UHGV virus genome: UHGV-1519562
DNA from: a virus
DNA length: 64,000 nucleotides
Reading direction: 5' to 3' (one strand)
Positions 1-64,000 of this stretch are shown here, one piece after another (within the stretch, counting starts at the first letter, position 1; each line of letters begins with the position of its first letter). A model generated the notes under the pieces. That model searched no databases. It was not told the origin of the DNA and saw nothing but the letters and a program-made list of their open reading frames with translations. The position numbers were made by a program, and so were the translations under genes.

Positions 1-9571: not shown

Positions 9572-10618
9572 TTAACCTCTTTTCTTGTTTCTACAACATT
9601 TACATATACTGTACCAACCATCTTTACTTGTTTTATTTTTTGAAAAGAAATCATTATGAGCTGGTTTAAGTTGACCACACTTTGAACATTTTTTCAAAGG
9701 TTTATTTAAAAGTTTATATTGCCAAAAAATAAAATCTTCTTTGGCAGCTTGCGCTATTAGCTTAGGAATTTTATTCCGCCATAAACTAGAAATATATTCT
9801 AAGCTATGTTTAATGCCAAATTCTGTTTGTAATAATTGCTGAATTTCAATGTTTTGCTTTCCATCAATTTTATATTCGACTAATCTTTCATACAAGGGAA
9901 AATTAGCTAAAGCTAACTCACTAATTTCATCAAAAGACTGAATTAAGTACCAAGTATCTCCTTCAAAATTATCATAACTATCTTGCTTTAATCGTGAATA
10001 GTTACATAAAATTGCAGAACATATTTCAGGGTTCATTAATGAAACTCCACTAATATGTACTTCTCCATTTTCATCAATAGTAGAATTATCCTCTAGTTTA
10101 ATAAAACCACTTAATGAACGAGTTAATTTATTAAAAATAATTGGACGTTGATATGCTTGTTTTATTATATATTGGTCTTTCCGCATATCTATTAAAGCCT
10201 TTTTCATAATATACGCATTTCTACCTGAAGTGCGTTTAAGGACGGCATCCCAATCATTAATTGTATTTCTTAATTGTTGCAAATAAGGTATATTTTCTAA
10301 ATCTTTTTTAGTAATTGAAATTTTAGGTTGAAAAATTGTATTTTTATTTTCAGAAATTAAATTATAAATGCCGTCTTCACCATTTTCTAACTGGCTGACA
10401 AGACCCTCAAAAGAAGTTTCACGTTTATTAACTGTAGTTAAACGATTTTCTGTTAAAATTTTCTTTTCTTTTTTCTCTTGTTTTTCCATACAAAGAATTA
10501 GATAATCCGCGAGCACTTCTAAATAAGAAGAATTTAGATCAGGGTTTTCTGCGATTATTTTTTCAACTAATTCTTTACGCTCTTCAGGAGATTCTAATGT
10601 ATAATCTAATTTAATCAT
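9572..10618 (-). CDS. hypothetical protein with C-terminal zinc ribbon
   Basis: 348-aa ORF; C-terminal CSKCG...CKCC resembles the zinc ribbon at the N-terminus of the next gene. Confidence 0.5.
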   Translation of the reverse strand: MIKLDYTLESPEERKELVEKIIAENPDLNSSYLEVLADYLILCMEKQEKKEKKILTENRLTTVNKRETSFEGLVSQLENGEDGIYNLISENKNTIFQPKISITKKDLENIPYLQQLRNTINDWDAVLKRTSGRNAYIMKKALIDMRKDQYIIKQAYQRPIIFNKLTRSLSGFIKLEDNSTIDENGEVHISGVSLMNPEICSAILCNYSRLKQDSYDNFEGDTWYLIQSFDEISELALANFPLYERLVEYKIDGKQNIEIQQLLQTEFGIKHSLEYISSLWRNKIPKLIAQAAKEDFIFWQYKLLNKPLKKCSKCGQLKPAHNDFFSKNKTSKDGWYSICKCCRNKKRG

Positions 10619-10843
10619 ATTATAATAATCATCTCCTTTATCTTATACTATTATTATACTACATCGCAACTACAAAAGTCAAAAAATTTTTAGATATATT
10701 AATTAAAAATGAAAAAAAATTTTAATAAAACTCGCCAAAGGCGAGTTTTATTAAAAGTAATTATTTTGACAAAACAGAAAAATAATGTTATAATAATTTT
10801 AAAGATTAAAGAAAATAACTTTTTAACAAAAGGAGAATTAACA

Positions 10844-11191
10844 ATGACTTATCAGGGTTTTGTCAAAGAAGATTTTCCGCAAGGAACGCATTTTTACTAT
10901 GGAATTGATATAGTAGAAATTATTTATAGAAAAACAAAAGATCAAAGAAATAAAATAATTGACTATTGGGATTTATCTAAAATTACTTCATTCGAGCCTT
11001 TTGCTGTTCATATGCGACAAGCGGATGATTCAGAATTCCGCAAACCTAATAAATTAATTAATGTGATAGGAAAACCTTTAATGGTTTTAGTTATTTATCC
11101 AGATAATTCTATAAATTATTTTTATCCAGAAGAAATTGAAAGTTCTTCTTTTGAAGAAGAGAATGAGGAGGATTTTGAAGATTATGAGTAA
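10844..11191 (+). CDS. hypothetical protein
   Basis: ATG at 10844 preceded by AAAGGAG; acidic C-terminus; track ORF extended upstream to 10709. Confidence 0.5.
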   Translation: MTYQGFVKEDFPQGTHFYYGIDIVEIIYRKTKDQRNKIIDYWDLSKITSFEPFAVHMRQADDSEFRKPNKLINVIGKPLMVLVIYPDNSINYFYPEEIESSSFEEENEEDFEDYE

Positions 11192-11735
11192 ACCTATTCC
11201 AACTTATCGCAATATTTTTCTAAGCGAAGATATTAAAGCAGAATCAGTTAAAAATATTATTGAGACAATTATGAAAATTAATTATGATGATGATTGTAAA
11301 GAAAAAGATTATAAAGACTGGAAGAGAGAACCTATTAAACTCTTTATCAACTGTTTTGGCGGTAGTGTTTATGATGGACTTAGCTTAGTAGATGTCATTA
11401 AGCAGAGTAAAACCCCAGTACATACTATTTCTATTGGTTCTAGTATGAGTATGGGTTTTTGGATTTATCTTGCAGGCCATAAGAGATATGTGGGTGAACA
11501 TTCAACTTTAATGTTCCATGATATTGCTTCGTGGATTTGGGATAAAACTGCGGGCATTAAGCAAGAGTTAGATGAAACACTAAGATTACAAAAAATTATT
11601 TGTAAAGAAATTACTTCTACTTCTGCTATTGAGCAAGAGACATTAGATGATTATATTAATAGAAAAGCTGAATGGTATATTCCTGCGGATAAAGCCATTG
11701 AGTTAGGCTTGGCTAACGGTTATTATAAAAATTAA
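11184..11735 (+). CDS. ClpP-like serine protease (S14 family), candidate prohead protease
   Basis: motifs INCFGGSVYDG, GSSMSMG (Ser), MFHDI (His) resemble the ClpP catalytic core; start ATG 11184 with GAGGAG RBS. Confidence 0.7.
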   Translation: MSKPIPTYRNIFLSEDIKAESVKNIIETIMKINYDDDCKEKDYKDWKREPIKLFINCFGGSVYDGLSLVDVIKQSKTPVHTISIGSSMSMGFWIYLAGHKRYVGEHSTLMFHDIASWIWDKTAGIKQELDETLRLQKIICKEITSTSAIEQETLDDYINRKAEWYIPADKAIELGLANGYYKN

Positions 11736-11748
11736 AGGAGAGAAATAA

Positions 11749-12321
11749 ATGAAAAGAAAGTTTCGACGATGCGGCCTCATTGCCGCGAGTATTTTTTGTA
11801 TTTTAACTATGTGCAGTTTCACTACTGCTGAAAAAGCAGCGCAATTAGATAAAGCACACAATATCGCAGAAACCGCACGTTCTATGGGATTGCCAGAAAG
11901 CGACCCCATTATAACAAGAGCCAAAGAAATTTGGTGGGAAGTATATAACACTAAAACTTATTCTGATGAAGATTTGCGGATTCTTGCCACTGTTATTCAT
12001 TATGAAGCCGGCAATTGCCCGGATCGCCATCAGCAATTAGTGGCGCAAGTAGTTTTGAATAGAGTTGCAGATTCCAGATTCCCCAATACTGTTAAGGCTG
12101 TTGTTATGCAGCCTCGGCAGTATGCCGCATGGTACGTAACTGCAAGACCGCAAATTTCGCAAAGATGTTATGATAATGCTAGATTGGCGCTTGAAGGCAA
12201 AGTTAATTGCCCCAAAAATGTAATTTATCAAGCGCAATTTCGCCAAGGAAAAGGAACTTATGAGGTGAGTAAAGTTGACACAGGTTGGTGGAAGTCTACC
12301 ACGTACTTTTGTTATGGATGA
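11749..12321 (+). CDS. secreted cell-wall hydrolase, SleB/CwlJ-like (candidate lysin)
   Basis: N-terminal signal/lipobox-like segment; VIHYEAGNC...VAQVVLNRV...PRQYAAWY resembles the Hydrolase_2 (SleB) domain. Confidence 0.65.
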   Translation: MKRKFRRCGLIAASIFCILTMCSFTTAEKAAQLDKAHNIAETARSMGLPESDPIITRAKEIWWEVYNTKTYSDEDLRILATVIHYEAGNCPDRHQQLVAQVVLNRVADSRFPNTVKAVVMQPRQYAAWYVTARPQISQRCYDNARLALEGKVNCPKNVIYQAQFRQGKGTYEVSKVDTGWWKSTTYFCYG

Positions 12322-12339
12322 AGCAAAGAAAGCTAGTCA

Positions 12340-12804
12340 ATTACATTTATTAATGACTTAGCTGTATTGTGGTGGAAAAATTAAAAGTCTTAAAGAATGG
12401 GAAGAAATTGTTAAGGAAAATAGTGCTAAAATAAGTATGTACTATAATAAAAATATTCAGCAAGAAAAATTAAGATTGATTAATGAAAGAATCAAAAAAC
12501 ACAATAAATCTATTTATGATTCTAAGGGAAGATTATTAAATATGACGATTAATAATATACTAAATTTTGCAAATATCTGATGAAGCTAGAGATGAATTAA
12601 TTACTATGCTTATTTTAAATGATAAAACTAAATTTAATACTACTCCTAATTAGGGCCAAGTGATAATATCATACAGAAAAATTTAAAATTATTATTACAA
12701 GGAAAAATGCCTTCTGCTAAAACTCAATTAGAAGGAGTTACAATAGCTTCATATGGATATAATAATGATAGACTGGCTGGAATTCTTTGTTTGAAGGATA
12801 GACT
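12340..12804 (+). pseudogene. decayed gene (several frameshifted protein-like fragments)
   Basis: three consecutive protein-like reading segments in different frames separated by stops; no ORF of 60 aa or more in the track despite the coding-like context. Confidence 0.35.
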
Positions 12805-13092
12805 ATGAAAATTATTTATAGATTAGAAGATTCCGCAGGCAATGGGCCATTCTTTTATAGAAATGGCCAAAATAGAATTTTTCCTGATTTATTTTTTGAA
12901 GAAGATAGAGGATTACATGGTTTTATTAATAAAAATAGATTTAAAGAACCAAGTTATATAGAATTTTATAAGAGTTCTGATTTTTATTTATATAAAATAA
13001 AAATATCAAAAAGTTTGTATGAAAATAAATATGGAGAAATTTTATTTAATGAAAATGATATAATAAGCAAAAGGAGAATTAGAAAATGGTAA
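12805..13092 (+). CDS. hypothetical protein
   Basis: 95-aa ORF, ATG with upstream purine-rich RBS. Confidence 0.5.
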   Translation: MKIIYRLEDSAGNGPFFYRNGQNRIFPDLFFEEDRGLHGFINKNRFKEPSYIEFYKSSDFYLYKIKISKSLYENKYGEILFNENDIISKRRIRKW

Positions 13093-13502
13093 TATGTGGT
13101 TTTCCAGGAATAGGAAAAACTTTTACAGTTCAAAATTGGATTTATTCAAATATAAAAATTTATGATTCAGATAGTTCAAATTTTTCATGGATTGATAAAA
13201 ATGACCACTCCAAAGATTTTCCCACAAATTATATCGAGTATATTAAATCAATAGGTAATGAAAATAGCGTTGTTTTAACAAGTTCGCATAAAGAAGTGCG
13301 GGATGCCCTTAAAGCCGCAGGAATTAACTACTATGTTGTGTACCCCAATTTGGAAAGTTTTGGCAAAGATTTTTATTTAGATAGAATCTGCGGAAGGGAA
13401 AACGGCATTTATCCTGGAGACATTCGTTTTAAAGTAAATGATTGTTTTTGTAAAAGAGATAATGTAATTTGGATAGAAAGGGGGAGTTTTGATGAGGGAT
13501 AA
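13086..13502 (+). CDS. P-loop NTPase / small nucleotide kinase-like protein
   Basis: N-terminal Walker A GFPGIGKT; 138 aa. Confidence 0.55.
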   Translation: MVICGFPGIGKTFTVQNWIYSNIKIYDSDSSNFSWIDKNDHSKDFPTNYIEYIKSIGNENSVVLTSSHKEVRDALKAAGINYYVVYPNLESFGKDFYLDRICGRENGIYPGDIRFKVNDCFCKRDNVIWIERGSFDEG

Positions 13503-13848
13503 TAAATATTTTAAAAATCTTAAAGAAATTCCTTTTCCCTATGCGGAAAAAACTTATGCAGGACTAGACCAAAGAGATTGTTTTAATTTGGATACTTCTT
13601 TAATTGCTTGGCTTTATGAACATTTACAAGCTTATTATGATGAGGCCAATGTTAGTATTGATTTAATGGAGCATAAATATAATATTAATGGTGAAGAACT
13701 GAATGAGAAAGAGTGTATTTTTAGAATGATTGAAGATTGTAAAATTATTCTTGACACTTGGGAATATGAAAATTTTGCTGAAAGGAACGCAGCAAAAAAT
13801 GATTTATTTGATGTTTTGAAGGAATGTATTTGGAGTTTATGGTATTGA
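13489..13848 (+). CDS. hypothetical protein
   Basis: 119-aa ORF overlapping the previous stop (operon-like packing). Confidence 0.5.
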   Translation: MMRDNKYFKNLKEIPFPYAEKTYAGLDQRDCFNLDTSLIAWLYEHLQAYYDEANVSIDLMEHKYNINGEELNEKECIFRMIEDCKIILDTWEYENFAERNAAKNDLFDVLKECIWSLWY

Positions 13849-14279
13849 TTTTAAATTTCTGCGAAATTTAAAATCAAAAAGAAAATTCGTTTTTTAAATT
13901 TAAAATTGACTTAACTCGTTGTTCAAATTTAAAAATGGTTTAGAGAGGGAAATGTCCAGGCCAAATGGTTTTTAATAACAAATATAATTTTTTTCCCGAA
14001 AACTACCCCGGAGTACGCCAAACCATTAAACTATCTTTCATTGGTAAATATCCATTGACCCCACAAAGGCCCCATCAAACAGCATCTTTTGTAAACAACC
14101 ATTCATTAATCAAAAGAGAAATGGTCTTGTCAATAGGCAAATTAAACAAAATTATTTTTCAGCAAAACGCATAAAGAAGAACTCTTAATTTCTTTTTCTT
14201 TTGTTTAATGCGTCAATAGACAAAAGACTATCTCAATGGTATAATAAATACAGAAATTAAGGAAAGGGGTCAATGACCT

Positions 14280-14627
14280 ATGAAAAAGTTCTTCTCTATC
14301 ATCGCTGTTCTGGCAATCGCTATCTCTGCTCTCACTACTTCTGCTTGCGCTCTCAACACTCCTGCTGAAAATGCCAGATACTGCGCAACAAACAGCATCC
14401 ACTATGGTATGAATACTGTTCGTCTGGTTCGCGCCACTGTTACTGCAACTCATGATGATGGATGTGTGACATTGAAAGACATGCGTGATGGCAACCTGTA
14501 CGCCATTGATGATGATGGCCTTGTGAAAGGTGAGGACGTTCTCATTGCTATTGACGACAATGCTACACCAGGTTTTGTCTATGATGACATGATTCTTGGC
14601 TTCTGGAATGGTTCTGCTCTTAAATGA
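14280..14627 (+). CDS. secreted protein / lipoprotein (hypothetical)
   Basis: N-terminal signal peptide with TTSAC lipobox-like cysteine; GGGG RBS; higher-GC codon usage than neighbours. Confidence 0.6.
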   Translation: MKKFFSIIAVLAIAISALTTSACALNTPAENARYCATNSIHYGMNTVRLVRATVTATHDDGCVTLKDMRDGNLYAIDDDGLVKGEDVLIAIDDNATPGFVYDDMILGFWNGSALK

Positions 14628-14677
14628 GCAGAACCATTTTCTTTTTTTATTTTATAAATAAATAAATGAAAAAGGTA

Positions 14678-14706
14678 TTGACATTCTGGTTGAAGTATGG
14701 TATACT
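14678..14706 (+). promoter_or_regulatory. sigma-70-type promoter (TTGACA N17 TATACT)
   Basis: TTGACA at 14678-14683, 17-nt spacer, TATACT at 14701-14706, followed by AAGGAGG and ATG 14734. Confidence 0.6.
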
Positions 14707-14733
14707 ATAAATAACAAAAGGAGGAAAGATCAA

Positions 14734-14937
14734 ATGAAAAAGACTTTTGAGTTCTATGCTTGCTCACCTGTTAAGACATGGCGGAACAACTACCAGGGAG
14801 AAAGTTGGCAGTGGGCTAAAGTTCAATGGTTTCGCTTCCCTTCTGGTCTGCGCAAGTGTTTAGTCTTTCCTGATGGTCAGGCAATCAAGATTGAACTTTG
14901 TAAGGTTAAAAACAAAAGAGAGGTTAAGAAAGTATGA
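14734..14937 (+). CDS. hypothetical protein
   Basis: 67-aa ORF with AAGGAGG RBS. Confidence 0.55.
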   Translation: MKKTFEFYACSPVKTWRNNYQGESWQWAKVQWFRFPSGLRKCLVFPDGQAIKIELCKVKNKREVKKV

Positions 14938-15164
14938 AAGAGTTGTACATGATGTATAATAAACGCTATGCAACAGGTATAAGTTTTTATACAAATTATG
15001 AAACTGCTTTGTTAGCAAGATACATTGCTTGTATAAAGATATCTAAACATGAAAAAGACAATGTAATGACAGAGTTTAGCACAAAAGAAGTAAGACAAAA
15101 ATATTGTAAAGATTGGTTTAACATTCTTAATATTAAACAGTTGATGTTGGTAGGAAGGAGATGA
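14934..15164 (+). CDS. hypothetical protein
   Basis: 76-aa ORF overlapping previous stop (ATGA). Confidence 0.5.
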   Translation: MKELYMMYNKRYATGISFYTNYETALLARYIACIKISKHEKDNVMTEFSTKEVRQKYCKDWFNILNIKQLMLVGRR

Positions 15165-15331
15165 AAAACTTCATCTCTTTCCTTTTGTTTAACATACTTG
15201 TTATAAACGAATGTCTTCGTTTTACAAGGCAACTTTCCGAATCAGTATACCACAAAGTCTGCTCAAAATCAATAGTCAAAATAGCTAAATTTAGAGGGAG
15301 AATTGGGATCCCGAATTGTGCAGTATGCCTA

Positions 15332-15360
15332 TTGACCTATTGCGGCAAGTGTGTTATTAT
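15332..15360 (+). promoter_or_regulatory. sigma-70-type promoter (TTGACC N17 TATTAT, extended -10)
   Basis: TTGACC 15332-15337, TG at 15352-15353, TATTAT 15355-15360; drives the gene at 15391. Confidence 0.55.
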
Positions 15361-15390
15361 ATAATTACAAAAGGAAAGGGGATAAAACAA

Positions 15391-15576
15391 ATGAAGAACA
15401 TCAAGAAGATCATTGGTGTCAAGATGGACAAAGCTAACAAGGCGATCCTTGACAAGTGGAAGGAATGGATCAAAGAAGAGGGCCGCGATGAAACCAGTAA
15501 GAATGACTTCGCTAACTATTACGCCAACTCTTATGAAGAGTATCAGCAGATTTGGGAAGTGGTTGAATGTTTGTAA
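15391..15576 (+). CDS. hypothetical protein
   Basis: ATG 15391 after AAAGGAAAGGGG; track ORF started further upstream. Confidence 0.5.
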   Translation: MKNIKKIIGVKMDKANKAILDKWKEWIKEEGRDETSKNDFANYYANSYEEYQQIWEVVECL

Positions 15577-15583
15577 AAAAGTC

Positions 15584-15612
15584 TTGACAAGAAGCTCAGT
15601 CTGTGGTATAAT
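15584..15612 (+). promoter_or_regulatory. sigma-70-type promoter (TTGACA N17 TATAAT)
   Basis: TTGACA 15584-15589, TGG-TATAAT 15607-15612. Confidence 0.6.
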
Positions 15613-15642
15613 AAGACCATAACAAAAGAAAGGATGATTTTT

Positions 15643-16008
15643 ATGTTGAAAAAGACAGTCTACTTCTGTGAGTATTGCAGTGAGGTTTTTGAGGACTATG
15701 ACAGCTGCAACTTGCACGAGATGGAAGAAATGGCGAAGCGTTGTGAGGATAGCTTCAAGCTGTATGATAAGCTCGGCGAAGTCAAGCTCAACCTTAAGCT
15801 AATCCTGCACCTATTATTGCTATCTTGTGCGATGGTAATAAAGAAGCCGTTGAATTGCTCAAGCGCTATTTCATTAGCTTCGACCATAAAGCCCCTTCTC
15901 TTGCTCCGGGAGAAGAAGCCCTCTTGGTGCTCAATGAACGCACTGGTAACTGGTGCAATATTGATGAAGCCATTCAACAGCTTCAAGATTTGTTCTAAAC
16001 AGCAATGA
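15643..16008 (+). CDS. hypothetical protein, possibly frameshifted
   Basis: N-terminal CEYC...C zinc-finger-like start; the C-terminal half reads more protein-like in another frame ending about 16000. Confidence 0.4.
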   Translation: MLKKTVYFCEYCSEVFEDYDSCNLHEMEEMAKRCEDSFKLYDKLGEVKLNLKLILHLLLLSCAMVIKKPLNCSSAISLASTIKPLLLLREKKPSWCSMNALVTGAILMKPFNSFKICSKQQ

Positions 16009-16149
16009 AAAAGGAAAGTTTTGCGGCCTTCCTTTTTCTTTTATTTGTATTGTGTAAGTTTTTATTCTTAATTTGTGCATTTTTACCTATTGACATCTTC
16101 CCAAAATTATGTTATTATATAATCAAGATAAAGAAAGGGGAAACAAAAG

Positions 16150-16482
16150 ATGATTAACAAGGAACTGTTCGACAGCCGGTACACCACAACCTACTATGAA
16201 AGCGCTTATGTGCTTCACGATGGAGACTTGACTCTCTACTATCCCAACTGCGGTTATGACCCTGAGAAAATCATGGTCTGGAAGATTACTGCTGAGGATT
16301 ACCGCTTTTATGGCAAAGGCGCTCTGAAAGAACTGCTGGAAGTTCTTTACAAGGAAGCTGCTCCTGAGTTGGTGGCTCTGGTTGATAGCAAACTCCGATT
16401 GGCAACTAACGACGAGGAATGTGCTACGCTTGTTAAGCACAAGTATCCCAACGACAAACAGCGCTACATTGACATGTGGTAA
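16150..16482 (+). CDS. hypothetical protein
   Basis: 110-aa ORF, promoter at 16087-16125 and GGGG RBS. Confidence 0.55.
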   Translation: MINKELFDSRYTTTYYESAYVLHDGDLTLYYPNCGYDPEKIMVWKITAEDYRFYGKGALKELLEVLYKEAAPELVALVDSKLRLATNDEECATLVKHKYPNDKQRYIDMW

Positions 16483-16503
16483 AAAGTAAAGGAGCTGATT
16501 AGA

Positions 16504-16725
16504 ATGATAACAATCTTTCACAAAGCAGGTATTGCTTTCAGGGGAGAATATCTCCGGGAAGCTTGCAGGAAGAACTACGATTGGCTTACTTTAATGTATG
16601 CCGTTGAAGATTATAACCGCGCTGTGAAGCGTTACTACAAGTATGTTTCTCGTCACCACGCAGTTATCCTTAACAAATATCCTTCTGGCGATGTTATCGC
16701 TCTTGAAGAAGGAGTAATTCTATAA
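16504..16725 (+). CDS. hypothetical protein
   Basis: 73-aa ORF with AAAGGAG RBS. Confidence 0.55.
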   Translation: MITIFHKAGIAFRGEYLREACRKNYDWLTLMYAVEDYNRAVKRYYKYVSRHHAVILNKYPSGDVIALEEGVIL

Positions 16726-16752
16726 GGGCCGCAAGGCCCTTTTTCTTTTTTG
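16724..16752 (+). terminator. intrinsic terminator
   Basis: GGGCCGCAAGGCCC hairpin followed by a T-run. Confidence 0.7.
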
Positions 16753-16860
16753 CTATATGCTTATATAGTGAAACTTCTAGGCTTCTAGCGAAAAAAAAAT
16801 AAATAAAAATTTTTTTGTTTAATTTACCTATTGACACCAAAGAAAAAGTATGGTATAATA

Positions 16861-16935
16861 ATTGCGGCGGCGCGCACACGACCATGGCTTTCCAATGCGC
16901 GCCGAAATTCTGTCAATACGCAAATTGCACAAAAA
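16861..16935 (+). other. GC-rich conserved element (family copy 1), transcribed leader
   Basis: GCGGCGGCGCGC...GCGCGCCGAAATT...TGTCAAT...TTGCACAAAAATTT starts right after the -10 of the promoter at 16835-16860; related copies at 19706, 21781, 23741, 25961, 63421. Confidence 0.5.
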
Positions 16936-17092
16936 TTTAGAGGAAAGTTTGGTGATTTTGCCCAGAAGTATTCATCCCGAAATGGTATTTGTTTATAAAA
17001 AGTATAGCGGCAAAACATTATCAAAATTGATTATTGAATTTCTTAAAAAATTTTGTTATAATAATTACAGAAAACAAAAGGAGGTCAAAAGT

Positions 17093-17254
17093 ATGGCTGA
17101 ATACCGTGACTGGCTGGTAGTTTTCCCCAATGGTGGGCAGATACATTTTGATAACAAGGGTATCGCAATGCAGAACGCAACCCGCAAGAAAGGCTTTGTC
17201 TATGAGTGTCATCTGGAAGAGAATGGGAATGAAACTCTCATTCATATCTTTTGA
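17093..17254 (+). CDS. hypothetical protein
   Basis: ATG 17093 after AAGGAGG; the track ORF 16862-17254 upstream part overlaps the GC element and is probably not coding. Confidence 0.5.
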   Translation: MAEYRDWLVVFPNGGQIHFDNKGIAMQNATRKKGFVYECHLEENGNETLIHIF

Positions 17255-17269
17255 TAGGAGGTATTGCGT

Positions 17270-17449
17270 ATGAAGCAGACTTATTCTATCTATCATGCAG
17301 GCGATGAAGAAATTATCGGGCCTTTTGATTCCTTTTCATTGGCAGAGGATTTCTTTCATAGGTTAGCTCAGTATGCTACTACAATGTATTACTTGGTAGA
17401 TGATTCTACTGGTGAAATTCTTCTTGATATTGAAGAAATTAAGGCTTGA
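17270..17449 (+). CDS. hypothetical protein
   Basis: ATG 17270 after TAGGAGG. Confidence 0.5.
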   Translation: MKQTYSIYHAGDEEIIGPFDSFSLAEDFFHRLAQYATTMYYLVDDSTGEILLDIEEIKA

Positions 17450-17473
17450 CATTTGGGCCTTACCGTGGTATAA
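17445..17473 (+). promoter_or_regulatory. sigma-70-type promoter (TTGACA N17 TATAAT)
   Basis: TTGACA 17445-17450, TGG-TATAAT 17468-17473. Confidence 0.6.
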
Positions 17474-17507
17474 TTACCATAGAAACAAAGGAAAGAGGTT
17501 GATACTT

Positions 17508-17963
17508 ATGACTGACAAAATGTTGGCTTTTGATATGGACGGCACTATTGCTGACCTGTATGGGGTTAATGGTTGGCTGTCTAAGCTGCGGAAGGAAGAT
17601 GCAAGCCCTTACCTGGAAGCTAAACCCATGTGGGATGTGGATAAGCTCAACGAGCTTATCAATAAACTAAAGCAGGCTGGTTGGGAGATTGCAATCATCA
17701 CTTGGCTTTCTAAAGAAAGCAGCCCTGAGTATGCAAAGACTGTGCGAGAAGCTAAAAAGGCTTGGCTCTTGAAATGGGGTTTCCCCTATGACCACTTTCA
17801 TGGTCTAAAGTATGGAGCCACTAAAGCGGATGCTGTTCGTAGAAAAGCATCTAAGGCAATTCTTATTGATGATAATAAGAAAGTTCGTGACAGTTGGCAT
17901 TTAGGAGAAACTGTTAATCCTGAAACTTGTAACATCATTGATTTTTTGGCTTCCCTGCTTTAA
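17508..17963 (+). CDS. HAD-superfamily phosphatase / nucleotidase-like
   Basis: FDMDGT motif I (DxDGT) near the N-terminus; ATG 17508 after GAAAGAGG. Confidence 0.6.
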   Translation: MTDKMLAFDMDGTIADLYGVNGWLSKLRKEDASPYLEAKPMWDVDKLNELINKLKQAGWEIAIITWLSKESSPEYAKTVREAKKAWLLKWGFPYDHFHGLKYGATKADAVRRKASKAILIDDNKKVRDSWHLGETVNPETCNIIDFLASLL

Positions 17964-17983
17964 GCAGGGAGTCAAAAAAGTTC

Positions 17984-18012
17984 TTGACAAATGAGAAAAA
18001 ATCTGGTATAAT
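17984..18012 (+). promoter_or_regulatory. sigma-70-type promoter (TTGACA N17 TATAAT)
   Basis: TTGACA 17984-17989, TGG-TATAAT 18007-18012, conserved leader ACAGAAATTAAGAAAGAGG. Confidence 0.6.
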
Positions 18013-18045
18013 GAGTACAGAAATTAAGAAAGAGGTAGATGCAAC

Positions 18046-18741
18046 ATGAGTATTGACAAGCGCAGACATTACGTTCTGCTTCTGGACACTGAGACAGCAA
18101 ACACCATCACTGACCAAAAAGGCCGATTAGACATGACCTCAGTTCTTGTCTATGATTGCGGGTGGTGTGTTATGGACACAAGAGGAAATATCTATAAGGA
18201 ACAATCCTTTGTTAATCGAGATATTTTCTTTGATGAAAGTGAGCTTATGAAATCCGCCTACTACGCGGAAAAGATTCCCCAGTATCTGGAAGATATTCGA
18301 CAGGGCATCCGACAAGTAGCTAACACTTACCAGATTCGACAGACTATGCTTGCAGACATGGCAGAATATGGTATTACAGAAGTAGTTGCCCACAATGCAA
18401 GATTCGACCTGAACGCATTGAATTTACTTCAACGCTGGACTACCAAAAGTAAATACCGCTATTGGTTCCCCTATGGTACCGATTTTTGGGATACTCTCAA
18501 AATGGCAAGAGATGTTATTCTAAAGATGCCTACCTATAAAAGGTTCTGTGAACAACACGGTTTTTTAACCAAAACTGGTAAACTCTCAGCAACAGCAGAA
18601 AATCTGTATAGATTCATCACCAAAGACCCTACTTTTCAGGAAGAACATAAAGGTCTTGACGATGTGCGGATTGAGCGGGAGATTATGATTTACTGCTATC
18701 GGCAAAAGAAGAAAATGCGGAAAAAACTTTTTGAAAATTAA
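18046..18741 (+). CDS. DEDDh 3'-5' exonuclease (DnaQ-like)
   Basis: Exo I LLLDTETA, Exo II VAHNARFDLN, Exo III HKGLDDV. Confidence 0.7.
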   Translation: MSIDKRRHYVLLLDTETANTITDQKGRLDMTSVLVYDCGWCVMDTRGNIYKEQSFVNRDIFFDESELMKSAYYAEKIPQYLEDIRQGIRQVANTYQIRQTMLADMAEYGITEVVAHNARFDLNALNLLQRWTTKSKYRYWFPYGTDFWDTLKMARDVILKMPTYKRFCEQHGFLTKTGKLSATAENLYRFITKDPTFQEEHKGLDDVRIEREIMIYCYRQKKKMRKKLFEN

Positions 18742-18862
18742 AAAACCGCTTGACAAAACAAAAGGAAAATGATATAATATAAGAGAAGTGAGGGAAAGAA
18801 AACCCTCTCCACTTCCTTAACAATTAGGGTAGCGACCTACCGCACAGAAAGGAATTGATATT

Positions 18863-19219
18863 ATGACTAACGAGAAGAAGATTACTAACAAGGGCGCCCT
18901 TCAGTATGTTCTGGACAACTGCGAGATTCCTGCCGACGTTCGTGCCAAGATTGAGATTCTGCTCCATCAGCAAGAGAACAAGAGCCGTGGTAGTGGTAAG
19001 CCTACTGCAACTCAGACTGAGAACGCACGTCTGATTGAAGTGATTGCCGACACTCTGCCCAAGGGCGAGGCTTTCACCATCTCCGACATTACCAAGACCA
19101 TTCCTGAGCTGAACGGCTTTACCCCTCAGAAGGTTGGCCCCATGCTCAAGAAGCTGGTTGAAACTGGCCGAGCCACCCGTGACACTAACAAGGGCAAGGC
19201 ATATTATACTATGGTGTGA
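18863..19219 (+). CDS. hypothetical protein, paralog of 22200-22616
   Basis: 118 aa; shares ...TENxxxxxxIAxxL...IPELxxxTPQ(K/R)(V/I)xPM.K.LV..G.A..DT.KG.A.. with the ORF at 22200; GC-richer codon usage. Confidence 0.6.
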   Translation: MTNEKKITNKGALQYVLDNCEIPADVRAKIEILLHQQENKSRGSGKPTATQTENARLIEVIADTLPKGEAFTISDITKTIPELNGFTPQKVGPMLKKLVETGRATRDTNKGKAYYTMV

Positions 19220-19278
19220 TAATTGAATAAAGAGGGGCATTAAGCCCCTCTTTATTTTCTCAAAAAGGATGGTGTTTA

Positions 19279-19641
19279 ATGATAGATGAAGCTAGGGTTA
19301 AACATCTTCAAAAGGTGTTAGACCTTGATAGAAAACAAGCTTTAGCGGTTATTGCCGATGATGAAGCAATAGATAAAGGTGCAGACCTTTTCCCACTTAC
19401 TGATGAACAAAAGAAAGTAGAAAAGAAAATGCGGTTATCCGGCAAAGAGAAAGGCAAGTACACTATGAATGCTCCCCGACAGCGCAAGGTTGACAATGAC
19501 AAACATCGCTTGATTGAGATTATTGCGGAATCTCTTGAACAGCTTGAAATTGAAACTACCATCAATAACCCAGAGCGAGAAATTGAGATAGTTTTTAATG
19601 AAAGACGTTTCAAAATTACATTAAGCGCTCCTAGAAAATAA
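19279..19641 (+). CDS. hypothetical protein, paralog of 22647-23030
   Basis: 120 aa; similar to the second gene of the 22.2-23.0 kb cassette (LTDEQKKV..K.. ; NPER.I...). Confidence 0.55.
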   Translation: MIDEARVKHLQKVLDLDRKQALAVIADDEAIDKGADLFPLTDEQKKVEKKMRLSGKEKGKYTMNAPRQRKVDNDKHRLIEIIAESLEQLEIETTINNPEREIEIVFNERRFKITLSAPRK

Positions 19642-19644
19642 TAA

Positions 19645-19684
19645 CAAAACCGGCTTATTTTTTATAAGCCGGTTTTGTTTTTTG
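19645..19684 (+). terminator. intrinsic terminator
   Basis: AAAACCGGCTTAT...ATAAGCCGGTTTT hairpin followed by a T-run. Confidence 0.7.
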
Positions 19685-19705
19685 TCTAATACTTCTTAAT
19701 GACAA

Positions 19706-19800
19706 ATGTTTGGCGGCCCGCGCATGGTCAAGCGCTGCCGCATTTCAATTATACCAGGTAATCCGACTTTTGTCAATGGGCAAACCGCACAATTATTTAA
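19706..19800 (+). other. GC-rich conserved element (family copy 2)
   Basis: TTTGGCGGCCCGCG...GCGCTGCCGCATTTCAATTATACC...TTTTGTCAAT...CCGCACAA; near-paralog of 21781-21880. Confidence 0.5.
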
Positions 19801-19894
19801 CCTTTTGTTTTCCCAAAATTGGTGATTCTACCTATTGATTTTTTTATTAAAATTTTATATAATATAATTGTTCCAAGGGAAAGGAGAAACAAAA

Positions 19895-20089
19895 ATGAAG
19901 ATTAATTACAAATCTTTCAGCGTGGAAGTTTTTGGTGAGAACATTTGGGGCCAAACCTATCTGAACAGAGTGGGCTTTGATTCTGAGGAAGAAGCCGATA
20001 AGTTTATTGAGTCTCTGGAAGAGGAAGAAGGAGTTTATTCGGCAATTAAAATTGTAAATACAAGTTATAATTTCAGAAAAAACCCTTGA
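19895..20089 (+). CDS. hypothetical protein
   Basis: ATG 19895 after AAAGGAG. Confidence 0.5.
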   Translation: MKINYKSFSVEVFGENIWGQTYLNRVGFDSEEEADKFIESLEEEEGVYSAIKIVNTSYNFRKNP

Positions 20090-20146
20090 CAAACAAACCA
20101 AGACGTGTTATAATAAATACAGAAATTAAGAAAGAGGTTGACAATT

Positions 20147-20257
20147 ATGAATGAAAATAAGACTACTCCTTGGTATATCTATCAGCCGGGCAAATGGAGC
20201 TACTTCTTATTTCTAGTTCCCTTGATTCTTCTCATTCTTATCTTTATAAGTACCTAA
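20147..20257 (+). CDS. small membrane peptide (36 aa)
   Basis: promoter TTGACA...TATAAT at 20086-20114, AAGAAAGAGG RBS, hydrophobic C-terminal half; below the ORF-track size cutoff. Confidence 0.4.
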   Translation: MNENKTTPWYIYQPGKWSYFLFLVPLILLILIFIST

Positions 20258-20348
20258 AAGATACTTATAAAAATCTGGATTGTCTTCAAAAAGGCTTGAC
20301 AAACGTCAAGCCGAGTGGTATAATAATAACAGAAAGAGGTTGATATAA

Positions 20349-20492
20349 ATGATTTCTACTATTGCTCTGGCTTCCCTGGCTGCCATTATGATGGTGAAGG
20401 TGTTCGTTGCGGTTGAGCGTGAGGATTACCGCAAAATGTTTGTCAGCGGATTTGAGTTTGCTCTTCTGCTTCTGACTTTAGCTAATATTTAA
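20349..20492 (+). CDS. small membrane protein (47 aa)
   Basis: promoter at 20293-20321, AGAAAGAGG RBS, two hydrophobic segments. Confidence 0.4.
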   Translation: MISTIALASLAAIMMVKVFVAVEREDYRKMFVSGFEFALLLLTLANI

Positions 20493-20505
20493 GGAGGTAA
20501 ATATA

Positions 20506-20754
20506 ATGAGAATTTATTCCATTAAACATCTGTTCGACAAAGAAGTTGCTGGTTTTTATCGAGAAATGAAAGAAAGCGTTGAAACAAAAGAAGAAGTAGA
20601 AAATGCTGTTTATCTGGTAACGGGTATGCAGGTTATGGCAAGTATTATTGCCGAAGGAAGTGATGAAGAGGTTCTTGCCATTGAACATGAAACTTGGGAT
20701 TATTGGGTTCCAAAGTTTAAGAAACTTCTGGAAAATCTTCCTGAAAAGGCTTGA
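20506..20754 (+). CDS. hypothetical protein
   Basis: 82-aa ORF, AAGGAGG RBS. Confidence 0.55.
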   Translation: MRIYSIKHLFDKEVAGFYREMKESVETKEEVENAVYLVTGMQVMASIIAEGSDEEVLAIEHETWDYWVPKFKKLLENLPEKA

Positions 20755-20810
20755 CATACGTCAAGTTCTATGATATAATAAAGCCATAATAAAGAAAGGA
20801 AGTCGATACT

Positions 20811-21011
20811 ATGACTAAAGAGGAATTCTTAGACACTTTGCAGGAGGTCGGCTATGAATGGAGCAGAACGCTCAATGAGCACAAGTATGACTACTCGGAT
20901 TTCGAGTGGAAGATGCTTGGTTGGTTAGCTGGTGAATTGATTGACCATTTCGACCAAGCAATTGATTCAATTCGTGATGAACTTCAGGAGGAGGAGGAAG
21001 AGGAAGAATGA
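20811..21011 (+). CDS. small acidic protein
   Basis: 66 aa, poly-Glu C-terminus, own promoter at 20749-20777. Confidence 0.5.
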   Translation: MTKEEFLDTLQEVGYEWSRTLNEHKYDYSDFEWKMLGWLAGELIDHFDQAIDSIRDELQEEEEEEE

Positions 21012-21256
21012 GAATGATAGAAAAGATTGAGAGATTCTTTCTTCTTGATGAAGAAGAAAGAACAATTCTCAAGAAAGCTGGAAGCATTTTGTATGACATG
21101 GGAGAAGCTATTGATAGCTCTGGAAGAGTTTCCTTATTCTATGCAAAATTTACTGAGCCGATTGAAAAAATCCGAAACTACGATGAAGGAAACTTTTATG
21201 ACCTTTCAGATTTATTGACTGTTCTTTCTAAAAAAGAAAGAATTGATATTGAATAA
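21008..21256 (+). CDS. hypothetical protein
   Basis: 82-aa ORF overlapping previous stop. Confidence 0.5.
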   Translation: MRMIEKIERFFLLDEEERTILKKAGSILYDMGEAIDSSGRVSLFYAKFTEPIEKIRNYDEGNFYDLSDLLTVLSKKERIDIE

Positions 21257-21271
21257 AGAAAGGATAGATAC

Positions 21272-21430
21272 ATGGAAAAGTATTGTTTTGTAGTTATGAC
21301 TACTGACGAAGGTATTGATGCTCCAGAGATGGTTTATCTTAATAAAGAAGCGGCTATAAAAGCGGCTGAGGCTCTTCAAAACGAAAGAGAAGAAGATTGT
21401 TGGGTAGAAAAAGTACAGTTTATTAAATGA
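21272..21430 (+). CDS. small hypothetical protein (52 aa)
   Basis: ATG 21272 after AAAGGA; ends just before the terminator at 21438. Confidence 0.4.
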   Translation: MEKYCFVVMTTDEGIDAPEMVYLNKEAAIKAAEALQNEREEDCWVEKVQFIK

Positions 21431-21437
21431 TATTAAA

Positions 21438-21466
21438 AATAAGGGCCTTTGGCCCTTATTTTTTAC
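21438..21466 (+). terminator. intrinsic terminator
   Basis: AATAAGGGCC TTT GGCCCTTATT hairpin followed by a T-run. Confidence 0.7.
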
Positions 21467-21520
21467 TTGACAGATTTTTCTTTCTATGTTATAATAACAA
21501 TAGAAAAGGAGTGAAGCAAA

Positions 21521-21724
21521 ATGACAGATTTTGCAAGAGCTGAAATTCTTCTTAAAGCTTTACAGGAAGCAGGAAGATATATGCGGAAATATTTACCCGC
21601 AGAAATGCCTCTGGGTGAAGATGCCGATATTACAAGATACTGTTTGATAAATGGTAATCAAGACCCAGAAGGCTCTAAGTTTGTAGAATACTTCATTCTT
21701 AAAGCATTTGACAGTTACAAGTAA
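21521..21724 (+). CDS. hypothetical protein
   Basis: 67-aa ORF with AAAAGGAG RBS, followed by terminator hairpin GGGCTAAAAGCCC. Confidence 0.55.
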   Translation: MTDFARAEILLKALQEAGRYMRKYLPAEMPLGEDADITRYCLINGNQDPEGSKFVEYFILKAFDSYK

Positions 21725-21780
21725 GGGCTAAAAGCCCTTACTTTTTTATTTTTATATTTGTTATAAACAAAAGTCAAGTG

Positions 21781-21880
21781 ATAGCAAAGTTTGGCGGCGC
21801 GTTGATGGCTGACATGCGCCGCAATTTAATTATACCCCAAGCCACGCCTTTTGTCAAGAGTTAAACTGCACAAAATCTAT
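21781..21880 (+). other. GC-rich conserved element (family copy 3)
   Basis: TTTGGCGGCGCG...GCGCCGCAATTTAATTATACC...TTTTGTCAAG...CTGCACAA; preceded by conserved TTGTTATAAACAAAAGT block shared with copy 4. Confidence 0.5.
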
Positions 21881-22199
21881 TTGAGGAAAATCCCGCTTTT
21901 TGTATAATTTGCCTATTGCAATTTGGGTGAAATCTGATATAATAAATAATGTCAGGAGGGAGTAGCCCAAGAAATCCTAGGGCGGCCGACCTGTGAGAAA
22001 GTATAGGAAGTAAACGAAATACATCAAGTGGTAAGTCTTATATCATGTGGTAATTGTTATTGCCCAACATGCTCTGGAAGCCGTAAATCTTGTGAAAAGT
22101 TTGCGAAACCTCTTGACAAACCCCAAGAAACGTGCTATAATAAGCATGTAATCAAGAGAAGGACAAACTCTTAAAAACCAGAAAGCGAGATAGGTGTTT

Positions 22200-22616
22200 A
22201 TGGAAAATACTAACAAGAGAATTACTAAGCGTGAGCGTTTCCAGTCTCTGATTGAGCTGGTGGAACTGTGCGAAGGCCGTGAAGACGAAGGCTTTGACTT
22301 TGAGGGTCTGACCGATTTCCTCTCCAACGAGATTCGCCTGCTGGAAGCTAAGAAGGGTTCCAATTCCCGCAAGCAGACTGTTCGCCAGACTGAGAATGAG
22401 CATTTTAAGGCTCTGATTGCTGAGCAGTTGACCGAAGAGGGCATGACCATTGCAATGCTCCGCAAGGCCATTCCTGAACTGGAAGATTTAACTCCCCAGC
22501 GTATTGCCCCTATGTGCAAGGCTCTTGTTTCTGAGGGCATTGCTTACAAGGATACCCACAAAGGTATTGCCCACTTTTACAAGGCGCAGGCCGTGGTAGA
22601 AGAGGAAGAGGGCTAA
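22200..22616 (+). CDS. hypothetical protein, paralog of 18863-19219
   Basis: ATG 22200; shared motifs with 18863 ORF; GC-richer codon usage. Confidence 0.6.
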   Translation: MENTNKRITKRERFQSLIELVELCEGREDEGFDFEGLTDFLSNEIRLLEAKKGSNSRKQTVRQTENEHFKALIAEQLTEEGMTIAMLRKAIPELEDLTPQRIAPMCKALVSEGIAYKDTHKGIAHFYKAQAVVEEEEG

Positions 22617-22646
22617 GGCCCTCTTCCCTAGAGGGGAGGTATATTT

Positions 22647-23030
22647 TTGGACAAAGCAAAAGAAGCAATCGCAAGAATCCAAGCCGGCATCAAGTGCAGT
22701 TATGAAAAAGCAGTAGAAATCTATAAGGCAGATTGCGAGGTTGATAAAGGCATCCCGCACGAATGGGATTTGACCGAGGAACAGCAAAAGGTAGCAAAGA
22801 AATACACCATTACCGGACAACACACCAAAAAGCATGACCGCAAGACCCCTATTAAAAGAGAAAGGAAGGAAAACCCCACTAAGGCAAATTTGATTGCGGA
22901 ACTTGCAGGTTTTCTTGAATCTTTGGGGATTTGTGACGTAAAAATTGCAAATCCTGAGCGACAGATTGCTTTTTCTGTTGATAATAACGCCTTTGAGCTG
23001 ACTTTAGTTCAGAAAAGGGCCAAAAAGTAA
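22647..23030 (+). CDS. hypothetical protein, paralog of 19279-19641
   Basis: TTG start after GAGGGGAGG; shared LTEEQQKV..K.. and NPER.I motifs. Confidence 0.5.
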   Translation: MDKAKEAIARIQAGIKCSYEKAVEIYKADCEVDKGIPHEWDLTEEQQKVAKKYTITGQHTKKHDRKTPIKRERKENPTKANLIAELAGFLESLGICDVKIANPERQIAFSVDNNAFELTLVQKRAKK

Positions 23031-23087
23031 AGTTTTTAGCCCTTTTCACTTAAAAAAGAGCTAATTTTGACGAAAAAGGTGATGTAA

Positions 23088-23432
23088 ATGCAACAAAAGA
23101 AAGAGTATTTGTATGTAGGCCACTATTTTGATATAGAGGGTAACTACATTCTTAAAATAGGTACTACTAATGATTTAGCCAGGAGACAGCAAGAGCATAC
23201 CAGAAATTATAAGCATTCACCTAAGTTTACTATGCCGAAATCCGCAAAGTTTGTCTATGATTGGTATCTGCCTTTGTCTAAATATTCGACTTTGCGGTAT
23301 GAGGATAAGAATCGTGCGGCATGGCAGGAATCTTCTATCGGTGAATTTGTCCGCAATGACAGATTTTGCTGTAAGCAAAAGCCCAAGAAAGTAAAGGTTA
23401 CTATCCGCAAAACCTATGAGATCGAGCTATAA
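23088..23432 (+). CDS. GIY-YIG-like (T5orf172-type) domain protein
   Basis: LYVGHY...(11 aa)...ILKIGTTNDLARRQQEH resembles the GIY-YIG/T5orf172 signature. Confidence 0.55.
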   Translation: MQQKKEYLYVGHYFDIEGNYILKIGTTNDLARRQQEHTRNYKHSPKFTMPKSAKFVYDWYLPLSKYSTLRYEDKNRAAWQESSIGEFVRNDRFCCKQKPKKVKVTIRKTYEIEL

Positions 23433-23445
23433 GGAGGAAGAGAAC

Positions 23446-23667
23446 ATGATTGTTATTAAAAAGCAATGCGAGGTTCGCTTATCCCAAGAAGAAATTGATC
23501 GTCTTGAGCAAGCCTCTGACATTCTTAATCAAATTTGGGAGGTGATGTCTGCTAGTAGTTATATTGGCAAATACGAAACCATTGATACCGCAAAAGTGGG
23601 AGAAGCATCAGATATTTTGCAAAACTTAGCAGAGATCGGCGAAAATATCGTAATTGAAGATGCTTGA
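23446..23667 (+). CDS. hypothetical protein
   Basis: ATG 23446 after AAGGAGG. Confidence 0.5.
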   Translation: MIVIKKQCEVRLSQEEIDRLEQASDILNQIWEVMSASSYIGKYETIDTAKVGEASDILQNLAEIGENIVIEDA

Positions 23668-23740
23668 TTATTAAAGGATAGTGGTTATTAACCACTATCC
23701 TTTTTTATCCCTATACTTGTTATAAGCAAAAGTAAAGTAA

Positions 23741-23815
23741 TAACAAAACTCGGCGGGCCGCGCTTGGTGGATGCGGCCCGAATTCGCGTCAATATACATT
23801 TTCCACAATTTTTCT
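23741..23815 (+). other. GC-rich conserved element (family copy 4)
   Basis: CGGCGGGCCGCG...GCGGCCCGAATTCGCGTCAAT...CCACAATTT after a terminator hairpin; shares upstream block with copy 3. Confidence 0.5.
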
Positions 23816-23987
23816 GCTTTTGATTTGTACAATTTTACTTATTGACATTTTCCCAAAATTATGTTATTATATAATCACAAAAGGAAAGGAGATTTAAAAA
23901 TTTCAAAAAAAAAATAAAAAAAGGTCTTGACAAACCAGGGCAAAGATGCTATAATGAATACAGAAATTAAGGAAAGAGGTTGATAGT

Positions 23988-24263
23988 ATGAATGAACGCA
24001 GAGACTTCATCGCAAAGAACTGGGGTGAGGATGTTCTTGAAGCTATTGATAGCTGTGAGCCGTTAAACATTACCTTTGGTCAGTTTTTGGACAAGTGCGT
24101 TGCTTGCGGTGGCAACTGGGACGGTATGCTTCTAACTGGCCTGAAGAAGTTGCGGCCTGAGATTTGGGAAGCCATTCCCCAAAATATGGGTCTTTATGCT
24201 TGGCAGTGCATCTGCAACACTTTAATTCTTGCTGGTGTAGTTATGGAAGAAGAAGAGGGCTAA
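23988..24263 (+). CDS. hypothetical protein
   Basis: 91-aa ORF, promoter 23925-23955, AAAGAGG RBS. Confidence 0.55.
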   Translation: MNERRDFIAKNWGEDVLEAIDSCEPLNITFGQFLDKCVACGGNWDGMLLTGLKKLRPEIWEAIPQNMGLYAWQCICNTLILAGVVMEEEEG

Positions 24264-24296
24264 AAAGCCCTCTTCCATAGAGAAAGGAAGGTAGAA

Positions 24297-24578
24297 ATGG
24301 AAATTAGAAAACCTACGAACTGGTTGAATGCTAAAGGGATGCTTGACAAAACACTACAAGCAAGATCTACAGTAATCACTGAAGCCCTTGGGCGAATTAT
24401 GTTTAATCTTCTAAATGCCGCGGAAGAAGGAAAATTTGCTACTACTATTAATCTTCGAGAAGATACAAAAATTATTACTCAAATACTTGAGGAAGCAGGC
24501 TATAAGGTTCAATTTCTTAAACCAAATGGTGAATACTCACAATATATTGTTTGCTGGGAAAAGGAGGATGAAGAATAA
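24297..24578 (+). CDS. hypothetical protein
   Basis: 93-aa ORF with AAAGGAAGG RBS. Confidence 0.55.
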   Translation: MEIRKPTNWLNAKGMLDKTLQARSTVITEALGRIMFNLLNAAEEGKFATTINLREDTKIITQILEEAGYKVQFLKPNGEYSQYIVCWEKEDEE

Positions 24579-24772
24579 TGATGAAAATCAAAATTGTTGA
24601 CCGCTATAATGGCGATTTCGCGAAGTTTGATTCTTTGCAGAAAGCCTATGACTACTTCATGGACTATGACAAAGAATGTGAGGGAGATTGGTGGCCATTG
24701 ATTACTATTGATGGAGCTTGGGTTCCTCTGGAAGAGTTCTTTGTGATGTGTAAAGAAAGGGGGTGTAAGTAA
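24578..24772 (+). CDS. hypothetical protein (truncated paralog follows at 24781-24885)
   Basis: 64 aa; next small ORF starts with the same MMKIKI... N-terminus. Confidence 0.5.
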   Translation: MMKIKIVDRYNGDFAKFDSLQKAYDYFMDYDKECEGDWWPLITIDGAWVPLEEFFVMCKERGCK

Positions 24773-24963
24773 TGATGAAAATCAAAATTACTGAACTGTA
24801 CAAAGATGATGTGGCGGAATTTAAGTTTCCGCCAGAAGCATGGGCTTATTTTTGCTATCGGGAAAAGGAATCTAAAGGAAAATGATTCCCATTGATATTC
24901 ATCAATAGAAAGATGATATCACCTGAAACGTTGCATAAAATGTGTAGAAAGGTGGGTATTTAA

Positions 24964-25431
24964 TTGTCTTTGCTCTTGTTATTCATTGGTCTTTCTATTG
25001 CCAATGTGGTTTTTTCGACAATCAAAAGCATTGTAACTATTAACGGCACACCATTTTCCGCAAGCATGATTTCTGCTCTGTACTATGGTTATTATAACAT
25101 AGTTCTTATTTACACAGTGGCGGATTTCCCTTTGTGGCAGAAGGTATTAGTTACCTTTGGCTGTAATCTGGTTGGCGTGTATGCGGTTAAGTGGGCGGAA
25201 GCAAAAGGAAGAAAAGAAAAGTTGTGGCGAATTGAGGTTACTGTCCCCGGTGAATTTACAAAACAACTTCACGAAAGACTAAACCCAATTCCGCACAACT
25301 ATATTGAAAATGTAGGTAAATATTCAATTTTTAATATTTACTGTGGTACACAAATGGAGAGTAGTCAAGTCAAGAAAATTTTGGTGGATTACAATGCCAA
25401 ATACTTTGTGACAGAAACTAAAGAACTCTGA
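24964..25431 (+). CDS. membrane protein (hypothetical)
   Basis: TTG start 10 nt after AGGTGG; two or three N-terminal hydrophobic helices. Confidence 0.5.
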   Translation: MSLLLLFIGLSIANVVFSTIKSIVTINGTPFSASMISALYYGYYNIVLIYTVADFPLWQKVLVTFGCNLVGVYAVKWAEAKGRKEKLWRIEVTVPGEFTKQLHERLNPIPHNYIENVGKYSIFNIYCGTQMESSQVKKILVDYNAKYFVTETKEL

Positions 25432-25714
25432 GAATACTCAGAGTTCTTTTTTGTTTTTTCTAAAAAATTATGTTATAATATATATAGAAATTAAGGAAAG
25501 GAGCTTTTCTAATGACCTGTGAATTATTAAAGGCACTTGCGGTGATTATTGAATACTGTTTAAAGCAGGATAATTACAAAGTTTGTGTTATGCGTGATTT
25601 CTGTTCTAAGATGCCTTGTGAGTGGTAAATTACTTTAAAGATTTTAGAGATAGAAAGGCCCATTTTAGGGTCGAAATTTCGCACGTCTAGGTCATCAAAA
25701 AAAAATATCTGGAT

Positions 25715-25915
25715 ATGTTGAAAACTGAATTTGCCAGAAAGCTGGACTCGACTGGTCGATTAGTTATTCCTTCTAAGCTAAGAGATTATCTAGGAATGGA
25801 AACCGGCCAGTTGTTTACTTTTTATGTTCAAAAAGAAGAAAATGGAGATGTGTATTTGTGTGTGAAGTGTCCTAGTAATAAAATAAAATTTACTTTTGGT
25901 GAAAATGCCGATTGA
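25715..25915 (+). CDS. AbrB/MazE/SpoVT-family DNA-binding protein (putative regulator)
   Basis: RKLDSTGRLVIPSKLRDYLGMETGQ matches the swapped-hairpin AbrB-N signature. Confidence 0.6.
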   Translation: MLKTEFARKLDSTGRLVIPSKLRDYLGMETGQLFTFYVQKEENGDVYLCVKCPSNKIKFTFGENAD

Positions 25916-25960
25916 CATAAGGCTGGTTTTATGGTATACTATATATAAGGAGTGGCGGGC

Positions 25961-26090
25961 TGTGGACAGTGGTCACAGCCCGAAATCCCCTTTCCACTAG
26001 CATATGGCGATTTTTCTAGACTTCTAGCGACCCTTCATATGGCCGGGGTTTTTCCCGAAAGTGGCTCACCCGCTCGGAAAAAATTTTTTT
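25961..26090 (+). ncRNA. candidate small structured RNA (GC-rich element family, long copy)
   Basis: starts right after promoter TTGACA(25904)...TATACT; GGGCTGTGG...CACAGCCCGAAAT stem, CTTCTAGCGA motif shared with other copies, ends in an A/T run; no convincing ORF. Confidence 0.4.
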
Positions 26091-26149
26091 TAATTTGTCA
26101 AGTCAAAGTCCGCATTTGACTTTTTAAAAATTTAAGGCATAAAAAAAAA

Positions 26150-26200
26150 TCAACTTGACTTTTCAAAAAACAAAAGAAAAAAATAAAAGTCAAGTTGATT
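26150..26200. promoter_or_regulatory. operator-like perfect inverted repeat (15-bp arms, TTGACT/AGTCAA half-sites)
   Basis: ATCAACTTGACTTTT ... AAAAGTCAAGTTGAT; further AGTCAAAG/TTTGACT repeats just upstream. Confidence 0.5.
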
Positions 26201-26293
26201 AATAATTAAAATTATTATATAATATTTATATAAACAAAAGGAAAAAGAAAAGAGAAGCACATATGCCCGCTCGGCTTGTTGAAAGTGGGAGTG

Positions 26294-26926
26294 TTATTTA
26301 CACTTCCATTTTTTAACTAAAACCGGTATATCATTATACTTTTCTTTAAATCTATTCATTGCGTTCTTGTAGAACTGCAGTTCGGTAGAGATATCTTCTC
26401 CTTGCGCTTGGCGGTAAAAAGCATTGGCTGCTTCTTCTTCACCAATCTTCTCTTCAGAGAGAATTGCGCGCCACTCAGTAACGATTGCTTCATCCATAAC
26501 CTCATAGGTTGAGTAAAAACACCAATACTGATTTCCATCGCTAATGCCAAATTTATTAAATGGCTCTTTGATGTATCTTTCAGTTACAGCTTTATAGGAT
26601 GTATGATTATATTTTTCATAACCAAAATCCGCAATAGCATCTCTAGCGATTTTACTCTTACTATTAGGTTTAAATTCAGTACCTAAAGCGGCAACAGTGA
26701 ATTTTTCGTAATCTTTTTTCTTTTGTTTAGTTTGGGCAGTTCTTAAAGAAGGGATTATATCGGGCATTTCACCTTTAATTTCATAAGTATATCTGCCTGT
26801 ACTGGACTTAGTTTCAGTTATATCCATATATTCTTGAAGATGAAGCATTAATTCATCATGTTTGTTAGCCCAAACATTATGTGAGATAGAATATCTTTTA
26901 TTAAGTTCTTTTCTAGTAATTATCAT
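26294..26926 (-). CDS. hypothetical protein on opposite strand (candidate regulator at a divergent control region)
   Basis: 210-aa ORF with AAGGAG RBS (complement of 26933-26938); only minus-strand gene inside the 10.7-63.9 kb plus-strand block. Confidence 0.6.
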   Translation of the reverse strand: MIITRKELNKRYSISHNVWANKHDELMLHLQEYMDITETKSSTGRYTYEIKGEMPDIIPSLRTAQTKQKKKDYEKFTVAALGTEFKPNSKSKIARDAIADFGYEKYNHTSYKAVTERYIKEPFNKFGISDGNQYWCFYSTYEVMDEAIVTEWRAILSEEKIGEEEAANAFYRQAQGEDISTELQFYKNAMNRFKEKYNDIPVLVKKWKCK

Positions 26927-27026
26927 TTTTGTTAAATCTCCTTAAATAAAATTTATAGAATTTTCATTCTACTACTAATATATAAATTTTAAATAAGAAA
27001 GATTTAACAGAAATGATCTAAAAAAA

Positions 27027-27094
27027 TTGATCTACTTTTTGTGTATGTGGTTATATATATTGGTATACACAAAAAATAGATCAAAAATCTTGTA
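27027..27094. promoter_or_regulatory. large palindrome (20-bp arms, 1 mismatch) in divergent intergenic region
   Basis: TTGATCTACTTTTTGTGTAT ... ATACACAAAAAATAGATCAA separated by 28 nt. Confidence 0.5.
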
Positions 27095-27337
27095 CTCATT
27101 GATGAACAGTACATTAAAACTGAACTAAAATTAGCTTCATTTTTATCCTACCACTTACACAAAAATGAAGCTAATTTTTTTTAAATACTTGTCTACCAAA
27201 ATTTACTCTAGTATATATACACAGTAAATTTTCGTAGATAACTTTGCCTTCTCAGATAATAAGTACACAATATTTAATTAAAAAAATGAATTTCTATTAT
27301 TTATTTCACTTCACTACTCTACTTATAATAACGTAAA

Positions 27338-27405
27338 TAAGTCATCCTTTGGATGACTTATTTACTAAGGAATAATAAATCGACCTTTGGTCGATTTATT
27401 ATTCC
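27338..27405. promoter_or_regulatory. two consecutive perfect 12-bp hairpins (insulator/terminator-like)
   Basis: AATAAGTCATCC TTT GGATGACTTATT and AATAAATCGACC TTT GGTCGATTTATT. Confidence 0.5.
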
Positions 27406-27514
27406 ATTAACTTTTCTCTCTCACTTTCAATTTTCCCTTCAGAAATTGTGAGTTCCATTCCCCAATTTTTTCCAAATGAAAATTCAAAATAACCACTCCC
27501 CTATATCCGCAATT

Positions 27515-27552
27515 GAAAATATTAAAAAATTATTATATAATATATATAGAAA
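27515..27552 (+). promoter_or_regulatory. AT-rich conserved promoter/leader (second promoter class)
   Basis: TATTATATAATATATATAGAAAAACAAAAGGAAAGG; TATAAT at 27536-27541; same block recurs about 20 times between 25.4 and 63.6 kb. Confidence 0.55.
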
Positions 27553-27578
27553 AACAAAAGGAAAGGAATTAAAAATTT

Positions 27579-28115
27579 ATGTCTACTTATAAGATTAATG
27601 ATTGCTGTAACGCCTCTACTGCCGAGCTTAACTCCTCTTGTAACTGCAAGACTACTATGAAGTTTGAGGATTATATCATGGATGAGCTGCGCAAGGGCAA
27701 GTCTATGGATGAGATTATGAAGTATATCTCTGAGCGAGTCAATGCCGTGGAGTCTACTTTTAAGGCAGAGCAGAATAAGAAGAAGAGTTTTTGGTTGGTG
27801 AAGACTCCTGTTGAGGGTGATAGAGATTTCATTTTTGGTAATCTGCATGTAAAGATTAATGATGCTCTTGTTCATTTGAGTAATGGTAAGATTACTACTG
27901 AGGATTTTATTATTCTTTTTATTGAGGGTCTTTATCAGATTGCTCCTGCTATGCGCCCTATGCTTGATGAGATTAGTCTTGATGATGATAGTATTAGTCT
28001 TTTGACTGAAAGCATGGATAAGGTGAATAAGCTTTTCTCTGTTGCTAAGGCTTTTAGCAATGAGATTGATGATGACGCAGAAAGAATTAATAAGTTTTTG
28101 GATTCTCTACTGTAA
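27579..28115 (+). CDS. hypothetical protein
   Basis: 178-aa ORF followed by terminator hairpin GGGGATAACCCC. Confidence 0.6.
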   Translation: MSTYKINDCCNASTAELNSSCNCKTTMKFEDYIMDELRKGKSMDEIMKYISERVNAVESTFKAEQNKKKSFWLVKTPVEGDRDFIFGNLHVKINDALVHLSNGKITTEDFIILFIEGLYQIAPAMRPMLDEISLDDDSISLLTESMDKVNKLFSVAKAFSNEIDDDAERINKFLDSLL

Positions 28116-28225
28116 AAGGGGATAACCCCTTTTACAGAGGTTGAAAATAAGCGAAAATTGAAGATTGGTGAATACATTAAGCGGGAATTAAAAAATTGCA
28201 TAGTGAGTTAGATGAGTGTTGCGCA

Positions 28226-28395
28226 GAGCACATCTCTATTTTTAATTATTTTATCTATATTTTATCTATATTTTAATTATTTTTAATAAAAAGCACATCT
28301 CTATTTTTAATTATTTTTAATTATTTTATCTCTATTTTTAATTATTTTAAGATATTTTAATTATTTTTAATAAAAAGCACATCTCTCTAATTCGT
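28226..28395. repeat. AT-rich tandem direct repeats (about 2.3 copies of a 65-85 bp unit)
   Basis: AGCACATCTCTATTTTTAATTATT recurs at about 28226, 28292, 28376; TTTTAATTATTTTTAATAAAA recurs at about 28271 and 28356. Confidence 0.6.
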
Positions 28396-28694
28396 AAACC
28401 CCTTCCTTTAATCTTCTTTATTTCCATTGAAAAAATAACTTTTAAGGTGATTTTAAATGAATAAAATAGTAATTTTCCCCACTAAGCCATTGCAAAAAAT
28501 CTTTCGATGAAGAAAAACGTTATATCACGAACCAACCGAGAGAATAAACATAAATACACCAATCCCATTCTACTAATGCAATTAATTTCCATTCTAAATA
28601 ATTAATTCTTAAAGACTTCTCAAAATGAGAAGTCTTTATTTTTTTAAAAAAATATTATATAATATATATAGAAATTAAGAAAGGGTTGAAAAAT

Positions 28695-28889
28695 ATGCGG
28701 GATGCACTATTTGGCGCTTATGCAAAACATGAACAAGAGAAAAAAGAAATTATTCAAATGATGGTTGCGGATTTGCGGGAAGGTAATACTTATTTCTCCT
28801 ATGGGTTCGATGATGATTTTTCCGAAGAAGAAGTCACGGAAATGATTAAAACCGCAAAGTCTATTTATAATGAATGGAGATATAGATAA
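28695..28889 (+). CDS. hypothetical protein
   Basis: ATG 28695; conserved AT-rich promoter at 28651-28690. Confidence 0.5.
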   Translation: MRDALFGAYAKHEQEKKEIIQMMVADLREGNTYFSYGFDDDFSEEEVTEMIKTAKSIYNEWRYR

Positions 28890-29173
28890 TGAATATTGAT
28901 GCCTATATTAACGAATACTTTGCCTATAATCCCAATGCAAGATATGTTCACCTAAATTTCCGCAATCACTACACAACCCTCGACCAAATTCGCCAAATCG
29001 CCAAAGAATACACTTACCACGGTTGGAGTTCTGTTATCGGCGAAACCTATAATTCTGCCTATACAGACCTTTGGATGTTTTGGAATAAAGCTCTTTATCA
29101 ACACTGCAAAGATTCTGCAAAACCTTTTAAGACTTGCGATCGCTACTATTATTATACGGAGGTAGATAATTAA
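28889..29173 (+). CDS. hypothetical protein
   Basis: 94-aa ORF, start overlaps previous stop. Confidence 0.5.
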   Translation: MNIDAYINEYFAYNPNARYVHLNFRNHYTTLDQIRQIAKEYTYHGWSSVIGETYNSAYTDLWMFWNKALYQHCKDSAKPFKTCDRYYYYTEVDN

Positions 29174-29382
29174 TGATGTACTATACTGCTGAATGGGTTT
29201 TTGACGATAAAACGCAAACTGACACTGGCCTAATTTCCGCCAATAATATGCGGGAAGCCGGTGAATGGGCGCAAAGCTTCTACGGTGATGATCTTATTTC
29301 CATTTGCTTTACTCCACTTGAAGACCCTTTTATGTTTCCTGACAAAGCCACCGCAGAAACTATTTTAAATTCTCAAGTTTAA
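29173..29382 (+). CDS. hypothetical protein
   Basis: 69-aa ORF, GGAGG RBS. Confidence 0.5.
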   Translation: MMYYTAEWVFDDKTQTDTGLISANNMREAGEWAQSFYGDDLISICFTPLEDPFMFPDKATAETILNSQV

Positions 29383-29665
29383 AGGAGATTATAATGGATA
29401 AATGGTATAATATTAATAAATAATTGTTTTTACATAACAGAAAAAGAATTAATTACTAATTATATACATTGGAACTATCATTTTGGTTTTACCATAAATA
29501 TTAATAAGGAGAAAAATATATGAAGAAAATCTTAATTGGACTTGGGATTCACTTATTATTGAACCAATCGCAGTTTTCTGGATATCATATTTCTTTGGCT
29601 GGATTGCTTCTTTTGTAATTGGTAATTCTCTTTGCTACGCCCTAAATGCTGCTTTTACCAAAGAT

Positions 29666-29962
29666 ATGATTCCTCTAATTGCCGGAGCTATTGGTTGGAT
29701 TGCTTCTTATTTTGCAATTTTCATTGGAATCCATAATAAAAAGGACAAAGCTATTAAAACTACTTATGATAATAATAATATAACACAATCTTATTATCTT
29801 GTTTGCCGAAATGGTGATAATAAATATCAATTAGTAGCTATTCCTTGGAGTAGAATTGATAATAGAATTTTTGATTCAGAAGAAGAAGCTTTTAATTATC
29901 TTACGCAAGTACTAATACAGAGAAATTGGGAAACCAATATCTTGGCGAGAACTAGAAGATAA
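29666..29962 (+). CDS. membrane protein (hypothetical)
   Basis: N-terminal hydrophobic helix; a small hydrophobic ORF at 29520-29618 upstream may belong to the same frameshifted gene. Confidence 0.4.
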   Translation: MIPLIAGAIGWIASYFAIFIGIHNKKDKAIKTTYDNNNITQSYYLVCRNGDNKYQLVAIPWSRIDNRIFDSEEEAFNYLTQVLIQRNWETNILARTRR

Positions 29963-30166
29963 TCAATAATCGAATATTATATTAGTAAAATTGAAGGAGA
30001 ATAATAATGATTTATTGCGCTTATGATACAATTAATCCTACTCTTGATTTCAAAACAAAAGAAGAAGTACATCATTGCCGAAAATGGGGTACCTATTTCT
30101 GTAATAAGTGCGCTTCTAGGTATGACGGCGATCGCGTTAAAACCTGTTCCAAGAAAGGAAAATTAA

Positions 30167-30349
30167 ATGACTGCTGATAATGGTATTTTTTATTGGAATG
30201 CTAATGTTCCATTTTCTGTAAATAAAAAGAAATTTTTGAGATTTATCGTAGAGAATGTAGAGGAAATTGAAAATTATCCCGATGTTTATGACAACTTATA
30301 TTTTAATTCAAGAAGGCAAAAGTCATCGTTGAACCAAATACACATTTAA
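30167..30349 (+). CDS. hypothetical protein
   Basis: 60-aa ORF; preceded by a Cys-rich about 56-aa ORF at about 30007-30177. Confidence 0.4.
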   Translation: MTADNGIFYWNANVPFSVNKKKFLRFIVENVEEIENYPDVYDNLYFNSRRQKSSLNQIHI

Positions 30350-30548
30350 TCGCCAAAGATAAAGATGGACATTTTTATACAAGGAGAACTGAGAAACATG
30401 AGGGCTATTATTAATTATTTTCATTCTCTATTCTGCAAGCATGATTTTGAATTAATCTTGCCGATTCCGCAAAAGCTATTATATAAAAATTTATAAATGT
30501 AAAAAGTGCGGCTATGAGAAAAAATATAAATGTATTTAAGGAGATATA

Positions 30549-30893
30549 ATGTGTAATTTATTTATTGTTGCTCTTGTTGGTATTATTAGACTGGTTTTAA
30601 TAGATAAAACTATCGTATATATAGATTTTTGTTATATTTCCATAGCTGGTTTTTTAATTGCTTTTCTTTTTATGCTCATTGGTTTTTTGCAAATTTTAGA
30701 ATATAATTGTTTTTATGCAGATAATTATGAACCTGCAAGAATTACTATTGCGGAAAATTATAAAACAGTTGAAAATTTAAATGAAATTAATGACAATTTA
30801 ATTCGTTTCAAATCTATAAAAACCGCGTGGGGAAATTGGTCACCAGTTCCAGATTCGGTCTTTGAACTAAAACTCTTAAAAAATAATAAATAA
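30549..30893 (+). CDS. membrane protein (hypothetical)
   Basis: two N-terminal hydrophobic segments; terminator hairpin after stop. Confidence 0.5.
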   Translation: MCNLFIVALVGIIRLVLIDKTIVYIDFCYISIAGFLIAFLFMLIGFLQILEYNCFYADNYEPARITIAENYKTVENLNEINDNLIRFKSIKTAWGNWSPVPDSVFELKLLKNNK

Positions 30894-31034
30894 TTTATAA
30901 GACTTAATGAGAAATCATTAAGTCTTTTTTATACTCAAAACCGCAATGCTCCAAAATCTTTTAATCAAAATTGAAAAAATAAAAAAAATATATTATAATA
31001 TATATAGAAAATAAGAAAGGAAGTTGAATTTTAT

Positions 31035-31754
31035 ATGATTCCTGGTCTTTATGCAAACTATCAAAAACAATGGGGTCAAAACACCATTTGGATTATTTCT
31101 GACCTTCACTTTGGCGATAAAGAATTGCGGAAAGGTATTGCTAAACGTCCTTCTGACGAACAGCTTTTAAAGAATATTAATTCTTGCGTTGGCAAGAAAG
31201 ATACTCTTATTGTTCTAGGTGATGTAGGCGACTTATCTTACGTCCGCAAACTTAAAGGTTATAAAGTTCTTATTAAAGGAAATCATGATGTAGGTTCTTC
31301 CCTCTATCAAAGAGAAATTTTTTATAAGCGTTATCCGCAAGACTACATTTCTTATGAAGGTGTAAAAGCAGAAGTAAGAGAAAAATTCCCTGAATATTCT
31401 TTTTCTATTAATGAAGGTCTTGGTTTTTACAGTCCTTTTGAATGGTGGGAAGTAACTTTAGATAATAGACTTTTTGATGAAGTTTATGAAGGTGCATTAA
31501 TTATTGGCGAAAAGCTCATTCTTTCACATGAACCTATTGCTGATATTAATTGGGCGCTAAACCTGCATGGCCACAATCATTTTGGTATTCCGCATCCTGA
31601 TAAATATCATTATAACTTCAATGCAGATGTGATTAATTACAAACCCATTAATCTAAACAAATTTATGAAAGAAGGTTACTTATCCAAAATTCCTTCTATT
31701 CATAGACTTACTATTGATTCAGCTATTGAAAAAACAAAAAGAAAAAACAAATGA
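31035..31754 (+). CDS. calcineurin-like metallophosphoesterase
   Basis: motifs ISDLHFGD, GDVGD, GNHD, GHNH. Confidence 0.7.
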   Translation: MIPGLYANYQKQWGQNTIWIISDLHFGDKELRKGIAKRPSDEQLLKNINSCVGKKDTLIVLGDVGDLSYVRKLKGYKVLIKGNHDVGSSLYQREIFYKRYPQDYISYEGVKAEVREKFPEYSFSINEGLGFYSPFEWWEVTLDNRLFDEVYEGALIIGEKLILSHEPIADINWALNLHGHNHFGIPHPDKYHYNFNADVINYKPINLNKFMKEGYLSKIPSIHRLTIDSAIEKTKRKNK

Positions 31755-31840
31755 TTACAAGATTTTATAATCAAAATTGAAAATTTAATAAAAATATATT
31801 ATAATATATATAGAAAGTTAAGGGAGGAAGAAATATTACT

Positions 31841-32104
31841 ATGAAAGAAAAGAAATGGTATATCGTAAATCAAAGTGCAGGTCGTGAAAGTAATCTATTC
31901 TATTTGATTAACGCGACTGAAAAAGAAGTGACAACCCTTCAATGTTTAATTGATAATGATGCCGATGAAAGTCCATATTGTTTGTACAGTGATTATCATT
32001 GGGGTACTATTCAAGTTGTATCTAATGGATTTAATACTAGAAAGGAAGCTATAGAATACTTTCAAACCGCAAAGGAATTTGAGAGTTACAACGAATGGAT
32101 GTGA
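31841..32104 (+). CDS. hypothetical protein
   Basis: 87-aa ORF with GGGAGG RBS and conserved promoter. Confidence 0.55.
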   Translation: MKEKKWYIVNQSAGRESNLFYLINATEKEVTTLQCLIDNDADESPYCLYSDYHWGTIQVVSNGFNTRKEAIEYFQTAKEFESYNEWM

Positions 32105-32334
32105 AAACTATGAAAATGTATACAAATTGGGATGAGCTTTGTGATTTAATCATTCACTTTGGTGGTGAATATGATATTGACGCAGATAAACCTGATGAAA
32201 ATCATTATTTTATCTGCCCTGAATGCGGAGAACCTATTTACAATGGCGATTTTGCTGAATCTGATTTTCTAAATAATAATAATCTTAGTTGTCCTGTTTG
32301 TGGAACTACTGCTGCTGATATGTTTGGAGGTTGA
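32095..32334 (+). CDS. zinc-ribbon protein (hypothetical)
   Basis: CPECG...CPVCG pair of CxxC motifs. Confidence 0.5.
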   Translation: MDVKTMKMYTNWDELCDLIIHFGGEYDIDADKPDENHYFICPECGEPIYNGDFAESDFLNNNNLSCPVCGTTAADMFGG

Positions 32335-32340
32335 TTATTA

Positions 32341-32799
32341 ATGAGTGTTGCTAAATCTTATGAAAATTTTACTAAACTGTCTGAACCTTATGAAGAAAAT
32401 GGCAAGATGTATATTCAACTTCAGAATCCTAAAACTGGTACTATCCGCAAAGCAAGATGGTATGAAGAAACAAAAGTAAAGAAAACTAATAGCGGAAATC
32501 CCAATCTGAAAAGAGTGCGCGGTTTCAGCAAAGGTCCTATTCTTGTAGTTCGCAATATTAAAACTCATGCGGATGAACTTTGGTGTAAAGAATCCAATGC
32601 AAGATACGCGGTAGGTATTGGTTGGCATTTTGTTTCTGAAGAAGAACTTCCCACAGAAATGCCCAAAAACCTCAAATATGTACTTCTTACTTGGGATGAA
32701 TTTAAAGGCAAAGATGATTTTCATTCTAAAACCTCTAAACAGCTCGCCGCAATCATTACCCGCAAACTTGAAGCTAATAAAACTATTACTTTTTGTTAA
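32341..32799 (+). CDS. hypothetical protein
   Basis: 152-aa ORF, GGAGG RBS. Confidence 0.55.
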   Translation: MSVAKSYENFTKLSEPYEENGKMYIQLQNPKTGTIRKARWYEETKVKKTNSGNPNLKRVRGFSKGPILVVRNIKTHADELWCKESNARYAVGIGWHFVSEEELPTEMPKNLKYVLLTWDEFKGKDDFHSKTSKQLAAIITRKLEANKTITFC

Positions 32800-33011
32800 G
32801 GAGGACTAAATGAATATTGCAAAAATTGTAACTGATTTTATCCAGTCTGGCGAAATTCAGGAATTGGCGAATAGCCAGCCTGAACATAAGGAAGCTTTTA
32901 TCACAGGCGCTACTTGGGCAGCTTGTATGATTGCTATGAAATGCGTTGAAACAGAACAGAAGAAGGAGGATAAAGAATGAAGGCTATTTATAAAACACAT
33001 TGTGTTGATTT

Positions 33012-33254
33012 TTGGGAATGGGTACAGCATGGGGCAAAGAAGAAGCTTTACAGTCTTTAAGAGATTTTTTTAAATCTATTAATCATAAGGCTATAATTTT
33101 TAGTTCTAATGAGCTTGAAGATGGTTTTTATATTAAATCTGAATATAGTTGGACTGCACATGTTTACTATGGCAGCATTTTAGTAATTGATAAGAATGAT
33201 AATTATTATTATCTTAAAGATAAATTCAAAAAATTTTTTGAGGTAATGGGATGA
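33012..33254 (+). CDS. hypothetical protein
   Basis: 80-aa ORF. Confidence 0.45.
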   Translation: MGMGTAWGKEEALQSLRDFFKSINHKAIIFSSNELEDGFYIKSEYSWTAHVYYGSILVIDKNDNYYYLKDKFKKFFEVMG

Positions 33255-33541
33255 AACATTCTATATTTGTTATCTGTGATACATCTGCTTCTCCAAAGCT
33301 GACTTATCTTACTCATAATGATAAAATTTGGACATCCGATTTAGAAGAAGCAGCAATTTGGTTTAATAAAACAAACGCTCAGTTATATATTGAAAAATTT
33401 GTTACAGATATTTTTCATCGCCAAATAGAAATAATCAATAGAGAAGGAATCAACAAATTTACATCAGTAAAATACAATACAGTTTATGAGAATTATTTTC
33501 GATTAAAGCGAATTTATAAACCTTTGGAGGTATCTGTATGA
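33251..33541 (+). CDS. hypothetical protein
   Basis: 96-aa ORF overlapping previous stop. Confidence 0.45.
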   Translation: MKHSIFVICDTSASPKLTYLTHNDKIWTSDLEEAAIWFNKTNAQLYIEKFVTDIFHRQIEIINREGINKFTSVKYNTVYENYFRLKRIYKPLEVSV

Positions 33542-33759
33542 GAACAAGATGTATTCTTTATAAAATTGATGAAAATTATAAAAACTCTTATTTGAGTTAT
33601 GATTTTCTTAATATGACTACATATTTTACGCCTTCTTCTTCTACTGCTTTTATTTTTAATTCTGTAAAAATTGCAGAAAATTACCTCAAAACGCACAATC
33701 TTCAGCTAAACATTCAGACTATTTATAATGAAAGGAATATTGAAAATGAGTGGTTTTAA
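33538..33759 (+). CDS. hypothetical protein
   Basis: 73-aa ORF overlapping previous stop. Confidence 0.45.
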   Translation: MRTRCILYKIDENYKNSYLSYDFLNMTTYFTPSSSTAFIFNSVKIAENYLKTHNLQLNIQTIYNERNIENEWF

Positions 33760-33967
33760 AACTATTGATAATCAGTCCACCTTGATTACAGTTTGCGGTG
33801 AATGTCCTTTTGCTTCCAAAAAGACATATGAATATACTAGAAAAAATCCTTATGACCCCTATGGAGATGTACAGTACATCTTTGAAAAGAAATGTGAAAG
33901 ATATAATACTATTGTACCTGATACTTTGCCGGTTTGTGAAGCTATGGAATTTTGTTATAATGATTAA
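33746..33967 (+). CDS. Cys-rich hypothetical protein
   Basis: ATG 33746 after AAAGGA; CGEC...C...C pattern. Confidence 0.45.
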   Translation: MSGFKTIDNQSTLITVCGECPFASKKTYEYTRKNPYDPYGDVQYIFEKKCERYNTIVPDTLPVCEAMEFCYND

Positions 33968-33974
33968 AAAAAAT

Positions 33975-34178
33975 ATGAAAATTTTTAAACTTTATAGAAT
34001 TGCACCTACTCAAGAAAAAGAATGGCTTCATATTAGAGGTATTCAATATCTTTGGGAAAAAGGAAATTATGCAGGCACTTCTTTTCCTTCTTTACACAAA
34101 GCATTAAAATGTAAAGAAAAATATTTAATAAATTTTGGTTTTCCTTCTTTTCAGATTTATATTGCAGAATTTTTTTAA
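33975..34178 (+). CDS. hypothetical protein (paralog of 34188-34343)
   Basis: shares (I/L)YR(I/V)...KEWL(H/N)I... N-terminus with the next small gene. Confidence 0.45.
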   Translation: MKIFKLYRIAPTQEKEWLHIRGIQYLWEKGNYAGTSFPSLHKALKCKEKYLINFGFPSFQIYIAEFF

Positions 34179-34187
34179 AAGGTTAAT

Positions 34188-34343
34188 ATGTATTATATTT
34201 ATCGAGTTATTGACAAGAAAAAAGAATGGTTAAATATTAAAATTTTAGATGGACAACTTATTTGGACTTGGAAAAAGCACTGCAATAAAGCTATTTCTTT
34301 TTTAAGTATGCGAGAAGCAATAGTCACAAAAGGATGTACTTAA
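34188..34343 (+). CDS. hypothetical protein (paralog of 33975-34178)
   Basis: 51-aa ORF below track cutoff; similar N-terminus to previous gene. Confidence 0.4.
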   Translation: MYYIYRVIDKKKEWLNIKILDGQLIWTWKKHCNKAISFLSMREAIVTKGCT

Positions 34344-34401
34344 AAGCTTTTAATGTTTCTTCTAAAGACGTTTATATTATATTTAAAAGGAGCTGGTAAT
34401 T

Positions 34402-34617
34402 ATGACTTATCAATATTATGAGTACAACATTGTATTGAAAAATAACGAAATTCGCCAAGGTATTATTAGTGCGGAAGATTATTATTCTGCTCTTGATGAC
34501 ATTATTCATCAGTATAATAATATTAAATCTATTCTATTGTCAGAAATTGATTCTCTTGGTAGTGTAAGTTTTTCTGAAGAAATTATTAATGAAATCAAAA
34601 GAAATGAGGTAGTTTAA
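34402..34617 (+). CDS. hypothetical protein
   Basis: 71-aa ORF with AAAAGGAG RBS. Confidence 0.5.
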   Translation: MTYQYYEYNIVLKNNEIRQGIISAEDYYSALDDIIHQYNNIKSILLSEIDSLGSVSFSEEIINEIKRNEVV

Positions 34618-34618
34618 T

Positions 34619-34861
34619 ATGGAAACTCATCACGGAATTATTAATCATACTGAGCATTATTCTCTTGAAATCAATAGATTTATGAACGCTCTTGATGCAG
34701 TAATTGAATCTGCTATTGATTATGGTCAAGCAGAAGAAACAGATGAAGAAAGATTAACTCTTAAAACTCTTGATGATAATATTAATCTTTTGTTTAGAAA
34801 GCTAGGGATTTCTGCTGATTGGTACGCTCGCAATGGGCATCTTATCAATAGGGTTAAGTGA
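34619..34861 (+). CDS. hypothetical protein
   Basis: 80-aa ORF, followed by terminator hairpin. Confidence 0.5.
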   Translation: METHHGIINHTEHYSLEINRFMNALDAVIESAIDYGQAEETDEERLTLKTLDDNINLLFRKLGISADWYARNGHLINRVK

Positions 34862-34956
34862 ATAAAACAAAGGTCAACAGATTTTGTAACACTGTTGACC
34901 TTTTAAAAATTTTATGATATAATATTTATAGAAAATAAAAAAGGAGTTTTAAAAGT

Positions 34957-36630
34957 ATGGAAGATTTTATGAACAAATTAAATCTTACTAAAGATGAAGA
35001 TTTGTTAAATTTTTATTTTCAAACTTACGGCGATGATGAAGCTATGCCCGCAAGAGACTATCTCAAATTTTGGCATGAAGCTAAAAGTGAATATCTACTT
35101 CCTATCTTTAAAAATCAACTTATCTACAAAAAAGAAATCAGTTTTGATGTAGATACTGAAATTCTTATTTCAAGAATTTACAGACTTTTTATTAAAGATA
35201 ATAAAAATTCTAATATCTATTACAAACTTAAAAATAGATTATTTGAAATTGTTGATAATTTATTTCCTAATGTAAGTAAAGATATTCGTATAAACAAAGA
35301 TGTTTCTTGTGATTCATACCTCTGGATAAGTTCTTGTTTAAATTTTCGCACTCTAGCTTTGAATAGAACTGCAACTACTTTTCAATATAATAATTTTAAA
35401 ATCCCGCAAGGTACAAAAGTTTTTAAAGCTCTTAAATCTTTTGTTAATTTTGCGTTAAAGAATAAACTTATTGAACAAATTGAATATGATGAAATAAATG
35501 ATCTTATTGAATATTTGCGGATTCAACATTCTCAAGTATTTAATCAAAAAAAGATTTCCGGCAATTTATGTATCTCAATTCATCCTATGGACTATATTAC
35601 CATGAGTGATAATAGTAATAACTGGGATTCTTGTATGCGCTGGGGCAATGACGGAGGGGATTATAAAGTAGGTACTTTGGAAATGCTTAATTCTCCTTCT
35701 GTTGTAGTTTGTTATCTTGAAAGCAAAAAACCTTGGAATATCAATGATGATTATTCCTGGAATAATAAAAAATGGCGGGAATTATTTATTGTTGATAAAG
35801 ATTTTATTTGTGGTGTCAAAGGCTATCCATATCCTAGTGTTTATCTGGAGACTATGTGTGCTAACTGGTTAGCAGATTTAGTTGAAGAATATTATCACAA
35901 TAAGTTTGATAGAACTAATTTCCGCTATGATAAAAAAATTACATTTGAAACTATTCTAATGTATAATGATATTAATGCAAATGGAGAATGTTTTTTATAT
36001 TATTCAGAGGATGCTATTGAAGCAGATGAAGAAATTGAATTTAATTATAGTGGATATGCAAGATGTTTAAGATGCGGTGAAATTATTTCTGAAGAATGGA
36101 CAGATTCAGATACTTTATTTAGTATGTTTCTTTGTCCTAGTTGCGCAGGTTTGATATTTTGTGCAGATTGTGGCGATTTAATTAATCCAGAAGATTATGG
36201 CGTTGAACACAATGGAAACTGGTATTGTGAAGAATGTATGTTAGATCATGGTTTCTTCTGCGGTGAGTGCGATGAATTTCATTGGAATGATGAAGATGAA
36301 AACACCGCGATTTATGTTGCGTACAAAGACAAAAATTCTGAACAAGTAGAATTAAGAATACTCAATTATTTGTGTCCTGATTGTATTAATGAAAATCTTG
36401 AATGTGGAAATATCGTTGAAGTAGAATATGAAAATCAAAAATATTATGTTGCTACTGTTGATTTTATTACTTCAGAATATGTTAGTCAAGTTTCTCGTTA
36501 TGGCGATAAAGATGGGCATAAAATGATTTCTACTTTTGCTTTTTACCATGATTTAACTTTTAATAAAACAATTTTGTATAATCCAGAATACTTTATTAAC
36601 AAGGAGTATTTAAATGAAGAAAATGACTAA
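34957..36630 (+). CDS. large hypothetical protein with C-terminal multi-CxxC zinc-ribbon region (paralog of 38736-40031)
   Basis: 557 aa; conserved block KISG.L..SI.P.....T.S.N..NW.SC...DG.Y..G shared with the 431-aa paralog; at least 6 CxxC pairs near the C-terminus. Confidence 0.65.
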   Translation: MEDFMNKLNLTKDEDLLNFYFQTYGDDEAMPARDYLKFWHEAKSEYLLPIFKNQLIYKKEISFDVDTEILISRIYRLFIKDNKNSNIYYKLKNRLFEIVDNLFPNVSKDIRINKDVSCDSYLWISSCLNFRTLALNRTATTFQYNNFKIPQGTKVFKALKSFVNFALKNKLIEQIEYDEINDLIEYLRIQHSQVFNQKKISGNLCISIHPMDYITMSDNSNNWDSCMRWGNDGGDYKVGTLEMLNSPSVVVCYLESKKPWNINDDYSWNNKKWRELFIVDKDFICGVKGYPYPSVYLETMCANWLADLVEEYYHNKFDRTNFRYDKKITFETILMYNDINANGECFLYYSEDAIEADEEIEFNYSGYARCLRCGEIISEEWTDSDTLFSMFLCPSCAGLIFCADCGDLINPEDYGVEHNGNWYCEECMLDHGFFCGECDEFHWNDEDENTAIYVAYKDKNSEQVELRILNYLCPDCINENLECGNIVEVEYENQKYYVATVDFITSEYVSQVSRYGDKDGHKMISTFAFYHDLTFNKTILYNPEYFINKEYLNEEND

Positions 36631-36991
36631 AAGAGATTATTATAAAAAAATTCTCCAACATTTTGGAGATAATTGCCCAGAGTCAGAAATGATTAGAAAT
36701 TTTCTTGAAAATGAAATTATGTTGCTTGATAGAAAAACAGAGTCTGCAAAGTTAAAAGCTATTGAAGCAAAAGAAAAAGGTGACGAACTGCGTGAACAGA
36801 TTTATGACATTTTACCTAGTTGCGAAGAAAATCCCATTCCTGTTTCTAAAATAAAAGAAATTTTAAATAATGATTTAATTACTTCTCAAAAAATTTCTGC
36901 GCGTTTGACTCAGTTGTTTAAATTAAACAAAATTGAGAAACAAGAAATTTCTTTTGAAGGTCAGAAAAAGACTGGATATAGAAAAATTTAA
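36614..36991 (+). CDS. small winged-helix-like protein (family with 18863, 22200, 59230 ORFs)
   Basis: 125 aa; C-terminal region resembles the putative wHTH of the paralog family. Confidence 0.5.
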   Translation: MKKMTKRDYYKKILQHFGDNCPESEMIRNFLENEIMLLDRKTESAKLKAIEAKEKGDELREQIYDILPSCEENPIPVSKIKEILNNDLITSQKISARLTQLFKLNKIEKQEISFEGQKKTGYRKI

Positions 36992-37158
36992 GAAGATAAA
37001 GAGGAGAATTTTTTCTCCTCTTTTTTATTACCATAATTATAATAACATATTTTTTGCTAAAAATAAAGTTTGAAACTTTTAGCTTAGCTTAGGCCGGGGC
37101 GGAGACGTGCGAATAAAAATGGCTTTAACAAATTTTTAAAAGATAAAGGAGAATAACA

Positions 37159-37935
37159 ATGTTATATAGTTTAAATACAAGATTAAAAAAACTAATGCCA
37201 GATGAAATCAAATGTCAAGTAAATAGATTGGGAGACATTTTTGATTTAATTAAAGAAAATCCAGATATTAGATGTAATATTCAATACACTAATATGGGCG
37301 AATTATCTGAAAAAAAATTAGATGAACAAATTGATTTTATTAAAGAAGTGGCAAAAGATTATACAATAGCTGTAATTAATTTCCAAGATTTGCGGAAATT
37401 AAAAGCAAAAGGCTATAATGTATATTTAGATTTGCCGGTTTCAGATTGGGAAACTTTTAATAATTTAAAAAATATTGGGGTTTCAGATATTTATATTGAC
37501 GGAGCTTTAGGATTCCAAATGGAAAAAATTGGAAAAGCAAAAGGAAAAATAAAGATTAGAGTTACTCCGCACATGTCGCCAAACGCGCAATGGTCATTTT
37601 CAGATAATGAAAATTCTTTTTATATTCGACCAGAAGATATAGATAATTATTCTAAATATGTAGATATTTTAGACTTTAGAGATAACAGTAAAGATGCAGA
37701 AGAAACTTTATTCAATATTTATAAAAGGAAGATTTTTCCTTTTGATTTAAATAATTTAATTAGACAATTGAATTTACCAACTAATAATATTTATATTGCA
37801 AATAGCTTTTGTTCAAACAGATTGAATTGCGGGCAAAGATGTCAAGAGCCAGATATTTCTTGCCATTTATGTAGAAACGCAATTTTAATTTCTAATAAAA
37901 TGAATGAATATATTAGTTTAACAGAAAAAAATTGA
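37159..37935 (+). CDS. hypothetical protein with C-terminal Cys cluster
   Basis: 258 aa; C-terminal CSNRLNCGQRCQEPDISCHLC. Confidence 0.55.
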   Translation: MLYSLNTRLKKLMPDEIKCQVNRLGDIFDLIKENPDIRCNIQYTNMGELSEKKLDEQIDFIKEVAKDYTIAVINFQDLRKLKAKGYNVYLDLPVSDWETFNNLKNIGVSDIYIDGALGFQMEKIGKAKGKIKIRVTPHMSPNAQWSFSDNENSFYIRPEDIDNYSKYVDILDFRDNSKDAEETLFNIYKRKIFPFDLNNLIRQLNLPTNNIYIANSFCSNRLNCGQRCQEPDISCHLCRNAILISNKMNEYISLTEKN

Positions 37936-38044
37936 TTTTTTTTAAAAAATATAATATAATATTTATATAATAAAAGAAATAATAAGTTTTATAAAACTCA
38001 CCTTTGGTGAGTTTTATAAAACAAATAAGAAAGATGGGGATGAT

Positions 38045-38770
38045 ATGAAACTAAATAATTATGATTATAGATTTTTAAAAAAGTTGTTACAGTCTACACA
38101 GCATGAACTATTAGAATTTTTGCCTAAAGCGCTTAATGCTATCTACCGCAAAGAAGATATTATTATTACCAACAATTATATTTGCGCTAAAGGTGATATC
38201 CCAGTAGCTTTAGTTGCTCATTTAGACACTGTATATCCAGAACCACCTAAACAGATTTTTCATGACCCAGAATATAATATTATTTGGGGAACAAGTGGTT
38301 TAGGTGCAGATGATAGAGCAGGCGTTTTTGCTATTTTAAATATTTTAGAATGTGGTTATAAACCTACTGTAATCTTTTGTTGTGATGAAGAAAATGGCGG
38401 TTTAGGTGCTTATCAACTGACTAAAGATTTTCCAAAACCTTTCACCAATTTTAAAATGCTTATTGAGCTAGACCGCCAAGGAACAAAAGATGCAGTATAT
38501 TATTCATTAAATAACACTGATTTTGAAAATTATATCAATAATTATGGATTTGAAACTGCGGTAGGTGTATTTACAGATATTTGTATTCTAGGTCCAATTT
38601 GGGATGTTCCCGCAGTTAATCTTTCTGTTGGTTATTTTAATGAACATAGTTATGCGGAAATGCTTTATTACCCGGCTTTATTTGATACTATTGATAAGGT
38701 TTGTTTAATTTTAGAAGAAAAGAGGACAAAAGACTTTGAATTTACAGAAATCACTGGAAGCAGCAATTAA
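38045..38770 (+). CDS. M20/M28/M42-type zinc metallopeptidase-like protein
   Basis: metal-ligand-like motifs VAHLDTV, GADDRAG, DEENGG. Confidence 0.6.
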   Translation: MKLNNYDYRFLKKLLQSTQHELLEFLPKALNAIYRKEDIIITNNYICAKGDIPVALVAHLDTVYPEPPKQIFHDPEYNIIWGTSGLGADDRAGVFAILNILECGYKPTVIFCCDEENGGLGAYQLTKDFPKPFTNFKMLIELDRQGTKDAVYYSLNNTDFENYINNYGFETAVGVFTDICILGPIWDVPAVNLSVGYFNEHSYAEMLYYPALFDTIDKVCLILEEKRTKDFEFTEITGSSN

Positions 38771-40031
38771 ATATTCTCAAAATTATTCTTTTCCTCTTGA
38801 TTGTAAAGAAATAATTACTTCTTGGGAAATTAATAAAGCTAAATTGAACAAAGAATATTTGAACGAAAAAATTACTTTACAATTAACTAATGAACCAGTA
38901 TCTATTACTCTTGATGAAACCTTTAGAAGAGATAGTTTTTTTGAATTTATTGATAAAGTTATGAATTTGTTGGAACCATCTGAAGATGCTCCAGATAGTG
39001 AAATAGAACTATATTACAATTTTTATGATTTTCTTAGTGATAATGTAAATAATTTTTATTCTAATATTGTTACTTCAGATTTTTTAAATATTGTAAAACG
39101 TGGAAGTAAAATTATTAAATCTTTTAAGTATTTTGTTAAAGATAAACAAAAGCTCAGAAAGATCCAGGATATGGCAAGTGAGTTAATTCAAACACAAAAA
39201 ATTTCTGGGTATTTATTTGCTTCTATTGATCCATTTGAATTTTTAACTTCTAGTGAGAATAATTGTAATTGGCGTTCTTGTCATTCATTGGATGGAGATT
39301 ATCGTGCAGGAAATATTAGTTATATGAATGATCCATCTACCATTATTGTATTTTTAGCAAATGAAGAAAAAATCAATGTAGAATGTTTACCAAAATCTAT
39401 CAAAGTCTATAATAAAAAATGGAGAATGTTAATTCATATAAATCAAAATGATAATATAATTTATTATGGAAGACAATACCCTTCTTATAATAAAAATTTA
39501 TTAGATTTAGTTTATAATAAATTGTTTTATGATAGAGGTTTTATGCCTCCTAAAGAAGTTACTTTTGACCAAATTAATTTAAATCAAGATAATTGTATTG
39601 ATTTAGACCATAATTATATGGCATTAAATAATAAAGTTTTTGATACTTTAGAATTAATTGATATTCCAGAAAATTCGTTGAATTATAATGATATTGTATA
39701 TTCTTCATTTCATCAAACACAGGTTAGTATTAACAAAAAATATAAATATTATTATAGCAAAGATAAACAAAAGACAATAGATTTATTTTTAACTAAAGTT
39801 GGTTATCCTGTTGCTTGCGCTTGTGGATGCGGCAGAAAAGTAAATAATTCGGCAAGCTTTATTTGTGATACTTGTGCAGAAAAATATAATGCTGAAGGAA
39901 ATTTATATCCAATTTGCTCTTGCTGTGGACAAAGAATAAATTTGAAAGATAAACAAAGTTATAAGCAAGAAGAAGAAGGTCTTTATTGTAATCTTTGTTG
40001 TGAGGAATTAAGTCATTTGAACGTCAATTGA
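38736..40031 (+). CDS. large hypothetical protein with C-terminal zinc ribbons (paralog of 34957-36630)
   Basis: 431 aa; shares core block with the 557-aa paralog; C-terminal CACGCG...CDTC...CSCCG...CNLCC. Confidence 0.65.
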   Translation: MNLQKSLEAAIKYSQNYSFPLDCKEIITSWEINKAKLNKEYLNEKITLQLTNEPVSITLDETFRRDSFFEFIDKVMNLLEPSEDAPDSEIELYYNFYDFLSDNVNNFYSNIVTSDFLNIVKRGSKIIKSFKYFVKDKQKLRKIQDMASELIQTQKISGYLFASIDPFEFLTSSENNCNWRSCHSLDGDYRAGNISYMNDPSTIIVFLANEEKINVECLPKSIKVYNKKWRMLIHINQNDNIIYYGRQYPSYNKNLLDLVYNKLFYDRGFMPPKEVTFDQINLNQDNCIDLDHNYMALNNKVFDTLELIDIPENSLNYNDIVYSSFHQTQVSINKKYKYYYSKDKQKTIDLFLTKVGYPVACACGCGRKVNNSASFICDTCAEKYNAEGNLYPICSCCGQRINLKDKQSYKQEEEGLYCNLCCEELSHLNVN

Positions 40032-40238
40032 ATTTTTAATAAAAATATATTATAATATATTTAGAAAATTAAGAAAGGAATAAAATATGACTGTAAAAGA
40101 GCATGAAGTAAAAGTTTTTAAATGGCATTATACTTTAGTTAAAAGTTCAGCCATTTTTATTTAAAAGATTTTATTAATCAAAATGTTTCAGATATTGATT
40201 ATTATATTGCTGATAATAATGAAAGTAATAAAATTATT

Positions 40239-40544
40239 TTGAATATTAATGGAGTAGAGTATCGTCTTTTGATTAATGATTATCTTCTTTATGATCCTTA
40301 TTATAATACTTTTGTCATATTAGAAAAATCTCCAGAATTTCTTTTTAAAGAATATGAAAAAGATTATGTTATTAAATTTTTAGATAATTATATTGGTAAA
40401 AATCTTCACGATATAACAACTATTTTTAGTTGTGCGAGACATTTTTCTTCTAAAGAAAAAGCTGAAAAGGTAGTAGATTTTTTGAGTAATAATTTTAACA
40501 CTGATAGAGCTTGTTTTAAAATTATTAACTTAAATGAGGAATAA
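40239..40544 (+). CDS. hypothetical protein (tandem paralog of 40547-40843)
   Basis: shared motif INGxEY.LL..DYL.YD.YY..F.I. Confidence 0.5.
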   Translation: MNINGVEYRLLINDYLLYDPYYNTFVILEKSPEFLFKEYEKDYVIKFLDNYIGKNLHDITTIFSCARHFSSKEKAEKVVDFLSNNFNTDRACFKIINLNEE

Positions 40545-40546
40545 TT

Positions 40547-40843
40547 ATGAGTAATACTATTGAACAAAAAGTTAAAATATTTTGTTGGAGTGTTCTTATT
40601 GACAAAAAATTATCTATTTTTTGTTTAGAAGATTTTTTGAATAATATTAACAATATTTCTTTTTATATTTTTATAAGCACTCATAATGATATTATTCATT
40701 TTAAAATTAATGAAAAAGAATATGTTCTCTTAATGGGAGATTATTTGGTTTATGATTCTTATTATGAGAATTTTGCTATATTTCATAAACTTCCAAAATA
40801 TATTCGTAAAATGCAACAAATTGAAAATTTAAAAAATAAATGA
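40547..40843 (+). CDS. hypothetical protein (tandem paralog of 40239-40544)
   Basis: same motif as previous gene. Confidence 0.5.
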   Translation: MSNTIEQKVKIFCWSVLIDKKLSIFCLEDFLNNINNISFYIFISTHNDIIHFKINEKEYVLLMGDYLVYDSYYENFAIFHKLPKYIRKMQQIENLKNK

Positions 40844-40884
40844 TATAATATATATACAAAGTTAAGAAAGGAATAAAAAAAATA

Positions 40885-41193
40885 ATGGCTAGACGCGGTG
40901 ACAAAGCAAGAGAACAGGTAATGCAGAAGATTGTTGATGTTTTTGGCGATGATTTCTGCTGTATTGATAATAAGAAGATTTATGTAAATGGTCACGAAGG
41001 TGGCGAAACTATTCAATTTGCTATTAGTTTGACAATGCCAAAGACACCTGTTACTGGTGGTTCTACTAATCGAAATATTACCACTGGTAATCCAAATGAT
41101 TGGACTGAGAAGGAAGTTAAGACTGCGGAAATTAGTGATGAAGACGCTGAGACAATCAAAAGATTAAAGGAAACTCTAGGTATTGTTGATTAA
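40885..41193 (+). CDS. hypothetical protein
   Basis: 102-aa ORF with conserved promoter and AAAGGA RBS. Confidence 0.55.
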   Translation: MARRGDKAREQVMQKIVDVFGDDFCCIDNKKIYVNGHEGGETIQFAISLTMPKTPVTGGSTNRNITTGNPNDWTEKEVKTAEISDEDAETIKRLKETLGIVD

Positions 41194-41441
41194 TTGATTT
41201 TATAAAAAAATTATGATATAATATTAATAGAAAATAAGAAATACAATATTTTCTATACTAACCAATCAAAATTACTTGAGAGATATTACTACCTAAACTT
41301 CACTCTTAAAAAGAAGGTTCACGGATGGGTCACAAGGCTACGGCTTAACCAAGAAGATAAAACGCCTTTCGCTGAAGAGCGAAACATAAATACTAAGGTT
41401 CAATGATTGGTGACTTCTAAAATCGAAAAAGAACCTTATAT

Positions 41442-42003
41442 AGTGTTGTAGCTCAGTAGGTTAGAGCCAGCGACTTATTTACGTTGATAATTAATATGAA
41501 AGAATTAACAGTTAAAAGAAAAGGTATTCTTACAGAAGAAAGATTAAAATTGTGGTTTTTGTTACAAGGATATTCTGTAAGTGTACCTATCGGAGATAAT
41601 GACAGGTATGATTTTATCGTAGATTTTGATGGTAAATTGATTAAAATGCAAAGTAAAACAAGTAATTTAACTAGAACAGTAGATTGCCTTAATTTTGCAT
41701 GTGCTTCAACTAAATATAATAGTACAGGTTCACATAGAACTAAATATACAAAAGATGATATTGATTATTTTTGTACTATTCATCCTGAAACAAATCAAGT
41801 TTATATTGTACCTGTTGATATTTGCGGAAATGAATGTAATTTAAGATTTGCCGCTCCAAAAAATAATAATTATAATGGAGTAAAAATGGCAAAAGATTAT
41901 GAAGGTGAAAAAATGATTGAAAGGATTTTAAATTCCTAATTAGTTAATTAGGAAAACGTAAATAAATCGCTAGACGTGGGTTCAAATCCCAACAGCACTA
42001 CCA
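41442..42003 (+). tRNA. tRNA gene interrupted in the anticodon loop by a 0.48-kb ORF-bearing insertion (anticodon ambiguous)
   Basis: 5' part 41442-41473: acceptor AGTGTTG, U8, D-arm GCTC/AGTAGGTTA/GAGC, anticodon stem AGCGA; 3' part 41967-42003: TCGCT, T-arm GTGGG/TTCAAAT/CCCAA, acceptor CAGCACT, A, CCA; flanking 9-nt inverted repeats extend the anticodon stem. Confidence 0.6.
41496..41939 (+). CDS. PD-(D/E)xK-like nuclease encoded inside the split tRNA
   Basis: motif RYDFIVDFDGKLIKMQSK similar to the small nuclease at 5034-5390 (RFDFAV...IEYQGKQH); ORF fills almost the entire insertion. Confidence 0.55.
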   Translation: MKELTVKRKGILTEERLKLWFLLQGYSVSVPIGDNDRYDFIVDFDGKLIKMQSKTSNLTRTVDCLNFACASTKYNSTGSHRTKYTKDDIDYFCTIHPETNQVYIVPVDICGNECNLRFAAPKNNNYNGVKMAKDYEGEKMIERILNS

Positions 42004-42233
42004 CTAATAATTTAAATATAATAAAAGTTTGATGTATACAAATGTTGCGTCATTTGAATCCCTCCCTTTGCTACAATCAACATTTGATTTACATTTGGAA
42101 AGAGTGATAGAAAATCACACAGAATTACTTTTAGCCAACCGAGTATCAATGTTATTAACTAAACTTTTTTACTTTTATATTAACATTTAAATTATATCTT
42201 TTAGTTTGCGGTCTAAATTGTAAAACCGCATAT

Positions 42234-42311
42234 GGCACTGTAGCCCAATTGGAAGCAGGCAGTAGACTTAAAATCTATTCAGTGTGGGTTCGAGTCCCAT
42301 CAGTGCTACCA
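42234..42311 (+). tRNA. tRNA, anticodon UAA, class I (short variable loop) - atypical for Leu
   Basis: acceptor GGCACTG/CAGTGCT, anticodon stem GTAGA/TCTAT, loop CTTAAAA, T-arm GTGGG/TTCGAGT/CCCAT, CCA encoded; D-arm irregular. Confidence 0.55.
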
Positions 42312-42458
42312 TCACAGATTGTTGTGCGATTTAACTGTGTTAAATAAATTAAAATCGCGTTGCACAGTTCTTCCTTTAAGGAGTAGTTATGTTATATAAC
42401 GAATGAACTAAAAAATTAATATTATGTTAAAATTGTATTAATTATTAAAAATTTTTGG

Positions 42459-42487
42459 TTGACTTTAATTAATAAATATGTTATAAT
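42459..42487 (+). promoter_or_regulatory. promoter for tRNA-Leu(UAG) (TTGACT N17 TG-TATAAT)
   Basis: TTGACT 42459-42464, TG 42479-42480, TATAAT 42482-42487. Confidence 0.55.
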
Positions 42488-42523
42488 ATTTATATAAGAT
42501 TAACCAAAGAAATGTTGGATTGA

Positions 42524-42605
42524 TGGAATGGTAGACATAGTAGCCTTAGAAGCTACCGCGTAAGCGTAAGAGTTCAAGTCTCTTATCCAACACCATTAGA
42601 CAGAC
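42524..42605 (+). tRNA. tRNA-Leu (anticodon UAG), class II
   Basis: acceptor GTTGGAT/ATCCAAC, anticodon stem GTAGC/GCTAC, loop CTTAGAA, long variable arm, T-arm AAGAG/TTCAAGT/CTCTT, CCA. Confidence 0.75.
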
Positions 42606-42720
42606 ACAGCAATCTTTATACAAGTAACGACATGCGGGTTCGATTCCTGTCTTTACGCATCTGTAAAGTAGCCTATTGGTAAGGTATTTATTTTGTTTAA
42701 AGCTGTCTAGTAAATCTCAA
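42606..42720 (+). ncRNA. tRNA-like element with permuted (Y-RNA/YrlA-like) topology
   Basis: order: stem strand AGACAG (42609-42614), T-arm GCGGG/TTCGATT/CCTGT (42644-42660), acceptor 3' strand CTTTACG, 4-nt loop, acceptor 5' strand TGTAAAG, UA, D-arm GCCT/ATTGGTA/AGGT, closing strand CTGTCT (42713-42718). Confidence 0.4.
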
Positions 42721-42852
42721 TTTGAAAAATAAAAAAAATTATGATATAATATTTATAGAAAGTTGAGGTTGATTTAATGTTTTACTGGGATTCCTTTGAT
42801 TGTGAAATTCAGTCTGATGAAATTGGTAGTATTACTAATCAGGAGAATGAAT

Positions 42853-43014
42853 ATGAAGAAACAGAAGAACAAGAATTTATGGGCGAAAAAGAGTGGCGAT
42901 GAACTTCAAGAGTATTTACAATTTCGCCGCAGAGGTAGTAAAGTAAAACCTAAAAAGGGCAAAGGTTCCTTTAAAAGAAAAAAAGAAATTTGGATCCATA
43001 GCGTAATTGGTTAG
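42853..43014 (+). CDS. small very basic protein (hypothetical); 3' end overlaps tRNA-Asn
   Basis: ATG 42853 after AGGAG; K/R-rich 53-aa product; overlap with the tRNA makes coding status uncertain. Confidence 0.3.
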   Translation: MKKQKNKNLWAKKSGDELQEYLQFRRRGSKVKPKKGKGSFKRKKEIWIHSVIG

Positions 43015-43058
43015 CGCAACGGACTGTTAATCCGTGGGTTGTTCGTTCAAGTCGAACT
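42982..43058 (+). tRNA. tRNA-Asn (anticodon GUU)
   Basis: acceptor GGATCCA/TGGATCC, D-arm GCGT/AATTGGTTA/GCGC, anticodon stem ACGGA/TCCGT, loop CTGTTAA, T-arm GTTCG/TTCAAGT/CGAAC, G, CCA. Confidence 0.85.
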
Positions 43059-43081
43059 GGATCCGCCATATATTTTAATTA

Positions 43082-43157
43082 GCTCCTATCGACAAGTTGG
43101 TTAAGTCATTAGCCCTTCAAGCTAGAGTCGCGGGATCGTAGCCCGCTAGGAGTACCA
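43082..43157 (+). tRNA. tRNA-like, anticodon UUC (Glu) with atypical T-loop and C33
   Basis: acceptor GCTCCTA/TAGGAGT, anticodon stem TTAGC/GCTAG, loop CCTTCAA, T-arm GCGGG/ATCGTAG/CCCGC, A, CCA. Confidence 0.45.
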
Positions 43158-43243
43158 TAATGAAAGACACATACAGCAATTTATTTAACATTATGAAAAA
43201 ATGGCAGAAAATTTTTATATAGGTGTCTTGTTTATATATTGCA

Positions 43244-43294
43244 GGCAGGTTAAAGCCCTGTGCGTCGCTGGTTCAAATCCAGCCTGTGATACCA
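43244..43294 (+). pseudogene. 3' two-thirds of a tRNA (anticodon arm, T-arm, acceptor 3' strand, CCA) without a cognate 5' part
   Basis: anticodon stem GCAGG/CCTGT, T-arm GCTGG/TTCAAAT/CCAGC, CTGTGAT-A-CCA; no D-arm or complementary acceptor strand within 60 nt upstream. Confidence 0.4.
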
Positions 43295-43295
43295 T

Positions 43296-43368
43296 TGCGG
43301 AGTAGAGAAACGGTTATCTCGCAACCCTCATAAGGTTGAGAAAGGTGGTTCGACTCCACCCTCTCGCA
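43296..43368 (+). tRNA. tRNA-like, anticodon CAU (Met/Ile2-type), acceptor stem poorly paired
   Basis: D-arm GAGA/AACGGTTA/TCTC, anticodon stem CAACC/GGTTG, loop CTCATAA, T-arm GGTGG/TTCGACT/CCACC; acceptor strands mostly non-complementary. Confidence 0.4.
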
Positions 43369-43490
43369 GAGACATAATCAACCACCTCCACGCGGTATGT
43401 CTTGGGTAAAGCGAACGGTTGAATGATTTTGGGTACATTTGGATAATTTAGTAGCCAAAAAAACTCCATAATATAATGGAGGGATGTATA

Positions 43491-43952
43491 ATGAGTTATA
43501 TTTATAGAATTATTAATAATATAAACGATAAGGTTTATATTGGAAAAACTGCTTTTGATATTTCAAAACGATTCAAAGAGCATTGTAATGATGCTTTTAA
43601 GAAAACAGAAGAAAAAAGACCATTATATGCGACAATGCGTAAATATGGGATAGAGCATTTTACAATAGAACAAATTGAAGAGTGCTCTGACGCTGCGGCC
43701 GCAGACAGAGAAGCCTATTGGATTAGTATGTATTCTGCTTATGAAAAAGGATATAATGCGACTCTTGGTGGCGATGGTAAATTTTTATATGACCACAAAG
43801 CAATTGCTTTGCGACTTCAAGAACATCCATATTCTCAAGATGTAGCAAAGAAGTTTGGATGTTGTGTTGATACAGTAAGAAATATTGCTAATCAATATGG
43901 TATTTCATTATTAGTCAATAATGGCCATAAAAAAAACTATTTCTGCTTATAG
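43491..43952 (+). CDS. GIY-YIG homing endonuclease (catalytic domain plus first DNA-binding module)
   Basis: YIYRIINNINDKVYIGKT...RFKEH...YN.TLGG GIY-YIG signature; ATG 43491 after GGAGGG. Confidence 0.8.
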   Translation: MSYIYRIINNINDKVYIGKTAFDISKRFKEHCNDAFKKTEEKRPLYATMRKYGIEHFTIEQIEECSDAAAADREAYWISMYSAYEKGYNATLGGDGKFLYDHKAIALRLQEHPYSQDVAKKFGCCVDTVRNIANQYGISLLVNNGHKKNYFCL

Positions 43953-44124
43953 TAAAAGCGGTGTTTTAATAAAAACTTTTGAATCTACCTCAGAAGCAGC
44001 TCAGTGGTGTTATGATAATCAAAAATGTGCCACTTTGCACTCTGGTGTTAGAAGCCATATAGCACAATGTGCTAATGGGATTCGTAAATCTGCATATAGT
44101 TATATATGGAAATATGAAAATTAA
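43921..44124 (+). CDS. C-terminal DNA-binding module of the GIY-YIG endonuclease, in a different frame
   Basis: ...IAQCANGIRKSAYSYIWKYEN resembles the C-terminal module of Seg/I-TevI-like endonucleases; frame changes at an A8 run around 43926-43933. Confidence 0.55.
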   Translation: MAIKKTISAYSKSGVLIKTFESTSEAAQWCYDNQKCATLHSGVRSHIAQCANGIRKSAYSYIWKYEN

Positions 44125-44157
44125 AAATATAGACTCATACAGCAAAAATTCTTTAAT

Positions 44158-44230
44158 TCTAAAATAGTCAAAAGGTTAAGACATCACTCTTGAAAAAGTG
44201 AAAATATGGGTTCGATTCCCATTTCTAGGT
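44158..44230 (+). tRNA. tRNA-like with 8-nt anticodon loop CTTGAAAA
   Basis: acceptor TCTAAAA/TTCTAGG (one A-C mismatch), D-arm GTC/AAAAGGTTAA/GAC, anticodon stem TCACT/AGTGA, T-arm ATGGG/TTCGATT/CCCAT; flanked by TAGACTC (44121) / GAGTCTA (44237). Confidence 0.4.
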
Positions 44231-44446
44231 TTAAAAGAGTCTAGTTAAAAATTAAATATAGAAAGGAGAGTTGCTTTATGGATTTGGATGATATGATTTT
44301 TTCTGATGAAGTAATTATTATTAGTGATAGATAATTATTTCTAATTTATATGGAAATGTACTCAATGTTGGCAAAGAGGACGATTTGCTAAATCGTTAGG
44401 TCTATGAGAATAGGCGAGTGGGGTCGGCACCCACCGTTTCCGCCAA

Positions 44447-44517
44447 GAGAATGTGGTGTAATCTGGTAACACGCTAACTTTGGGAGCTAGAGTCGCAGTT
44501 CAAATCTGACATTTTCT
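44447..44517 (+). tRNA. degenerate tRNA-like (anticodon UGG-like), weak T-stem
   Basis: acceptor GAGAATG/CATTTTC, D-arm GTGT/AATCTGGTA/ACAC, loop TTTGGGA; T-stem only 3 bp. Confidence 0.3.
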
Positions 44518-44760
44518 ACCATTTAGACACATACAGCAATTTTATAATACTGATATTATAATTTGTGGCTCGCTGTGGCCCTATTAACAGCTCCATTTAA
44601 TGAAAAAGTATGTCAATGATTTATATTATCTTTTGCGAAAATTTCTTTAATATAATGAGACTTACAAGAAATTTTTTGTGTCTAGTTTTTCTTATTTTAT
44701 CCTTTCTTTCTTCTTTATAAGATGCTTTCAGCAATAATTATTACAAATATATTTTATTAG

Positions 44761-44856
44761 GTTTATTAAAATAGTATATATTATAGCAAATATATTTCTA
44801 TAAAGTTTATTAAAATACTATATAGTAAATATATTTCTATAAGGTTTATTAATAGC
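44761..44856. repeat. AT-rich tandem repeat (about 2.5 copies of an about 40-bp unit) upstream of tRNA-Gln
   Basis: GTTTATTAAAATA(G/C)TATATA..AG.AAATATATTTCTATAA repeated from 44761 and 44805, partial copy from 44844. Confidence 0.6.
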
Positions 44857-44866
44857 ATCTTGATAT

Positions 44867-44942
44867 AGCGGCATAGTCAAGTGGTTAAGACATACGGCTT
44901 TGACCCGTATATCCGTTGGTTCAAATCCAACTGCCGCTGCCA
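44867..44942 (+). tRNA. tRNA-Gln (anticodon UUG)
   Basis: acceptor AGCGGCA/TGCCGCT, anticodon stem TACGG/CCGTA, loop CTTTGAC, T-arm GTTGG/TTCAAAT/CCAAC, G, CCA. Confidence 0.8.
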
Positions 44943-44989
44943 CTTAGCTATTTTAAGTAGCTTACTTTTAAAACTCCCCCTTTCTGAAA

Positions 44990-45024
44990 AATACCTCAAG
45001 TTTTAAACTTGAGGTATTTTTTTA
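44990..45024 (+). terminator. intrinsic terminator after the first tRNA block
   Basis: ATACCTCAAG TTTTAA ACTTGAGGTAT hairpin plus T7 run. Confidence 0.7.
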
Positions 45025-45177
45025 TGCAGAAAACAGGCCGGCGCGGGCACGGGCAAATTAAAATGGAGTTTAGTAATTTTTTTCTTGGTCAAAGATATTT
45101 TAAGAATTTACTTAAATTTTAAAAAAAATAGAAGGGATAAATTTAAACTAAACTTTTAAAAGAAAGGAGTAATTTAA

Positions 45178-45447
45178 ATGATTACTATAGATAGTAAATT
45201 TAATTTAGGTGGAAAAGCTTATGGAACTATTAGACTTCTTTGTGATACAAAAGCTGATATACCTAATTTAGATAATTATAAGAATTACGCCACAGGAAGT
45301 GAAGCTTTAGTTATCTCTACCTCAGAAAGATATATGTTAAATAGTTCAAAAGAATGGATTTTACAAAAAAATTCTGGCGGAAGTGGTGGCGGAGATTCAC
45401 CTTCACCTGACAATACTTACATATATGATGGTGGAGAAGTAACTTAA
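45178..45447 (+). CDS. hypothetical protein (Gly/Ser-rich C-terminus)
   Basis: 89-aa ORF with AAAGGAG RBS at the start of the tail-fibre block. Confidence 0.5.
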   Translation: MITIDSKFNLGGKAYGTIRLLCDTKADIPNLDNYKNYATGSEALVISTSERYMLNSSKEWILQKNSGGSGGGDSPSPDNTYIYDGGEVT

Positions 45448-45506
45448 CTTCTTTTCTATTTTACATATATTAACTATTTTTTAAAGAAAGGAGTTAATTA
45501 TATTAA

Positions 45507-46739
45507 ATGGCTGAAGTTATTTTAAATACTATTTTCCAAATTAGACGTGGTTCTAAAACTGCTTTATCTAATAAAAATTTATTATTAAGATATGGCGAAC
45601 CTTGTTATGAGTACCCTGAAAAAGCAGGAGAATCAGGAAAACTAAAAATTGGTGATGGTGTAACTCGTTATAATGATTTAAAATATATTACTGAGAATAT
45701 AGTTCTTCCAGAAGAAACGGCTAAATTTACTGGCGTACAAGAAACTTTACCAGATCCCGCAAGTGTAAAAGAAAATACTTTTTGTATTGTCAAAGGTGTT
45801 TTATATATACAAACAAAAGGCGACTGGGTTCCTGCAAGCGCGTCTCAAGAAGTTATAAAAGATTCTTCTGAAGAGCAAAGTTCTTGTACTATTGATGGTA
45901 AAAATTATGCAACAATAGAAGAAGCAATTGCGGCTGCCTCTCCTACTGATACTATTACTATTACAAAAAATTTATCTACTATTGAAATTAATAAACAAAT
46001 TTCTTTAGACTTAAATTCTGCTTATATTTTAAATAATGATAAAACACCAATAACAGTAGATAGCAATGGAATAGTAACTCTAAAAGGTGAAGGAACAGTA
46101 GAGTGCAATAAACATGCTACTCCTGTGTTATCTAATGATGGAACTACTATCATTGAGAATGGTTCTTATCTTAAATCTATTGATGAAAAAAACAATGGTT
46201 TTTATGTAGTAGTAAATCATGGTGATTTAAATATTAAAGGCGGCGTTTTTAGCTCTCCTGGCGATTTATCTAGCATGATAGAAAATGGCTATACTGATTA
46301 TAATGCCCAATATATAGAAGGAACTAATAAACAATATCCTTCTCTTACTATTGATGGTGGTACTTTTATTAGTAAATTTTATATTATCAAAAATGATGAT
46401 AATTCTAAAGCTATATTGAATAATGGTAACTTTTTTGGAACTATTTTACATAATGGTTTTGAATTAACCATTAATGATGGTGTTTTTTCTATTGATGATG
46501 GAAGTTATAATCTAAGAGTTAGAAAATTAAATGATAATATAAATAAAGCTACGACCTATATTAATGGCGGCACCTTTGATTCTAATGGAGAATCTAATTT
46601 TAAAATAGATGATGAAACCGCACAAATAATTATTAAAGGTGGTAAATTTAATCATCAAGTTCCTGAAAAATATTTGTTGGACGGATATGTTCAAAAATAT
46701 AAGGATGGATATTATATAATAAGTAAGGAAGGAGAATAA
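45507..46739 (+). CDS. putative tail fibre / receptor-binding protein
   Basis: 410 aa; N-terminal RRG...LL.YGEP.Y......KIGDGVT.YNDL.Y motif shared with the 47130 ORF; Gly/Asn/Thr-rich repetitive C-terminal part. Confidence 0.55.
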   Translation: MAEVILNTIFQIRRGSKTALSNKNLLLRYGEPCYEYPEKAGESGKLKIGDGVTRYNDLKYITENIVLPEETAKFTGVQETLPDPASVKENTFCIVKGVLYIQTKGDWVPASASQEVIKDSSEEQSSCTIDGKNYATIEEAIAAASPTDTITITKNLSTIEINKQISLDLNSAYILNNDKTPITVDSNGIVTLKGEGTVECNKHATPVLSNDGTTIIENGSYLKSIDEKNNGFYVVVNHGDLNIKGGVFSSPGDLSSMIENGYTDYNAQYIEGTNKQYPSLTIDGGTFISKFYIIKNDDNSKAILNNGNFFGTILHNGFELTINDGVFSIDDGSYNLRVRKLNDNINKATTYINGGTFDSNGESNFKIDDETAQIIIKGGKFNHQVPEKYLLDGYVQKYKDGYYIISKEGE

Positions 46740-46742
46740 CAT

Positions 46743-47108
46743 ATGGGTTTTAATGTTGCTTATGTTCCCAAAAACAAAATAAAAAGTAGTATCGCTCAAA
46801 ATGTTATTCCTAAAGAAACTCTTATTATAACAACAGATGAGAATACTGAAACTTTTTATTATGATGATAAAGGTAAAATAAAAAATATTTCAATTAGAAT
46901 GTCATTTAGTTCTTATACAGAAGCTAGAACTTGGATCGCGCAAAATGATTATTATATTGGAAAAGTTATTACTGTTTTAAATAATGGAAAATGGATTCCT
47001 TATTTAGTAGAAAAAAATCAAATTCTTTCTGAATTACCAATGAAAGCGGAAGTTATTACTACTAATGACACTGTTGTTTTAGATGGTGGTTCTGCTCCTA
47101 CAGAATAA
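46743..47108 (+). CDS. hypothetical protein (tail-associated by position)
   Basis: 121-aa ORF between fibre-like genes. Confidence 0.45.
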   Translation: MGFNVAYVPKNKIKSSIAQNVIPKETLIITTDENTETFYYDDKGKIKNISIRMSFSSYTEARTWIAQNDYYIGKVITVLNNGKWIPYLVEKNQILSELPMKAEVITTNDTVVLDGGSAPTE

Positions 47109-47129
47109 GTAAGGAGGAAAGAATAATTA

Positions 47130-47636
47130 ATGGAAAAAATAGTAAATTCAATTTTAAAGTTAAGACGAGATAATGACTATAATTATCAAAAGATAGGGAA
47201 TAAATTTATTCCTGAAAAAGGGGAAGTTTGCTTAGTAGACACAAGTAATAAAGGTTTGTGTGCTGTTGTTGGAGATGGACAAACTTCTTTTAATGAATTA
47301 GAGTATGTTAATACTATTTTTGAAATTGTTAAATTTATTAACAATAAAATTTATGATATTAATGATAATTCAATTGAATTAAAGCCTAATTCTAATAAAC
47401 TTTATATTGATGTTGATAATGTCAATGACTTATATTATTATAATGGCATTGATTTTATTATAATAAATTCTCAAATACCAAAAGCGTCTAGTGAAACTGC
47501 CGGTATATTAAAATTATATGAAACAACAGGCCAAAATACCGATGGTACTATGACGCAAAAGGCAATAACAGATGAACTTAAACATAAAATAAGTGCTTCT
47601 GTTAATTTAGAGAATGAAACTGTCATTTTTATATAA
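47130..47636 (+). CDS. putative tail fibre protein (paralog of the 45507 N-terminal domain)
   Basis: LRRDN...KGEVCLVDT...GDGQTSFNELEYV similar to the 45507 ORF N-terminus. Confidence 0.5.
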   Translation: MEKIVNSILKLRRDNDYNYQKIGNKFIPEKGEVCLVDTSNKGLCAVVGDGQTSFNELEYVNTIFEIVKFINNKIYDINDNSIELKPNSNKLYIDVDNVNDLYYYNGIDFIIINSQIPKASSETAGILKLYETTGQNTDGTMTQKAITDELKHKISASVNLENETVIFI

Positions 47637-47657
47637 TTATAGGAGGAAATAAAATTT

Positions 47658-48869
47658 ATGGCTACAAAAATTTTCAACCCCGTGAATATTCCTGTTATTT
47701 CTAAGTTGACTATCGGTGATAAGACCTATTACCTGAAGGACGCTGAAGTTCGTGCTCTATTAGAGACTCTTGGCAACGCTGCTCAGAAAGATGTGGCTGC
47801 TGGCGTTTCTGCTGAAGAGCAGGGCTTAGTCACTGGCGCTCAGGTTCAAGCTGCCATTGCTAATTTGACTGGTGCTATGCACTTCGTTGGTGTTAAGGAA
47901 ACTTTACCTGAGACTGCTAAAGATGGCGATGTTGTTATCATTGGTGTTAAAGAGTATGTCTATGCTAATAATGATTGGCATGAGCTTGGCGATGAGACCT
48001 TGTATGCTTTGAAGACCTTTAAGATTGGTACTCAGGATCTTTCTGGTACTTTCTCTTTGGATACTTTAAAGACTGATTTAGGTCTTGGTGCTTTAGCTTA
48101 TAAGAGTTCTGCCACTGGCACTGTTGCTGGTCAAACTATTACTGGCGTTAAGGCTACTGGTACTTCTGCTGGTAGTATTGAGGTTGGTTTAACCCAGACT
48201 TCTACTGCTGCTACTTTAACCAAGAGTGATTATACTCCTTCTGGTGATGTTACTGGTAGTGTGACTGCTGCTGGTTCTGTTAGTATTGCTAAGGATGCTG
48301 ATAATGGTACTCAGATTTCTGGTAGCGTTTCTGCTCCTACTGTGACTATTACTCCTAACACTGATACTATCAAGAAGGTTACTTCTGTTGGTACTTTGCC
48401 TACCAAGGCTGCTGACCTCTTTACTGCTAATGGTGATGATACCTTTACAGCTGGTTCTCAGGTTGCATGGAGTGCTAATGTCGATGATGCATCTGAGACT
48501 TTGAGTTTCTCCTTCACTACTAATACTCTACCCACCTTCAAGCAGGGCGCTAAAGCTTCTTATACTGAGGGTACTTTCGATGCAGGTACGCTTCCTGAAT
48601 TGGCAGCTGAAGGTACCACTGTTATGACTGGCGTTAAGAGTGCAGAGGCTTCTGCTCCTGTGTTCACTGGCGATAAGTTTGCAGCTTCCTTCGCTGGTGC
48701 TTCTGCTGATATTACTGCTACTTTTGCTGGTGAGAAAACCTCTGTGGTTTCTGGTGTTAATTACGATAAGGCTACTGTTGATACCTCTACGACTAAGTTT
48801 ACTGGTGCTGCTATGGAATTGGATGTTGGTGATATTGCAGTTGCCGCCAAGGATGTTACTGTCCAGTAA
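47658..48869 (+). CDS. putative tail fibre protein with Gly/Thr/Ala/Ser-rich repeats
   Basis: 403 aa; N-terminal ...TIGDKTYYLKDAEVRAL shared with the 48896 ORF; visibly GC-richer codon choice (GCT/GGT/ACT) than neighbours. Confidence 0.55.
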   Translation: MATKIFNPVNIPVISKLTIGDKTYYLKDAEVRALLETLGNAAQKDVAAGVSAEEQGLVTGAQVQAAIANLTGAMHFVGVKETLPETAKDGDVVIIGVKEYVYANNDWHELGDETLYALKTFKIGTQDLSGTFSLDTLKTDLGLGALAYKSSATGTVAGQTITGVKATGTSAGSIEVGLTQTSTAATLTKSDYTPSGDVTGSVTAAGSVSIAKDADNGTQISGSVSAPTVTITPNTDTIKKVTSVGTLPTKAADLFTANGDDTFTAGSQVAWSANVDDASETLSFSFTTNTLPTFKQGAKASYTEGTFDAGTLPELAAEGTTVMTGVKSAEASAPVFTGDKFAASFAGASADITATFAGEKTSVVSGVNYDKATVDTSTTKFTGAAMELDVGDIAVAAKDVTVQ

Positions 48870-48895
48870 TTAATTTTTAAAAGGATGGTGAGTAA

Positions 48896-49366
48896 ATGGC
48901 AAACAAGTTGATTTCTAAAATCAATGTCGGTGGCGCCATTTACTACCTTAAAGATGAAGAAGTTAGAGCTGCGGTTTCTACATTGCAAACCGCAGTTGCT
49001 TCTTCATTAGTTTTCAAAGGTGTAATATCAAGTGCTGCCGGAATCACTGGGTTAAAAAATTATAAAATTGGTTGGACTTATAAAGCAAATGCTGATTTTA
49101 CGATTACTTCTATTGGTAAAATAGAAGCGGGAGATATGATAATTTGTATTAGTGATTATAGTTCAAACTACAAAGCAAGTGATTGGACAGTGGTTCAAAA
49201 TAATGTGGATACTATGACTGGAGCGACTTCCTCTACAAACGGTACTAGAGGTTTAGTTCCAGCACCTACTAAAACTGATATTTCTAAATTTCTTCGTGGC
49301 GATGGTACTTGGGCAGATTCTAGTGCTGAATCAACATGGGGCAGAATTTCAGATTTATTAAATTAA
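48896..49366 (+). CDS. putative tail fibre protein (paralog of the 47658 N-terminus)
   Basis: ...NVGGAIYYLKDEEVRAA... N-terminus similar to the preceding gene; terminator follows. Confidence 0.5.
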   Translation: MANKLISKINVGGAIYYLKDEEVRAAVSTLQTAVASSLVFKGVISSAAGITGLKNYKIGWTYKANADFTITSIGKIEAGDMIICISDYSSNYKASDWTVVQNNVDTMTGATSSTNGTRGLVPAPTKTDISKFLRGDGTWADSSAESTWGRISDLLN

Positions 49367-49370
49367 TTTA

Positions 49371-49408
49371 ATGGGTAGAAGGTTAATCTTCTACCCATTT
49401 TTTTTATT
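49371..49408 (+). terminator. intrinsic terminator
   Basis: ATGGGTAGAAGG TTAA TCTTCTACCCAT hairpin plus T8 run. Confidence 0.7.
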
Positions 49409-49472
49409 ATTGGAATTTTTTAAAAATTTATATTATAATATATATAGAAAATTAAAAAAGGAGATAATAAAT

Positions 49473-49811
49473 ATGAAATATGGTCGGTATAAGATTTTTA
49501 GTAATTACACTGATATGGTGATTGCAGAATCCACTTTTGCTAAGCAGCCTGTTAGAGGTGTAGCACGATGTGATATTAAGAGTGGAGATGTTTTTGACTT
49601 GGAGAAGGGAATTGGCCTTGCTATTGCTCGATGTGATGCGAAGATCGCGGCTAAGAGACTTAAAACTGCAAAAGAGAAATTCGCAAATGCAAATTCTAAG
49701 GTTGAAGAAGCAGAAAAATTTATGAATAAAATGAAGGATTATTTCAATAAAAGCATGGGCGAATATGATGCTTGCATGGATATTCTTGCAGCGGTTGAAG
49801 ATAATATGTAA
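49473..49811 (+). CDS. hypothetical protein
   Basis: ATG 49473 after AAAAGGAG; conserved AT-rich promoter at 49415-49450. Confidence 0.55.
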   Translation: MKYGRYKIFSNYTDMVIAESTFAKQPVRGVARCDIKSGDVFDLEKGIGLAIARCDAKIAAKRLKTAKEKFANANSKVEEAEKFMNKMKDYFNKSMGEYDACMDILAAVEDNM

Positions 49812-49835
49812 ATAGGAGGGAGTTTCAGAAAAATT

Positions 49836-51080
49836 ATGAGTTATAATTATGATGAAACTTTTAAATATCCTATTAATGCGTGTTTGAATTTAACAGATAA
49901 TTGTAATCTACAATGCAAATATTGTTTCGTACATCAAAAGCCGCATTATATGGATTTAAAAATGGCTAAAAATGCGATAGATTTTTTAGCTAAAAATTTA
50001 GTAAAATATAAAGAGCTTACTGGAAAAGAAAATCAAAAGAATGAAGTAACATTTTTTGGTGGTGAACCAACTCTTTTGTGGGAACAAATTATTGTCCCTA
50101 TTGTTGAATATACCAAAGAGAAATATCCTAATACCTTTCATTTTGATATGACCACAAATGGGACTCTTCTAAATGAAGAAAGAGTTAAATTTTGTTATGA
50201 TAATGGTATTAAACTTCTTCTTTCTATTGATGGAATAAAAGAAGTACAGGATTATAATCGGCCTTGTCGAGATACAAATTTAAGTAGTTTTGATTTAGTT
50301 GGGAAGAATATTCCTATTATTCTTAAATATTTTCCTAATACTACTTTTCGCTCTACTCTTTACCAGCCAACAATAGATAAAATGTTTGAATCATTTTTGT
50401 TCGCAGAAAAGTGTGGTTTTAGACAAATTTTTATGTGTCCAAATGCTAGAGAAGAATGGTCAGAAGAAAATATTAAAATTTTAAGAGAAGAAATTGGGAA
50501 AATTATTACTTATACGACTATGAATTACATTGAAGGGAAAATTCCCATTCTTTATTCTAATTTAGATAGTGCTTTTGATGATATTATTGATATAGACCTT
50601 CAAACTTATACTAAAAATTTTTCTGATATATCCCCTTCTCGCGGAGTTCGCAGATGTGGTTTAGGAACAGGTTCTATTTCTATCGCTTATGATGGTAAAA
50701 TTTATGGATGTCAAGAGCAAGATTCAAGAGATGAAAATGATTATTTTTATATTGGGGATATTTTTGATGGTATCAATATAGAAAAACATAAGAAAATGCT
50801 AACTGATTATAATGAAGCAATAACTATAATTAGTTCTAAAAAAGAATTATGTAGTAATTGTAAGCTACGACAAGCTTGTATTCATAAAGTTTGTCCTTCT
50901 GTTTCGCATGATATGTTTAATAATTTTTTCATTAGACCATCTATTGATTGTATTTACAATCAAATTCTTCTTGAAGGTGGAATTTTAATGATGAAAATTC
51001 TTGTCGAACAAGAGAAAAATCAATTTTTTAAAGAATATTTAGATTATAAATTAGAAGGTGGTGAATCTATTGGGTTGTGA
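49836..51080 (+). CDS. radical SAM enzyme with SPASM-type C-terminal domain
   Basis: CNLQCKYC (CxxxCxxC) cluster near the N-terminus, TFFGGEPTL and TTNGTLL core motifs, C-terminal CSNCKLRQACIHKVC plus additional Cys pairs. Confidence 0.8.
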   Translation: MSYNYDETFKYPINACLNLTDNCNLQCKYCFVHQKPHYMDLKMAKNAIDFLAKNLVKYKELTGKENQKNEVTFFGGEPTLLWEQIIVPIVEYTKEKYPNTFHFDMTTNGTLLNEERVKFCYDNGIKLLLSIDGIKEVQDYNRPCRDTNLSSFDLVGKNIPIILKYFPNTTFRSTLYQPTIDKMFESFLFAEKCGFRQIFMCPNAREEWSEENIKILREEIGKIITYTTMNYIEGKIPILYSNLDSAFDDIIDIDLQTYTKNFSDISPSRGVRRCGLGTGSISIAYDGKIYGCQEQDSRDENDYFYIGDIFDGINIEKHKKMLTDYNEAITIISSKKELCSNCKLRQACIHKVCPSVSHDMFNNFFIRPSIDCIYNQILLEGGILMMKILVEQEKNQFFKEYLDYKLEGGESIGL

Positions 51081-51714
51081 AAAATGTAATTCAGGATGTC
51101 AATCTTGTAATAGTTGCGAATCATGTGATTCTTGTGAAAAATGTGATTCTGGTTGCATGAAAGGTGATAAATGCTCCGGCTGTAATGATTGTCAATCTTT
51201 TTGTGAAGATGGCCATCAAAGGGTAGGTAGTTTTAGTTGGGGAGCTTGTACTGCAAGAGGACAACAATTTTTTACATTAAGTACATGGAATAGTATTTAT
51301 AAATTTATTTGTAATGCTTATGCTAAAGGTACTAAAAAAAATGGTGGAAGTCCTGGTATCAGTAGTGGTGGAATTACTCAATCTTCTATGAGAGCAATAG
51401 ATTTTAATGCAGTTAGTAGAGCATTAAATGGTTTGGGCGACCATAGTGGTACTGCATCTAGTGTTTCTCCAGGAGATGACCTTTTAGGTTCTTATTTTTC
51501 TGGTTTAGAGACTGCGGCAAATACATTAAAATATAAAAAAGATCAATGTAATAAATGTAATGCAAATTGTGATGTTGCTTGTGATACTTGTGAAAGCTGC
51601 GATAGAGGTTGTGAAAAATGTAACAGAGGTAATTGTGGAAGATGTAATTCTGGTTGTCAAAGAAATTCAAGCACTTCGTGTGCCGATCCTCCTTCCTGTA
51701 CAAGTGGGCAATAA
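51058..51714 (+). CDS. cysteine-rich protein (candidate substrate of the adjacent radical SAM enzyme)
   Basis: 218 aa; about 14 Cys in C-x2-C / C-x3-C repeats at each end (CEKCNSGCQSCNSCESCDSCEKC..., ...CDTCESCDRGCEKCNRGNCGRCNSGC) around a Gly/Ser-rich core; overlaps the radical SAM stop by 23 nt. Confidence 0.6.
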   Translation: MVNLLGCEKCNSGCQSCNSCESCDSCEKCDSGCMKGDKCSGCNDCQSFCEDGHQRVGSFSWGACTARGQQFFTLSTWNSIYKFICNAYAKGTKKNGGSPGISSGGITQSSMRAIDFNAVSRALNGLGDHSGTASSVSPGDDLLGSYFSGLETAANTLKYKKDQCNKCNANCDVACDTCESCDRGCEKCNRGNCGRCNSGCQRNSSTSCADPPSCTSGQ

Positions 51715-51859
51715 TTGAAAATTTAATAAAAATATATTATAATATATATAGAAAGTTAAGAAAAGAGTAATAAAAATTTCTTGAACAAAATAAATTAATT
51801 TGAAAATTTAAAAAATAAATGATATAATATATATAGAAAGTTAAGAGAGGAGAAAATTT

Positions 51860-52054
51860 ATGAATAAGATTATTTTTAAAGCTAAGAATTGGACTATGAC
51901 TTTTAGAACTAGACAGCAGGCCCTTGATTTTATCCGTAAAAATTCCATTAATCCTTATACTGCCAATATTTTGGTTCTTATTGGTACTCAGGATGTATTT
52001 TATTTGGGTTCTCCTCGTGCAGATCAGTATTTTGGACTGAAAAGAAAAAATTGA
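51860..52054 (+). CDS. hypothetical protein
   Basis: 64-aa ORF with GAGAGGAG RBS. Confidence 0.5.
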   Translation: MNKIIFKAKNWTMTFRTRQQALDFIRKNSINPYTANILVLIGTQDVFYLGSPRADQYFGLKRKN

Positions 52055-52087
52055 AAATTTAAAAAAATATGATATAATATTTAAGGA

Positions 52088-52152
52088 AAGACTTATACAG
52101 CAAATAAAGCTTAAAAGCACTTGACTGGTAATCAAGAAGAAAAATGAGTCTT
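52088..52152 (+). repeat. conserved spacer hairpin (AGACNNATACAGCAA family)
   Basis: AAGACTT ATACAGCAA ... AGTCTT; related copies at 42607, 43166, 44119, 44519, 52806, 53030. Confidence 0.5.
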
Positions 52153-52166
52153 GCTTAAATATTCAT

Positions 52167-52252
52167 GTGGGCGTGATGAAACAGGAAAACATATCGCACT
52201 TAAAATGCGCTGCTAATCTAGCTTGTGGGTTCGAGTCCCATCGCCCACACCA
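52167..52252 (+). tRNA. tRNA-Leu (anticodon UAA), class II
   Basis: acceptor GTGGGCG/CGCCCAC, loop CTTAAAA, variable arm hairpin GCTA/ATC/TAGC, T-arm GTGGG/TTCGAGT/CCCAT, A, CCA; D-arm atypical. Confidence 0.6.
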
Positions 52253-52317
52253 TCTTTAAAACTGATACTCTTTACTATTAGTTTTGAAGATAACAATGAA
52301 CTTGAGTTTACTAATAT

Positions 52318-52394
52318 GCATCTGTAACTCAACTGGATAGAGTAACTGCCTTCTAAGCAGTAAGCCAGGGGTTCGAGTCCCTTCAGGCGTACCA
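52318..52394 (+). tRNA. tRNA-Arg (anticodon UCU)
   Basis: D-arm ACTC/AACTGGATA/GAGT, anticodon stem ACTGC/GCAGT, loop CTTCTAA, T-arm AGGGG/TTCGAGT/CCCTT, acceptor CAGGCGT-A-CCA (one A-C mismatch). Confidence 0.75.
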
Positions 52395-52579
52395 AGCAGA
52401 ATTATAATAGATAACAAAAGGAAATAGCTGATGTGAAAGGCATCTTGTCTTGCTGACATGACAATAAACTTTGAACGGACGTATAATGCGTATCGTGCCT
52501 GCGGGTGTAGAGTCAGAAAAGTAGGGGAATAATCGAGGAGCAGCTATAGGTGAGGCCCCACCTCCACCTTCCTTAATAT

Positions 52580-52668
52580 GGGGCAATGGCAGAGTTTGGC
52601 TTATTGTACTCGTCTTGAAAACGAGCAAACTAGCAATAGTTTCACTGGTTCAAATCCAGTTTGCCCCG
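52580..52668 (+). tRNA. tRNA-Ser (anticodon UGA), class II
   Basis: acceptor GGGGCAA/TTGCCCC, anticodon stem CTCGT/ACGAG, loop CTTGAAA, 18-nt variable arm, T-arm ACTGG/TTCAAAT/CCAGT; no encoded CCA. Confidence 0.75.
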
Positions 52669-52729
52669 CGGTATCAAGATAGTTACCTTCACGTGGTGAT
52701 ACTGTTTTTACTAAAACTATCAACTATTT

Positions 52730-52803
52730 GTAGATATAGTTTAATGATAGAATTCTGGACTTCCACTCCAGCGATGCGGGTTTGATTCCCGTTATCTACT
52801 CCA
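52730..52803 (+). tRNA. tRNA-Gly (anticodon UCC)
   Basis: acceptor GTAGATA/TATCTAC, anticodon stem CTGGA/TCCAG, loop CTTCCAC, T-arm GCGGG/TTTGATT/CCCGT, T, CCA. Confidence 0.75.
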
Positions 52804-52805
52804 TA

Positions 52806-52858
52806 AAGATACTCACAGCAATTTATTTTTTATAATGGGTATAAAAAAATAAAGTATC
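52806..52858 (+). repeat. conserved spacer hairpin (AGACNNATACAGCAA family)
   Basis: AAGATACT CACAGCAATTTATTTTTTATAATGGG... AGTATCTT; contains a TATAAT box that may serve the downstream tRNA-Thr. Confidence 0.5.
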
Positions 52859-52866
52859 TTGTATTT

Positions 52867-52942
52867 GCTAGTGTAGCACAATAGGTAGTGCAGCGGCCTT
52901 GTAAACCGCAGGTTAAGAGTTCAAGTCTCTTCGCTAGCTCCA
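52867..52942 (+). tRNA. tRNA-Thr (anticodon UGU)
   Basis: acceptor GCTAGTG/CGCTAGC, D-arm GCAC/AATAGGTA/GTGC, loop CTTGTAA, T-arm AAGAG/TTCAAGT/CTCTT, T, CCA. Confidence 0.8.
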
Positions 52943-52944
52943 AT

Positions 52945-53020
52945 GGTTCGCTAGTTCATTAGGTAGAACACTTGCCTTTTAAGCAAGATGTGCTGGGTTC
53001 AAATCCCAGGCGAGCCACCA
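52945..53020 (+). tRNA. tRNA-Lys (anticodon UUU)
   Basis: acceptor GGTTCGC/GCGAGCC, D-arm GTTC/ATTAGGTA/GAAC, anticodon stem CTTGC/GCAAG, loop CTTTTAA, T-arm CTGGG/TTCAAAT/CCCAG, A, CCA. Confidence 0.85.
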
Positions 53021-53395
53021 TTAGTCTTATCATACAGACGTAAAATAAATGAGTACCCCAGATAATGCTGAACTGGGTATCCGGGTATCGGGAGAATTAG
53101 TCTGGTAACTGTTGAAGCGACGATACTGCGTGACCAGGCATAAGGGCGACCTAAGTCGTTAGCTATGGGTAAACAGGTTGATAGCCGCATAGTAAAATGT
53201 TTCCTTGCGTCATTAAAATGCAAAGCGTTATAGGAGAGATGGCGGAGCATTACTCATCTCCACTCCTTCTACTACGAGAAGTAGAAAATCAAGGCTTCTG
53301 AGAAATGCTAATGAGAATGGTCAACCTCTGATTAAAAAAGGACTAAAGCTAGCTTGGGTTTTAGGTTATCCTCCTTACGAGGGAAAACCTTATTT
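53021..53395 (+). other. 375-nt non-coding, hairpin-rich region between tRNA-Lys and tRNA-Leu(CAA) (candidate structured RNA)
   Basis: no ORF longer than about 20 codons on the plus strand; GC-rich stems (CCCCAGATAATGCTGAACTGGG, GAGATGGCGGAGCATTACTCATCTC) and a GGTTATCCTCCTTA element; begins with the spacer motif variant AGTCTTATCATACAGACG. Confidence 0.35.
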
Positions 53396-53479
53396 GCCAG
53401 AATGTTGGAATTGGTAGACAAAGAAGCCTCAAAAACTTCCGCTTTATGCGTGCGGGTTCGAGTCCCGCTTCTGGTACCA
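53396..53479 (+). tRNA. tRNA-Leu (anticodon CAA), class II
   Basis: acceptor GCCAGAA/TTCTGGT, loop CTCAAAA, 12-nt variable arm, T-arm GCGGG/TTCGAGT/CCCGC, A, CCA. Confidence 0.65.
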
Positions 53480-53534
53480 TTAATATCTCTCTTGCCTAAG
53501 AGAGAAAACTAAAAAACAAAAGGAGAAAGTTATT

Positions 53535-55058
53535 ATGGAAAATAAGATGCTTAATATTTTGAAGGAAAAGAATACTCATTCTATCACTGAGAATAGCGGT
53601 TTGACTTATAATTCTACGATGAATGGAATTATGGATTTGTTTGCTCTTGGTGGCGCTTATCGAAATCGCTCAGATGATGATTGTATTTTTCTTTTTAAAA
53701 AGGCTTTTGAGGAAGATATTTCTTATGCCTTGAAGTGTCTCTTTTATTTGCGAGATGTACGTGGTGGACAGGGAGAACGCAGATTTTTTAAGGTTGTAAC
53801 TTCTTGGTTGGCAGTTAATCATATCGAGGAAATGCGTAGAAATCTGAAGTATATTCCTGAGTATGGTCGCTGGGATGATTTGTATGCTTTTGTTGATACT
53901 CCGCTTGAGGCAGATGCTTTTAAGACTATGTATCATCAGCTTGCTCTTGATGTTCAGTGTAAAACTCCTTCTCTTTTGGCTAAGTGGTTGAAGTCTGAAA
54001 ATACTTCTTCTGCGGAATCTCGTATGCTTGGAACTAAAACCAGAATGGCCTTTAATATGTCTCCTAAGCAGTATCGCAAAACTCTCTCTATTCTTCGTGA
54101 AAGAATTAGAGTTTTGGAAAGATTGATGAGTGAAAATCGTTGGGATGAAATTGAATTTGATAAGATTCCTTCTAAGGCAGGTCTAAAGTATCGCAATGCT
54201 TTCGCAAAGCACGATATTGAAAGAGAAAAGTCTAATAAGGTAACTTATGAAGAGTTTGTAAAGGATTCTAATACTAAGGTCAATGCTGATACTCTGAATC
54301 CCGCAGATGTAGTTCATGCTGTTATGTCTAAATTTCCTTATTATAGAGGAAATTTTAATGGAACCGATGTAGAGAGAGCTGCACTCAATAAGTATTGGGA
54401 TAATCTAAAGGATTATTTTAATAATGCTGTTTTTGACGGTGTTGCTGTCGTTGATACTTCTGGTTCTATGTGTGGTTTTTATGGTAGTGAGAAAACTATT
54501 GCACCTATTGATGTAGCTATTTCTCTTGGTATGTATTGTGCTGAGAAGTGTAATCCCAATTCTCCCTGGTATGGACATTATATTACTTTTTCTCGAACTG
54601 CAAGATTGGTGCCTGTTGAAGGTATTGATTTTGTTGATAAGGTGCGTCGAATTTATCAAAAGAATCTTTGTGAGAATACCGACATTAAAAGTATTTTTGA
54701 TTTGCTATTGAGTAATGCTATTAAATATAATATTCCTAATGAAGAAATGCCTAAAAACATTGTAATCATTAGTGATATGGAATTTGATTATTGCGCTGGT
54801 TATTATAATAGTGATGAATATAGATCTGAAATGGAAAAGATTATGCAGGTTTGGAACTCTCATGGTTACACTACTCCGCATTTGATTTTCTGGAATGTTG
54901 ACGCTCGAAATGATAATATTCCCATGAAGATGAAAGATGGTATTACTTTTATTTCTGGCTACTCTGCGGTAACTTATGAAATGTTGATGACTGGTAAAAC
55001 TGGTTTTGATTTGGTTTTGGAAAAGTTGAATAGCAAGAGATATGAAGTAATCAAGTAA
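53535..55058 (+). CDS. vWA (MIDAS) domain protein, DUF2828-like; possible Ro60/Rsr-like RNA-binding protein
   Basis: 507 aa; MIDAS-like VAVVDTSGSM in the C-terminal half after a roughly 300-aa mainly helical N-terminal region (architecture of TROVE plus vWA proteins); family assignment is from memory. Confidence 0.5.
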   Translation: MENKMLNILKEKNTHSITENSGLTYNSTMNGIMDLFALGGAYRNRSDDDCIFLFKKAFEEDISYALKCLFYLRDVRGGQGERRFFKVVTSWLAVNHIEEMRRNLKYIPEYGRWDDLYAFVDTPLEADAFKTMYHQLALDVQCKTPSLLAKWLKSENTSSAESRMLGTKTRMAFNMSPKQYRKTLSILRERIRVLERLMSENRWDEIEFDKIPSKAGLKYRNAFAKHDIEREKSNKVTYEEFVKDSNTKVNADTLNPADVVHAVMSKFPYYRGNFNGTDVERAALNKYWDNLKDYFNNAVFDGVAVVDTSGSMCGFYGSEKTIAPIDVAISLGMYCAEKCNPNSPWYGHYITFSRTARLVPVEGIDFVDKVRRIYQKNLCENTDIKSIFDLLLSNAIKYNIPNEEMPKNIVIISDMEFDYCAGYYNSDEYRSEMEKIMQVWNSHGYTTPHLIFWNVDARNDNIPMKMKDGITFISGYSAVTYEMLMTGKTGFDLVLEKLNSKRYEVIK

Positions 55059-55068
55059 ATAGTATTTT

Positions 55069-55098
55069 AAGAGAGGTAATTTTACCTCTCTTTTTTTA
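55069..55098 (+). terminator. intrinsic terminator
   Basis: AGAGAGGTAA TTT TACCTCTCT hairpin plus T7 run. Confidence 0.7.
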
Positions 55099-55112
55099 TA
55101 AGGAGGATTAAA

Positions 55113-56174
55113 ATGATATTATTAAATGATGATAATAGACATAGAGACTTTACAGGTGTAACTCGTTTCCATAATGCGGGCTATTTTGGAGAAAGAGTAA
55201 ATGCCGCAAGTGGAGAAACCTGGGATATTAATAGATATAATCCAGATAATTTAGTAAGAAATTGTTTAAAGGACAAACAATTTTCAGATGAACATCCAAT
55301 AAATACTGCGGCAACATTTTTTCAAGTAGCTCCAAAAGCTCATCTATTTATGCTTTATTCCATTGATGGCAGTTATGGCAGTAGAGATAATTATAACTCT
55401 AAATTTTTTAATGAATCAGTAGAAATTATTGAAAAATATAATATTACTAATATGTTTACCTCTTTAAATTGCAGTAGACATACTAAATTTTTTGAAGATT
55501 TAAAAAATTGGTATATTAAACATCCTAGTTTTAAACCCTTTTGGTGTGCAGGAAATGATTCTTCTAAAAAATATAATCCAATTATGGAAATTGAAGAAGT
55601 AATCGGCGTAGCCGCTTATACTTTAATGGTAGATGGTACAGTAAATCCTGCTTATTATTCTAGTATTAGTAGCTATGTAGATTTTTCTGCACCTAGTATG
55701 ATTTATTTAAATCCGCAAGCTACAAAACCAGACGCAGCAACTTATTCCAATTCTGGCACTTCTTTTTCTACACCTTGGTTATGTGGAATGAGCTGTCTGG
55801 TAGATGATTTCTTTATTGATAAAAAAGGATTACCTCTAACAAGAGAAGGAATGATTCAATTCTTCAAAGATAATTGTAAAGATATAGGCGATAAGGGAAT
55901 TGATCCAAAAACAGGATTTGGTGCGGTAATTTTACCTGAACCAAATTCTATTGATATTGATAAATATTATAATATTGGGAGGACAAATATGAGTACATTA
56001 GATAAATTTAAAGATAAAAATGATATTTCTAATTGGGCTAAAGCAAGTGTTGAATGGGCTGTTAATACAGGTATTCTTCAAGGTGATGATAAAGGCTATC
56101 TTTTACCCAAAGCTTACCTGACTAGAGAGCAAATGGCAGTTATGTTAGAGCGTTTTAAAAATATTATAAAATAA
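55113..56174 (+). CDS. S8-like serine peptidase with C-terminal SLH (S-layer homology) domain
   Basis: GTSFSTPWLCG resembles the subtilase catalytic-serine motif GTSMA.P; C-terminal W.KASVEWAVNTGILQGDDKGYLLPKAYLTREQMAVMLERF matches the SLH consensus. Confidence 0.5.
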   Translation: MILLNDDNRHRDFTGVTRFHNAGYFGERVNAASGETWDINRYNPDNLVRNCLKDKQFSDEHPINTAATFFQVAPKAHLFMLYSIDGSYGSRDNYNSKFFNESVEIIEKYNITNMFTSLNCSRHTKFFEDLKNWYIKHPSFKPFWCAGNDSSKKYNPIMEIEEVIGVAAYTLMVDGTVNPAYYSSISSYVDFSAPSMIYLNPQATKPDAATYSNSGTSFSTPWLCGMSCLVDDFFIDKKGLPLTREGMIQFFKDNCKDIGDKGIDPKTGFGAVILPEPNSIDIDKYYNIGRTNMSTLDKFKDKNDISNWAKASVEWAVNTGILQGDDKGYLLPKAYLTREQMAVMLERFKNIIK

Positions 56175-56262
56175 TTTTAAGGGAGTCATTTTGACTCCCT
56201 TTTTATTTTTTTAAAAATTTATATTATAATATATATAGAAATTAAGAAAGGAATTGATGTTT

Positions 56263-56597
56263 ATGAAATTATGGGTGGATGATATTCGGCCTGCGCTGCT
56301 GGTTATATTTGGGCTAAATCTGTTGAACAAGCGAAAACTATGATTTCTTTTGCTCAAAATGGTTTTTTAATTGGATTAACTGATGATATTTTTCTTGATT
56401 TAATATCTCTCGACCATGATGCTGGAGATTTTGCTTCTGATGGTGGTGATTATATTGAAATTTTAAATTGGTTAGAAAGGGTTCAAAATGCTTTTGCTTG
56501 GCCTCTTTCTTGTAAATTTCATCTTCATTCCCAAAATCCTGTGGGAGTTCAAAATATGAGGAGAATTATTCAACATAATCACTGGGAGGAGATTTAA
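56263..56597 (+). pseudogene. receiver-like (DD...D) small protein gene split by a frameshift into 56263-56343 and 56340-56597
   Basis: upstream frame encodes MKLWVDDIRPA...; downstream frame continues ...GYIWAKSVEQAKTMISF...ISLDHDAGDF; joined reading resembles a CheY-like acidic-pocket fold; the two frames overlap at ATGA. Confidence 0.35.
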
Positions 56598-56598
56598 T

Positions 56599-57495
56599 AT
56601 GAATAATTATCAAAATTTATATAATATTATTAAAACTATTTATATCCAAAAGCAAGAAGAAAAATCTACCAATTATCATTCTTATATCGAAATTCAAACA
56701 AGAGTAATGGAGCATTACCAAGAAGCTTTAAAAATTTTTCCTAAAGAAAATATTCTTGGTATTTTTTATCAAGGCGCCGCGAATTATGGTCTTGATACTG
56801 TAAATTCTGATGTTGATACTAAATGTCTTATTATTCCTACTATTGAAGATTTGGCTTTTAATAAAAAACCAGTAAGTTATACTCATGTTTTAAATAATAA
56901 TGAACACATTGATTTTAAAGATGTGCGGCTTTATATGAATGAGTTCCGCAAACAGAATATTAATTTTTTAGAAATTTTATACACTGATTATTGTTATGTA
57001 AATCCAAAATATCAATCTTTTTGGAATAAATTAATTTCTAAAAGAGATGAAATTGCTCATTATGATGAATTTAGAGCTTTAAATAGTATGCTTGGTATAA
57101 TGCAAAATGAGATTAATCGCATGTTTAAACCAACAGAGAGTCGAAAAGAAGTTGTAGAAAAATTTGGCTATGACCCAAAATGTTTTAGTCATTTAAATAG
57201 ACTTAGATTATTTTATAGTTGTTACTTGAATGATTCTTATTCTATTTGTTTAAAGTGTTATGATAGTTTTTGGAGAGAAAGATTAATCTTTTATAAAAAT
57301 GGATATGAAGATTTAAGTTTTGTAAAAATTTTTGTTGAAGATCAGCAAGAATGGGTAAAAAACCAGTATGAACGATTAAGTAATGAAAGAAAAAATTATT
57401 CTATCAATATAGAAATTTCTAATTACATGGATGAAGTATTATTAAATATTATTGAAAATTATTTGTGTTCATATTTTCAACCTACTGCTTTTTAA
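56599..57495 (+). CDS. nucleotidyltransferase (pol-beta superfamily NTase fold)
   Basis: GIFYQGAANYGLDTVNSDVDTK fits the hG[GS]x(9-13)Dh[DE]h NTase signature. Confidence 0.6.
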   Translation: MNNYQNLYNIIKTIYIQKQEEKSTNYHSYIEIQTRVMEHYQEALKIFPKENILGIFYQGAANYGLDTVNSDVDTKCLIIPTIEDLAFNKKPVSYTHVLNNNEHIDFKDVRLYMNEFRKQNINFLEILYTDYCYVNPKYQSFWNKLISKRDEIAHYDEFRALNSMLGIMQNEINRMFKPTESRKEVVEKFGYDPKCFSHLNRLRLFYSCYLNDSYSICLKCYDSFWRERLIFYKNGYEDLSFVKIFVEDQQEWVKNQYERLSNERKNYSINIEISNYMDEVLLNIIENYLCSYFQPTAF

Positions 57496-57507
57496 GGAGG
57501 AATTCTA

Positions 57508-58254
57508 GTGAAACAGTATTTTATCACTGGGGATACGCACGGTAAAAATTATCAACGTATTTGTCAAATGATTGAACAATATTCTTGCTCTCCTAAAAAT
57601 TCTTCTCTTATTATTCTTGGAGACGCAGGATTTAATTTTTGGTTAGATAAAAAAGAGCAAAAGTGGAAGAAAAGAGTAAATGATTTAGGATATTCGATTT
57701 ATTGTGTGCGGGGAAACCATGAAGAGCATCCTAAAAATTTACCTAATATTCAAGAAATTTGGGATGCAGAAATTCAAGGTTGGATTTATATTCAACCAGA
57801 TTTTCCTAACCTTAAATATTTGATTGACGGAAATACTTACTACTTTAATAGTCATTCTGCTATTGTTCTTGGTGGTGCTTATTCGGTTGATAAACATTAT
57901 AGATTAATGCAGGCTACTTTGAATCGTACCGATGATTGGACTGGTTGGTTTCCTGATGAACAATTAACACAGCAAGAGATGTTAGATATTAACAATAAAG
58001 TGATTAATCATCATTATGATTTAGTTCTATCTCATACTTGTCCTTTTGATTGGCGTCCTACTGCTTTATTTCTTCCTGGAATTGATCAATCTACTATTGA
58101 TAATACTATGGAAATTTGGATGAATGATTTAAAAGATAAGTTTTCTTGGAATAATTGGTTCTGGGGACACTTTCACGCAAATACAGATTACTATGATGGT
58201 AGATATATGTTATTTGAAAATATTTATAATTTAGAGGATTTAATTAATGATTGA
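57508..58254 (+). CDS. calcineurin-like metallophosphoesterase
   Basis: GDTHGK, GDAGFN, GNHEEH, WGHFH metal-binding motifs. Confidence 0.7.
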   Translation: MKQYFITGDTHGKNYQRICQMIEQYSCSPKNSSLIILGDAGFNFWLDKKEQKWKKRVNDLGYSIYCVRGNHEEHPKNLPNIQEIWDAEIQGWIYIQPDFPNLKYLIDGNTYYFNSHSAIVLGGAYSVDKHYRLMQATLNRTDDWTGWFPDEQLTQQEMLDINNKVINHHYDLVLSHTCPFDWRPTALFLPGIDQSTIDNTMEIWMNDLKDKFSWNNWFWGHFHANTDYYDGRYMLFENIYNLEDLIND

Positions 58255-58576
58255 TGGCGTTACAGTTTTAAAACAATATGATTTTACTTTGGACGCAAAT
58301 TTAATTATTATTCTTAGTATTTTAACTGGTATATTGTTTTTCTTTTTAGTTAAAATGCTTTGGTTTGATATGAAACCTGAAGGAAATTTAATACCTCTTA
58401 TATGGGGAGTAACGATTGGTTTATTAGCTGCTTTTTATTTAAAATCTGATGATTCTTCTCCTTGTCGTTATGATGTTATTATAGATGATTCTGTTTCAGT
58501 TAATGAATTATATAAAGATTATGAAATATTAAAAGTAGAAGGAAAAATTTATACAATTACTTTAAGGGAGAAATAA
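58247..58576 (+). CDS. small membrane protein
   Basis: two hydrophobic helices; overlaps previous stop. Confidence 0.5.
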   Translation: MIDGVTVLKQYDFTLDANLIIILSILTGILFFFLVKMLWFDMKPEGNLIPLIWGVTIGLLAAFYLKSDDSSPCRYDVIIDDSVSVNELYKDYEILKVEGKIYTITLREK

Positions 58577-58578
58577 TA

Positions 58579-59097
58579 ATGACTAATAAATATGAAGCAC
58601 GAATTTTCCCCAATGGACGTATCGCGTTTTATAAAAGCAAAGATTTAGAAGATGCCATCAAAGCTGATAAAGAATTGTTGATTGTATGTAATTGTCATAC
58701 TGGTGGAAGCACTTTAGCTATGGGCGCCCACAAAATGCCCGATCGGAATAATCCTGATGAAACTATCACATTTTTATACAACTCAAGCATCAGCCGTCAA
58801 GTATTTACAGGAGAAGAAATGAATCGTTTTTATAAGGTTATTTTTACTCCTGGCGAAAGGATTTTTGATAATAACTCTGACTATGCTACACGATATGACT
58901 ATGGCCACCATTGTTTCTATAATGGCAGCAAAAAAATGAAAGTAAATGAGGAAATGACTGCGCGTTATCTCAATAAAGAACAAGTAAAAGCAATGATTGG
59001 AATTGGTGTTTTTACTGAAAAGGCATTGGATTACTGTATTGAAGCAATAAGTAATAAAAATGCTATCGAAGATTCTGTAAACGAATGTTCTAGTTAA
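58579..59097 (+). CDS. hypothetical protein
   Basis: 172-aa ORF with GGGAG RBS. Confidence 0.55.
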   Translation: MTNKYEARIFPNGRIAFYKSKDLEDAIKADKELLIVCNCHTGGSTLAMGAHKMPDRNNPDETITFLYNSSISRQVFTGEEMNRFYKVIFTPGERIFDNNSDYATRYDYGHHCFYNGSKKMKVNEEMTARYLNKEQVKAMIGIGVFTEKALDYCIEAISNKNAIEDSVNECSS

Positions 59098-59229
59098 AAA
59101 GAAATTTATTTTAAATTTAAGGACAAAACTTTTAAAAGTTTTGTCATTAATTTATTTTTTTAAAAAAATATTATATAATATATATAGAAAGTTAAGGAAT
59201 AAATAAATAAGAAAGAGGTTGAAATTTTT

Positions 59230-59499
59230 ATGATTTATAGAAAAAGCAAATATAGTAAAGATCAGACTGCAATTTGGCAAGGTGAAACCGCGGTTATTCT
59301 TGCCCAATCAGCAGAAGCTATGACAATAGATGAAATTAAAAAGAATAGTATTCAATTAACAGGTGTTTCTACTCAAAAAATGGCTAGGATTCTTGGGCAT
59401 TTAATTGAAATGGGTATGGTAACAAAAGCAAAAAGCAAAAGTGGTAAAATGGTCTATAAATCTTTAGCAGTTATGGAAGCACAAGGCTATGAAATTTAA
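59230..59499 (+). CDS. small winged-helix-like protein (same family as 36614 ORF)
   Basis: MTIDEIKKN...TGVSTQKMARILGHLIEMGMVTKAKSKSGKMVYK. Confidence 0.5.
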   Translation: MIYRKSKYSKDQTAIWQGETAVILAQSAEAMTIDEIKKNSIQLTGVSTQKMARILGHLIEMGMVTKAKSKSGKMVYKSLAVMEAQGYEI

Positions 59500-59509
59500 A
59501 TAAAGGAGT

Positions 59510-60787
59510 TTGATATTTATGGCATACTATGGTTTAGTAACTAAAATTGAGAATGTAAGAAAAGACCCTAATTCTGATAGACTCTATTTAGCTGACTGTT
59601 TTAGAGAAGGAGTTATTGTAGGCCCTGATATAAAGGAAGGTGAGTTAGTTCTTTATCTTCCTACTGATGGAGCTATTGAGCGTTGGTTTGGTGATGAGTT
59701 TAAGCTTTTCCGCAAGAATTTAGATGGCACCGCACAAGGTGGTTATTTGGAAAATAATGCTCATATTAGAGCAATTAAGCTGAGAGGTAATGAATCTTCT
59801 GGTATTGTTATTTCTTATTCTGCTATTGTTGAGCATTTTGGTGAGCAAAATTGGAAAGACGGCGATCAAGTAACTGAAATTAATAATAAACTGTTTTGTT
59901 ATAAATATATTCCTAGACCTTCGGCTACTCCTCGCACTACTCCTAAGACTTCTTATAAAGGTCGTAAAGCAGCTGGAATTAAGTATCCTGATTTTGCTAT
60001 GCACATTGATACTGCTCAATTAGCTTACAATCTTGGAATCTTTAGACCTGGAGATAAAATTAATCTAACCCTTAAAATGCATGGAACTAGCCAGCGTAGT
60101 GCATATACTTGGGCAGAATATCCTATGTCTTGGTTTAGAAAACTATTTCATATGAAGCCTAAGAGAAAGTTACAGTATGTTTTAGGTACTCGTAGAACTG
60201 TTGTTACTACTGATGGGGCAGGTTATTATGGTAATGACAAATTTAGATTTAGTCATCATGAAGCTTTAAAACCTTATCTTGATGAAGGTATGGAGGTTTT
60301 TTATGAAGTAGTTGGTTGGTATGGAGCAAAAGAAAATGAAACTATTATGCCAATTGTAGATAATAGTAAAATTAATGACAAGAAATTTATGAAAAAGTTT
60401 GGTAAGTATACTACTTTTTCTTATGGTTGTACTCCTGGTCATTCTGCGATGTGGATTTATAGAATTACTTCTCACAATGGAGAGTATGAATATTCTCCAG
60501 AGGAAATTACTACTTGGTGTAATGAATATGGTTTTAATCGTGTTCCTATCATTGAGGATTTTGAATTTACTACTGTTGATGACTTGCTCGCTAAAATTGA
60601 CAAATATTTTGAAGATATTGTTGATCCAGTTGGTTTAACTCATGTTAAAGAAGGTGTAGTGGTTAGAATCGCTAATAGATGTACTTTTACTGCATTAAAA
60701 CAAAAAACCTGGGAGTTTAAAGTCCTTGAAGGTCTAGTTAAAGATACTGAAACCCAGCCCGATATGGAAGAAGCACAGGAGATTTAA
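59510..60787 (+). CDS. ATP-dependent RNA ligase (Rnl2-like nucleotidyltransferase motifs)
   Basis: motif I KMHGTS (compare T4 Rnl2 KIHGTN), motif IV HVKEGVVVR, motif V LKQKTWEFK. Confidence 0.65.
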   Translation: MIFMAYYGLVTKIENVRKDPNSDRLYLADCFREGVIVGPDIKEGELVLYLPTDGAIERWFGDEFKLFRKNLDGTAQGGYLENNAHIRAIKLRGNESSGIVISYSAIVEHFGEQNWKDGDQVTEINNKLFCYKYIPRPSATPRTTPKTSYKGRKAAGIKYPDFAMHIDTAQLAYNLGIFRPGDKINLTLKMHGTSQRSAYTWAEYPMSWFRKLFHMKPKRKLQYVLGTRRTVVTTDGAGYYGNDKFRFSHHEALKPYLDEGMEVFYEVVGWYGAKENETIMPIVDNSKINDKKFMKKFGKYTTFSYGCTPGHSAMWIYRITSHNGEYEYSPEEITTWCNEYGFNRVPIIEDFEFTTVDDLLAKIDKYFEDIVDPVGLTHVKEGVVVRIANRCTFTALKQKTWEFKVLEGLVKDTETQPDMEEAQEI

Positions 60788-60789
60788 AT

Positions 60790-61239
60790 ATGACTTTAGA
60801 AATTATGCACAATGACATGATGCAGGCTTTGAAGAATGGTGATACTCAAAAGAAGAATGTACTTTCCAATATGATTGGTGAAGTACAAAAAGCAGCAATT
60901 ACACCAAAAGGCAGAATTGAAATTACCGAAGAGCTTGTTAATAATACTTTAATCAAGTATCAAAAGATGATTCAAGAAATGATTGATACTTGTCCAGAAA
61001 ATCGCGAAGAGTTATTTATTCAATATAATCTTGATATGGCTGTTGTAAAGCAGTATGCACCACAACTTCTTACTGACAAAGAAGCAATTAAAACTCAAAT
61101 TGAAAAGATGCTTGCAGAAAATAAGCTCGATGCAATTAAGGCAAATAAAGGCAGAGCAATGAAACTTTTTGCTCCTGTTTTTAAAGGTAAAGCAGATATG
61201 AAAATTGTTAATCAAATTGTATCGGAGGTAATGACCTAA
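60790..61239 (+). CDS. GatB/YqeY-domain protein
   Basis: 149 aa; helical protein with ...KANKGRAMKLFAPVFKGKADMKIVNQIV... resembling the YqeY/GatB C-terminal domain. Confidence 0.5.
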   Translation: MTLEIMHNDMMQALKNGDTQKKNVLSNMIGEVQKAAITPKGRIEITEELVNNTLIKYQKMIQEMIDTCPENREELFIQYNLDMAVVKQYAPQLLTDKEAIKTQIEKMLAENKLDAIKANKGRAMKLFAPVFKGKADMKIVNQIVSEVMT

Positions 61240-61240
61240 T

Positions 61241-61420
61241 ATGTTTTATTTAATAATGACGATTATTTGGGGTATCTTAATGTGTGTTAATGGAGTTTTG
61301 CTATGCGAAACAATTTTACATAATAGATGTCAAGAAAAGAAAATGCGTATTTTCTGGTTCCTCTTTTGCGTATTTTGGTTTATTTTTGAAATCTTGCGGC
61401 TCGGAGGCTTTATTCTTTGA
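61241..61420 (+). CDS. small membrane protein (59 aa)
   Basis: ATG 61241 after GGAGG; highly hydrophobic; below track cutoff. Confidence 0.4.
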   Translation: MFYLIMTIIWGILMCVNGVLLCETILHNRCQEKKMRIFWFLFCVFWFIFEILRLGGFIL

Positions 61421-61635
61421 AAATTGTAATTGATAAAAAAGATTTTATGGAATATATTCGTGCTATGGTAGATAAGGATTTTGACAATTTTATGTTTGCA
61501 AATCCTTACGCGACAGAAGAAGATTATATTAATTTATATTATTCTTTTGATACAATTCATAATTTAGATGATATTTGTGAAGAAGAATATTGTAGAAGAA
61601 TTATTAATGGTGAAATAGAAGAAATTGAAGATTGA
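61417..61635 (+). CDS. hypothetical acidic protein
   Basis: 72-aa ORF, TTG start overlapping previous stop (TTGA), GGAGG 8 nt upstream. Confidence 0.4.
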   Translation: MKIVIDKKDFMEYIRAMVDKDFDNFMFANPYATEEDYINLYYSFDTIHNLDDICEEEYCRRIINGEIEEIED

Positions 61636-61735
61636 AAGAATTAAGGGCAAAGATTAAGATCTTTTGCCCTTAATTTATTTTTTTAAAAATTTATATTATA
61701 ATATATATAGAAAGTTAAGAAAGGAATTGATATTT

Positions 61736-61903
61736 ATGAATAAGGGTAAAGTTTATTGTTTTACTGACCTTCATGGCGATTCAAATTTGTTTAAGCAAAT
61801 TAAAAATTTCATTCAAGCAGAAGATAAAGTATTCGTGTTGGGTGATGTAATTGACAGAGGGACAGAAGGTTGTCAAAGCCTTTCTCTACACGAAAATATT
61901 TAA
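61736..61903 (+). pseudogene. truncated metallophosphoesterase (N-terminal fragment only)
   Basis: 56-aa product with TDLHGD and GDVIDRG motifs, then stop; downstream frame lacks the expected GNH motif. Confidence 0.4.
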
Positions 61904-62065
61904 CAGACAATAATATACGTATTATTTTTACAAATTATGTAGAAATGTTAAAATATAAAATTTGGAAAAAGACAGAAATTAAAAAAATAAATACAGAAAA
62001 AGAAAGAAAAGAACTTAAAGAATATTTTGAAATTGTAAAAAAACAAATTGAGGAGTTTGATAAAA

Positions 62066-62341
62066 ATGTCTAAAGACCCTAGAAAATATGAAATGCACGA
62101 TTTTTATTGTATGAATTGCGGAAAGAAGTCAATGTCAATTCCTCGATTAAGAGGACGTTTTAGAGAAGTTGGGCATAAGAAAGTTATGTATTGCCCTCAT
62201 TGTAAAGAAACTGTTAATATGGTAGAATGTAGAAACGATGAAGAAGCATATAATTTTAAACTAGATTTTGAAGAAGGTCTTTTTAAAGAAGAAGCACAAA
62301 ATAGTATTTCTTATGTAAAGGAGTTTGGTATTTATGATTAA
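62066..62341 (+). CDS. zinc-ribbon protein (hypothetical)
   Basis: CMNCG...CPHC pair; ATG 62066 after GAGGAG. Confidence 0.5.
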   Translation: MSKDPRKYEMHDFYCMNCGKKSMSIPRLRGRFREVGHKKVMYCPHCKETVNMVECRNDEEAYNFKLDFEEGLFKEEAQNSISYVKEFGIYD

Positions 62342-62837
62342 TTTGCATATTCTTTGTGGTATTCCTGCTTCCGGCAAATCTACTTGGGCAAAACAACAGA
62401 ATGGTAAAATTATTTCAAGAGATGAAATCCGTAAGAATTATGTAGGCGAAAATCCTGGAAAAAATTATTTTAGTAAAGAAAAACAAGTATATAAAGAAAT
62501 GATTACAAATATTAAAATTGCAATCAAAGAAAATATAAAAAATATTTATATAGATGCAACTCATATTGATGTTTCTTCAAGAGCTAAACTTTTAAACAAT
62601 TTTTTTAATCTAAAAGATAAGAATAATATTAATCTTACTTTTGATTATTTTCCTATTCTTTTAGATGTTGCTTTAAAAAGAAATTCTGAAAGAGAAGGTT
62701 TTGCTAAAGTCCCAGAAGAAGCAATAAAAAATTTTTATTTTAAATCTTCTATTCCTTCTAAGGATGAGATGAATAAATATCTTGATTGGGGTTTTCATAA
62801 TGTGAATACTATTTTGCATTATACTGAGGAGGTGTAA
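62325..62837 (+). CDS. polynucleotide kinase-like P-loop kinase
   Basis: Walker A GIPASGKST at the N-terminus; 170 aa; immediately followed by a phosphoesterase gene (Pnkp-like kinase plus phosphatase arrangement). Confidence 0.6.
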   Translation: MVFMINLHILCGIPASGKSTWAKQQNGKIISRDEIRKNYVGENPGKNYFSKEKQVYKEMITNIKIAIKENIKNIYIDATHIDVSSRAKLLNNFFNLKDKNNINLTFDYFPILLDVALKRNSEREGFAKVPEEAIKNFYFKSSIPSKDEMNKYLDWGFHNVNTILHYTEEV

Positions 62838-62839
62838 TA

Positions 62840-64000: not shown

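Follow-up and report, generated by a model that had tools for sequence, protein, structure and literature searches.

The window analysed here is a stretch of 64,000 nucleotides from the virus genome UHGV-1519562, whose source is best read as a ~137-kb phage of gut Clostridia. It carries six GC-rich intergenic islands on the plus strand, as described in the original prediction, all starting with (T/C)GGCGG and all with identical polarity relative to the genes (Table 1). Copies 1–5 fold into near-pure G-C hairpins of 8–10 bp (-16 to -20 kcal/mol), whereas the sixth hairpin is weak (-10 kcal/mol, z about 0) and its membership of the family is uncertain. Taken singly, the hairpins fold little better than dinucleotide shuffles (z of -0.9 to -3.6), because CG-rich sequence folds regardless. 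Single-sequence z-scores, which are weak for CG-rich 40-mers, were thus left out as evidence, and the structural evidence was taken from copy-to-copy comparison. The association of the islands with terminators and promoters is upheld, as is the placement of copy 1 inside a transcribed leader, with the promoter at 16831..16859 adjoining its hairpin. Copies 2 and 3 have a leftward promoter, copies 1 and 5 a rightward promoter adjoining the hairpin, and copies 4 and 6 neither; the last two are predicted relics that have lost both promoters. The hairpin of copy 5 heads a predicted GC-rich untranslated transcript of ~170 nt, ending at a terminator-like hairpin near 26100–26125, and this copy alone (25950–26125) looks like a self-contained sRNA gene. 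Stop-codon recoding behind the short ORFs at 14–26 kb was considered and rejected: dropping TGA or TAG stops adds little, and the genes of this region are truly small.

Table 1. Coordinates of the islands, their predicted promoters and neighbouring signals in the window.
Feature	Coordinates	Strand	Details
Copy 1 rightward promoter	16831..16859	+	TTGACA-17-TATAAT with TG, 12/12; adjoins hairpin
Copy 1 hairpin	16868..16904	+	CGGCGCGCA ... TGCGCGCCG, then GAAATT; -17.6 kcal/mol; model matches on both strands
Copy 1 leftward-promoter relic	16911..16932	-	-35 TTGACA and upstream TTGTGC kept, -10 deleted
Bidirectional terminator, left of copy 2	19643..19679	both	ends preceding operon
Copy 2 hairpin	19713..19741		-16.8 kcal/mol (+ strand), -18.0 (- strand); model E = 1e-9
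Copy 2 leftward sigma-A-type promoter, complete	19748..19792	-	12/12 with TG; predicted start near 19741-19742
Copy 2 promoter parts		-	-10 19753..19748; -35 19776..19771; TTGTGC upstream element 19792..19787
Next-operon promoter after copy 2	19835..19863	+	TTGATT-17-TATAAT, divergent from copy-2 promoter
Copy 3 hairpin	21794..21822		model 75.8 bits, but copy 3 in model seed
Copy 3 leftward promoter, complete	21829..21873	-	12/12
Copy 3 promoter parts		-	-10 21834..21829; -35 21857..21852; upstream element 21873..21868
Next-operon promoter after copy 3	21916..21943	+	TTGCAA-16-TATAAT
Copy 4 hairpin	23754..23780		-20.3 kcal/mol; intact promoter on neither side
Copy 4 leftward-promoter relic	23787..23808	-	-35 TTGACG and upstream element, without -10
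Next-operon promoter after copy 4	23842..23870	+	TTGACA-17-TATTAT, TTGTACAATTTTACTTA upstream
Copy 5 rightward promoter	25912..25940	+	TTGACA-17-TATACT
Copy 5 hairpin	25956..25982	+	z -3.6
Copy 6	63434..63451	+	short degenerate hairpin and CCGAATTTT, after terminator 63389-63419

Comparison of the copies suggests that each island belongs to a composite cassette between two operons. Read in the direction of the genes, this cassette would comprise a terminator closing the preceding rightward operon; an 8–10-bp near-pure G-C hairpin of fixed polarity, 5'-(T)GG-CGG...CCG-AAATT-3'; on the opposite strand, TTGTGCAA-N8-TATTGACA, a 17-bp spacer ending in TRTG, TATAAT and then GGAAATTT; and, ~65–75 bp beyond, the weaker rightward promoter of the next operon. 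The predicted opposite-strand promoter is a complete, essentially perfect match to the Gram-positive sigma-A consensus. It points back at the preceding operon, which places the predicted RNA start 0–2 nt before the hairpin. The only two perfect (12/12) minus-strand sigma-70-type promoters in 13.5–27.5 kb lie inside copies 2 and 3, and candidate promoters with every sigma-A feature (TTGACA, 17-bp spacer, TRTG at -16, TATAAT) are found at minus 19776..19748 and 21857..21829 and at plus 16831–16859. The motifs TGTCAA(T/G) and GCACAA, which had been taken for conserved parts of an RNA, are present in copies 1–4 only and are the reverse complement of the -35 and upstream element of this sigma-A promoter; AATTATACC, an insertion common to copies 2 and 3, is its -10. 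Since the motifs of copies 2 and 3 form a minus-strand promoter, the predicted RNA comes from the strand opposite to the one assumed. Forward copies of the same motif serve as the phage's own gene promoters (e.g. 16068–16118 and 23825–23870), and rightward gene promoters also bear a polypurine AATGTCAGGAGGGA leader.

The promoter is highly constrained among related phages. Across 42 diverse copies, GCACAA and both hexamers (-10 and -35) are invariant, and the spacer varies in sequence but keeps its length. The distance from the -10 to the stem is 6–9 nt on one side (most often 8) and 3–5 nt on the other, where a second consensus promoter adjoins the hairpin in ~30% of copies to give convergent pairs. 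Among 121 copies, the leftward -10 is kept in 98, an adjoining rightward promoter is present in 36 and the two are convergent in 21, frequencies that are biased because the pattern used to collect the copies demanded the promoter motif. Most hairpin promoters appear to drive no gene: a Shine-Dalgarno sequence with an ORF is missing within 200 nt of 83/101, compared with 17/39 hairpin-less promoters (Fisher p = 1.6e-5). A leftward gene that the published annotation of phage phAss-1 places behind the inverted promoter was rejected, as this CDS on the minus strand is the antisense shadow of a homologue, on the plus strand, of window ORF 18046–18741. A canonical minus-strand terminator lies within 130 nt of only 17/97 leftward promoters (83% without), which argues that the leftward RNA is not a neatly bounded sRNA. 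The terminator survey gave no support for the hairpin as terminator of the leftward RNA, nor for the upstream terminators being systematically bidirectional.

The hairpin itself is conserved in structure rather than in sequence. A covariance model, seeded with copies from other phages and window copy 3, recovers copies 2, 1 and 4 with E-values of 1e-9 to 4e-5 (copy 1 aligns with a 24-nt deletion) and copy 3, itself a seed member, at 1e-14. Copy 5 is detected through its promoter side only (E = 0.005), and copy 6 is missed by this search. In 141 distinct copies, 93.0% of stem cells pair, compared with 64.7% after shuffling, and double-sided changes occupy 320 stem cells against 103 expected. 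The true register scores 0.63, and registers slid as controls score 0.06 or less; a hand-built alignment set is likewise rich in compensatory changes. The promoter-anchored transcribed 48 nt have a mean folding z of -2.06 (n = 145, p = 1e-31). Thus the hairpin covaries and its pairing appears to be selected, at the RNA or the DNA level, which bears out the earlier view that the islands are not neutral and answers the concern that compensatory changes might be lacking. In a plain MAFFT alignment the two arms fell out of register, so that RNAalifold did not recover the hairpin; detection needed fixed-geometry alignments and the covariance model. Departures from pairing are equally rare for G-U-type (13) and A-C-type (10) cells, so that a wobble-asymmetry test for the functional strand gave no signal. 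Even within one genome, each copy has its own stem and loop sequence. The loops (7–13 nt, mean 9.8 nt) are free apart from a slight over-representation of CACG (13 vs 5).

The islands at 37092–37122 and 45036–45066, proposed as possible relatives, are similar to one another, and neither has a hairpin (z +0.2 and -1.0) or the promoter motif; they thus form a separate two-member family. The block TTGTTATAA(A/G)CAAAAGT does occur at 21758 and 23717 as reported, with a further copy at 15198 (2 mismatches). It is absent from all compared viral loci except the near-identical relative L001, and is thus local to this phage.

On our best reading, the cassette sits in the early (host-takeover-like) region of this phage and of many relatives. 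The compared viral loci hold 132 unique instances, and the covariance model gives 144 matches at E ≤ 1e-6 in 53 sources. Genomes carry 5–12 copies of unrelated sequence, and the architecture persists in >50 large viral contigs and between phages with proteins only 63–68% identical. The cassette is also present in phAss-1. Near and distant DNA searches of deposited phage genomes gave in one case nothing, in another short matches only, to phAss-1 and one unannotated faecal contig, and in a third phAss-1, another unannotated faecal contig and, in unrelated phages, matches at chance level. Bacterial genomes gave at least 120 matches; among the matches listed nearly all are chance, and one is a true copy, from a Clostridia metagenome bin (a 68-kb contig).

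The elements also coincide with recombination. L001, whose flanks are 96% identical, has 2.8 kb of unrelated sequence in place of window 19785–21815, a swap of a ~2-kb gene cassette whose two breakpoints fall in copies 2 and 3, within their leftward-promoter part. Across related loci, where events are not independent, homology endpoints are ~threefold enriched at the elements, and 74% of breakpoints lie >100 nt from any element. Deletion derivatives without the -10 have their ends in AAATTT direct repeats.

We favour, at a probability of about one half, the explanation that the islands are the stem-loop part of composite promoter/stem-loop boundary cassettes between early operons, with proposed roles as the source of a hairpin-capped RNA and as recombination linkers. 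Host RNA polymerase would initiate at the gene-less promoters to make a non-coding RNA with its 5' end held in the G-C hairpin. A hairpin in this geometry is known to shield RNA from decay that depends on the 5' end. Polymerase moving leftward, and the RNA that it makes, would meet the end of the preceding operon head-on and antisense, and may thereby punctuate or insulate early transcription units; at the same time, the conserved 60–130 bp of the cassette could let phages exchange early gene cassettes by homologous crossover within it. Promoter activity, start sites and the stability of the RNA are here predicted from the sequence. The consensus of the orphan promoter could be kept partly by concerted evolution with the gene promoters, without being needed. 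Two window copies (4 and 6) keep the hairpin without any promoter, which counts against the explanation.

The functionally nearest known system is probably the PeSLs (promoter-early stem-loops) of T4-type phages (Arbiol et al. 2010, PMC2839356; Comeau et al. 2014, PMC4122927), although the promoter here is inverted and orphan. Both are multicopy intergenic units that join a G/C-rich stem-loop to a near-perfect sigma-70-type promoter and are clustered in a variable early region where they flank small genes of unknown function, and in both, internal crossovers exchange the flanked gene cassettes among close relatives, as in the L001 swap. Terminator activity and mini-circles have been demonstrated for PeSLs (PMC2839356, PMC4122927), whereas the present cassette is known from sequence alone. 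The phages that carry it are an unrelated lineage infecting Gram-positive hosts (Clostridia). Its hairpin is distinct from the real terminator and lies downstream of the -10 at the predicted start, while the PeSL stem-loop is upstream of or within the promoter. Convergent promoter pairs are a further difference, and the best-conserved promoter here is inverted and drives no gene. The PeSL arrangement of a promoter serving the adjacent gene, with the stem-loop as terminator, does not apply, as 82% of hairpin promoters are gene-less, the hairpin has no U-tract and a separate terminator lies before it.

Two other groups of elements resemble parts of the cassette. Stem-loops at the 5' terminus stabilise the ompA 5' UTR in E. 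coli and the aprE and ermC leaders in B. subtilis, and the SP82 polypurine is another 5' stabiliser. The cassette similarly has a stable hairpin a few nt from the predicted 5' end (the stem 6–9 nt past the -10 would suit, if transcription starts ~7 nt past the -10), and the leader of the rightward gene promoters recalls the SP82 polypurine. However, the known stabilisers head mRNAs, and most cassette hairpins head gene-less transcripts. Lambda OOP and P22 sar are short cis-antisense RNAs, single sequence-specific regulators with defined terminators. As is predicted for the cassette, a constitutive promoter faces the gene upstream and yields a structured non-coding RNA overlapping the 3' end of that gene, but the cassette occurs in many unrelated copies per genome, usually without a terminator. 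Other counterparts were rejected: nut (boxA/boxB) or put RNA, as there is a single stem with loops variable in length and sequence; a CRISPR repeat mimic (RNA anti-CRISPR), on comparison of the copies themselves, whose stem sequences differ within one genome; and the phage K small RNA snc002, whose architecture is not similar.

The original prediction raised small RNAs as a possibility, and a trans-acting, free-standing sRNA gene, with the hairpin as the body of a regulatory or decoy RNA on host or phage targets, would account for the strong dedicated promoters without a downstream ORF and for the hairpin at the 5' end. Copy 2 reads into a bidirectional terminator to give an RNA of ~110 nt, copy 5 is a promoter-to-terminator unit, and 3' trimming to the G-C hairpin would yield a stable ~40-nt RNA. 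We nevertheless consider this unlikely. The copy-specific stems and loops leave no common seed or target-pairing sequence, most copies lack a transcribed-strand terminator, and the position is rigidly bound to operon boundaries. No Rfam family matches the elements: at the gathering score tRNAs alone pass in the window, and at E ≤ 5 the region 16.7–26.3 kb has sub-threshold matches alone, mostly over terminators. The elements are better described as halves of an inter-operon cassette, copy 5 being an exception in appearance. Equally unlikely, in our estimate, is that the gene-less hairpin promoters are a purpose-built takeover device, acting either as head-on polymerase traps or roadblocks, which would insulate early units and sequester host polymerase, or as a source of 5'-triphosphate G-C hairpin RNA decoys; such decoys would be abundant hairpin RNAs acting, independently of sequence, against host RNases or RNA-sensing defences.

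Less probable again is a back-up attenuator or 3'-end protective hairpin for rightward read-through, resembling the PeSL stem-loop or REP, with an incidental inverted promoter. The hairpin lies 6–23 nt past a canonical terminator in many copies, its polarity is the same in 6/6 window copies, and it outlasts the promoters in copies 4 and 6; in vivo, PeSL G/C stem-loops reduced the output of a lacZ reporter to about the same extent as the strong terminator rrnB T1 (PMC2839356). Like intrinsic terminators, the G+C-rich stem comes right after an operon. However, neither strand has a U-tract (plus AAAUUUCC, minus CCAAAC), the loops exceed those typical of terminators (3–8 nt), and a true terminator precedes most copies. 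A terminator scan did not report the hairpins, the 3' flanks being AAATTTCC (plus) and CCAAAC (minus). An attenuator also leaves unexplained the invariant, perfectly spaced promoter on the opposite strand and the tight 8-nt distance from -10 to stem. REP/BIME and Correia-type repeats are likewise multicopy G+C-rich palindromes after genes, and Correia elements bear promoters in their arms. Those repeats are found on chromosomes, scattered over many contexts, and some have terminal inverted repeats and target duplications, whereas the cassettes are restricted to one context, phage early regions.

A DNA-level device, which ranks below the attenuator in our estimate, would act either as a head-on polymerase roadblock or sink, through a very tight promoter and G+C-rich initial transcribed DNA, or by binding a regulator at the palindrome and the repeated CCGAAATT. 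The stem constraint is strand-symmetric with wobble pairs nearly absent, and the palindrome GAAATTTC is conserved at the predicted start site with a second CCGAAATT ~74 bp off. The orphan promoter is nearer consensus than the gene promoters, a comparison subject to ascertainment, and convergent starts are ~25 bp apart, so that both cannot be occupied at once and the promoters are mutually exclusive. On the other hand, arms of 8–10 bp with 7–13-nt spacers make poor cruciforms, the freely varying stem argues against sequence-specific recognition by a protein, a candidate binding protein is lacking and the support is read from sequence. Least probable is that the elements are mainly recombination scars or linkers, their inverted and partial promoter copies being by-products of frequent cassette shuffling, homogenised by gene conversion and without regulatory role: the cassette replacement with both breakpoints in elements, the enriched breakpoints, the AAATTT-bounded derivatives and the decayed copy 6 would fit, but not the hairpin covariation, the fixed distance from hairpin to -10 or an architecture kept among such divergent phages.

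For the large uncultured phages of gut Clostridia (the phAss-1 or "code 15" group), gene regulation has, to our knowledge, hardly been explored. The boundary cassette would give them a readable transcriptional grammar, consisting of an early promoter consensus with upstream TTGTGCAA, operon boundaries and a conserved orphan antisense promoter, and it removes at least one spurious antisense "gene" from a published annotation, that of phAss-1. As far as we know, mobile promoter/stem-loop cassettes have so far been described for T4-type phages of Gram-negative hosts; their role as engines of early-gene shuffling may thus extend to an unrelated lineage with another architecture. If the takeover device were true, it would be common to a large clade of uncultured gut Clostridia phages and would represent a class of phage regulatory element without described counterpart. 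The promoter-plus-hairpin unit is compact enough for direct reporter and in vitro transcription assays.

The GC-rich islands between the early operons belong to composite cassettes, which in complete form combine a G-C hairpin with a sigma-A-type promoter on the opposite strand. All six predicted islands lie on the plus strand and open with (T/C)GGCGG; five form hairpins (-16 to -20 kcal/mol) whose stems of 8-10 bp consist almost purely of G-C pairs, while the copy at 63434 is weak. The TGTCAA(T/G) and GCACAA blocks, which the original prediction took for conserved motifs of a possible small RNA or regulatory module, have a different identity. A search on both strands found the minus-strand reading of this two-block motif to be the sequence of the phage's ordinary plus-strand promoters (TTGTGCA-N8-TATTGACA-N17-TATAAT), so that the motif is a -35 hexamer with its upstream element, read as the reverse complement. 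The apparent insertion in copies 2 and 3, AATTATACC, is the reverse complement of an extended -10, TGGTATAATT. A scan of 13.5-27.5 kb identified thirteen 12/12 promoters, only two of which are on the minus strand; these belong to copies 2 and 3 and point leftward, opposite to all genes. The cassette promoter also carries the -16 TRTG motif of Gram-positive sigma-A promoters (TGTGGTATAAT). At the sequence level, the anatomy of the element is established, as is the identity of its promoter by consensus and conservation. If transcription starts ~7 nt past the -10, the predicted RNA would begin 0-2 nt before the hairpin. In copies 1 and 5, a consensus rightward promoter abuts the other side of the hairpin. 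Copy 1 retains the reverse-complement -35 and upstream element and has lost the -10, as has copy 4, which in addition has no promoter on the plus strand, and only a decayed remnant is left of copy 6.

The window is a portion of a large tailed phage, encoding a portal protein (phrog_2739), an RNA ligase, a Ro-like RNA-binding protein and 16 tRNA genes. The portal shares 39.6% identity with its counterpart in the uncultured human-gut phage phAss-1 and ~30% with those of Enterococcus Herelleviridae. An essentially identical phage is represented by a 137.7-kb IMG/VR contig (L001), and the ORF at 18046-18741 has 63-68% identical homologues in three further contigs. The G+C content per kb is 35-45% at 14-26 kb, compared to mostly 22-33% elsewhere in the window. 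This segment consists of small rightward genes in short operons, every one of which has a strong sigma-70-type promoter and a terminator to itself; it looks like an early, host-takeover-type region. Stop-codon recoding was ruled out there.

Related viral contigs (the fetched loci) contain 140 promoters of this class, 101 of them with the hairpin. No Shine-Dalgarno sequence with an ORF follows within 200 nt in 83 of these 101, compared to 17 of the 39 hairpin-less promoters (Fisher p = 1.6e-5), which establishes the former as mostly orphan promoters. An apparent leftward gene behind one phAss-1 copy was rejected as the antisense shadow of a real plus-strand gene. In phAss-1 (OQ749652; 3796-5279, minus strand in the locus), the hypothetical proteins WIC39739.1 and WIC39738.1 are annotated antisense to plus-strand ORFs; the latter opposes ORF 4338-5117, a clear homologue of the window ORF 18046-18741, and spans a promoter-hairpin-promoter cassette. 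Both annotations are probably mistaken. That the elements encode trans-acting sRNAs seems unlikely; an Rfam scan found no family matching the islands, and no strong loop motif was found across copies.

The hairpin itself was ruled out as a terminator, as a U-tract is absent on both strands and the loops are large. In 47 of 97 copies, a canonical terminator on the plus strand ends no more than 80 nt upstream. A canonical terminator serves the leftward RNA in only 17 of the 97, and this RNA would therefore mostly enter the preceding operon as antisense or be trimmed to the hairpin. A role for the hairpin as a back-up attenuator is slightly less probable than an sRNA function.

Single-sequence z-scores are modest because shuffled CG-rich sequence also folds well, and we therefore relied on comparisons between copies. 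When 29 copies are aligned by hand without gaps, 90.3% of cells pair (66.0% in shuffles), with double-sided changes at 9 of 10 pairs, and slid registers pair at 30-44%. A covariance model spanning hairpin and promoter found 144 copies at E <= 1e-6; in the resulting alignment, which is fitted to the model and so somewhat favours structure, 93.0% of cells pair (64.7% shuffled) and covariation scores 0.63 versus 0.16, slid registers giving <= 0.06. The compensatory changes proposed as a check on the stems are abundant in this alignment (320 double-change cells, with 103 expected). Anchoring on the promoter only provides an unbiased check: the 48 nt on the transcribed side fold at a mean z of -2.06 relative to dinucleotide-shuffled sequence (n = 145, p = 1e-31). 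Stem covariation establishes that pairing is under selection. Across the outer eight pairs, G-T-type departures (wobbles in the RNA of one strand) and A-C-type departures (wobbles in that of the other) are equally rare (13 and 10). With stems so close to purely Watson-Crick, the constraint acts symmetrically on the two strands. Such symmetry fits RNA hairpins made from both directions or a requirement at the DNA level, without telling which. A DNA-level trap or operator is marginally less likely again than an attenuator.

One swap bounded by the elements is established by comparing the window with L001. The flanks are ~96% identical, with homology ending at window position 19784 and restarting at 21816; the intervening 2.0 kb corresponds to an unrelated 2.8 kb in L001. 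On the left, the breakpoint falls within the upstream element of the leftward promoter in copy 2; on the right, it is at the AAATT/-10 junction of copy 3. Among related loci, where events are not independent, elements contain 9.9% of the homology endpoints, against 3.0% of random positions, and 26% of the endpoints lie within 100 nt of an element, against 8.6% of random positions; most breakpoints fall elsewhere. That the cassettes are purely recombination scars is the least likely alternative.

An exact pattern scan of IMG/VR gave 101 stretches, with true matches mostly on 80-200 kb contigs. The fetched loci hold 132 unique instances, of which 121 with a clean Watson-Crick stem were used for architecture counts (mean stem 8.9 bp, mean loop 9.8 nt). 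The leftward -10 is kept in 98 and an abutting rightward promoter in 36, with convergent promoters, seen from both strands, in 21. The spacing between stem and -10 takes two narrow ranges, ~8 nt (GGAAATTT) towards AAATT and 3-5 nt (GGG/GGC) towards GG. A typical cassette runs from the terminator through a T-run, TTTGG, the hairpin, CCGAAATTTCC, ATTATACCAC, the spacer, TTTTGTCAA, N9-10 and TTGCACAAA to TCCCGAAATT, ~17 nt further, after which comes the TTGTGCAA element belonging to the next rightward gene promoter. TCCC(G/A)AAATT recurs ~17 nt right of GCACAA in related loci, just upstream of that TTGTGCAA element or within the promoter spacer, and repeats the hairpin-flanking CCGAAATT ~74 bp away; it could be a protein site. 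The cassette also occurs in phAss-1, whose description paper does not contain the words promoter, terminator or hairpin. Among the matches listed in a bacterial-genome scan, one is a true copy, on a 68-kb contig from a Clostridia metagenome bin.

The shorter islands at 37085 and 45035, suggested as possible relatives, have no inverted repeat and no counterpart in related loci, and are outside the hairpin-cassette family. They match each other in a 31-nt G+C-rich motif, GGCCGGnGCGGnnACGnGC(G/A)AAT(A/T)AAAATGG, with zero chance matches in shuffled sequence; each lies 3' of a terminator and 5' of a gene without an obvious sigma-70 promoter, and may act as a promoter for another polymerase or factor. 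The copy-5 hairpin opens a ~170-nt G+C-rich untranslated stretch that follows a promoter and is closed by a terminator-like hairpin (GTCAAAGTCCGCATTTGAC plus T-run). The stretch is a candidate for a stand-alone small RNA gene; among the fetched loci only L001 has it, and its fold is unexceptional (z -1.8). Cassette-adjoining rightward gene promoters are followed, in many related loci also, by a conserved polypurine leader well upstream of the start codon, reminiscent of the Shine-Dalgarno-like 5' stabiliser of Bacillus phage SP82.

Features of the window by position
Feature	Position	Strand	Remark
Rightward promoters abutting hairpin	16831-16859 (copy 1), 25912-25940 (copy 5)	+	consensus
Leftward 12/12 promoters	19776..19748 (copy 2), 21857..21829 (copy 3)	-	promoter scan
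Ordinary promoters, examples	16068-16118, 23825-23870	+	
Third-type internal early promoters, cTTGACAAAC...TGnTATAATAAATACAGAAATTAAGGAAAGAGGT	15584-15612, 17984-18012, 20086-20114, 22113-22141, 23927-23955		without TTGTGCAA; common leader (families D6, D9, D10)
Second promoter class, (A)TTGAAAATTTAAAAAAATATATTATAATATATATAGAAA(G)TTAAGAAAGGA	28637-28673, 49413-49449, 61676-61712 (examples)		~18 very uniform copies in 27500-62000; conserved initial transcribed sequence; distinct from early promoters, which suggests a separately regulated, perhaps middle, class
31-nt motif	37092-37122, 45036-45066		
Candidate small RNA gene	25912-26125		
TCCC(G/A)AAATT	16998-17007, 16098-16107, 23850-23859		
Leader AATGTCA(G/A)GAGGGA	21944-21965		
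Exact repeat TTCTAG(G/A)CTTCTAGCGA	16775-16791, 26014-26030		adjoins copies 1 and 5; chance expectation none
Block TTGTTATAA(A/G)C(A/G)AA(A/T)GT	15198-15214, 21758-21774, 23717-23733		after three terminators; absent from fetched loci except L001; 23717 copy has 7-bp inverted repeat TTGTTAT + ATAACAA
A+T-rich imperfect tandem repeats	28227-28371		periods 10, 31, 65 nt; iteron-like; could be a replication origin
tRNA clusters	42234-44942, 52167-53479		16 genes in all
tRNA	44158-44230		odd 4-base anticodon call
Ro60-like RNA-binding protein (phrog_850, E = 6e-111) and RNA ligase (phrog_968)	53535-55058 and 59510-60787		beside tRNAs

Of the systems described, the nearest is the PeSL of T4-type phages, in which a strong sigma-70-type promoter and a G/C stem-loop form a repeated composite that sits in hyperplastic early regions and mediates modular shuffling (PMC2839356, PMC4122927). 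Both are mobile regulatory linkers. However, the cassette departs from PeSLs in a defining feature, having a conserved promoter that is inverted and drives no gene and a stem-loop distinct from the terminator, and thus it is a PeSL-like variant rather than a PeSL member. In the proposed mechanism, the host polymerase would use the cassette promoters, and the hairpin would cap the 5' end of the RNA and stabilize it, since stem-loops at the 5' terminus protect RNA from 5'-end-dependent decay in E. coli and B. subtilis. The early units of this phage may be punctuated by head-on or antisense transcription.

Follow-up and report, generated by a model that had tools for sequence, protein, structure and literature searches.

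The six genes A to F, found in the window (i.e. the whole 64,000-nucleotide stretch of virus genome UHGV-1519562 that was analysed), form a co-oriented cassette that is inherited as a unit within the phAss-1 / Enterococcus phage EF1 group, one clade of large gut-Bacillota siphophages. Its products include two enzyme-like paralogs (A and E) and a predicted di-zinc hydrolase (D), and LIM-like zinc fingers seem to recur in A, E and most D homologs. These fingers may dock the transferase-like A and E together with D on one common protein partner, a reading to which a probability of roughly one in three is assigned.

Table 1. Genes and other features of the cassette in the window
Feature	Position	Strand	Description
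Promoter-like element before A	34877..34958	+	Member of repeat family D1
Gene A	34957..36630	+	ORF, 557 aa
Core domain of A	35542..36021	+	Signature LSIHPxDYxTMSDNxxxWxSCMSW..G.YRxGTxEMMNSP ... KKWRELF ... GYPY ... MYND
Zinc-finger region of A	36046..36384	+	C370/C373/C393/C396, C402/C405/C424/C427, plus a third set of CxxC pairs
Gene B	36614..36991	+	ORF, 125 aa; overlaps the end of A
Terminator-like hairpin after B	36998..37023	both	Palindromic, 11-bp stem, 4 GC pairs, T-rich tail
Gene C	37159..37935	+	ORF, 258 aa
Promoter-like repeat copy before D	37929..37978	+	Repeat families D2, D4; TTGATT-17-TATAAT at 37932-37960
17-bp palindromic hairpin	37986-38022		Downstream of the repeat copy before D
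Gene D	38045..38770	+	ORF, 241 aa
Gene E	38736..40031	+	ORF, 431 aa; TTG start; overlaps the end of D
Promoter-like repeat copy overlapping the end of E	40010-40091		Repeat families D1-D3
Promoter-like repeat copy before F	40818..40867	+	Repeat families D1-D3
Gene F	40885..41193	+	ORF, 102 aa; beyond the stretch originally described

Conservation of the cassette

The original prediction comprised four linked genes, A, C, D and E, all of which are present as ORFs where it placed them. The set is indeed linked, but it is larger, with six genes in place of four: B had been omitted from between A and C, and the unit runs past 40031 to F. The suggestion that the genes make up a functional module agrees with the gene order being kept in ~70 diverged phage contigs, where most genes on the flanks are not retained, and the opposite case, i.e. 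that linkage is absent elsewhere, clearly fails when checked.

Censuses by tblastn and HMM gave 79 loci in IMG/VR and 28 in GTDB, with 26-37% identity to A, and one close relative at 90%. Presence was counted in the 75 loci whose sequence continues for 7.5 kb or more beyond the last A copy, where C follows in 74/75, D and F in 73/75 each (F by HMM), B in 72/75 and E in 64/75. The cassette genes lie on the same strand in all 75 loci, the exact order A-B-C-D-E-F is found in 52, and A may stand in tandem, with up to three copies (locus L006). As a control, 18 flanking ORFs of the window were tested, 16 of which turned up in no more than 7 of 45 distant loci, against 45/45 for A, C and D. Since the loci all come from one broad phage clade, the linkage partly reflects shared descent.

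Relatives also exist in the cultured Enterococcus phages EF1, EF5, H1 and VRE9 (VRE9_1-4), where three A/E paralogs are kept around a D homolog: phrog_29713 (H1_1, 623 aa), phrog_18912 (H1_5 and H1_7) and phrog_34186 (H1_6, 'putative peptidase'). The A profile aligns with H1_1 at 98.7% and with H1_7 at 97.6% (hhalign), H1_5 scores 5e-18 against the A HMM and 4e-13 in a tblastn search with E, and the D homolog is 44% identical, with A-family paralogs on both sides. CxxC fingers are present in H1_1 and H1_7, reduced in H1_6 and absent in H1_5. The portal of these phages is related as well (30.7%), and their locus carries an inserted collagen-like gene. Homologs of B, C and F were not detected in the 12 kb examined; either the pathway can do without them or the cassette is composite. 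All A, E and D relatives in these phages are annotated as hypothetical, and they do not increase functional knowledge.

The paralogs A and E

A and E are true paralogs (BLASTP E 4e-15 over ~330 residues), and the common core that had been predicted for them is present in the sequence, reading KISGNLCISIHPMDYITMSDNSNNWDSCMRW..GDYKVG in A and KISGYLFASIDPFEFLTSSENNCNWRSCHSLDGDYRAG in E. The resemblance far exceeds what chance would give, and an HMM made from E-type and Enterococcus-phage sequences alone scores A at 5e-40. In A, residues 1-195 form a helical N-terminal domain and residues 196-355 an alpha/beta core, after which come three CxxC...CxxC zinc sites (aa 364-476), a small domain of beta structure and finally a tail that is disordered (AlphaFold2 model, pLDDT 86.5); in E the core lies at ~aa 150-300 (nt 39183-39635) and the LIM-like finger at aa 356-425 (nt 39801-40010). 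Across 79 sequences, S207, P210, W223, C226, G239, K271, W273, R274, Y290, P291 and D338 of the A core are invariant, and the matching S, P, W, C, G, K, R, Y-P and D are invariant in the E subfamily (alignment A3). With the helical N-terminal domain, the alpha/beta core bearing invariant polar residues and the acidic finger, the architecture is enzyme-like.

Judged by sequence profiles, the core defines a very large phage-only family, a core-only profile finding at least 4,222 cluster representatives (50% identity) at E<=1e-3. That it could not be placed in a known family still holds, with no match in Pfam, NCBIfam or PADLOC and no informative one in PHROG; none of the 156 homologs of gene A is named. 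The core can be compared to acyl/aminoacyl transferases of the GNAT fold (b1-a1-a2-b2-b3-b4-a3-b5-a4-b6), but their acetyl-CoA-binding motif and any sequence or profile similarity to them are missing: the acyl-CoA pyrophosphate-binding motif Q/R-x-x-G-x-G/A is absent (where b4 meets a3 the sequence is KGYPYxNxxLE), an hhalign comparison with E. coli YhbS yields E 0.6, and the Pfam families matched by the 79 A-family members include no acetyltransferase (GNAT). Unlike these transferases, moreover, A and E have an invariant Cys in a long loop between the first strand and the second helix, and add a helical domain at the N-terminus and a zinc-finger domain at the C-terminus. The N-terminal domain of A does not qualify as the DGR accessory protein Avd either, i.e. 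as a four-helix bundle beside a reverse transcriptase and a template/variable repeat pair.

Acidic LIM-like fingers

CxxC pairs close both A and E as predicted (six pairs in A, two zinc sites' worth in E), but these ends, described as zinc-ribbon-like, are better called LIM-like double zinc fingers. The spacing in A is C370-x2-C373-x19-C393-x2-C396-x5-C402-x2-C405-x18-C424-x2-C427, which resembles eukaryotic LIM domains (CRP1/CRP2, PDB 1b8t, 1cxx) in having two consecutive four-ligand CxxC-pair zinc sites with loops of 16-20 residues. The LIM pattern compared (C-x2-C-x16-23-[HC]-x2-C-x2-C-x2-C-x16-21-C-x2-[CHD]), however, has a linker of 2 residues between the sites, whereas A has 5, and the A fingers further differ by their all-Cys ligands, their strong acidity and a third CxxC...CxxC site after the two. 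The finger profile of A matches the CRP1/CRP2 LIM domains in the PDB at E 1e-7, although profiles rich in Cys are easily biased, and only 3 of 79 A-family members are hit by Pfam LIM, weakly (E>=0.005). By hhalign, the fingers of A and E match each other at 99.2%, and the tail of D homologs matches both at 94-96%. It seems that A, E and most D homologs carry LIM-like fingers, a likeness that could be due to homology or to convergence.

The mean net charge of the finger is -13.6 in A (~84 residues, 77 homologs) and -10.1 in E, that of the whole proteins -31 (A homologs) and -21 (E). The acidity of the fingers speaks against direct nucleic-acid binding.

The predicted hydrolase D

As far as its sequence tells, D is a single-domain, lid-less di-zinc hydrolase of the M20/M28 type (clan MH) with its catalytic residues intact, in line with the M20/M28-like peptidase originally proposed. 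Pfam PF04389 (Peptidase_M28) matches it at 24.8 bits (cut-off 21.3 bits) and phrog_34186 at 3.6e-54, and the family profile matches the PepT-like tripeptidase 3rza (7e-12), 3gb0 (1e-11) and CPG2 in the PDB. The motifs HLDTV, GADDRAG and DEENGG are all found in D, and H59, D61, D89, D90, E115, E116, D143 and H201 are invariant among 43 homologs. D has the same H-x-D, GADD, EE and EH, all invariant, as the clan MH hydrolases (3rza, 3gb0, carboxypeptidase G2 1cg2, ArgE/DapE/LysK), but the lid/dimerisation insert of M20 proper is absent: against 3rza, only chain residues 76-179 and 347-390 align, and ~180-346 are skipped. NCBIfam equivalogs give only 12-29 bits, far under their cut-offs of 163-363 bits, and these weak matches belong to the ArgE / LysK ([LysW]-lysine hydrolase) group. 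Most D homologs have ~330 aa and a C-terminal 8-Cys zinc-finger tail (we know of no such finger in the M20/M28 clan), while D of this phage lineage is without the tail.

Proteins C, B and F

C is a small TIM barrel, i.e. an eight-stranded (beta/alpha) barrel, followed by helices that bear a putative Cys4 metal site (aa 224-238, nt 37828-37872). The predicted Cys-rich tail exists, but its true pattern is C-x5-C-x3-C-x6-C-x2-C, of which only the last four Cys (C224, C228, C235 and C238) are invariant. The nearest systems are small TIM-barrel enzymes (GDPD, the C-terminal domain of phage K gp155, and the U32 'peptidase' Mk0906, PDB 5d88); a Pfam search with C found nothing. The U32 / prephenate-dependent hydroxylase family (UbiU, UbiV, TrhP, RlhA) was rejected on similarity (hhalign E 0.05-0.17) and Cys pattern, and GDPD on the catalytic His pair and the metal-binding Glu/Asp/Glu.

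B combines a coiled-coil N-terminal half with a putative winged-helix C-terminal half, its profile weakly matching Lrp/AsnC-type HTH (E 0.0035) and Z-alpha (0.05) in the PDB, and belongs to a multi-copy family with paralogs at 22194-22613, 18833-19216 and 59203-59496 of this phage. F starts with MA[RK]G, followed by a conserved K-x-Y...GE..Q.AISLTCPK hairpin, a variable acidic linker and a C-terminal helix, which in nearly all homologs closes with ...LM.RLGL right before the stop, some genomes adding 0-2 residues (alignment A9); F of the window ends LGIVD. In distant loci F comes directly behind E, at a median distance of 187 nt, and in those without E it directly follows D, while in the window two small ORFs (40239-40544 and 40547-40843) separate it from E. 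F does not qualify as a ubiquitin-like or SAMP protein, its C-terminus (...RLGL) having no Gly-Gly; SUMO-2 in the PDB (E 0.13) and SAMP2 in Pfam (E 0.081, in 1 of 23 members) are sub-threshold hints.

Promoter-like repeats

The cassette genes are predicted to sit behind copies of a sigma-70-like promoter element of the phage's own, which precedes many genes of the region. The repeat is made up of a TTGAAA-type -35, a 17-nt spacer, an extended TATAAT and then the leader/RBS AGAAAGTTAAGAAAGGA, and the best match in the region (34895-34923, TTGACC-17-TATAAT) agrees in 11/12 positions and has the TG. A riboswitch or known RNA motif is not found in the cassette.

Possible function of the cassette

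In the docking model, the acidic fingers of LIM type (a protein-interaction type) would bring A, E and D to a common partner, for which F, or a basic host or phage protein, is a candidate. A and E, with a core of putatively GNAT-like topology, would add a group to this partner, D would trim or remove the group, and C might provide a metal-dependent step. In favour of it are the conserved linkage, the alignable and acidic fingers, and the promoter-like repeats before A, D and F; A and E, moreover, have the same invariant polar residues, and in D the H-x-D, bridging D, EE, D and H are all retained. Against it, D of the window itself has lost the zinc finger, the LIM assignment comes from a bias-prone Cys-rich profile and has the 5-residue instead of the 2-residue spacing, and the role of C is left unexplained.

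It could also be that the cassette acts on nucleic acids, modifying phage DNA after replication or modifying or repairing tRNA/RNA, with A/E adding a group to a base, D deacylating or trimming the adduct, C as a metal-dependent base- or sugar-modifying barrel and B as a DNA-binding helper. This is unlikely, as the A/E fingers and whole proteins are far more acidic than is typical of nucleic-acid binders, C has neither a U32 sequence match nor a Pfam match, the cassette has no RNA motif of the kinds searched for, and nucleotide-metabolism genes are absent from the 15 larger ORFs nearby that were scanned against PHROGs or Pfam (45.5-60.8 kb plus 31035-31754). Quite unlikely is a tag or carrier pathway centred on F, analogous to ubiquitin-like tagging, LysW-type carrier chemistry or N-degron aminoacyl transfer, in which D as an exopeptidase would process the N-terminus (MA[RK]G) or C-terminus (...RLGL) of F and A/E would load or conjugate it. 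F is linked as tightly as C and D, stands directly after D where E is absent and has a nearly invariant extreme C-terminus (with the 0-2 extra residues in some genomes), which together with the weak ArgE / LysK matches of D and the faint SUMO-2 and SAMP2 hints would fit such a pathway; these hints are not significant, however, a terminal Gly-Gly is lacking, E1-, E2-, ATP-grasp- or PafA-type ligases are absent, and F is undetected beside the A/E and D genes of the Enterococcus phages.

A and E might, alternatively, not be enzymes but acidic decoys or inhibitors (DNA-mimic-like, in host takeover or anti-defence) that adjoin metabolic genes by chance, and their very negative charge (mean -31 for A homologs), multiple gene copies (up to three A in tandem), sigma-70-type promoter elements (as for many neighbours) and restriction to phages would suit that role. 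This is nevertheless very unlikely, given that some ten polar positions (S, C, K, R, Y, D) do not vary between subfamilies sharing only ~23% identity, which is typical of an active site, that both are large multidomain proteins with an alpha/beta core that is modelled confidently, that the linkage to two clear enzymes is strict, and that PADLOC has no matches. Similarly poor odds are given to a small molecule or peptide (metabolite, cofactor, RiPP-like product) rather than a macromolecule as the substrate or product. An acyltransferase-like enzyme, an M20 deacylase and a TIM barrel do recall the protect-modify-deprotect logic that occurs in amino-acid pathways such as ArgE and DapE, the weak NCBIfam matches of D point the same way and F is laid out as conserved-variable-conserved, but one protein-interaction-type finger on three enzymes is unusual for soluble small-molecule enzymes, and linked transporter, ligase or cofactor-biosynthesis genes are absent. 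Finally, the order could simply be kept by common ancestry of the carriers, every locus belonging to one broad clade of large gut phages, with no functional coupling at all. This is extremely improbable and already disfavoured: at 26-37% identity the neighbours are almost fully turned over while A, C and D persist in 45/45 loci, the association of A/E with D persists in Enterococcus phages among neighbours that otherwise differ, and A, D and E have a homologous finger in common.

The cassette is mostly built of protein families without a database name. Under the docking model, these would make up a protein-directed modification and processing pathway, run from sigma-70-type promoter elements like those before many of the neighbouring genes.

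Conservation and extent of the cassette

The four reading frames named in the original prediction, i.e. the paralogs A and E, the Cys-cluster protein C and the peptidase-like D, lie at the coordinates it assigned to them, and the co-located set that they were proposed to form is a conserved unit. It had nevertheless been drawn too small, as gene B, between A and C, was left out and the conserved unit continues past position 40031, where the set had been thought to end.

A scan of IMG/VR with an alignment of A yielded 79 loci on phage contigs of 13-402 kb, with 28-36% identity to A except in one close relative (L007, 90%). Linkage was counted by tblastn followed by an HMM per family, in the 75 loci (IMG/VR + GTDB) with at least 7.5 kb beyond the last A copy. 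Gene order and strand were nearly constant: C was present in 74 of these loci, D and F in 73 each, B in 72 and E in 64, on one strand throughout, with exactly A-B-C-D-E-F in 52 and A-B-C-D-F in 8, while some loci carried tandem extra copies of A (e.g. three in locus L006). Eighteen flanking ORFs of the window served as the control: of these, 16 were present in no more than 7 of 45 distant loci with complete flanks. One exception is a 152-aa ORF, without a family match, which is kept in 36/45 loci upstream of the cassette at variable distance (median 2.6 kb); its homologs elsewhere measure ~240 aa, which suggests that the copy in the window has been shortened. The other exception is F, located a median of 187 nt past E, or directly past D where E is absent (in the window, two small ORFs are inserted between E and F). 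From this control and the position of F it follows that the linkage is not general synteny and that the cassette has six genes.

Features of the window
Feature	Position	Strand	Remarks
Portal gene	3387-5015	minus	
B paralog	18833-19216	+	HMM E 5.5e-9
B paralog	22194-22613	+	HMM E 1.6e-16
Promoter-like repeat copies	30953-31034, 31759-31840, 34877-34958, 37929-37978, 40010-40091, 40818-40867, 41191-41240, 42719-42768, 49393-49474, 51697-51778, 51782-51863, 56184-56265, 59126-59209, 61656-61737		
Flanking ORF	32341-32799		152 aa
A	34957-36630		557 aa
B	36614-36991		125 aa
C	37159-37935		258 aa
D	38045-38770		241 aa, M20/M28-type
E	38736-40031		431 aa
F	40885-41193		102 aa
PDDEXK_5-family nuclease-like gene	41484-41939		before first tRNA array; in 3/45 related loci
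tRNA arrays (two, 16 genes in all)	42234-44942 and 52167-53479		
GIY-YIG gene	43476-43952		inside first tRNA array; in 7/45 related loci
Mtd_N-like protein (weak match)	45507-46739		410 aa
Radical-SAM protein	49836-51080		phrog_1802
CxxC-rich ORF	51058-51714		218 aa
Ro60-like RNA-binding protein	53535-55058		
Subtilase (S8) domain + C-terminal S-layer-homology domain	55113-56174		353 aa
Calcineurin-like phosphoesterase	57508-58254		
B paralog	59203-59496	+	HMM E 3e-4
RNA ligase	59510-60787		

In-frame TAG codons occur in C and F homologs of related contigs (L006:16241-17023; L044:15628-15936), one of those in L044 aligning with a Gln of other genomes. For the large Bacillota siphophages of this group a new family has been proposed, in which some members recode TAG (PMC10607447), and the in-frame TAGs fit such recoding in the phAss-1 group. 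The same cause may apply to census ORFs that were split as 'CC', 'DD' or 'EE'. No recoding is evident in the cassette of the window.

The A/E family

The paralogy of A and E holds (BLASTP E 4e-15, 23% identity over ~330 residues), and A is matched at 5e-40 by an HMM built without A-type sequences. A, E and 79 aligned homologs gave no match to Pfam, NCBIfam, PADLOC or any named PHROG family, and unnamed metagenomic proteins without a Pfam domain were all that word-indexed searches yielded. A HMMER search of 1.84 billion cluster representatives with a core-only profile gave 4,222 matches at E<=1e-3 (2,264 at E<=1e-30); counted in clusters at 50% identity, the family has 4,222 members or more, every one from a phage-like contig. 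In GTDB genomes, which were scanned with an alignment of the A family (A1) because the core-only alignment (A7) was too divergent, it occurs on contigs of gut metagenome-assembled genomes only, mostly Bacillota; many of these are 150-176 kb and are therefore probably mis-binned phages. Among 50,697 GenBank phage records, E detected seven Enterococcus phages only, and tblastn of A or of C against GenBank phages gave no match.

Both subfamilies share an invariant Ser and Pro (S-[IV]-x-P), Trp and Cys (W-x-[ST]-C), a Gly, the Lys-x-x-Arg of KKWR, a Tyr-Pro and the Asp of (M)YND, as active sites typically do. The confident AlphaFold2 prediction for A (pLDDT 86.5, pTM 0.79) begins with a helical domain, which leads into an alpha/beta core (aa 196-355); segments rich in zinc knuckles, a small beta domain and a disordered tail complete the chain. 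Foldseek against BFVD matched it to uncharacterised phage proteins only, the two best of which (623 and 335 aa) appear, judged by their length, to be the paralogs H1_1 and H1_7 of Enterococcus phage H1.

Several assignments were rejected. For the A/E motif, the PcfJ-like family (Pfam PF14284) was considered, but no Pfam match was found in any of 79 members; in the literature, the name 'PcfJ' led to C. elegans plasmid names only. A GNAT assignment of the core by sequence (hhalign E 0.6) remains a weak fold-level lead. For the N-terminal domain of A, a DGR/Avd relationship was considered: a 410-aa protein of the window has a weak, sub-threshold match (E 3e-4) to Mtd_N, the N-terminal part of the major tropism determinant of DGRs, yet no template/variable repeat pair is present in 30-64 kb.

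An acidic finger common to three proteins

The C-terminal finger of A reads C-x2-C-x19-C-x2-C-x5-C-x2-C-x18-C-x2-C, after which comes one more pair of CxxC, the third, and the A/E family profile matches the LIM domains of CRP1 and CRP2 (E 1e-7). Between the A and E finger regions hhalign gives a probability of 99%, and a C-terminal 8-Cys tail in D homologs of ~330 aa matches both at 94-96%; in the D of the window and its close relatives this tail has been lost. The fingers (~84 residues) are strongly acidic, their mean net charge being -13.6 over 77 homologs of A and -10.1 over 32 homologs of E. This acidity and the likeness to LIM domains make docking to proteins a more probable role than binding of nucleic acids.

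The remaining cassette genes

The motifs by which D had been called metallopeptidase-like (HLDTV, GADDRAG, DEENGG) are present. D belongs to the M20/M28 di-zinc hydrolases and has a single domain; it scores over the Pfam M28 threshold and aligns with the PepT-like PDB entry 3rza at 7e-12, the lid domain being skipped, and all of its ligand and catalytic residues are invariant. Of the Cys cluster described for C, the last four Cys are conserved and the others are not; C is a Cys4 TIM barrel, and assignment to GDPD was rejected as there is no His that is invariant. B, which overlaps the 3' end of A, weakly matches a winged helix (E 0.0035), and judging by its three further copies in the window its family is a multi-copy one, scattered over the phage genome. 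In F, a conserved N-terminus (MA[RK]G) and a K-x-Y...GE..Q.AISLTCPK hairpin precede a variable acidic linker, after which a C-terminal helix runs up to the stop codon, with ...LM.RLGL as its last residues in almost every homolog; against PDB and Pfam it has no significant match, with sub-threshold ubiquitin-like hints only (SUMO-2, SAMP2).

Expression signals and genomic setting

A repeat family, TTGAAA-17-TATTATAAT...AGAAAGTTAAGAAAGGA, is present in at least 14 copies in 30-64 kb of the window. Each copy (50-84 nt) comprises TTGAAA, a 17-nt spacer, TATTATAAT and then ATATATAGAAAGTTAAGAAAGGA, ahead of many plus-strand genes, and appears to be the phage's own conserved sigma-70-type promoter with leader/RBS. 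Copies stand directly upstream of A (the strongest promoter match of the region), D and F, with another at the end of E; a terminator-like hairpin lies 3' of B, and the intergenic gaps of the cassette contain no riboswitch or known RNA.

The window lies in a ~130-kb metagenomic phage contig (JGI 3300045988), whose portal has its closest match in gut phage phAss-1 (39.6% identity), with 30.7% identity to Enterococcus phages EF1, EF5, H1 and VRE9. The Ro60-like protein, phosphoesterase and RNA ligase near the second tRNA array look like an RNA-repair gene set, the PDDEXK_5 and GIY-YIG genes probably encode mobile or homing endonucleases, and the combination of subtilase and S-layer-homology domains suggests a Gram-positive (Bacillota) host envelope as target. 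One tRNA (44158-44230) has a four-base anticodon (tgaa) according to ARAGORN, yet a normal tRNA score in Rfam. The 218-aa ORF overlapping the radical-SAM gene has nine CxxC motifs and no Pfam match. G+C is 36-40% in 14001-26000 and 48-54 kb versus 26-31% in most of the window (cassette ~27%).

In Enterococcus phage H1, a D homolog (H1_6, 44% identity) lies between H1_5 and H1_7, with H1_1 upstream, the latter three being A/E-family members; homologs of C, B and F were not detected at this locus, and the evolutionary core is thus the A/E paralogs plus the peptidase. Lactococcus phage P087 has a D-like peptidase lacking the finger tail, with no A/E relative within 5 kb, so the peptidase family is wider than the cassette.

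Possible function

The cassette is a real, strictly conserved and co-oriented enzyme set, in which the metallohydrolase (D) is intact, C is a TIM barrel with a Cys4 site, and A, E and most D homologs have an acidic finger in common. Tentatively (at a probability of about 0.35), the finger serves to bring the transferase-like A/E together with the hydrolase D on a common protein partner, on which they would add and trim a group; the partner could be F, or else a basic protein of the host or the phage. That the genes instead form a DNA or RNA modification pathway is unlikely, and is weakened by the acidity of the fingers and by a failed U32 test. A pathway centred on F as a tag or carrier is quite improbable, and there is only a slim chance that A/E are non-enzymatic acidic decoys, the search of the defence/anti-defence catalogue PADLOC having found nothing, or, to the same degree, that the cassette performs small-molecule chemistry. 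Mere shared descent is barely credible.

Beyond docking on a common partner, it is conceivable, though distinctly unlikely, that A/E represent a new enzyme superfamily and form, with D, C and F, a previously unknown phage system for protein-terminus remodelling or tagging. The acidic LIM-like zinc finger would then deliver a GNAT-like core that uses the invariant Cys, in partnership with a finger-tagged M20/M28 exopeptidase, the TIM barrel with its Cys4 site and the small F. For instance, a terminus would first be trimmed by D, and A/E would then attach a residue or group, with F or a host protein as the acceptor; the phage would thereby re-programme the host cell.

In the databases searched, D alone fits a known family, and no known system seems to join these parts. 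Conserved unknown cassettes in phage 'dark matter' are not rare as such; this one is set apart by the size of its unnamed family, by the LIM-like finger on three enzymes and by the cultured Enterococcus phages available for tests. EF1, H1 and VRE9 carry the A/E and peptidase core, which makes the cassette directly testable. The A/E core is among the larger protein families still absent from Pfam and NCBIfam, and within the six-gene cassette it is firmly tied to two recognisable metalloenzymes. Present in abundant gut phages of Bacillota, behind sigma-70-type elements, the cassette is probably central to infection. If it modifies DNA or RNA, it would represent new chemistry in phage counter-defence; if the shared finger does target three enzymes to one partner, it would be a new phage way of organising a modification pathway.

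What the first reader, a model, noticed from the sequence alone, without database searches (positions are those of the whole stretch)
41442..42003. tRNA gene split in its anticodon loop by an ORF-bearing insertion whose inverted repeats extend the anticodon stem
A normal 5' tRNA part (acceptor, D-arm, anticodon-stem strand AGCGA) is separated from its 3' part (TCGCT, T-arm, acceptor, CCA) by about 0.48 kb that is almost entirely a nuclease-like ORF. The insertion is bounded by CTTATTTACG and CGTAAATAAA, which pair for 9 bp directly on top of the 5-bp anticodon stem. I see none of the group I core strings found in the terL intron. So this is either a tRNA killed by a mobile nuclease gene or an unconventional, protein-dependent excision and ligation event; the phage also encodes RNA ligase, kinase and phosphoesterases at 56.6-63.4 kb. 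The mature anticodon cannot be decided from sequence (UAA, UUA or UAU depending on junction).
Basis: partly seen in the sequence, partly recalled or inferred. Interest (0 to 1): 0.75.

Follow-up and report, generated by a model that had tools for sequence, protein, structure and literature searches.

The report
Endonuclease cassette splitting a phage tRNA
A phage isoleucine-tRNA gene is split right after its anticodon by a 486-base mobile cassette that carries a homing-endonuclease gene but has no room for a self-splicing ribozyme; its ends pair with the anticodon in a conserved 17-base-pair RNA helix, which hints at an undescribed, enzyme-driven way of cutting and rejoining tRNA in bacterial viruses.

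Summary
A canonical tRNA (41442-42003) is interrupted in its anticodon loop by 486 bp, and 444 bp of that is one ORF. The ORF is an I-Ssp6803I-family PD-(D/E)XK homing endonuclease (Pfam PF11645, E 2e-30). Related phages carry an intact allele identical to the in-silico spliced product of the same cassette type. This fixes the junction between nt 36 and 37 and the anticodon as UAU (Ile), so the anticodon can be decided. The same cassette occurs in about 30 metagenomic loci and in the cultured Enterococcus phage EFP01. Hosts are tRNA-Ile, Thr, Asn, Gln and Pro, always at 36|37. It is not a group I, group II or archaeal bulge-helix-bulge intron. Only 42 nt are non-coding, there is no terminal G, and 5' exons can end in G. 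There are no bulges and no Rfam hit. The anticodon stem, the anticodon and 7 intron base pairs form a 17-bp helix centred on nt 35. The helix covaries strongly (94% paired against 61% in shuffles) and contains G·U pairs, so it acts as RNA. Exons stay intact. My best reading, at about 0.5, is a protein-dependent excision and ligation; the window also encodes an RNA ligase, a kinase and phosphoesterases. The main rival is a dead tRNA whose helix serves only the endonuclease mRNA. No splicing is shown.

The parts
41442..41478 (+). 5' exon of tRNA-Ile(UAU): acceptor strand, D arm, anticodon-stem strand AGCGA and loop nucleotides C32-U36 (CTTAT)
   Evidence: ARAGORN -i. In-silico splicing at 36|37 gives a canonical 76-nt tRNA-Ile(tat).
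41479..41964 (+). 486-nt insertion (intron-like cassette) between nt 36 and 37. It starts TTACGTT and ends AACGTAAATA.
   Evidence: Junction fixed by analogy with the identical-architecture cassette L005a, whose spliced product equals intact alleles L067/L068/L071, and with EFP01 versus EFDG1.
41496..41939 (+). Homing-endonuclease gene, 147 aa plus stop, PD-(D/E)XK fold, I-Ssp6803I family
   Evidence: Pfam PF11645, 106 bits against a cut-off of 26. PDB 2OST E 1e-7, with the YD...QxK motif aligned. 75 homologues at 31-99% identity.
41965..42003 (+). 3' exon: A37 A38, anticodon-stem strand TCGCT, variable loop, T arm, acceptor strand, A73 and encoded CCA
41469..41485 (+). 5' strand of the 17-bp helix: nt 27-36 plus intron +1..+7 (AGCGACTTATTTACGTT)
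   Evidence: the repeat finder I1; covariation
41955..41971 (+). 3' strand of the 17-bp helix: intron -10..-1 plus nt 37-43 (AACGTAAATAAATCGCT). The last three intron nucleotides, ATA, pair with the anticodon UAU.
41933..41954 (+). 9-bp hairpin that holds the stop codon and abuts the 3' strand of the helix. It is present in the close family only.
   Evidence: the repeat finder I8. Conserved with a compensatory change (TTCC/GGAA versus CTCC/GGAG) in L001, L003, L005a, L023 and L024.
41194..41222 (+). Promoter-like site (TTGATT, 17 nt, TG-n-TATAAT) upstream of the interrupted tRNA. No promoter-like site lies between the 5' exon and the ORF start. Context, inferred.
   Evidence: consensus match only
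59510..60787 (+). RNA ligase gene. Context: candidate sealing enzyme. A link to this tRNA is inferred, not shown.
   Evidence: Pfam RNA_ligase E 1e-5. 40-44% identity to annotated phage RNA ligases over 96-99% of the length.
62325..63385 (+). P-loop polynucleotide/tRNA-kinase-like gene (62325-62837) followed by a metallophosphoesterase gene (62840-63385). Context: candidate end-healing enzymes.
   Evidence: Pfam AAA_33 and Metallophos. PDB hits to PSTK and Pnkp1.

Best explanation
The insertion is a mobile homing-endonuclease cassette of the I-Ssp6803I family. It sits between nt 36 and 37 of a phage tRNA-Ile(UAU) gene and has no ribozyme of its own.

Shown:
- The enzyme family is identified.
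- The insertion site is exact.
- Closely related phages carry either the interrupted or the intact allele, which is the signature of homing.
- The ~200-nt non-coding core seen in the Synechocystis tRNA-fMet group I intron is absent here.
- A 17-bp helix covaries: anticodon stem, U33-A37, the anticodon paired with the last three intron nucleotides, then 7 intron-intron pairs.
- The helix is two-fold symmetric about nt 35 and places the two junctions 3 bp apart on opposite strands.

Inferred: the cassette is transcribed within the pre-tRNA and the helix forms in RNA, as the G.U pairs indicate. It presents both junctions to a protein or RNP endonuclease. After cutting, the two exon halves stay held together by the anticodon stem. 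An RNA ligase then reseals the nick between U36 and A37 and restores tRNA-Ile(UAU). The phage's own ligase at 59510-60787 is a candidate, with the neighbouring kinase and phosphoesterase if the ends need healing.

The endonuclease is unidentified. Candidates are a dsRNA-specific RNase III-type enzyme, RNase P acting on the two 7-bp stems, or the encoded endonuclease itself. Translation of the ORF would melt the 3' strand of the helix, so expression and excision should be mutually exclusive.
For: - Identity of the ORF.
- Exact 36|37 insertion and allele polymorphism: L005a against L067/68/71, L005b against L007, and EFP01 against EFDG1 and about 29 other cultured Schiekvirus phages.
- Recurrence in five tRNA identities, with the intron's 3' triplet matching each anticodon: ATA, ACA, AGC, CAA, CTA/CTG.
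- Helix covariation: 94% paired against 61% in shuffles, 15 of 16 pairs with double changes, 37-44% in slid controls. G.U pairs are frequent, for example U.G in 5 of 21 versions at +2:-5.
- Within one cassette lineage with the same inner helix (TTTCG/CGAAA), the anticodon change TAT to TGT is matched by ATA to ACA (L005a/L024 against L026).
- In 19 of 20 cassettes tested, exons spliced in silico are called as canonical tRNAs. They are as well paired as 56 uninterrupted neighbouring tRNAs (19.3 against 19.9 Watson-Crick pairs), even though the endonucleases have diverged to 36-40% identity.
- The window holds no other tRNA(UAU). AUA makes up 11 per 1000 codons.
- An RNA ligase, kinase and phosphoesterase cluster is in the window.
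- In the same phage lineages, other anticodon-loop insertions sit in otherwise canonical tRNAs. Five have no ORF. This suggests such insertions are tolerated or processed there.
Against: - No RNA data of any kind were available, so neither excision nor ligation is shown.
- No bacterial or phage enzyme is known to splice such a helix.
- The 3-nt stagger of the junctions does not match the 2-nt stagger of RNase III.
- Pairing of the nucleotides just 5' of the cut is expected to hinder RNase P.
- Decayed copies exist. L026 keeps only the anticodon-stem 'mini-exons'. L029-32 lack the 3' exon. L038 has an aberrant T arm.
- Phage tRNAs are dispensable and homing endonucleases are selfish. Intact exons could therefore reflect repeated recent invasions rather than selection.
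- EFP01 is not among the 379 records that match the window's ligase, so no shared phage-encoded ligase is evident.
- The ligase, kinase and phosphatase cluster is a common anti-defence module in large phages.
Confidence: 0.5

Rival explanations
1. The tRNA is dead. The endonuclease gene disrupted a dispensable phage tRNA. The helix serves the cassette only. For example, it could be an RNase III processing or stability element that releases the endonuclease mRNA from the tRNA precursor, as in the ORF-bearing intervening sequences of bacterial 23S rRNA that RNase III excises without ligation. The tRNA halves are then degraded.
For: Decayed copies are found. In L026 the cassette keeps just the anticodon-stem arms between two intact tRNAs. 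L029-32 have lost the 3' exon while the endonuclease ORF remains open. Intact and interrupted alleles coexist in populations, as expected for a selfish element with a tolerable cost. EFP01 grows in culture whichever is true. RNase III-excised, ORF-bearing IVS elements with terminal stems are established in bacteria (PMC4990558; PMC11270868, introduction).
Against: In 19 of 20 cassettes the exons are canonical and as well paired as neighbouring tRNAs, despite deep divergence of the endonuclease. The insertion restores a perfect 7-nt loop in five tRNA types. The intron's terminal triplet tracks the anticodon. No intact tRNA(UAU) is present in the window. Relatives of the same endonuclease do sit harmlessly between tRNA genes (L034/35/40, Kuttervirus SM5, Vibrio phi-pp2), so an intergenic position was available.
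Confidence: 0.35
2. The encoded PD-(D/E)XK endonuclease is itself the splicing nuclease or an essential RNA-binding cofactor. The two junctions lie on either side of the anticodon, 3 bp apart with 3' overhangs. This is the pattern I recall for I-Ssp6803I on DNA. The helix is 17 bp long, which equals the recognition span reported for that enzyme.
For: The 17-bp specificity span is quoted in PMC3424549, Table 1. The cleavage pattern (3-nt 3' extensions flanking the anticodon; Bonocora and Shub 2001) is from my memory, because the paper is not held. tRNA-splicing endonucleases share the PD-(D/E)XK fold (PMC3424549).
Against: The intron arm +1..+7 is only about 26% identical to exon 37-43, which is chance level (my count from the table). 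There is therefore no sequence mimicry of the second half-site. Enzymes of this family are DNA-specific as far as is known. An A-form helix differs from B-form DNA. The catalytic motif is the ordinary DNA-nuclease one.
Confidence: 0.08
3. The insertion is a cryptic self-splicing intron (group I, group II or an unknown small ribozyme) whose core overlaps the ORF.
For: Endonucleases of this family are otherwise found inside group I introns of tRNA genes (PMC13011429, section 9; PMC1995217, Table 1). The Rfam negative has no positive control in this phage.
Against: Only 42 nt are non-coding, compared with about 205 nt in the 655-nt Synechocystis intron (PMC1995217). The intron ends in A (C or G in other hosts), with no omega-G. 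5' exons end in G36 in the Gln and Pro hosts. The 5' exon pairs with the 3' end of the intron, not with a 5' guide sequence. No group I or II hit appears at E<=10 in the region or at E<=0.1 in 12 related loci. Synonymous differences occur all along the ORF, at 0.11-0.41 of identical-residue pairs.
Confidence: 0.03

Closest known systems
Group I intron of Synechocystis tRNA-fMet encoding I-Ssp6803I, and the PF11645-bearing group I introns of tRNA-Arg(UCU) in Bacteroidota and Campylobacterota
   Same: Same endonuclease family. Same kind of host site, a tRNA anticodon loop. The same homing logic is expected: the enzyme targets the anticodon stem-loop DNA and the insertion destroys the target.
   Different: Those introns are 655 nt or otherwise over 500 nt, with a ~200-nt ribozyme, and sit at 33/34 (PMC1995217; PMC13011429). 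Here there are 486 nt with 42 nt non-coding, no ribozyme features, a position of 36/37, and an exon-intron helix that runs through both junctions.
Archaeal bulge-helix-bulge introns, some carrying homing-endonuclease genes, spliced by EndA plus RtcB
   Same: An intron without a ribozyme whose junctions are defined by exon-intron pairing with two-fold symmetry. It can carry an endonuclease ORF. Removal would be by a protein nuclease plus a ligase.
   Different: There are no 3-nt bulges. The helix is continuous, with a 3-bp rather than a 4-bp spacer. The position is 36/37, not 37/38. The host is bacterial: the portal-like protein matches phages of Bacillota.
Intervening sequences (IVS) of bacterial 23S rRNA excised by RNase III (for example the 428-nt Coxiella IVS with an ORF)
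   Same: A selfish, sometimes ORF-bearing insertion at the tip of a conserved hairpin of a structural RNA. It is bounded by complementary ends that extend the host stem. There is no ribozyme (PMC4990558; PMC11270868).
   Different: rRNA works in pieces, so no ligation is needed. A tRNA nicked in its anticodon loop is expected to need resealing. The host here is a tRNA, the ORF is a homing endonuclease, and the junction stagger is 3 nt.
Phage T4 tRNA repair (PrrC cleavage of tRNA-Lys, then healing and sealing by Pnkp and Rnl1)
   Same: It provides the precedent for a phage RNA ligase resealing a break in a tRNA anticodon loop (my knowledge; review PMC3400036). The window encodes ligase, kinase and phosphoesterase genes.
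   Different: In T4 the break is an attack by host defence, not a programmed excision, and no insertion is removed.
Free-standing homing endonucleases in phage tRNA clusters (T4 SegB from my knowledge; here Kuttervirus SM5, Vibrio phi-pp2 and L034/35/40)
   Same: Same or analogous enzymes next to the tRNA genes they probably target.
   Different: Those sit between genes and interrupt nothing.

Membership tests
I-Ssp6803I-type PD-(D/E)XK homing endonuclease (Pfam PF11645) | Full-length match to the family profile above the curated cut-off | tested here: met
   106.2 bits against a cut-off of 26.1, residues 7-136 on profile positions 4-136 of 138
I-Ssp6803I-type PD-(D/E)XK homing endonuclease (Pfam PF11645) | Catalytic D...QxK motif shared with the solved enzyme (2OST) | tested here: met
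   The phmmer alignment to 2OST_A keeps YD and Q-x-K. D39, Q52 and K54 are invariant in 21 homologues.
I-Ssp6803I-type PD-(D/E)XK homing endonuclease (Pfam PF11645) | Homing signature: the gene sits in its presumed target, and closely related genomes carry interrupted or intact alleles | tested here: met
   L005a against L067/68/71; L005b against L007; EFP01 against about 29 Schiekvirus relatives
I-Ssp6803I-type PD-(D/E)XK homing endonuclease (Pfam PF11645) | Double-strand cleavage of the intact tRNA gene | not testable with these tools
   Needs purified protein and target DNA
Group I intron | Conserved catalytic core (P3-P9, about 200 nt) | tested here: not met
   Only 17 + 25 nt lie outside the ORF. 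No RF00028 hit at E<=10 or in 12 related loci. Synonymous variation occurs throughout the ORF. Caveat: Rfam found no group I intron anywhere in the window, so there is no positive control.
Group I intron | 5' exon ends in U paired with G of an internal guide near the 5' end of the intron | tested here: not met
   5' exons end in G36 in the Gln and Pro hosts. Nt 34-36 pair with the last three intron nucleotides.
Group I intron | Terminal guanosine (omega-G) at the 3' end of the intron | tested here: not met
   The last nucleotide is A in the window and in most cassettes, C in the Asn hosts, T in L003 and L024, and G only in L043
Group II intron | 5' GUGYG and 3' AY ends, domain V, usually a reverse-transcriptase ORF | tested here: not met
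   The intron starts UUACG. There is no Rfam group II hit. The ORF is a PD-(D/E)XK nuclease.
Archaeal/eukaryal bulge-helix-bulge tRNA intron | Two 3-nt bulges holding the splice sites, separated by a 4-bp helix | tested here: not met
   The junctions lie in a continuous helix 3 bp apart, and the pairs 34:-1, 35:-2 and 36:-3 covary
Archaeal/eukaryal bulge-helix-bulge tRNA intron | Host possesses an EndA/Sen splicing endonuclease | tested here: inconclusive
   The portal-like protein matches phages of Bacillota and an SLH-domain protein is present, both of which point to a bacterial host. The host genome itself is not available.
RNase III-excised intervening sequence (IVS) | Insertion at the tip of a conserved hairpin of a stable RNA, with complementary ends that extend the stem | tested here: met
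RNase III-excised intervening sequence (IVS) | Cleavage by RNase III, and the host RNA functions without ligation | not testable with these tools
   Needs RNA end mapping in wild-type and rnc hosts. The 3-nt stagger of the required cuts differs from the 2-nt stagger of RNase III (inference).
Phage tRNA healing-and-sealing pathway (Pnkp/Rnl type) | RNA ligase plus polynucleotide kinase and phosphoesterase encoded by the phage | tested here: met
   Ligase 59510-60787; kinase-like 62325-62837; phosphoesterases 57508-58254 and 62840-63385
Phage tRNA healing-and-sealing pathway (Pnkp/Rnl type) | Acts on this tRNA | not testable with these tools
   Needs biochemistry or genetics

The most novel reading that the evidence does not exclude
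Bacteriophages possess a protein- or RNP-catalysed tRNA splicing pathway. A 17-bp exon-intron helix centred on the anticodon presents two symmetric cut sites 3 bp apart. An endonuclease cuts both sites; it could be an RNase III-like enzyme, RNase P acting on two head-to-head 7-bp acceptor-like stems, or the cassette's own PD-(D/E)XK enzyme. An RNA ligase, possibly the phage's own, then reseals the anticodon loop. This would make ribozyme-free mobile introns viable in bacterial viruses. Nested tRNA-like insertions ending in CCA, seen in sister tRNAs of the same phage lineages, would belong to the same processing world.
Probability: 0.4. Interest if true: 0.9.

Novelty: new variant of a known kind. 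Interest (0 to 1): 0.75.

Why it matters
In bacteria and their phages, every intron so far known to interrupt a tRNA gene is a self-splicing ribozyme. Enzyme-spliced tRNA introns are considered a hallmark of archaea and eukaryotes.

Here a widespread family of homing-endonuclease cassettes sits in phage tRNA anticodon loops with no room for a ribozyme. It maintains a covarying helix through both junctions, and its exons stay intact.

If the cassettes are removed and the tRNA resealed, this would be a new RNA-processing pathway. It would also give phage RNA ligases and repair enzymes a role beyond countering host anticodon nucleases.

If the cassettes are not removed, this is a clear case of a homing endonuclease persisting inside a gene without any splicing element. 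The helix would then be a new kind of element serving the endonuclease's expression.

Either answer is directly testable, because a cultured phage (Enterococcus phage EFP01) carries the cassette and about 29 sequenced relatives carry the identical intact tRNA. There is also a practical point: default tRNA finders miss these genes, so phage tRNA repertoires are undercounted.

Tried and rejected
1. Group I or II intron: rejected on space, end nucleotides, pairing topology, Rfam results and synonymous variation.
2. Bulge-helix-bulge intron or archaeal host: no register gives two 3-nt bulges, and the anticodon-intron pairs covary. The portal-like protein matches phages of Bacillota.
3. Transposon-like target-site duplication: a 3-nt staggered cut with fill-in predicts a direct TAT...TAT repeat. 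What is observed is the reverse complement, and AGC opposite GTT involves a G.U pair.
4. Origin by hairpin closure of the cut ends: this predicts -4 = T, but A is observed.
5. The inner helix as a relic of a previous host's anticodon stem-loop: this fits the window by eye but not L001 or L005a.
6. The intron arm as a sequence mimic of the endonuclease's second half-site: about 26% identity, which is chance level.
7. Anticodons UAA or UUA (the ARAGORN default is 'Stop(tta)'): excluded by intact alleles.
8. A T-arm mimic next to the helix as a general feature: found only in the close family.
9. Searches that found nothing:
   - DNA similarity to deposited phages.
   - Single-protein scan of IMG/VR.
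   - The close endonuclease family in 100,044 species genomes.
   - Eight literature searches for a prior description.
   - PDB relatives of the ligase.
10. The EFP01 annotation was too sparse to say whether it encodes an RNA ligase.
11. The I-Ssp6803I papers with the cleavage pattern are not held, so that point rests on memory.
Full report
**1. Observation**

Default ARAGORN and Rfam list 16 and 15 tRNAs in the window, and none at 41442-42003. With introns allowed, ARAGORN calls one extra gene at exactly 41442-42003. It is a 76-nt cloverleaf with a 486-nt insertion in the anticodon loop. The insertion holds one ORF, 41496-41939 (147 aa), which leaves 17 nt before it and 25 nt after it. The repeat finder reports arms 41469-41485 and 41955-41971, 17 nt and 94% complementary. 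These comprise the 5-bp anticodon stem, the C32/A38 mismatch, U33-A37, the anticodon UAU paired with the last three intron nucleotides AUA, and seven intron-intron pairs (TTACGTT/AACGTAA).

**2. The ORF**

The ORF matches Pfam PF11645 (PDDEXK_5) at 106 bits against a cut-off of 26. It also matches PDB 2OST, the I-Ssp6803I homing endonuclease, at E 1e-7 with the YD...QxK motif aligned. That enzyme is encoded in the 655-nt group I intron of Synechocystis tRNA-fMet (150-aa ORF; PMC1995217, Table 1). Relatives occur in group I introns of tRNA-Arg(UCU) (PMC13011429, section 9). About 205 nt of that intron is non-coding ribozyme. Here only 42 nt are non-coding.

**3. The cassette recurs**

The protein has 75 homologues at 31-99% identity in metagenomes. 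I fetched their contigs, 9 IMG/VR loci and 46 metagenome loci.

- Splicing in silico between nt 36 and 37 gives ARAGORN-called canonical tRNAs in about 30 loci. These represent 21 distinct helix versions.
- The hosts are tRNA-Ile(TAT), which is the commonest and includes the window, plus Thr(TGT), Asn(GTT), Gln(TTG) and Pro(TGG).
- Three IMG/VR contigs carry an intact tRNA that is base-for-base identical to the spliced product of cassette L005a. This proves the junction CTTAT^AA and the anticodon TAT.
- The window's loop and helix have the same layout, so its anticodon is UAU, not UAA or UUA.
- In L005 a second, tandem cassette splits a tRNA-Thr. The intact allele in L007 is identical to it except that the whole anticodon stem is exchanged.
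- In the cultured Enterococcus phage EFP01, an unannotated tRNA-Asn(GTT) carries a 463-bp cassette at 36|37. EFDG1 carries the identical intact gene, and 29 relatives in all match the flanks without the insertion.
- More distant relatives of the enzyme are free-standing next to tRNA genes: L034/35/40, Kuttervirus SM5 and Vibrio phi-pp2.
- The close family was not found in 100,044 species genomes.

Taken together, this is the signature of a homing element that targets tRNA anticodon stem-loops.

**4. What it is not**

*Group I intron.* There is no room for a core, and no Rfam hit at E<=10 in the region or at E<=0.1 in 12 related loci. The intron ends in A (C, T or G in other versions), not in an invariant G. 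In the Gln and Pro hosts the 5' exon ends in G. The 5' exon pairs with the 3' end of the intron, not with a 5' guide. Synonymous differences occur along the whole ORF, which argues against an embedded conserved core. One caveat applies: Rfam found no group I intron anywhere in this window, including the region around the HNH endonuclease gene at 7140-7988. The Rfam negative therefore has no positive control, and the argument rests mainly on space and end features.

*Group II intron.* The ends, the ORF type and Rfam all disagree.

*Bulge-helix-bulge intron.* The junctions lie in a continuous helix, not in 3-nt bulges. The portal-like protein resembles those of phages of Bacillota, so an archaeal host with EndA is unlikely.

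*Transposon-type target duplication.* The intron's terminal triplet is the reverse complement of the anticodon, not a direct copy. In the Asn and Pro hosts the pairing uses G.U.

**5. The helix**

I made an ungapped alignment of nt 27 to +7 and -10 to nt 43 from the 21 versions.

| Measure | Result |
|---|---|
| Cells forming standard pairs | 94% |
| Same, in column shuffles | 61% |
| Same, with partners slid | 37-44% |
| Pairs with compensatory double changes | 15 of 16 |

The three anticodon-intron pairs covary (U-A/G-C/U.G; A-U/G-C/G.U/U.G; U-A/G-C). G.U pairs are common, which points to RNA rather than DNA. Within one cassette lineage that shares the inner helix TTTCG/CGAAA, a change of anticodon from TAT to TGT is matched by ATA to ACA. 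The inner helix is most often exactly 7 bp and is followed by two mismatches. This makes the whole helix 8 + 1 + 8 bp, symmetric about nt 35. The two junctions (36|+1 and -1|37) are symmetric, 3 bp apart, and give 3' overhangs. In the close family a 9-bp hairpin holding the stop codon abuts the 3' strand. In distant families the stop codon itself abuts the helix. A terminating ribosome would therefore open the helix.

**6. State of the exons**

Nineteen of the 20 cassettes tested give canonical tRNAs after in-silico splicing. They average 19.3 Watson-Crick pairs and 0.42 stem mismatches. The 56 uninterrupted tRNAs from the same loci average 19.9 and 0.61. This holds even though the endonucleases in tRNA(TAT) hosts have diverged to 36-40% identity.

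Decayed copies also exist. L026 is a cassette flanked only by anticodon-stem arms between two intact tRNAs, and its ORF has a stop. L029-32 lack the 3' exon. L038 has an aberrant T arm.

The window has no other tRNA with anticodon TAT, and AUA makes up 11 per 1000 codons in its long ORFs.

**7. Context in the window**

- A promoter-like site with an extended -10 lies at 41194-41222. None lies between the 5' exon and the ORF start (consensus matches only).
- The region 56.6-63.4 kb encodes a weak RlaP-like nucleotidyltransferase, two metallophosphoesterases, an RNA ligase, a YqeY-domain protein and a P-loop kinase.
- The ligase is 40-44% identical to annotated phage RNA ligases. The kinase is similar to PSTK and Pnkp1.
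- This is a heal-and-seal RNA repair set. It fits a ligation step, but such sets are common in large phages.
- EFP01 is not among the 379 records that match this ligase.

**8. Mechanism**

*Shown.* This is a mobile endonuclease cassette at 36|37 with no ribozyme. An RNA helix through both junctions is under selection, the exons are mostly intact, and ligase genes are present.

*Inferred, at about 0.5.* The helix presents both junctions to a protein or RNP endonuclease. The exon halves stay held by the anticodon stem, and an RNA ligase reseals U36-A37.

*Candidate nucleases, none of them tested.*
- An RNase III-type enzyme. The precedent is the ORF-bearing 23S rRNA intervening sequences (PMC4990558; PMC11270868). 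However, the required stagger is 3 nt, not 2.
- RNase P. Each junction lies at the 5' end of a 7-bp stem whose partner strand continues as a 3-nt tail, arranged head to head. However, the leader is base-paired.
- The encoded enzyme itself. The geometry equals the DNA cleavage pattern I recall for I-Ssp6803I, and the 17-bp length equals its reported specificity span (PMC3424549). However, the intron arm shows no sequence resemblance to the second half-site.

*Main rival, at about 0.35.* The tRNA is dead and the helix serves only the endonuclease mRNA.

**9. A by-catch that bears on plausibility**

Other tRNAs in the same phage lineages carry short insertions of 45-79 nt, without an ORF, in the anticodon loop. 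For each of five cases there is exactly one junction register in which three things hold. The insertion starts with a 7-bp stem. It ends with that stem's partner strand plus N-CCA (ACTA in one case). The host loop becomes canonical: Asn, Lys, Ile, Gln, and CTCTAAA, which would be an amber suppressor on a Gln-like body. Two of the five score as tRNAs in Rfam in their own right.

An 862-nt cassette bearing a GIY-YIG endonuclease in tRNA-Glu of L013 follows the same rule. It has GTTTGAT ... ATGAG-TGCAAAT-CTCAT, then ATCAAAC, then ACCA, and the intact allele is in L012.

These tRNA-like insertions have ends that coincide with ordinary tRNA processing sites. They suggest that anticodon-loop insertions are processed, or at least tolerated, in these phages. 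They are not present in the window itself.

**10. Novelty**

Eight full-text searches found no description of ribozyme-free endonuclease cassettes in phage tRNA genes. The Jug-phage paper counts 80 PDDEXK_5 genes as stand-alone and, in its main text, contains no occurrence of the term tRNA. I file the finding as a new variant of a known kind: a homing-endonuclease-bearing tRNA insertion. It would become categorically new if enzymatic splicing is demonstrated.

Noticed in passing
L003:2772-2926, L006:3198-3331, L011:1154-1302, L012:2572-2693, L015:685-830: Short insertions (45-79 nt, no ORF) in tRNA anticodon loops, at 34|35 or 35|36. In one unique register each consists of a 7-bp acceptor-like stem, in three cases a 5-bp/7-nt-loop T-arm-like hairpin, the partner strand, and N-CCA (ACTA once). 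They are tRNA-like elements or whole tRNAs nested inside tRNAs. Two score as tRNA in Rfam on their own (L003 2807-2882, L015 719-786). The host in L012 would have a CTA (amber-suppressor) anticodon on a Gln-like body.
   Followed up: partly
L013:1980-2916 (intact allele L012:1980-2054): tRNA-Glu(TTC) is split at 35|36 by an 862-nt cassette with a (fragmented) GIY-YIG endonuclease gene. The cassette starts with GTTTGAT and ends with a T-arm-like hairpin, ATCAAAC and ACCA, the same tRNA-mimic rule as the short insertions. L013 has three consecutive interrupted tRNAs (Gln, Asn, Glu).
   Followed up: partly
L072:1132-1667 (KY549443.1, about 105242-105777): The cultured Enterococcus phage EFP01 has an unannotated tRNA-Asn(GTT) split at 36|37 by a 463-bp PDDEXK_5 cassette. 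EFDG1 carries the identical intact gene, and 29 Schiekvirus relatives in all match the flanks without the insertion. The EFP01 annotation also shows recA and DNA polymerase in pieces.
   Followed up: yes
L005:2006-2561 versus L007:1303-1377: The interrupted and intact tRNA-Thr alleles are identical except that the whole anticodon stem differs (AGCGC/GCGCT versus GCGCA/TGCGC). This suggests the cassette travels with its stem arms, or that the intact allele is a cleavage-resistant variant.
   Followed up: no
L026 (about 940-1460): A cassette whose endonuclease ORF has a stop is flanked only by anticodon-stem-loop 'mini-exons' (GACGA TTTGT ^ ... ^ AA TCGTT). It lies between an intact tRNA(TAT) and a tRNA-Pro, and the rest of its host tRNA is missing.
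   Followed up: partly
window 43476-44124: A free-standing GIY-YIG endonuclease gene (43476-43952) lies between tRNA-Met and the next tRNA. Its DNA-binding C-terminal part continues in another frame after TAG TAA, so it is frameshifted or decaying.
   Followed up: partly
window 44158-44230: A tRNA with an 8-nt anticodon loop (CTTGAAAA). ARAGORN calls it 'tRNA-???(tgaa)' and Rfam scores it as tRNA at 51 bits.
   Followed up: no
window 7140-7988 (- strand): An HNH/I-HmuI-like endonuclease gene lies between large ORFs 5435-6892 and 8374-9678.
   Followed up: partly
window 53535-56174: A DUF2828/DUF7788 protein and a subtilase with an SLH domain sit just upstream of the RNA-repair cluster. The SLH domain hints at a host with an S-layer or outer membrane among the Bacillota.
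   Followed up: no
L016/L046, L027, L038: Several related endonuclease ORFs contain or end at in-frame stop codons; those read here (in L016/L046 and L038) are TAG. These are either pseudogenes or a sign of TAG recoding in some of these phages, which would fit the possible amber-suppressor tRNA in L012.
   Followed up: no
window 41223-41441: A leader of about 220 nt lies between the promoter-like site and the interrupted tRNA. It contains a GC-containing hairpin at 41367-41384. Its function is unknown.
   Followed up: no

What the first reader, a model, noticed from the sequence alone, without database searches (positions are those of the whole stretch)
42234..44230. Atypical tRNAs: class-I tRNAs with anticodon UAA, an 8-nt anticodon loop, degenerate acceptor stems
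The tRNA at 42234-42311 has anticodon UAA (normally a long-variable-arm Leu) but a 5-nt variable loop; a canonical class II tRNA-Leu(UAA) also exists at 52167-52252. The element at 44158-44230 has a perfect 5-bp anticodon stem closing an 8-nt loop CTTGAAAA, one base longer than the tRNA-Ser(UGA) loop, as in frameshift-suppressor tRNAs. The tRNAs at 43082-43157 and 43296-43368 have a non-canonical T-loop or unpaired acceptor. These may be decoys, modified-identity tRNAs or pseudogenes.
Basis: partly seen in the sequence, partly recalled or inferred. Interest (0 to 1): 0.45.

Follow-up and report, generated by a model that had tools for sequence, protein, structure and literature searches.

The report
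Odd phage tRNAs and tRNA mimics
The four odd "tRNAs" are real and conserved but are four different things in a gut-phage RNA island: a short-arm leucine tRNA common in phages, a tRNA look-alike built into a Y-RNA-like molecule, and two variant but probably working tRNAs, one trimmed by a tiny ribozyme.

Summary
Observation confirmed: ARAGORN and Rfam call all four elements tRNA (49-57 bits, threshold 29), each with the stated oddity.

- **42234-42311** belongs to a phage-wide family of short-variable-arm tRNA-Leu. It keeps A73, A15:U48 and G18G19, and 18 of 20 pairs covary. It is very likely a working Leu tRNA.
- **44158-44230** (8-nt loop CUUGAAAA) lies inside a 114-nt stem-flanked RNA, 44130-44243. 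Six such Y-RNA-like elements occur in the window. One weakly matches Rfam YrlA, and a Ro60-like protein is encoded at 53535-55058. A 95% relative keeps the loop through two compensatory stem changes while the acceptor degrades. I read it as a tRNA mimic, not a decoder.
- **tRNA-Glu** (C33, swapped A54/U58) carries recurrent phage variants.
- **tRNA(CAU)**, bulge included, is identical in four other phages. It arrived with a GIY-YIG endonuclease cassette and lacks CCA because a minimal HDV-like (theta) ribozyme starts at 43369.

The actual tRNA remnants lie elsewhere: a truncated tRNA-Phe at 43244-43294, and a tRNA-Ile(UAU) at 41442-42003 split by an endonuclease-only insert. That insert type recurs in other phage tRNAs and may be a new kind of intron. 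No RNA was observed; all functions are inferred.

The parts
42234..42311 (+). Class-I (short variable loop) tRNA-Leu(UAA): G1.U72, A14, A15:U48, G18G19, A73, CCA encoded
   Evidence: ARAGORN. Rfam tRNA 57.1 bits. 189 GenBank phage records hold a match; every listed hit with an annotated feature is tRNA-Leu. In alignment A3, 18 of 20 pairs covary. Identical in the relative L125.
42597..42709 (+). Y-RNA-like element with a permuted tRNA-like domain (T arm, closed acceptor hairpin, D arm) of the YrlA type. It directly follows tRNA-Leu(UAG).
   Evidence: Rfam YrlA matched over the full model, 24.9 bits, below the gathering score of 69. The MFE fold shows a basal stem plus three hairpins. Conserved in L125.
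43082..43157 (+). tRNA-Glu(UUC) with C33 and a swapped 54/58 pair (A54, U58); CCA encoded
   Evidence: The same loop and T loop occur in L125, with a U.G to C-G change in the anticodon stem. In the fetched phage loci C33 occurs in 11 of 547 tRNAs and A54/U58 in 14 of 463.
43164..43229 (+). Y-RNA-like element, short hairpin form (AAGACAC AUACAGCAA ... GUGUCUU)
   Evidence: Motif plus 7-bp partner.
43244..43294 (+). 5'-truncated tRNA-Phe remnant: anticodon arm with GAA changed to AAA, T arm, acceptor 3' strand, A, CCA. It is fused to the first 9 nt of the resident tRNA(CAU).
   Evidence: Compared with intact tRNA-Phe(GAA) upstream of the same tRNA-Met in L141, L143, L145 and L146, and with L125. 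Rfam tRNA only 21 bits.
43296..43368 (+). tRNA(CAU) with a conserved one-nucleotide bulge in the acceptor 3' strand and no encoded CCA
   Evidence: Rfam 49.5 bits. The sequence is identical through the acceptor in four other phage contigs.
43369..43422 (+). Candidate minimal HDV-like (theta) ribozyme with its cleavage site at the tRNA(CAU) 3' end. P1 GAGACAU/AUGUCUU, P2 UCAACC/GGUUGA, P3 ACC/GGU, P1.1 GG, J4/2 GCGAAC.
   Evidence: Rfam HDV-F-prausnitzii matched over the full model, 19.7 bits (gathering 44), E 0.066 on 131 nt. My own descriptor gives one hit on both strands of the 64-kb window. The context matches PMC10879173.
43476..44124 (+). GIY-YIG homing endonuclease gene, read as two overlapping ORFs (43476-43952 and 43921-44124) that change frame at an A8 run. 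It is absent from L125.
   Evidence: Pfam GIY-YIG 1.8e-13. Window 43252-44126 replaces 59 nt of L125.
44130..44243 (+). Y-RNA-like element with an embedded non-permuted cloverleaf: basal stem UAGACUC/GAGUCUA, conserved AUACAGCAA, then a second stem leading into the cloverleaf
   Evidence: Conserved in L125.
44158..44230 (+). tRNA-like domain with the 8-nt anticodon loop CUUGAAAA, a weak A/U acceptor, U73 and no CCA
   Evidence: ARAGORN 'tRNA-???(tgaa)'. Rfam 51.4 bits. Between window and L125 there are two compensatory pair changes in the anticodon stem and the loop is unchanged.
44524..44684 (+). Y-RNA-like element, long form, directly after tRNA-Pro
   Evidence: 98% identical in L125.
52088..52152 (+). 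Y-RNA-like element, short form, just downstream of a TGnTATAAT-type sequence
52806..52860 (+). Y-RNA-like element, short form (AAGAUACU/AGUAUCUU), directly after tRNA-Gly
53535..55058 (+). Ro60-like protein (DUF2828 + DUF7788/vWA), the presumed partner of the Y-RNA-like elements
   Evidence: Pfam. PHROG 850 'RNA-binding protein', 6e-111. The AF2 model (pLDDT 76) has Ro60/TROVE structures as its top 11 PDB hits. Homologs in mycobacteriophages are annotated 'Ro-like RNA binding protein'.
41442..42003 (+). tRNA-Ile(UAU) split between nt 36 and 37 by a 486-nt insert (41479-41964) that carries an I-Ssp6803I-like PD-(D/E)XK endonuclease ORF (41496-41939)
   Evidence: Intact allele in L125. ARAGORN -i. 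Pfam PDDEXK_5 2e-30. PDB 2OST 1e-7.
56599..63385 (+). RNA end-healing and sealing genes: nucleotidyltransferase 56599-57495, metallophosphoesterase 57508-58254, RNA ligase 59510-60787, polynucleotide-kinase-like 62325-62837, phosphoesterase 62840-63385
   Evidence: Pfam and PHROG hits.

Best explanation
The window is part of a roughly 138-kb, AT-rich phage, probably infecting gut Firmicutes. Its tRNA clusters lie in an RNA-maintenance island holding tRNAs, Y-RNA-like RNAs, a Ro60-like protein, a nucleotidyltransferase, an RNA ligase, a kinase-like protein and phosphoesterases. The four flagged elements are four separate specialities of that island, not one phenomenon and not decay.

1. 42234-42311 is a working tRNA-Leu(UAA). 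It belongs to a phage-wide lineage that has lost the long variable arm but keeps what bacterial LeuRS reads (A73, A15:U48, G18G19). It supplements decoding of UUA, the phage's commonest Leu codon.
2. 44158-44230 is not a decoding tRNA. It is the tRNA-like module of a 114-nt Y-RNA-like transcript (44130-44243). That transcript's basal stem and conserved AUACAGCAA strand are presumably bound by the Ro60-like protein. The module displays an anticodon arm whose loop is a canonical Ser(UGA) or Phe(GAA) loop plus one base. I infer it is a mimic presented to some tRNA-binding factor, as a tether or a decoy.
3. tRNA-Glu is a working tRNA that carries two recurrent phage variants: C33, and a swapped A54:U58 tertiary pair.
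4. tRNA(CAU) is a working tRNA with a conserved acceptor bulge. It arrived in a GIY-YIG endonuclease cassette. Its 3' end is made by a minimal HDV-like (theta) ribozyme, after which CCA is added enzymatically.

Shown by computation: structures, conservation, covariation, genomic linkage and protein fold. Inferred, not shown: aminoacylation, Ro60-like binding, ribozyme activity, and what the mimic does.
For: tRNA-Leu:
- Homologs of 74-78 nt with anticodons UAA, UAG, AAG and CAA occur in cyano-, myco-, Streptomyces and enterobacterial phages.
- 189 GenBank phage records hold a match.
- 13 of 71 tRNA-Leu in phage loci that were fetched for an unrelated reason are 75-78 nt long.
- In a 17-sequence alignment, 18 of 20 pairs show compensatory changes, A73 is invariant and G1.U72 occurs in 14 of 17.
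- In E. coli, leucine identity needs A73, A15-U48 and G18G19 but not the long arm or the anticodon (PMC9976931).
- UUA makes up 46% of Leu codons in the window's ORFs.

Mimic:
- Of 151 hits to the motif WAGAYNNNYACAGCAA, 96 have a 7-bp partner downstream, against 2 for a control word.
- The 86 unique elements comprise 38 short hairpins, 23 permuted YrlA-like forms, 14 long forms and 11 scored as embedded cloverleaves, one of them an artefact.
- One window copy matches Rfam YrlA over its full length.
- 21 of about 120 motif-fetched loci encode a DUF2828 homolog nearby.
- In loci fetched by the DUF2828 protein, all 15 strict-motif elements lie upstream of the gene on the same strand.
- The protein's fold is Ro60-like.
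- Between window and L125 the element differs at 6 positions. Four of them are two compensatory pairs in the anticodon stem, two weaken the acceptor, and the loop is unchanged.
- A second lineage (L141, L143, L145, L146) has the 8-nt loop CUUGUUAA, which is the Asn loop plus one U.

tRNA-Glu.

tRNA(CAU) and ribozyme: with the nucleotidyltransferase and RNA ligase.
Against: - No expression, charging or binding data exist for any element.
- The YrlA match (24.9 bits) is far below Rfam's gathering score of 69.
- The published Rsr-binding motif GNCGAA is not present; these elements carry AYACAGCAA instead.
- The Ro60-like gene lies 9-11 kb from the first tRNA cluster. Only 14 of 80 DUF2828 loci carry the strict motif within 3 kb.
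- The MFE folds are not better than shuffled sequence (z = -1.1 and -1.7).
- The ribozyme match is also below Rfam's threshold. In one register of the tRNA, cleavage would leave no discriminator base.
- The host, and therefore its LeuRS, is unknown.
- The listed L125 and window sequences are only about 5% apart, so covariation within the mimic rests on few events.
Confidence: 0.6

Rival explanations
1. 44158-44230 is a genuine +1 frameshift-suppressor (quadruplet-decoding) tRNA. It would be excised from its precursor, given CCA, charged and used on the ribosome.
For: - The 8-nt loop with a perfect stem is conserved, with compensatory changes.
- A second lineage also has 8-nt loops.
- The phage encodes a nucleotidyltransferase that could add CCA.
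- M. smegmatis YrlA is cut by RNase P and receives CCA (PMC4201824).
Against: - The acceptor stem is weak and A/U-rich, and it degrades further in L125 (two mismatches plus two wobbles) while the anticodon arm is maintained.
- No known identity set is present (U73, U1.G72).
- The element is enclosed by the same conserved stem and motif as elements that contain no tRNA at all.
- The listed long ORFs give no obvious sign of a need for frameshifting; this was not tested systematically.
Confidence: 0.08
2. The atypical elements are decaying tRNA pseudogenes, produced by the endonuclease traffic in this cluster.
For: - Real remnants exist next door: a truncated tRNA-Phe at 43244-43294 and a split tRNA-Ile.
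- Two or three homing endonuclease genes lie within 3 kb.
- tRNA(CAU) lost its encoded A-CCA relative to other phages.
Against: - Each flagged element is conserved in independent contigs, oddity included.
- Stems show compensatory rather than random changes.
- The Rfam scores are 49-57 bits.
Confidence: 0.1
3. The AGACNC-AUACAGCAA...GNGUCU stems are not Ro60-type RNP sites. They would be processing or insulation signals for polycistronic tRNA transcripts (for example RNase III or RNase E sites, or terminator-like clamps), and the embedded cloverleaf would be an ordinary, if odd, tRNA precursor.
For: - The elements directly abut tRNA 3' ends: after Leu(UAG), Glu, Pro and Gly.
- Some embedded cloverleaves have canonical 7-nt loops: L044 Gly-UCC-like and L028 Asn-GUU-like.
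- Most DUF2828 loci lack the strict motif within 3 kb.
Against: - The single-stranded AUACAGCAA is conserved and is not needed for a simple clamp.
- 23 of 86 elements carry the permuted T-arm / closed-acceptor / D-arm module that defines YrlA and cannot yield a tRNA.
- The elements are co-oriented with and adjacent to DUF2828 genes.
Confidence: 0.17
4. The class-I UAA tRNA has a changed identity: it would be charged with an amino acid other than leucine, or act as a LeuRS or nuclease decoy.
For: - It lacks the class II arm.
- G1.U72 is unusual and conserved.
- A canonical class II tRNA-Leu(UAA) is also present, so the gene looks redundant.
Against: - Across the family only Leu anticodons occur on the same body: UAA, UAG, CAA, CAG and AAG.
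- A73, A15:U48 and G18G19 are kept.
- The long arm is dispensable for E. coli LeuRS.
Confidence: 0.05

Closest known systems
Bacterial and phage Y RNAs with tRNA-like domains: YrlA (Rfam RF02553; Chen et al. 2014, PMC4201824) and D. radiodurans Yrn1, bound by Ro60/Rsr
   Same: - The RNA ends pair in a basal stem, with a conserved 5'-strand motif beside it.
- There is an internal tRNA-like module with T and D arms.
- Several copies occur per genome, encoded near a Ro60-type protein; phage examples are known.
- Yrn1 also has an 'anticodon arm' with a 5-bp stem and a loop that is not 7 nt long (6 nt).
   Different: - The conserved motif is AYACAGCAA, not GNCGAA.
- The protein is of the DUF2828/DUF7788 type, seen as Ro60-like only by fold and by annotation of distant homologs.
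- The element at 44130-44243 contains a complete, non-permuted cloverleaf with an 8-nt loop, whereas YrlA has a closed acceptor hairpin and no anticodon arm.
- The Rfam score is far below threshold.
Class II bacterial tRNA-Leu, and class-I mitochondrial tRNA-Leu(UUR)
   Same: - Leu anticodons.
- A73, A14, A15:U48 and G18G19.
- A 3-bp D stem, as in class II tRNA-Leu.
- Like the mitochondrial tRNA-Leu, it has no long variable arm.
   Different: - The variable loop is 5 nt.
- G1.U72 is conserved.
- The family was seen only in phage sequence here; bacterial genomes were not scanned.
Frameshift-suppressor tRNAs with 8-nt anticodon loops (sufD, sufA/B and sufJ types; recalled from my own knowledge)
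   Same: One extra nucleotide in an otherwise regular anticodon loop closed by a 5-bp stem.
   Different: - There is no sound acceptor stem, no CCA and no recognisable identity set.
- It is embedded in a larger conserved RNA.
- It is conserved as a natural feature in two lineages, rather than arising as a suppressor mutation.
Theta ribozymes: minimal HDV-like ribozymes next to phage tRNAs (PMC10879173)
   Same: - A 54-nt nested double pseudoknot without P4.
- G1 directly abuts the tRNA 3' end.
- The tRNA has no encoded CCA.
- The phage is a gut Caudoviricetes that also encodes a nucleotidyltransferase and an RNA ligase.
   Different: - The tRNA is a CAU tRNA, not a suppressor.
- The window shows no sign of stop-codon recoding: 0 TAG among the 29 stop codons of the ORFs counted.
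- Activity was not tested and the Rfam score is below threshold.
T4 SegB-type GIY-YIG endonucleases in phage tRNA clusters (PMC2330249), and the I-Ssp6803I group I intron in cyanobacterial tRNA-fMet
   Same: - Homing endonuclease genes sit among or inside tRNA genes, with co-conversion of flanking tRNA sequence.
- The PD-(D/E)XK enzyme is a homolog of I-Ssp6803I and sits in an anticodon loop.
   Different: The PD-(D/E)XK insert has no room for, and no match to, a group I ribozyme, and it does not end in G.

Membership tests
tRNA (Rfam RF00005) | Cloverleaf scoring above the curated gathering score (29 bits) | tested here: met
   57.1, 51.4, 49.1 and 49.5 bits for the four elements.
tRNA (functional decoder) | 7-nt anticodon loop with U33 | tested here: not met
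   44158-44230 has 8 nt. tRNA-Glu has C33. The other two elements comply.
tRNA (functional decoder) | Stable 7-bp acceptor stem and a CCA end, encoded or added, followed by aminoacylation | not testable with these tools
   CCA is encoded for the Leu and Glu tRNAs and absent for CAU and for the 8-nt-loop element. The acceptor of 44158-44230 is weak and not conserved. Charging needs an experiment.
Bacterial tRNA-Leu (LeuRS substrate) | A73 discriminator, A15:U48 Levitt pair, G18G19 in the D loop | tested here: met
   These are present in the window tRNA, and A73, A15 and G18 are invariant across the 17 family members. The identity rules are from PMC9976931.
Bacterial tRNA-Leu (class II architecture) | Long variable arm | tested here: not met
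   The variable loop is 5 nt, UCAGU.
YrlA (Rfam RF02553) | Score at or above the gathering score of 69 bits | tested here: not met
   42604-42711 scores 24.9 bits. The other five elements give no hit.
YrlA / Y RNA | Ends paired in a stem; internal T arm, closed 'acceptor' hairpin and D arm | tested here: met
   Met for 42597-42709. Not met for 44130-44243, whose cloverleaf is not permuted.
YrlA / Y RNA | GNCGAA(N0-1)G Rsr-binding motif on the 5' strand | tested here: not met
   The conserved motif here is AYACAGCAA. The reference motif is from PMC4201824.
YrlA / Y RNA | Encoded near, and bound by, a Ro60 ortholog | tested here: inconclusive
   A Ro60-like protein is in the window, 0.7-11 kb from the elements. 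Linkage is seen in 21 of about 120 motif-fetched loci and 14 of 80 protein-fetched loci. Binding was not tested.
Ro60 / TROVE proteins | HEAT-repeat ring plus vWA domain | tested here: met
   The top 11 Foldseek PDB hits are all Ro60 or Rsr, aligned over the full length, E 2e-6 to 5e-3. TM is only 0.29-0.41 and model pLDDT is 76. There is no sequence-level PDB hit.
Frameshift-suppressor tRNA | Extra base in the anticodon loop of an otherwise chargeable tRNA | tested here: inconclusive
   The extra base is present. Chargeability is doubtful: weak acceptor, no CCA, enclosed in a larger RNA.
Theta / minimal HDV-like ribozyme | P1 starting at G1 with a G.U pair, P1.1, P2, P3, a C in J4/2, no P4, and the cleavage site at a tRNA 3' end | tested here: met
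   All helices are present with Watson-Crick pairing, and the descriptor gives one hit in 128 kb scanned. The Rfam score of 19.7 is below the gathering score of 44. Catalysis was not tested.
Group I intron (for the insert at 41479-41964) | Ribozyme core and a terminal G | tested here: not met
   There is no Intron_gpI match at E<=10 in the window or E<=1 in four related loci. The last nucleotide is A or C. The ORF fills 444 of 486 nt.

The most novel reading that the evidence does not exclude
The phage's Ro60-like particle displays tRNA anticodon-arm mimics whose loops carry one extra base: CUUGAAAA here and CUUGUUAA in another lineage, that is, canonical Phe/Ser and Asn loops plus one nucleotide. 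On this reading they act as uncleavable or mis-registered baits for host tRNA-targeting defence nucleases or tRNA-modifying enzymes. That would make the Y-RNA-like family (86 distinct elements found here) a counter-defence system rather than an RNA quality-control system.

Alongside it, the endonuclease-only inserts at position 36/37 of phage tRNAs would be a new class of intron that is spliced by proteins and guided by a helix.
Probability: 0.2. Interest if true: 0.85.

Novelty: new variant of a known kind. Interest (0 to 1): 0.6.

Why it matters
- Automatic annotation reports these elements as 'tRNA-Leu', 'tRNA-???' or 'tRNA-Met', which hides four biologically different objects.
- A class-I tRNA-Leu lineage spread across unrelated phages gives a natural test of how LeuRS reads tRNA without the long arm. 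It also lets one ask whether losing that arm protects against defences that cut class II tRNAs; Septu, for example, cuts the variable loop of tRNA-Tyr (PMC13096335).
- The Y-RNA-like family extends phage Ro60/Y-RNA biology to the large DUF2828 protein family, which has homologs in 705 GenBank phage records. It also provides mimic RNAs with defined anticodon-like loops, which makes the unknown function of the tRNA-like domain testable.
- The theta ribozyme shows this tRNA-processing device working outside recoded phages.

Tried and rejected
- **Nearby phages by DNA:** blastn of 41800-45200 against GenBank phages found no related genome, only tRNA-sized hits.
- **Ro60 by sequence:** the PDB sequence search with the DUF2828 protein returned nothing. 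The fold search was needed.
- **Literature:** a search for DUF2828 gave only irrelevant plant and other papers. No paper in the library combines 'long variable arm' with phage-encoded tRNA. I therefore could not find a description of phage class-I tRNA-Leu; this does not prove there is none.
- **More 8-nt-loop elements:** the pattern GGTTAAGACANNNNNCTYGAAA in IMG/VR gave only L021 and the window's own relative as true members.
- **Close relatives of the PD-(D/E)XK ORF:** none were found in IMG/VR. The examples came from ENA and Logan contigs instead.
- **Insert in tRNA-Ile as a group I intron:** rejected. There is no terminal G, no Rfam hit and no room for a ribozyme core.
- **Insert as an archaeal bulge-helix-bulge intron:** rejected. 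The helix is continuous, without bulges.
- **Insert as a transposon with a target-site duplication:** rejected. The empty site would be one nucleotide short.
- **ARAGORN's calls for the split genes:** 'tRNA-Stop(tta)', 'Lys(ttt)' and 'Asp(gtc)' are artefacts of ambiguous junction placement. Intron-less alleles fix the junction at 36/37.
- **Alternative genetic code:** not indicated. Long ORFs read normally under table 11, and TAG is absent among the 29 stop codons counted.
- **Thermodynamic folding:** z-scores are uninformative in this AT-rich sequence.

Full report

ARAGORN finds 16 tRNA genes in the window, in two clusters: 42234-44942 and 52167-53479. Fifteen of them pass Rfam's tRNA gathering score. 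The four flagged elements score 57.1, 51.4, 49.1 and 49.5 bits against a threshold of 29.

The drawn structures and the Rfam alignments confirm each oddity:
- 42234-42311 has anticodon UAA with a 5-nt variable loop.
- 44158-44230 has a perfect 5-bp stem closing the 8-nt loop CUUGAAAA.
- tRNA-Glu has the T loop AUCGUAG, and also C33.
- tRNA(CAU) has an acceptor with one unpaired nucleotide and no CCA.
- The canonical 86-nt tRNA-Leu(UAA) at 52167-52252 exists as stated.

**2. Context**

The window is about 30% G+C. A 94-98% identical relative is IMG/VR contig 3300045988_145614, 137,669 nt, held as L125. No GenBank phage is close at the DNA level.

Genes that bear on RNA:
- a GIY-YIG endonuclease (43476-44124) and a PD-(D/E)XK_5 endonuclease (41496-41939);
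- a DUF2828/DUF7788 protein (53535-55058);
- further downstream a nucleotidyltransferase, two or three phosphoesterases, an RNA ligase (PHROG 968, 2e-47) and a polynucleotide-kinase-like protein.

An SLH-domain S8 peptidase and a SleB-type hydrolase point to a Firmicute host. That host assignment is inference.

**3. The class-I tRNA with anticodon UAA**

blastn of the 78-nt gene finds 189 GenBank phage records. The phages infect Streptomyces, Erwinia, Mycobacterium, Enterococcus, Pseudomonas, Vibrio, Shigella, Salmonella, Prochlorococcus, Lactobacillus, Bacillus and others. Every listed hit that overlaps an annotated feature is annotated tRNA-Leu.

Four records that I opened hold 74-78-nt genes on the same body but with different Leu anticodons:
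- Leu(tag) in mycobacteriophage Chaser;
- Leu(aag) and Leu(taa) in Enterobacter phage phi63_307;
- Leu(caa) in Streptomyces phage Comrade;
- a 74-nt tRNA-Leu in cyanophage P-RSM6.

In about 120 IMG/VR loci fetched for an unrelated reason, 13 of 71 tRNA-Leu are 75-78 nt long. Their anticodons are CAA, UAG, UAA, CAG and AAG.

An alignment of 17 members gives a clean cloverleaf:
- 18 of 20 pairs show compensatory changes;
- A73, A14, A15 and G18 are invariant;
- the 15:48 pair is A:U;
- G1.U72 occurs in 14 of 17.

For E. coli LeuRS, A73, A15-U48 and G18G19 matter. The anticodon and the long arm do not, and truncated tRNA-Leu lacking the arm is still charged (PMC9976931). UUA is 46% of Leu codons in the window's ORFs.

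I conclude that this is a working tRNA-Leu of a widespread phage lineage. I found no paper that describes the lineage. Why the arm was lost is open. One untested lead is escape from defences that recognise class II arms; Septu, for example, cuts the variable loop of tRNA-Tyr (PMC13096335).

**4. The 8-nt-loop element**

*4a. A repeated stem element.* A 15-nt motif, AGACNCAUACAGCAA, occurs six times in the window, usually right after a tRNA. Each copy has a complementary GNGUCU(A/U)G located 50-160 nt downstream. The variable positions covary between copies: AGACAC/GUGUCU, AGACUC/GAGUCU, AGACAG/CUGUCU and AGAUACU/AGUAUCU.

Scanning IMG/VR with the motif, and adding later loci, gave these counts:
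- 151 motif hits, of which 96 have a 7-bp partner, against 2 for a control word;
- 86 unique elements: 38 short hairpins, 23 with a T arm but no cloverleaf, 14 long, and 11 scored as holding a complete cloverleaf (one of these is an artefact that runs past its element).

*4b. Resemblance to Y RNAs.* The copy at 42597-42709 matches Rfam YrlA over the whole model. It shows exactly the YrlA layout: T arm, closed acceptor hairpin, D arm. Its score is only 24.9 bits against a gathering score of 69.

*4c. Position of the flagged element.* The flagged 'tRNA' lies inside the copy at 44130-44243. The order is: basal stem UAGACUC/GAGUCUA, single-stranded AUACAGCAA, a short second stem, then the cloverleaf.

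*4d. Other embedded cloverleaves* have these loops:
- CUCGAAA in L021;
- CUUGAAA in L048;
- a 9-nt loop in L064;
- canonical Gly-like and Asn-like 7-nt loops in L044 and L028;
- the 8-nt loop CUUGUUAA in four further contigs.

Both 8-nt loops equal a canonical loop plus one base. CUGUUAA is the Asn loop, CUGAAAA is a phage Phe loop, and CUUGAAA is the Ser(UGA) loop (loop catalogue in PMC12482277).

*4e. Selection.* Between the window and L125 the 114-nt element differs at six positions. Four of them form two compensatory pairs in the anticodon stem (C-G to U-A, and U-A to C-G). Two weaken the acceptor stem. The loop, T arm, D arm and basal stem are unchanged. Selection therefore keeps the anticodon arm and its 8-nt loop but not a chargeable acceptor, and there is no CCA.

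**5. The protein partner**

The DUF2828/DUF7788 protein has no sequence-level match in the PDB. Its AlphaFold model (pLDDT 76) has Ro60/TROVE structures as its eleven best Foldseek hits. These include Thermus phage phiLo Ro60, D. radiodurans Rsr, and Xenopus and human Ro60. All are aligned over the full length, with E from 2e-6 to 5e-3 and TM about 0.3-0.4. Homologs occur in 705 GenBank phage records, and in mycobacteriophages they are annotated 'Ro-like RNA binding protein'.

Linkage between the protein gene and the RNA element:
- 21 of about 120 motif-fetched loci encode a homolog next to the motif.
- Of 80 protein-fetched loci (gene plus or minus 3 kb), 14 carry the strict motif. All 15 of those elements are upstream of the gene on its strand.
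- A relaxed motif gives 45 hits on the gene's strand against 15 on the other strand.

Y RNAs with tRNA-like domains next to Ro60 genes are known in bacteria and phages (PMC4201824; PMC12135203). D. radiodurans Yrn1 even has an anticodon-like arm with a loop that is not 7 nt long.

The elements here differ from the published family in three ways: a different conserved motif (not GNCGAA), a DUF2828-type protein, and a non-permuted cloverleaf. I therefore say they work like Y RNAs, and I do not claim membership of YrlA.

**6. tRNA-Glu**

L125 has the same CCUUCAA loop and AUCGUAG T loop, and its anticodon stem carries a U.G to C-G change. In the fetched phage tRNAs C33 occurs in 11 of 547. The 54/58 combination A/U occurs in 14 of 463, against only 2 A/A and 2 U/U, so the two positions swap together and can keep their tertiary pair. 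These are recurrent variants of working phage tRNAs. Published work links anticodon-loop changes in phage tRNAs to escape from anticodon nucleases (PMC10264068). Whether that applies to C33 here is inference.

**7. tRNA(CAU), the ribozyme and the cassette**

Window 43252-44126 (875 nt) replaces 59 nt of L125. The inserted block has four parts.

- **A truncated tRNA-Phe.** It holds the 3' two-thirds of the gene, with the anticodon changed from GAA to AAA. It is joined through a GCAGG microhomology to the first 9 nt of the resident tRNA(CAU).
- **The flagged tRNA(CAU).**
- **A 54-nt ribozyme-like element.**
- **The GIY-YIG gene.**

In four other contigs an intact tRNA-Phe(GAA) is followed by a tRNA-Met that is identical to the flagged gene, bulge included. 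There it ends ...CUCUCGCA-ACCA. In the window the sequence after ...CUCUCGCA is instead GAGACAUAAUCAACCACCUCCACGCGGUAUGUCUUGGGUAAAGCGAACGGUUGA.

Rfam aligns that stretch to the whole HDV-F-prausnitzii model with P4 reduced (19.7 bits; E 0.066 on 131 nt). It forms these helices:
- P1 GAGACAU/AUGUCUU;
- P2 UCAACC/GGUUGA;
- P3 ACC/GGU;
- P1.1 through GG;
- J4/2 contains a C.

A descriptor for these features hits once in both strands of the 64-kb window. This matches theta ribozymes. Those are minimal HDV-like ribozymes whose G1 abuts the 3' end of phage tRNAs that rarely encode CCA. They occur in gut phages enriched for a tRNA nucleotidyltransferase and an RNA ligase (PMC10879173), and the window encodes both. 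GIY-YIG endonucleases that move tRNA-cluster segments are known from T4 SegB (PMC2330249).

**8. Side observation outside the coordinates: the split tRNA-Ile**

L125 has an intact tRNA-Ile(UAU). In the window the same gene is interrupted between nt 36 and 37 by 486 nt that are almost entirely an I-Ssp6803I-like PD-(D/E)XK ORF.

Homologs of the ORF (75 clusters) were inspected on 19 loci holding 22 copies. In 19 copies a tRNA anticodon loop surrounds the ORF. The host genes are Ile(UAU), Ile(GAU) and Thr(UGU), and an intron-less Thr allele sits in a sister contig. One further copy has a decayed 3' exon. The last two sit in a bare 16-bp helix with no tRNA around them.

Where the junction could be read, the layout repeats:
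- the last three insert nucleotides complement the anticodon (UAU/AUA, GAU/AUC, UGU/ACA);
- the first insert nucleotides pair with the subterminal ones, with compensatory differences between copies;
- U33 pairs with A37.

Both junctions therefore lie in one continuous helix of about 10-11 bp, offset by 3 bp.

It is not a group I intron. There is no terminal G, no Rfam group I match, and no room for a ribozyme core. It is not a bulge-helix-bulge intron either. A 2014 review states that all phage introns known at that time were in protein-coding genes, despite the many phage tRNA genes (PMC3984707).

Whether these inserts are spliced is open. One possibility is cutting by a protein endonuclease followed by the phage's kinase, phosphatase and ligase set. 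The alternative is that they simply inactivate the tRNA. The decayed copy and the helix-only copies warn against assuming splicing.

**9. Verdict**

The single interpretation offered does not hold, because the four elements have four different explanations. Each belongs to, or varies on, a known kind: tRNA-Leu, Y RNA, variant phage tRNA, and a tRNA with a theta ribozyme.

The most unusual parts are the non-permuted tRNA mimic with an expanded loop inside a Y-RNA-like family linked to DUF2828, and, outside the coordinates, the endonuclease-only inserts in tRNA anticodon loops.

All functional statements are inferences from sequence, covariation, linkage and predicted fold. No RNA or activity was observed.

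Noticed in passing
window 41442-42003 (insert 41479-41964); also L132, L136, L137, L139, L229, L234-L236: tRNA-Ile(UAU) is split between nt 36 and 37 by a 486-nt insert that is almost entirely an I-Ssp6803I-like PD-(D/E)XK endonuclease ORF. Homologous inserts sit at the same position in Ile(UAU), Ile(GAU) and Thr(UGU) genes of other phages. In each, a covarying 10-11-bp helix pairs the insert's 3' end with the anticodon and with the insert's 5' end. There are no group I or bulge-helix-bulge features, so this may be a new kind of mobile tRNA intron or a repeated gene-killing insertion.
   Followed up: partly
window 52418-52579 (also L141, L143, L145, L146, L147): A stretch of about 160 nt with higher G+C between tRNA-Arg and tRNA-Ser(UGA) is 82-86% identical in phages whose DUF2828 protein is only about 54% identical to the window's. 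It contains one variable hairpin insertion and has no Rfam match at E<=1. It is a likely unknown structured RNA.
   Followed up: partly
window 53020-53396: A 377-nt stretch between tRNA-Lys and tRNA-Leu(CAA) has no convincing ORF and no Rfam match. Its first 173 nt are 87% identical in L141. It is a possible large non-coding RNA. A related phage (L137) carries a GOLLD RNA beside its tRNA cluster.
   Followed up: partly
window 56599-63385: A cluster of RNA end-healing and sealing genes lies downstream of the Ro60-like gene: nucleotidyltransferase, metallophosphoesterases, RNA ligase and a polynucleotide-kinase-like protein. Together with the tRNAs they form an RNA repair and tRNA maintenance island.
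   Followed up: partly
L126:11931-14372: In a related 142-kb phage contig the DUF2828 (Ro60-like) gene is followed, after one 93-aa ORF, by an 813-aa protein with MVP_shoulder and (faint) Vault_3 domains, that is, major-vault-protein-like. This recalls the TROVE link between Ro and vault particles. No such gene was seen in the window.
   Followed up: no
window 43921-43952: The GIY-YIG endonuclease reading frame changes at an A8 run (ggccataaaaaaaac), which splits the gene into ORFs of 158 and 67 aa. This could be a pseudogene, a sequencing slip or a programmed frameshift.
   Followed up: no
window 44352-44445 and several loci: tRNA-Ser(GCU) has the T loop GUCGGCA (G54, G58). The same loop recurs in Ser, Tyr, Phe and 'Pyl' tRNAs of other phage loci, so it is another recurrent non-canonical T loop.
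   Followed up: no
L102:1432-1509, L104:2618-2695, L058, L126, L141, L143: Related phage tRNA clusters carry suppressor-type tRNAs with anticodons CUA or UUA. Two of them have the unusual loops AAUUAAC and AACUAAC, which lack U33. The window itself shows no TAG among the 29 stop codons counted.
   Followed up: no
window 7140-7988 (- strand): This is a third homing-endonuclease-type gene (HNH_3 with NUMOD1 and NUMOD4 domains), far from the tRNA clusters.
   Followed up: no
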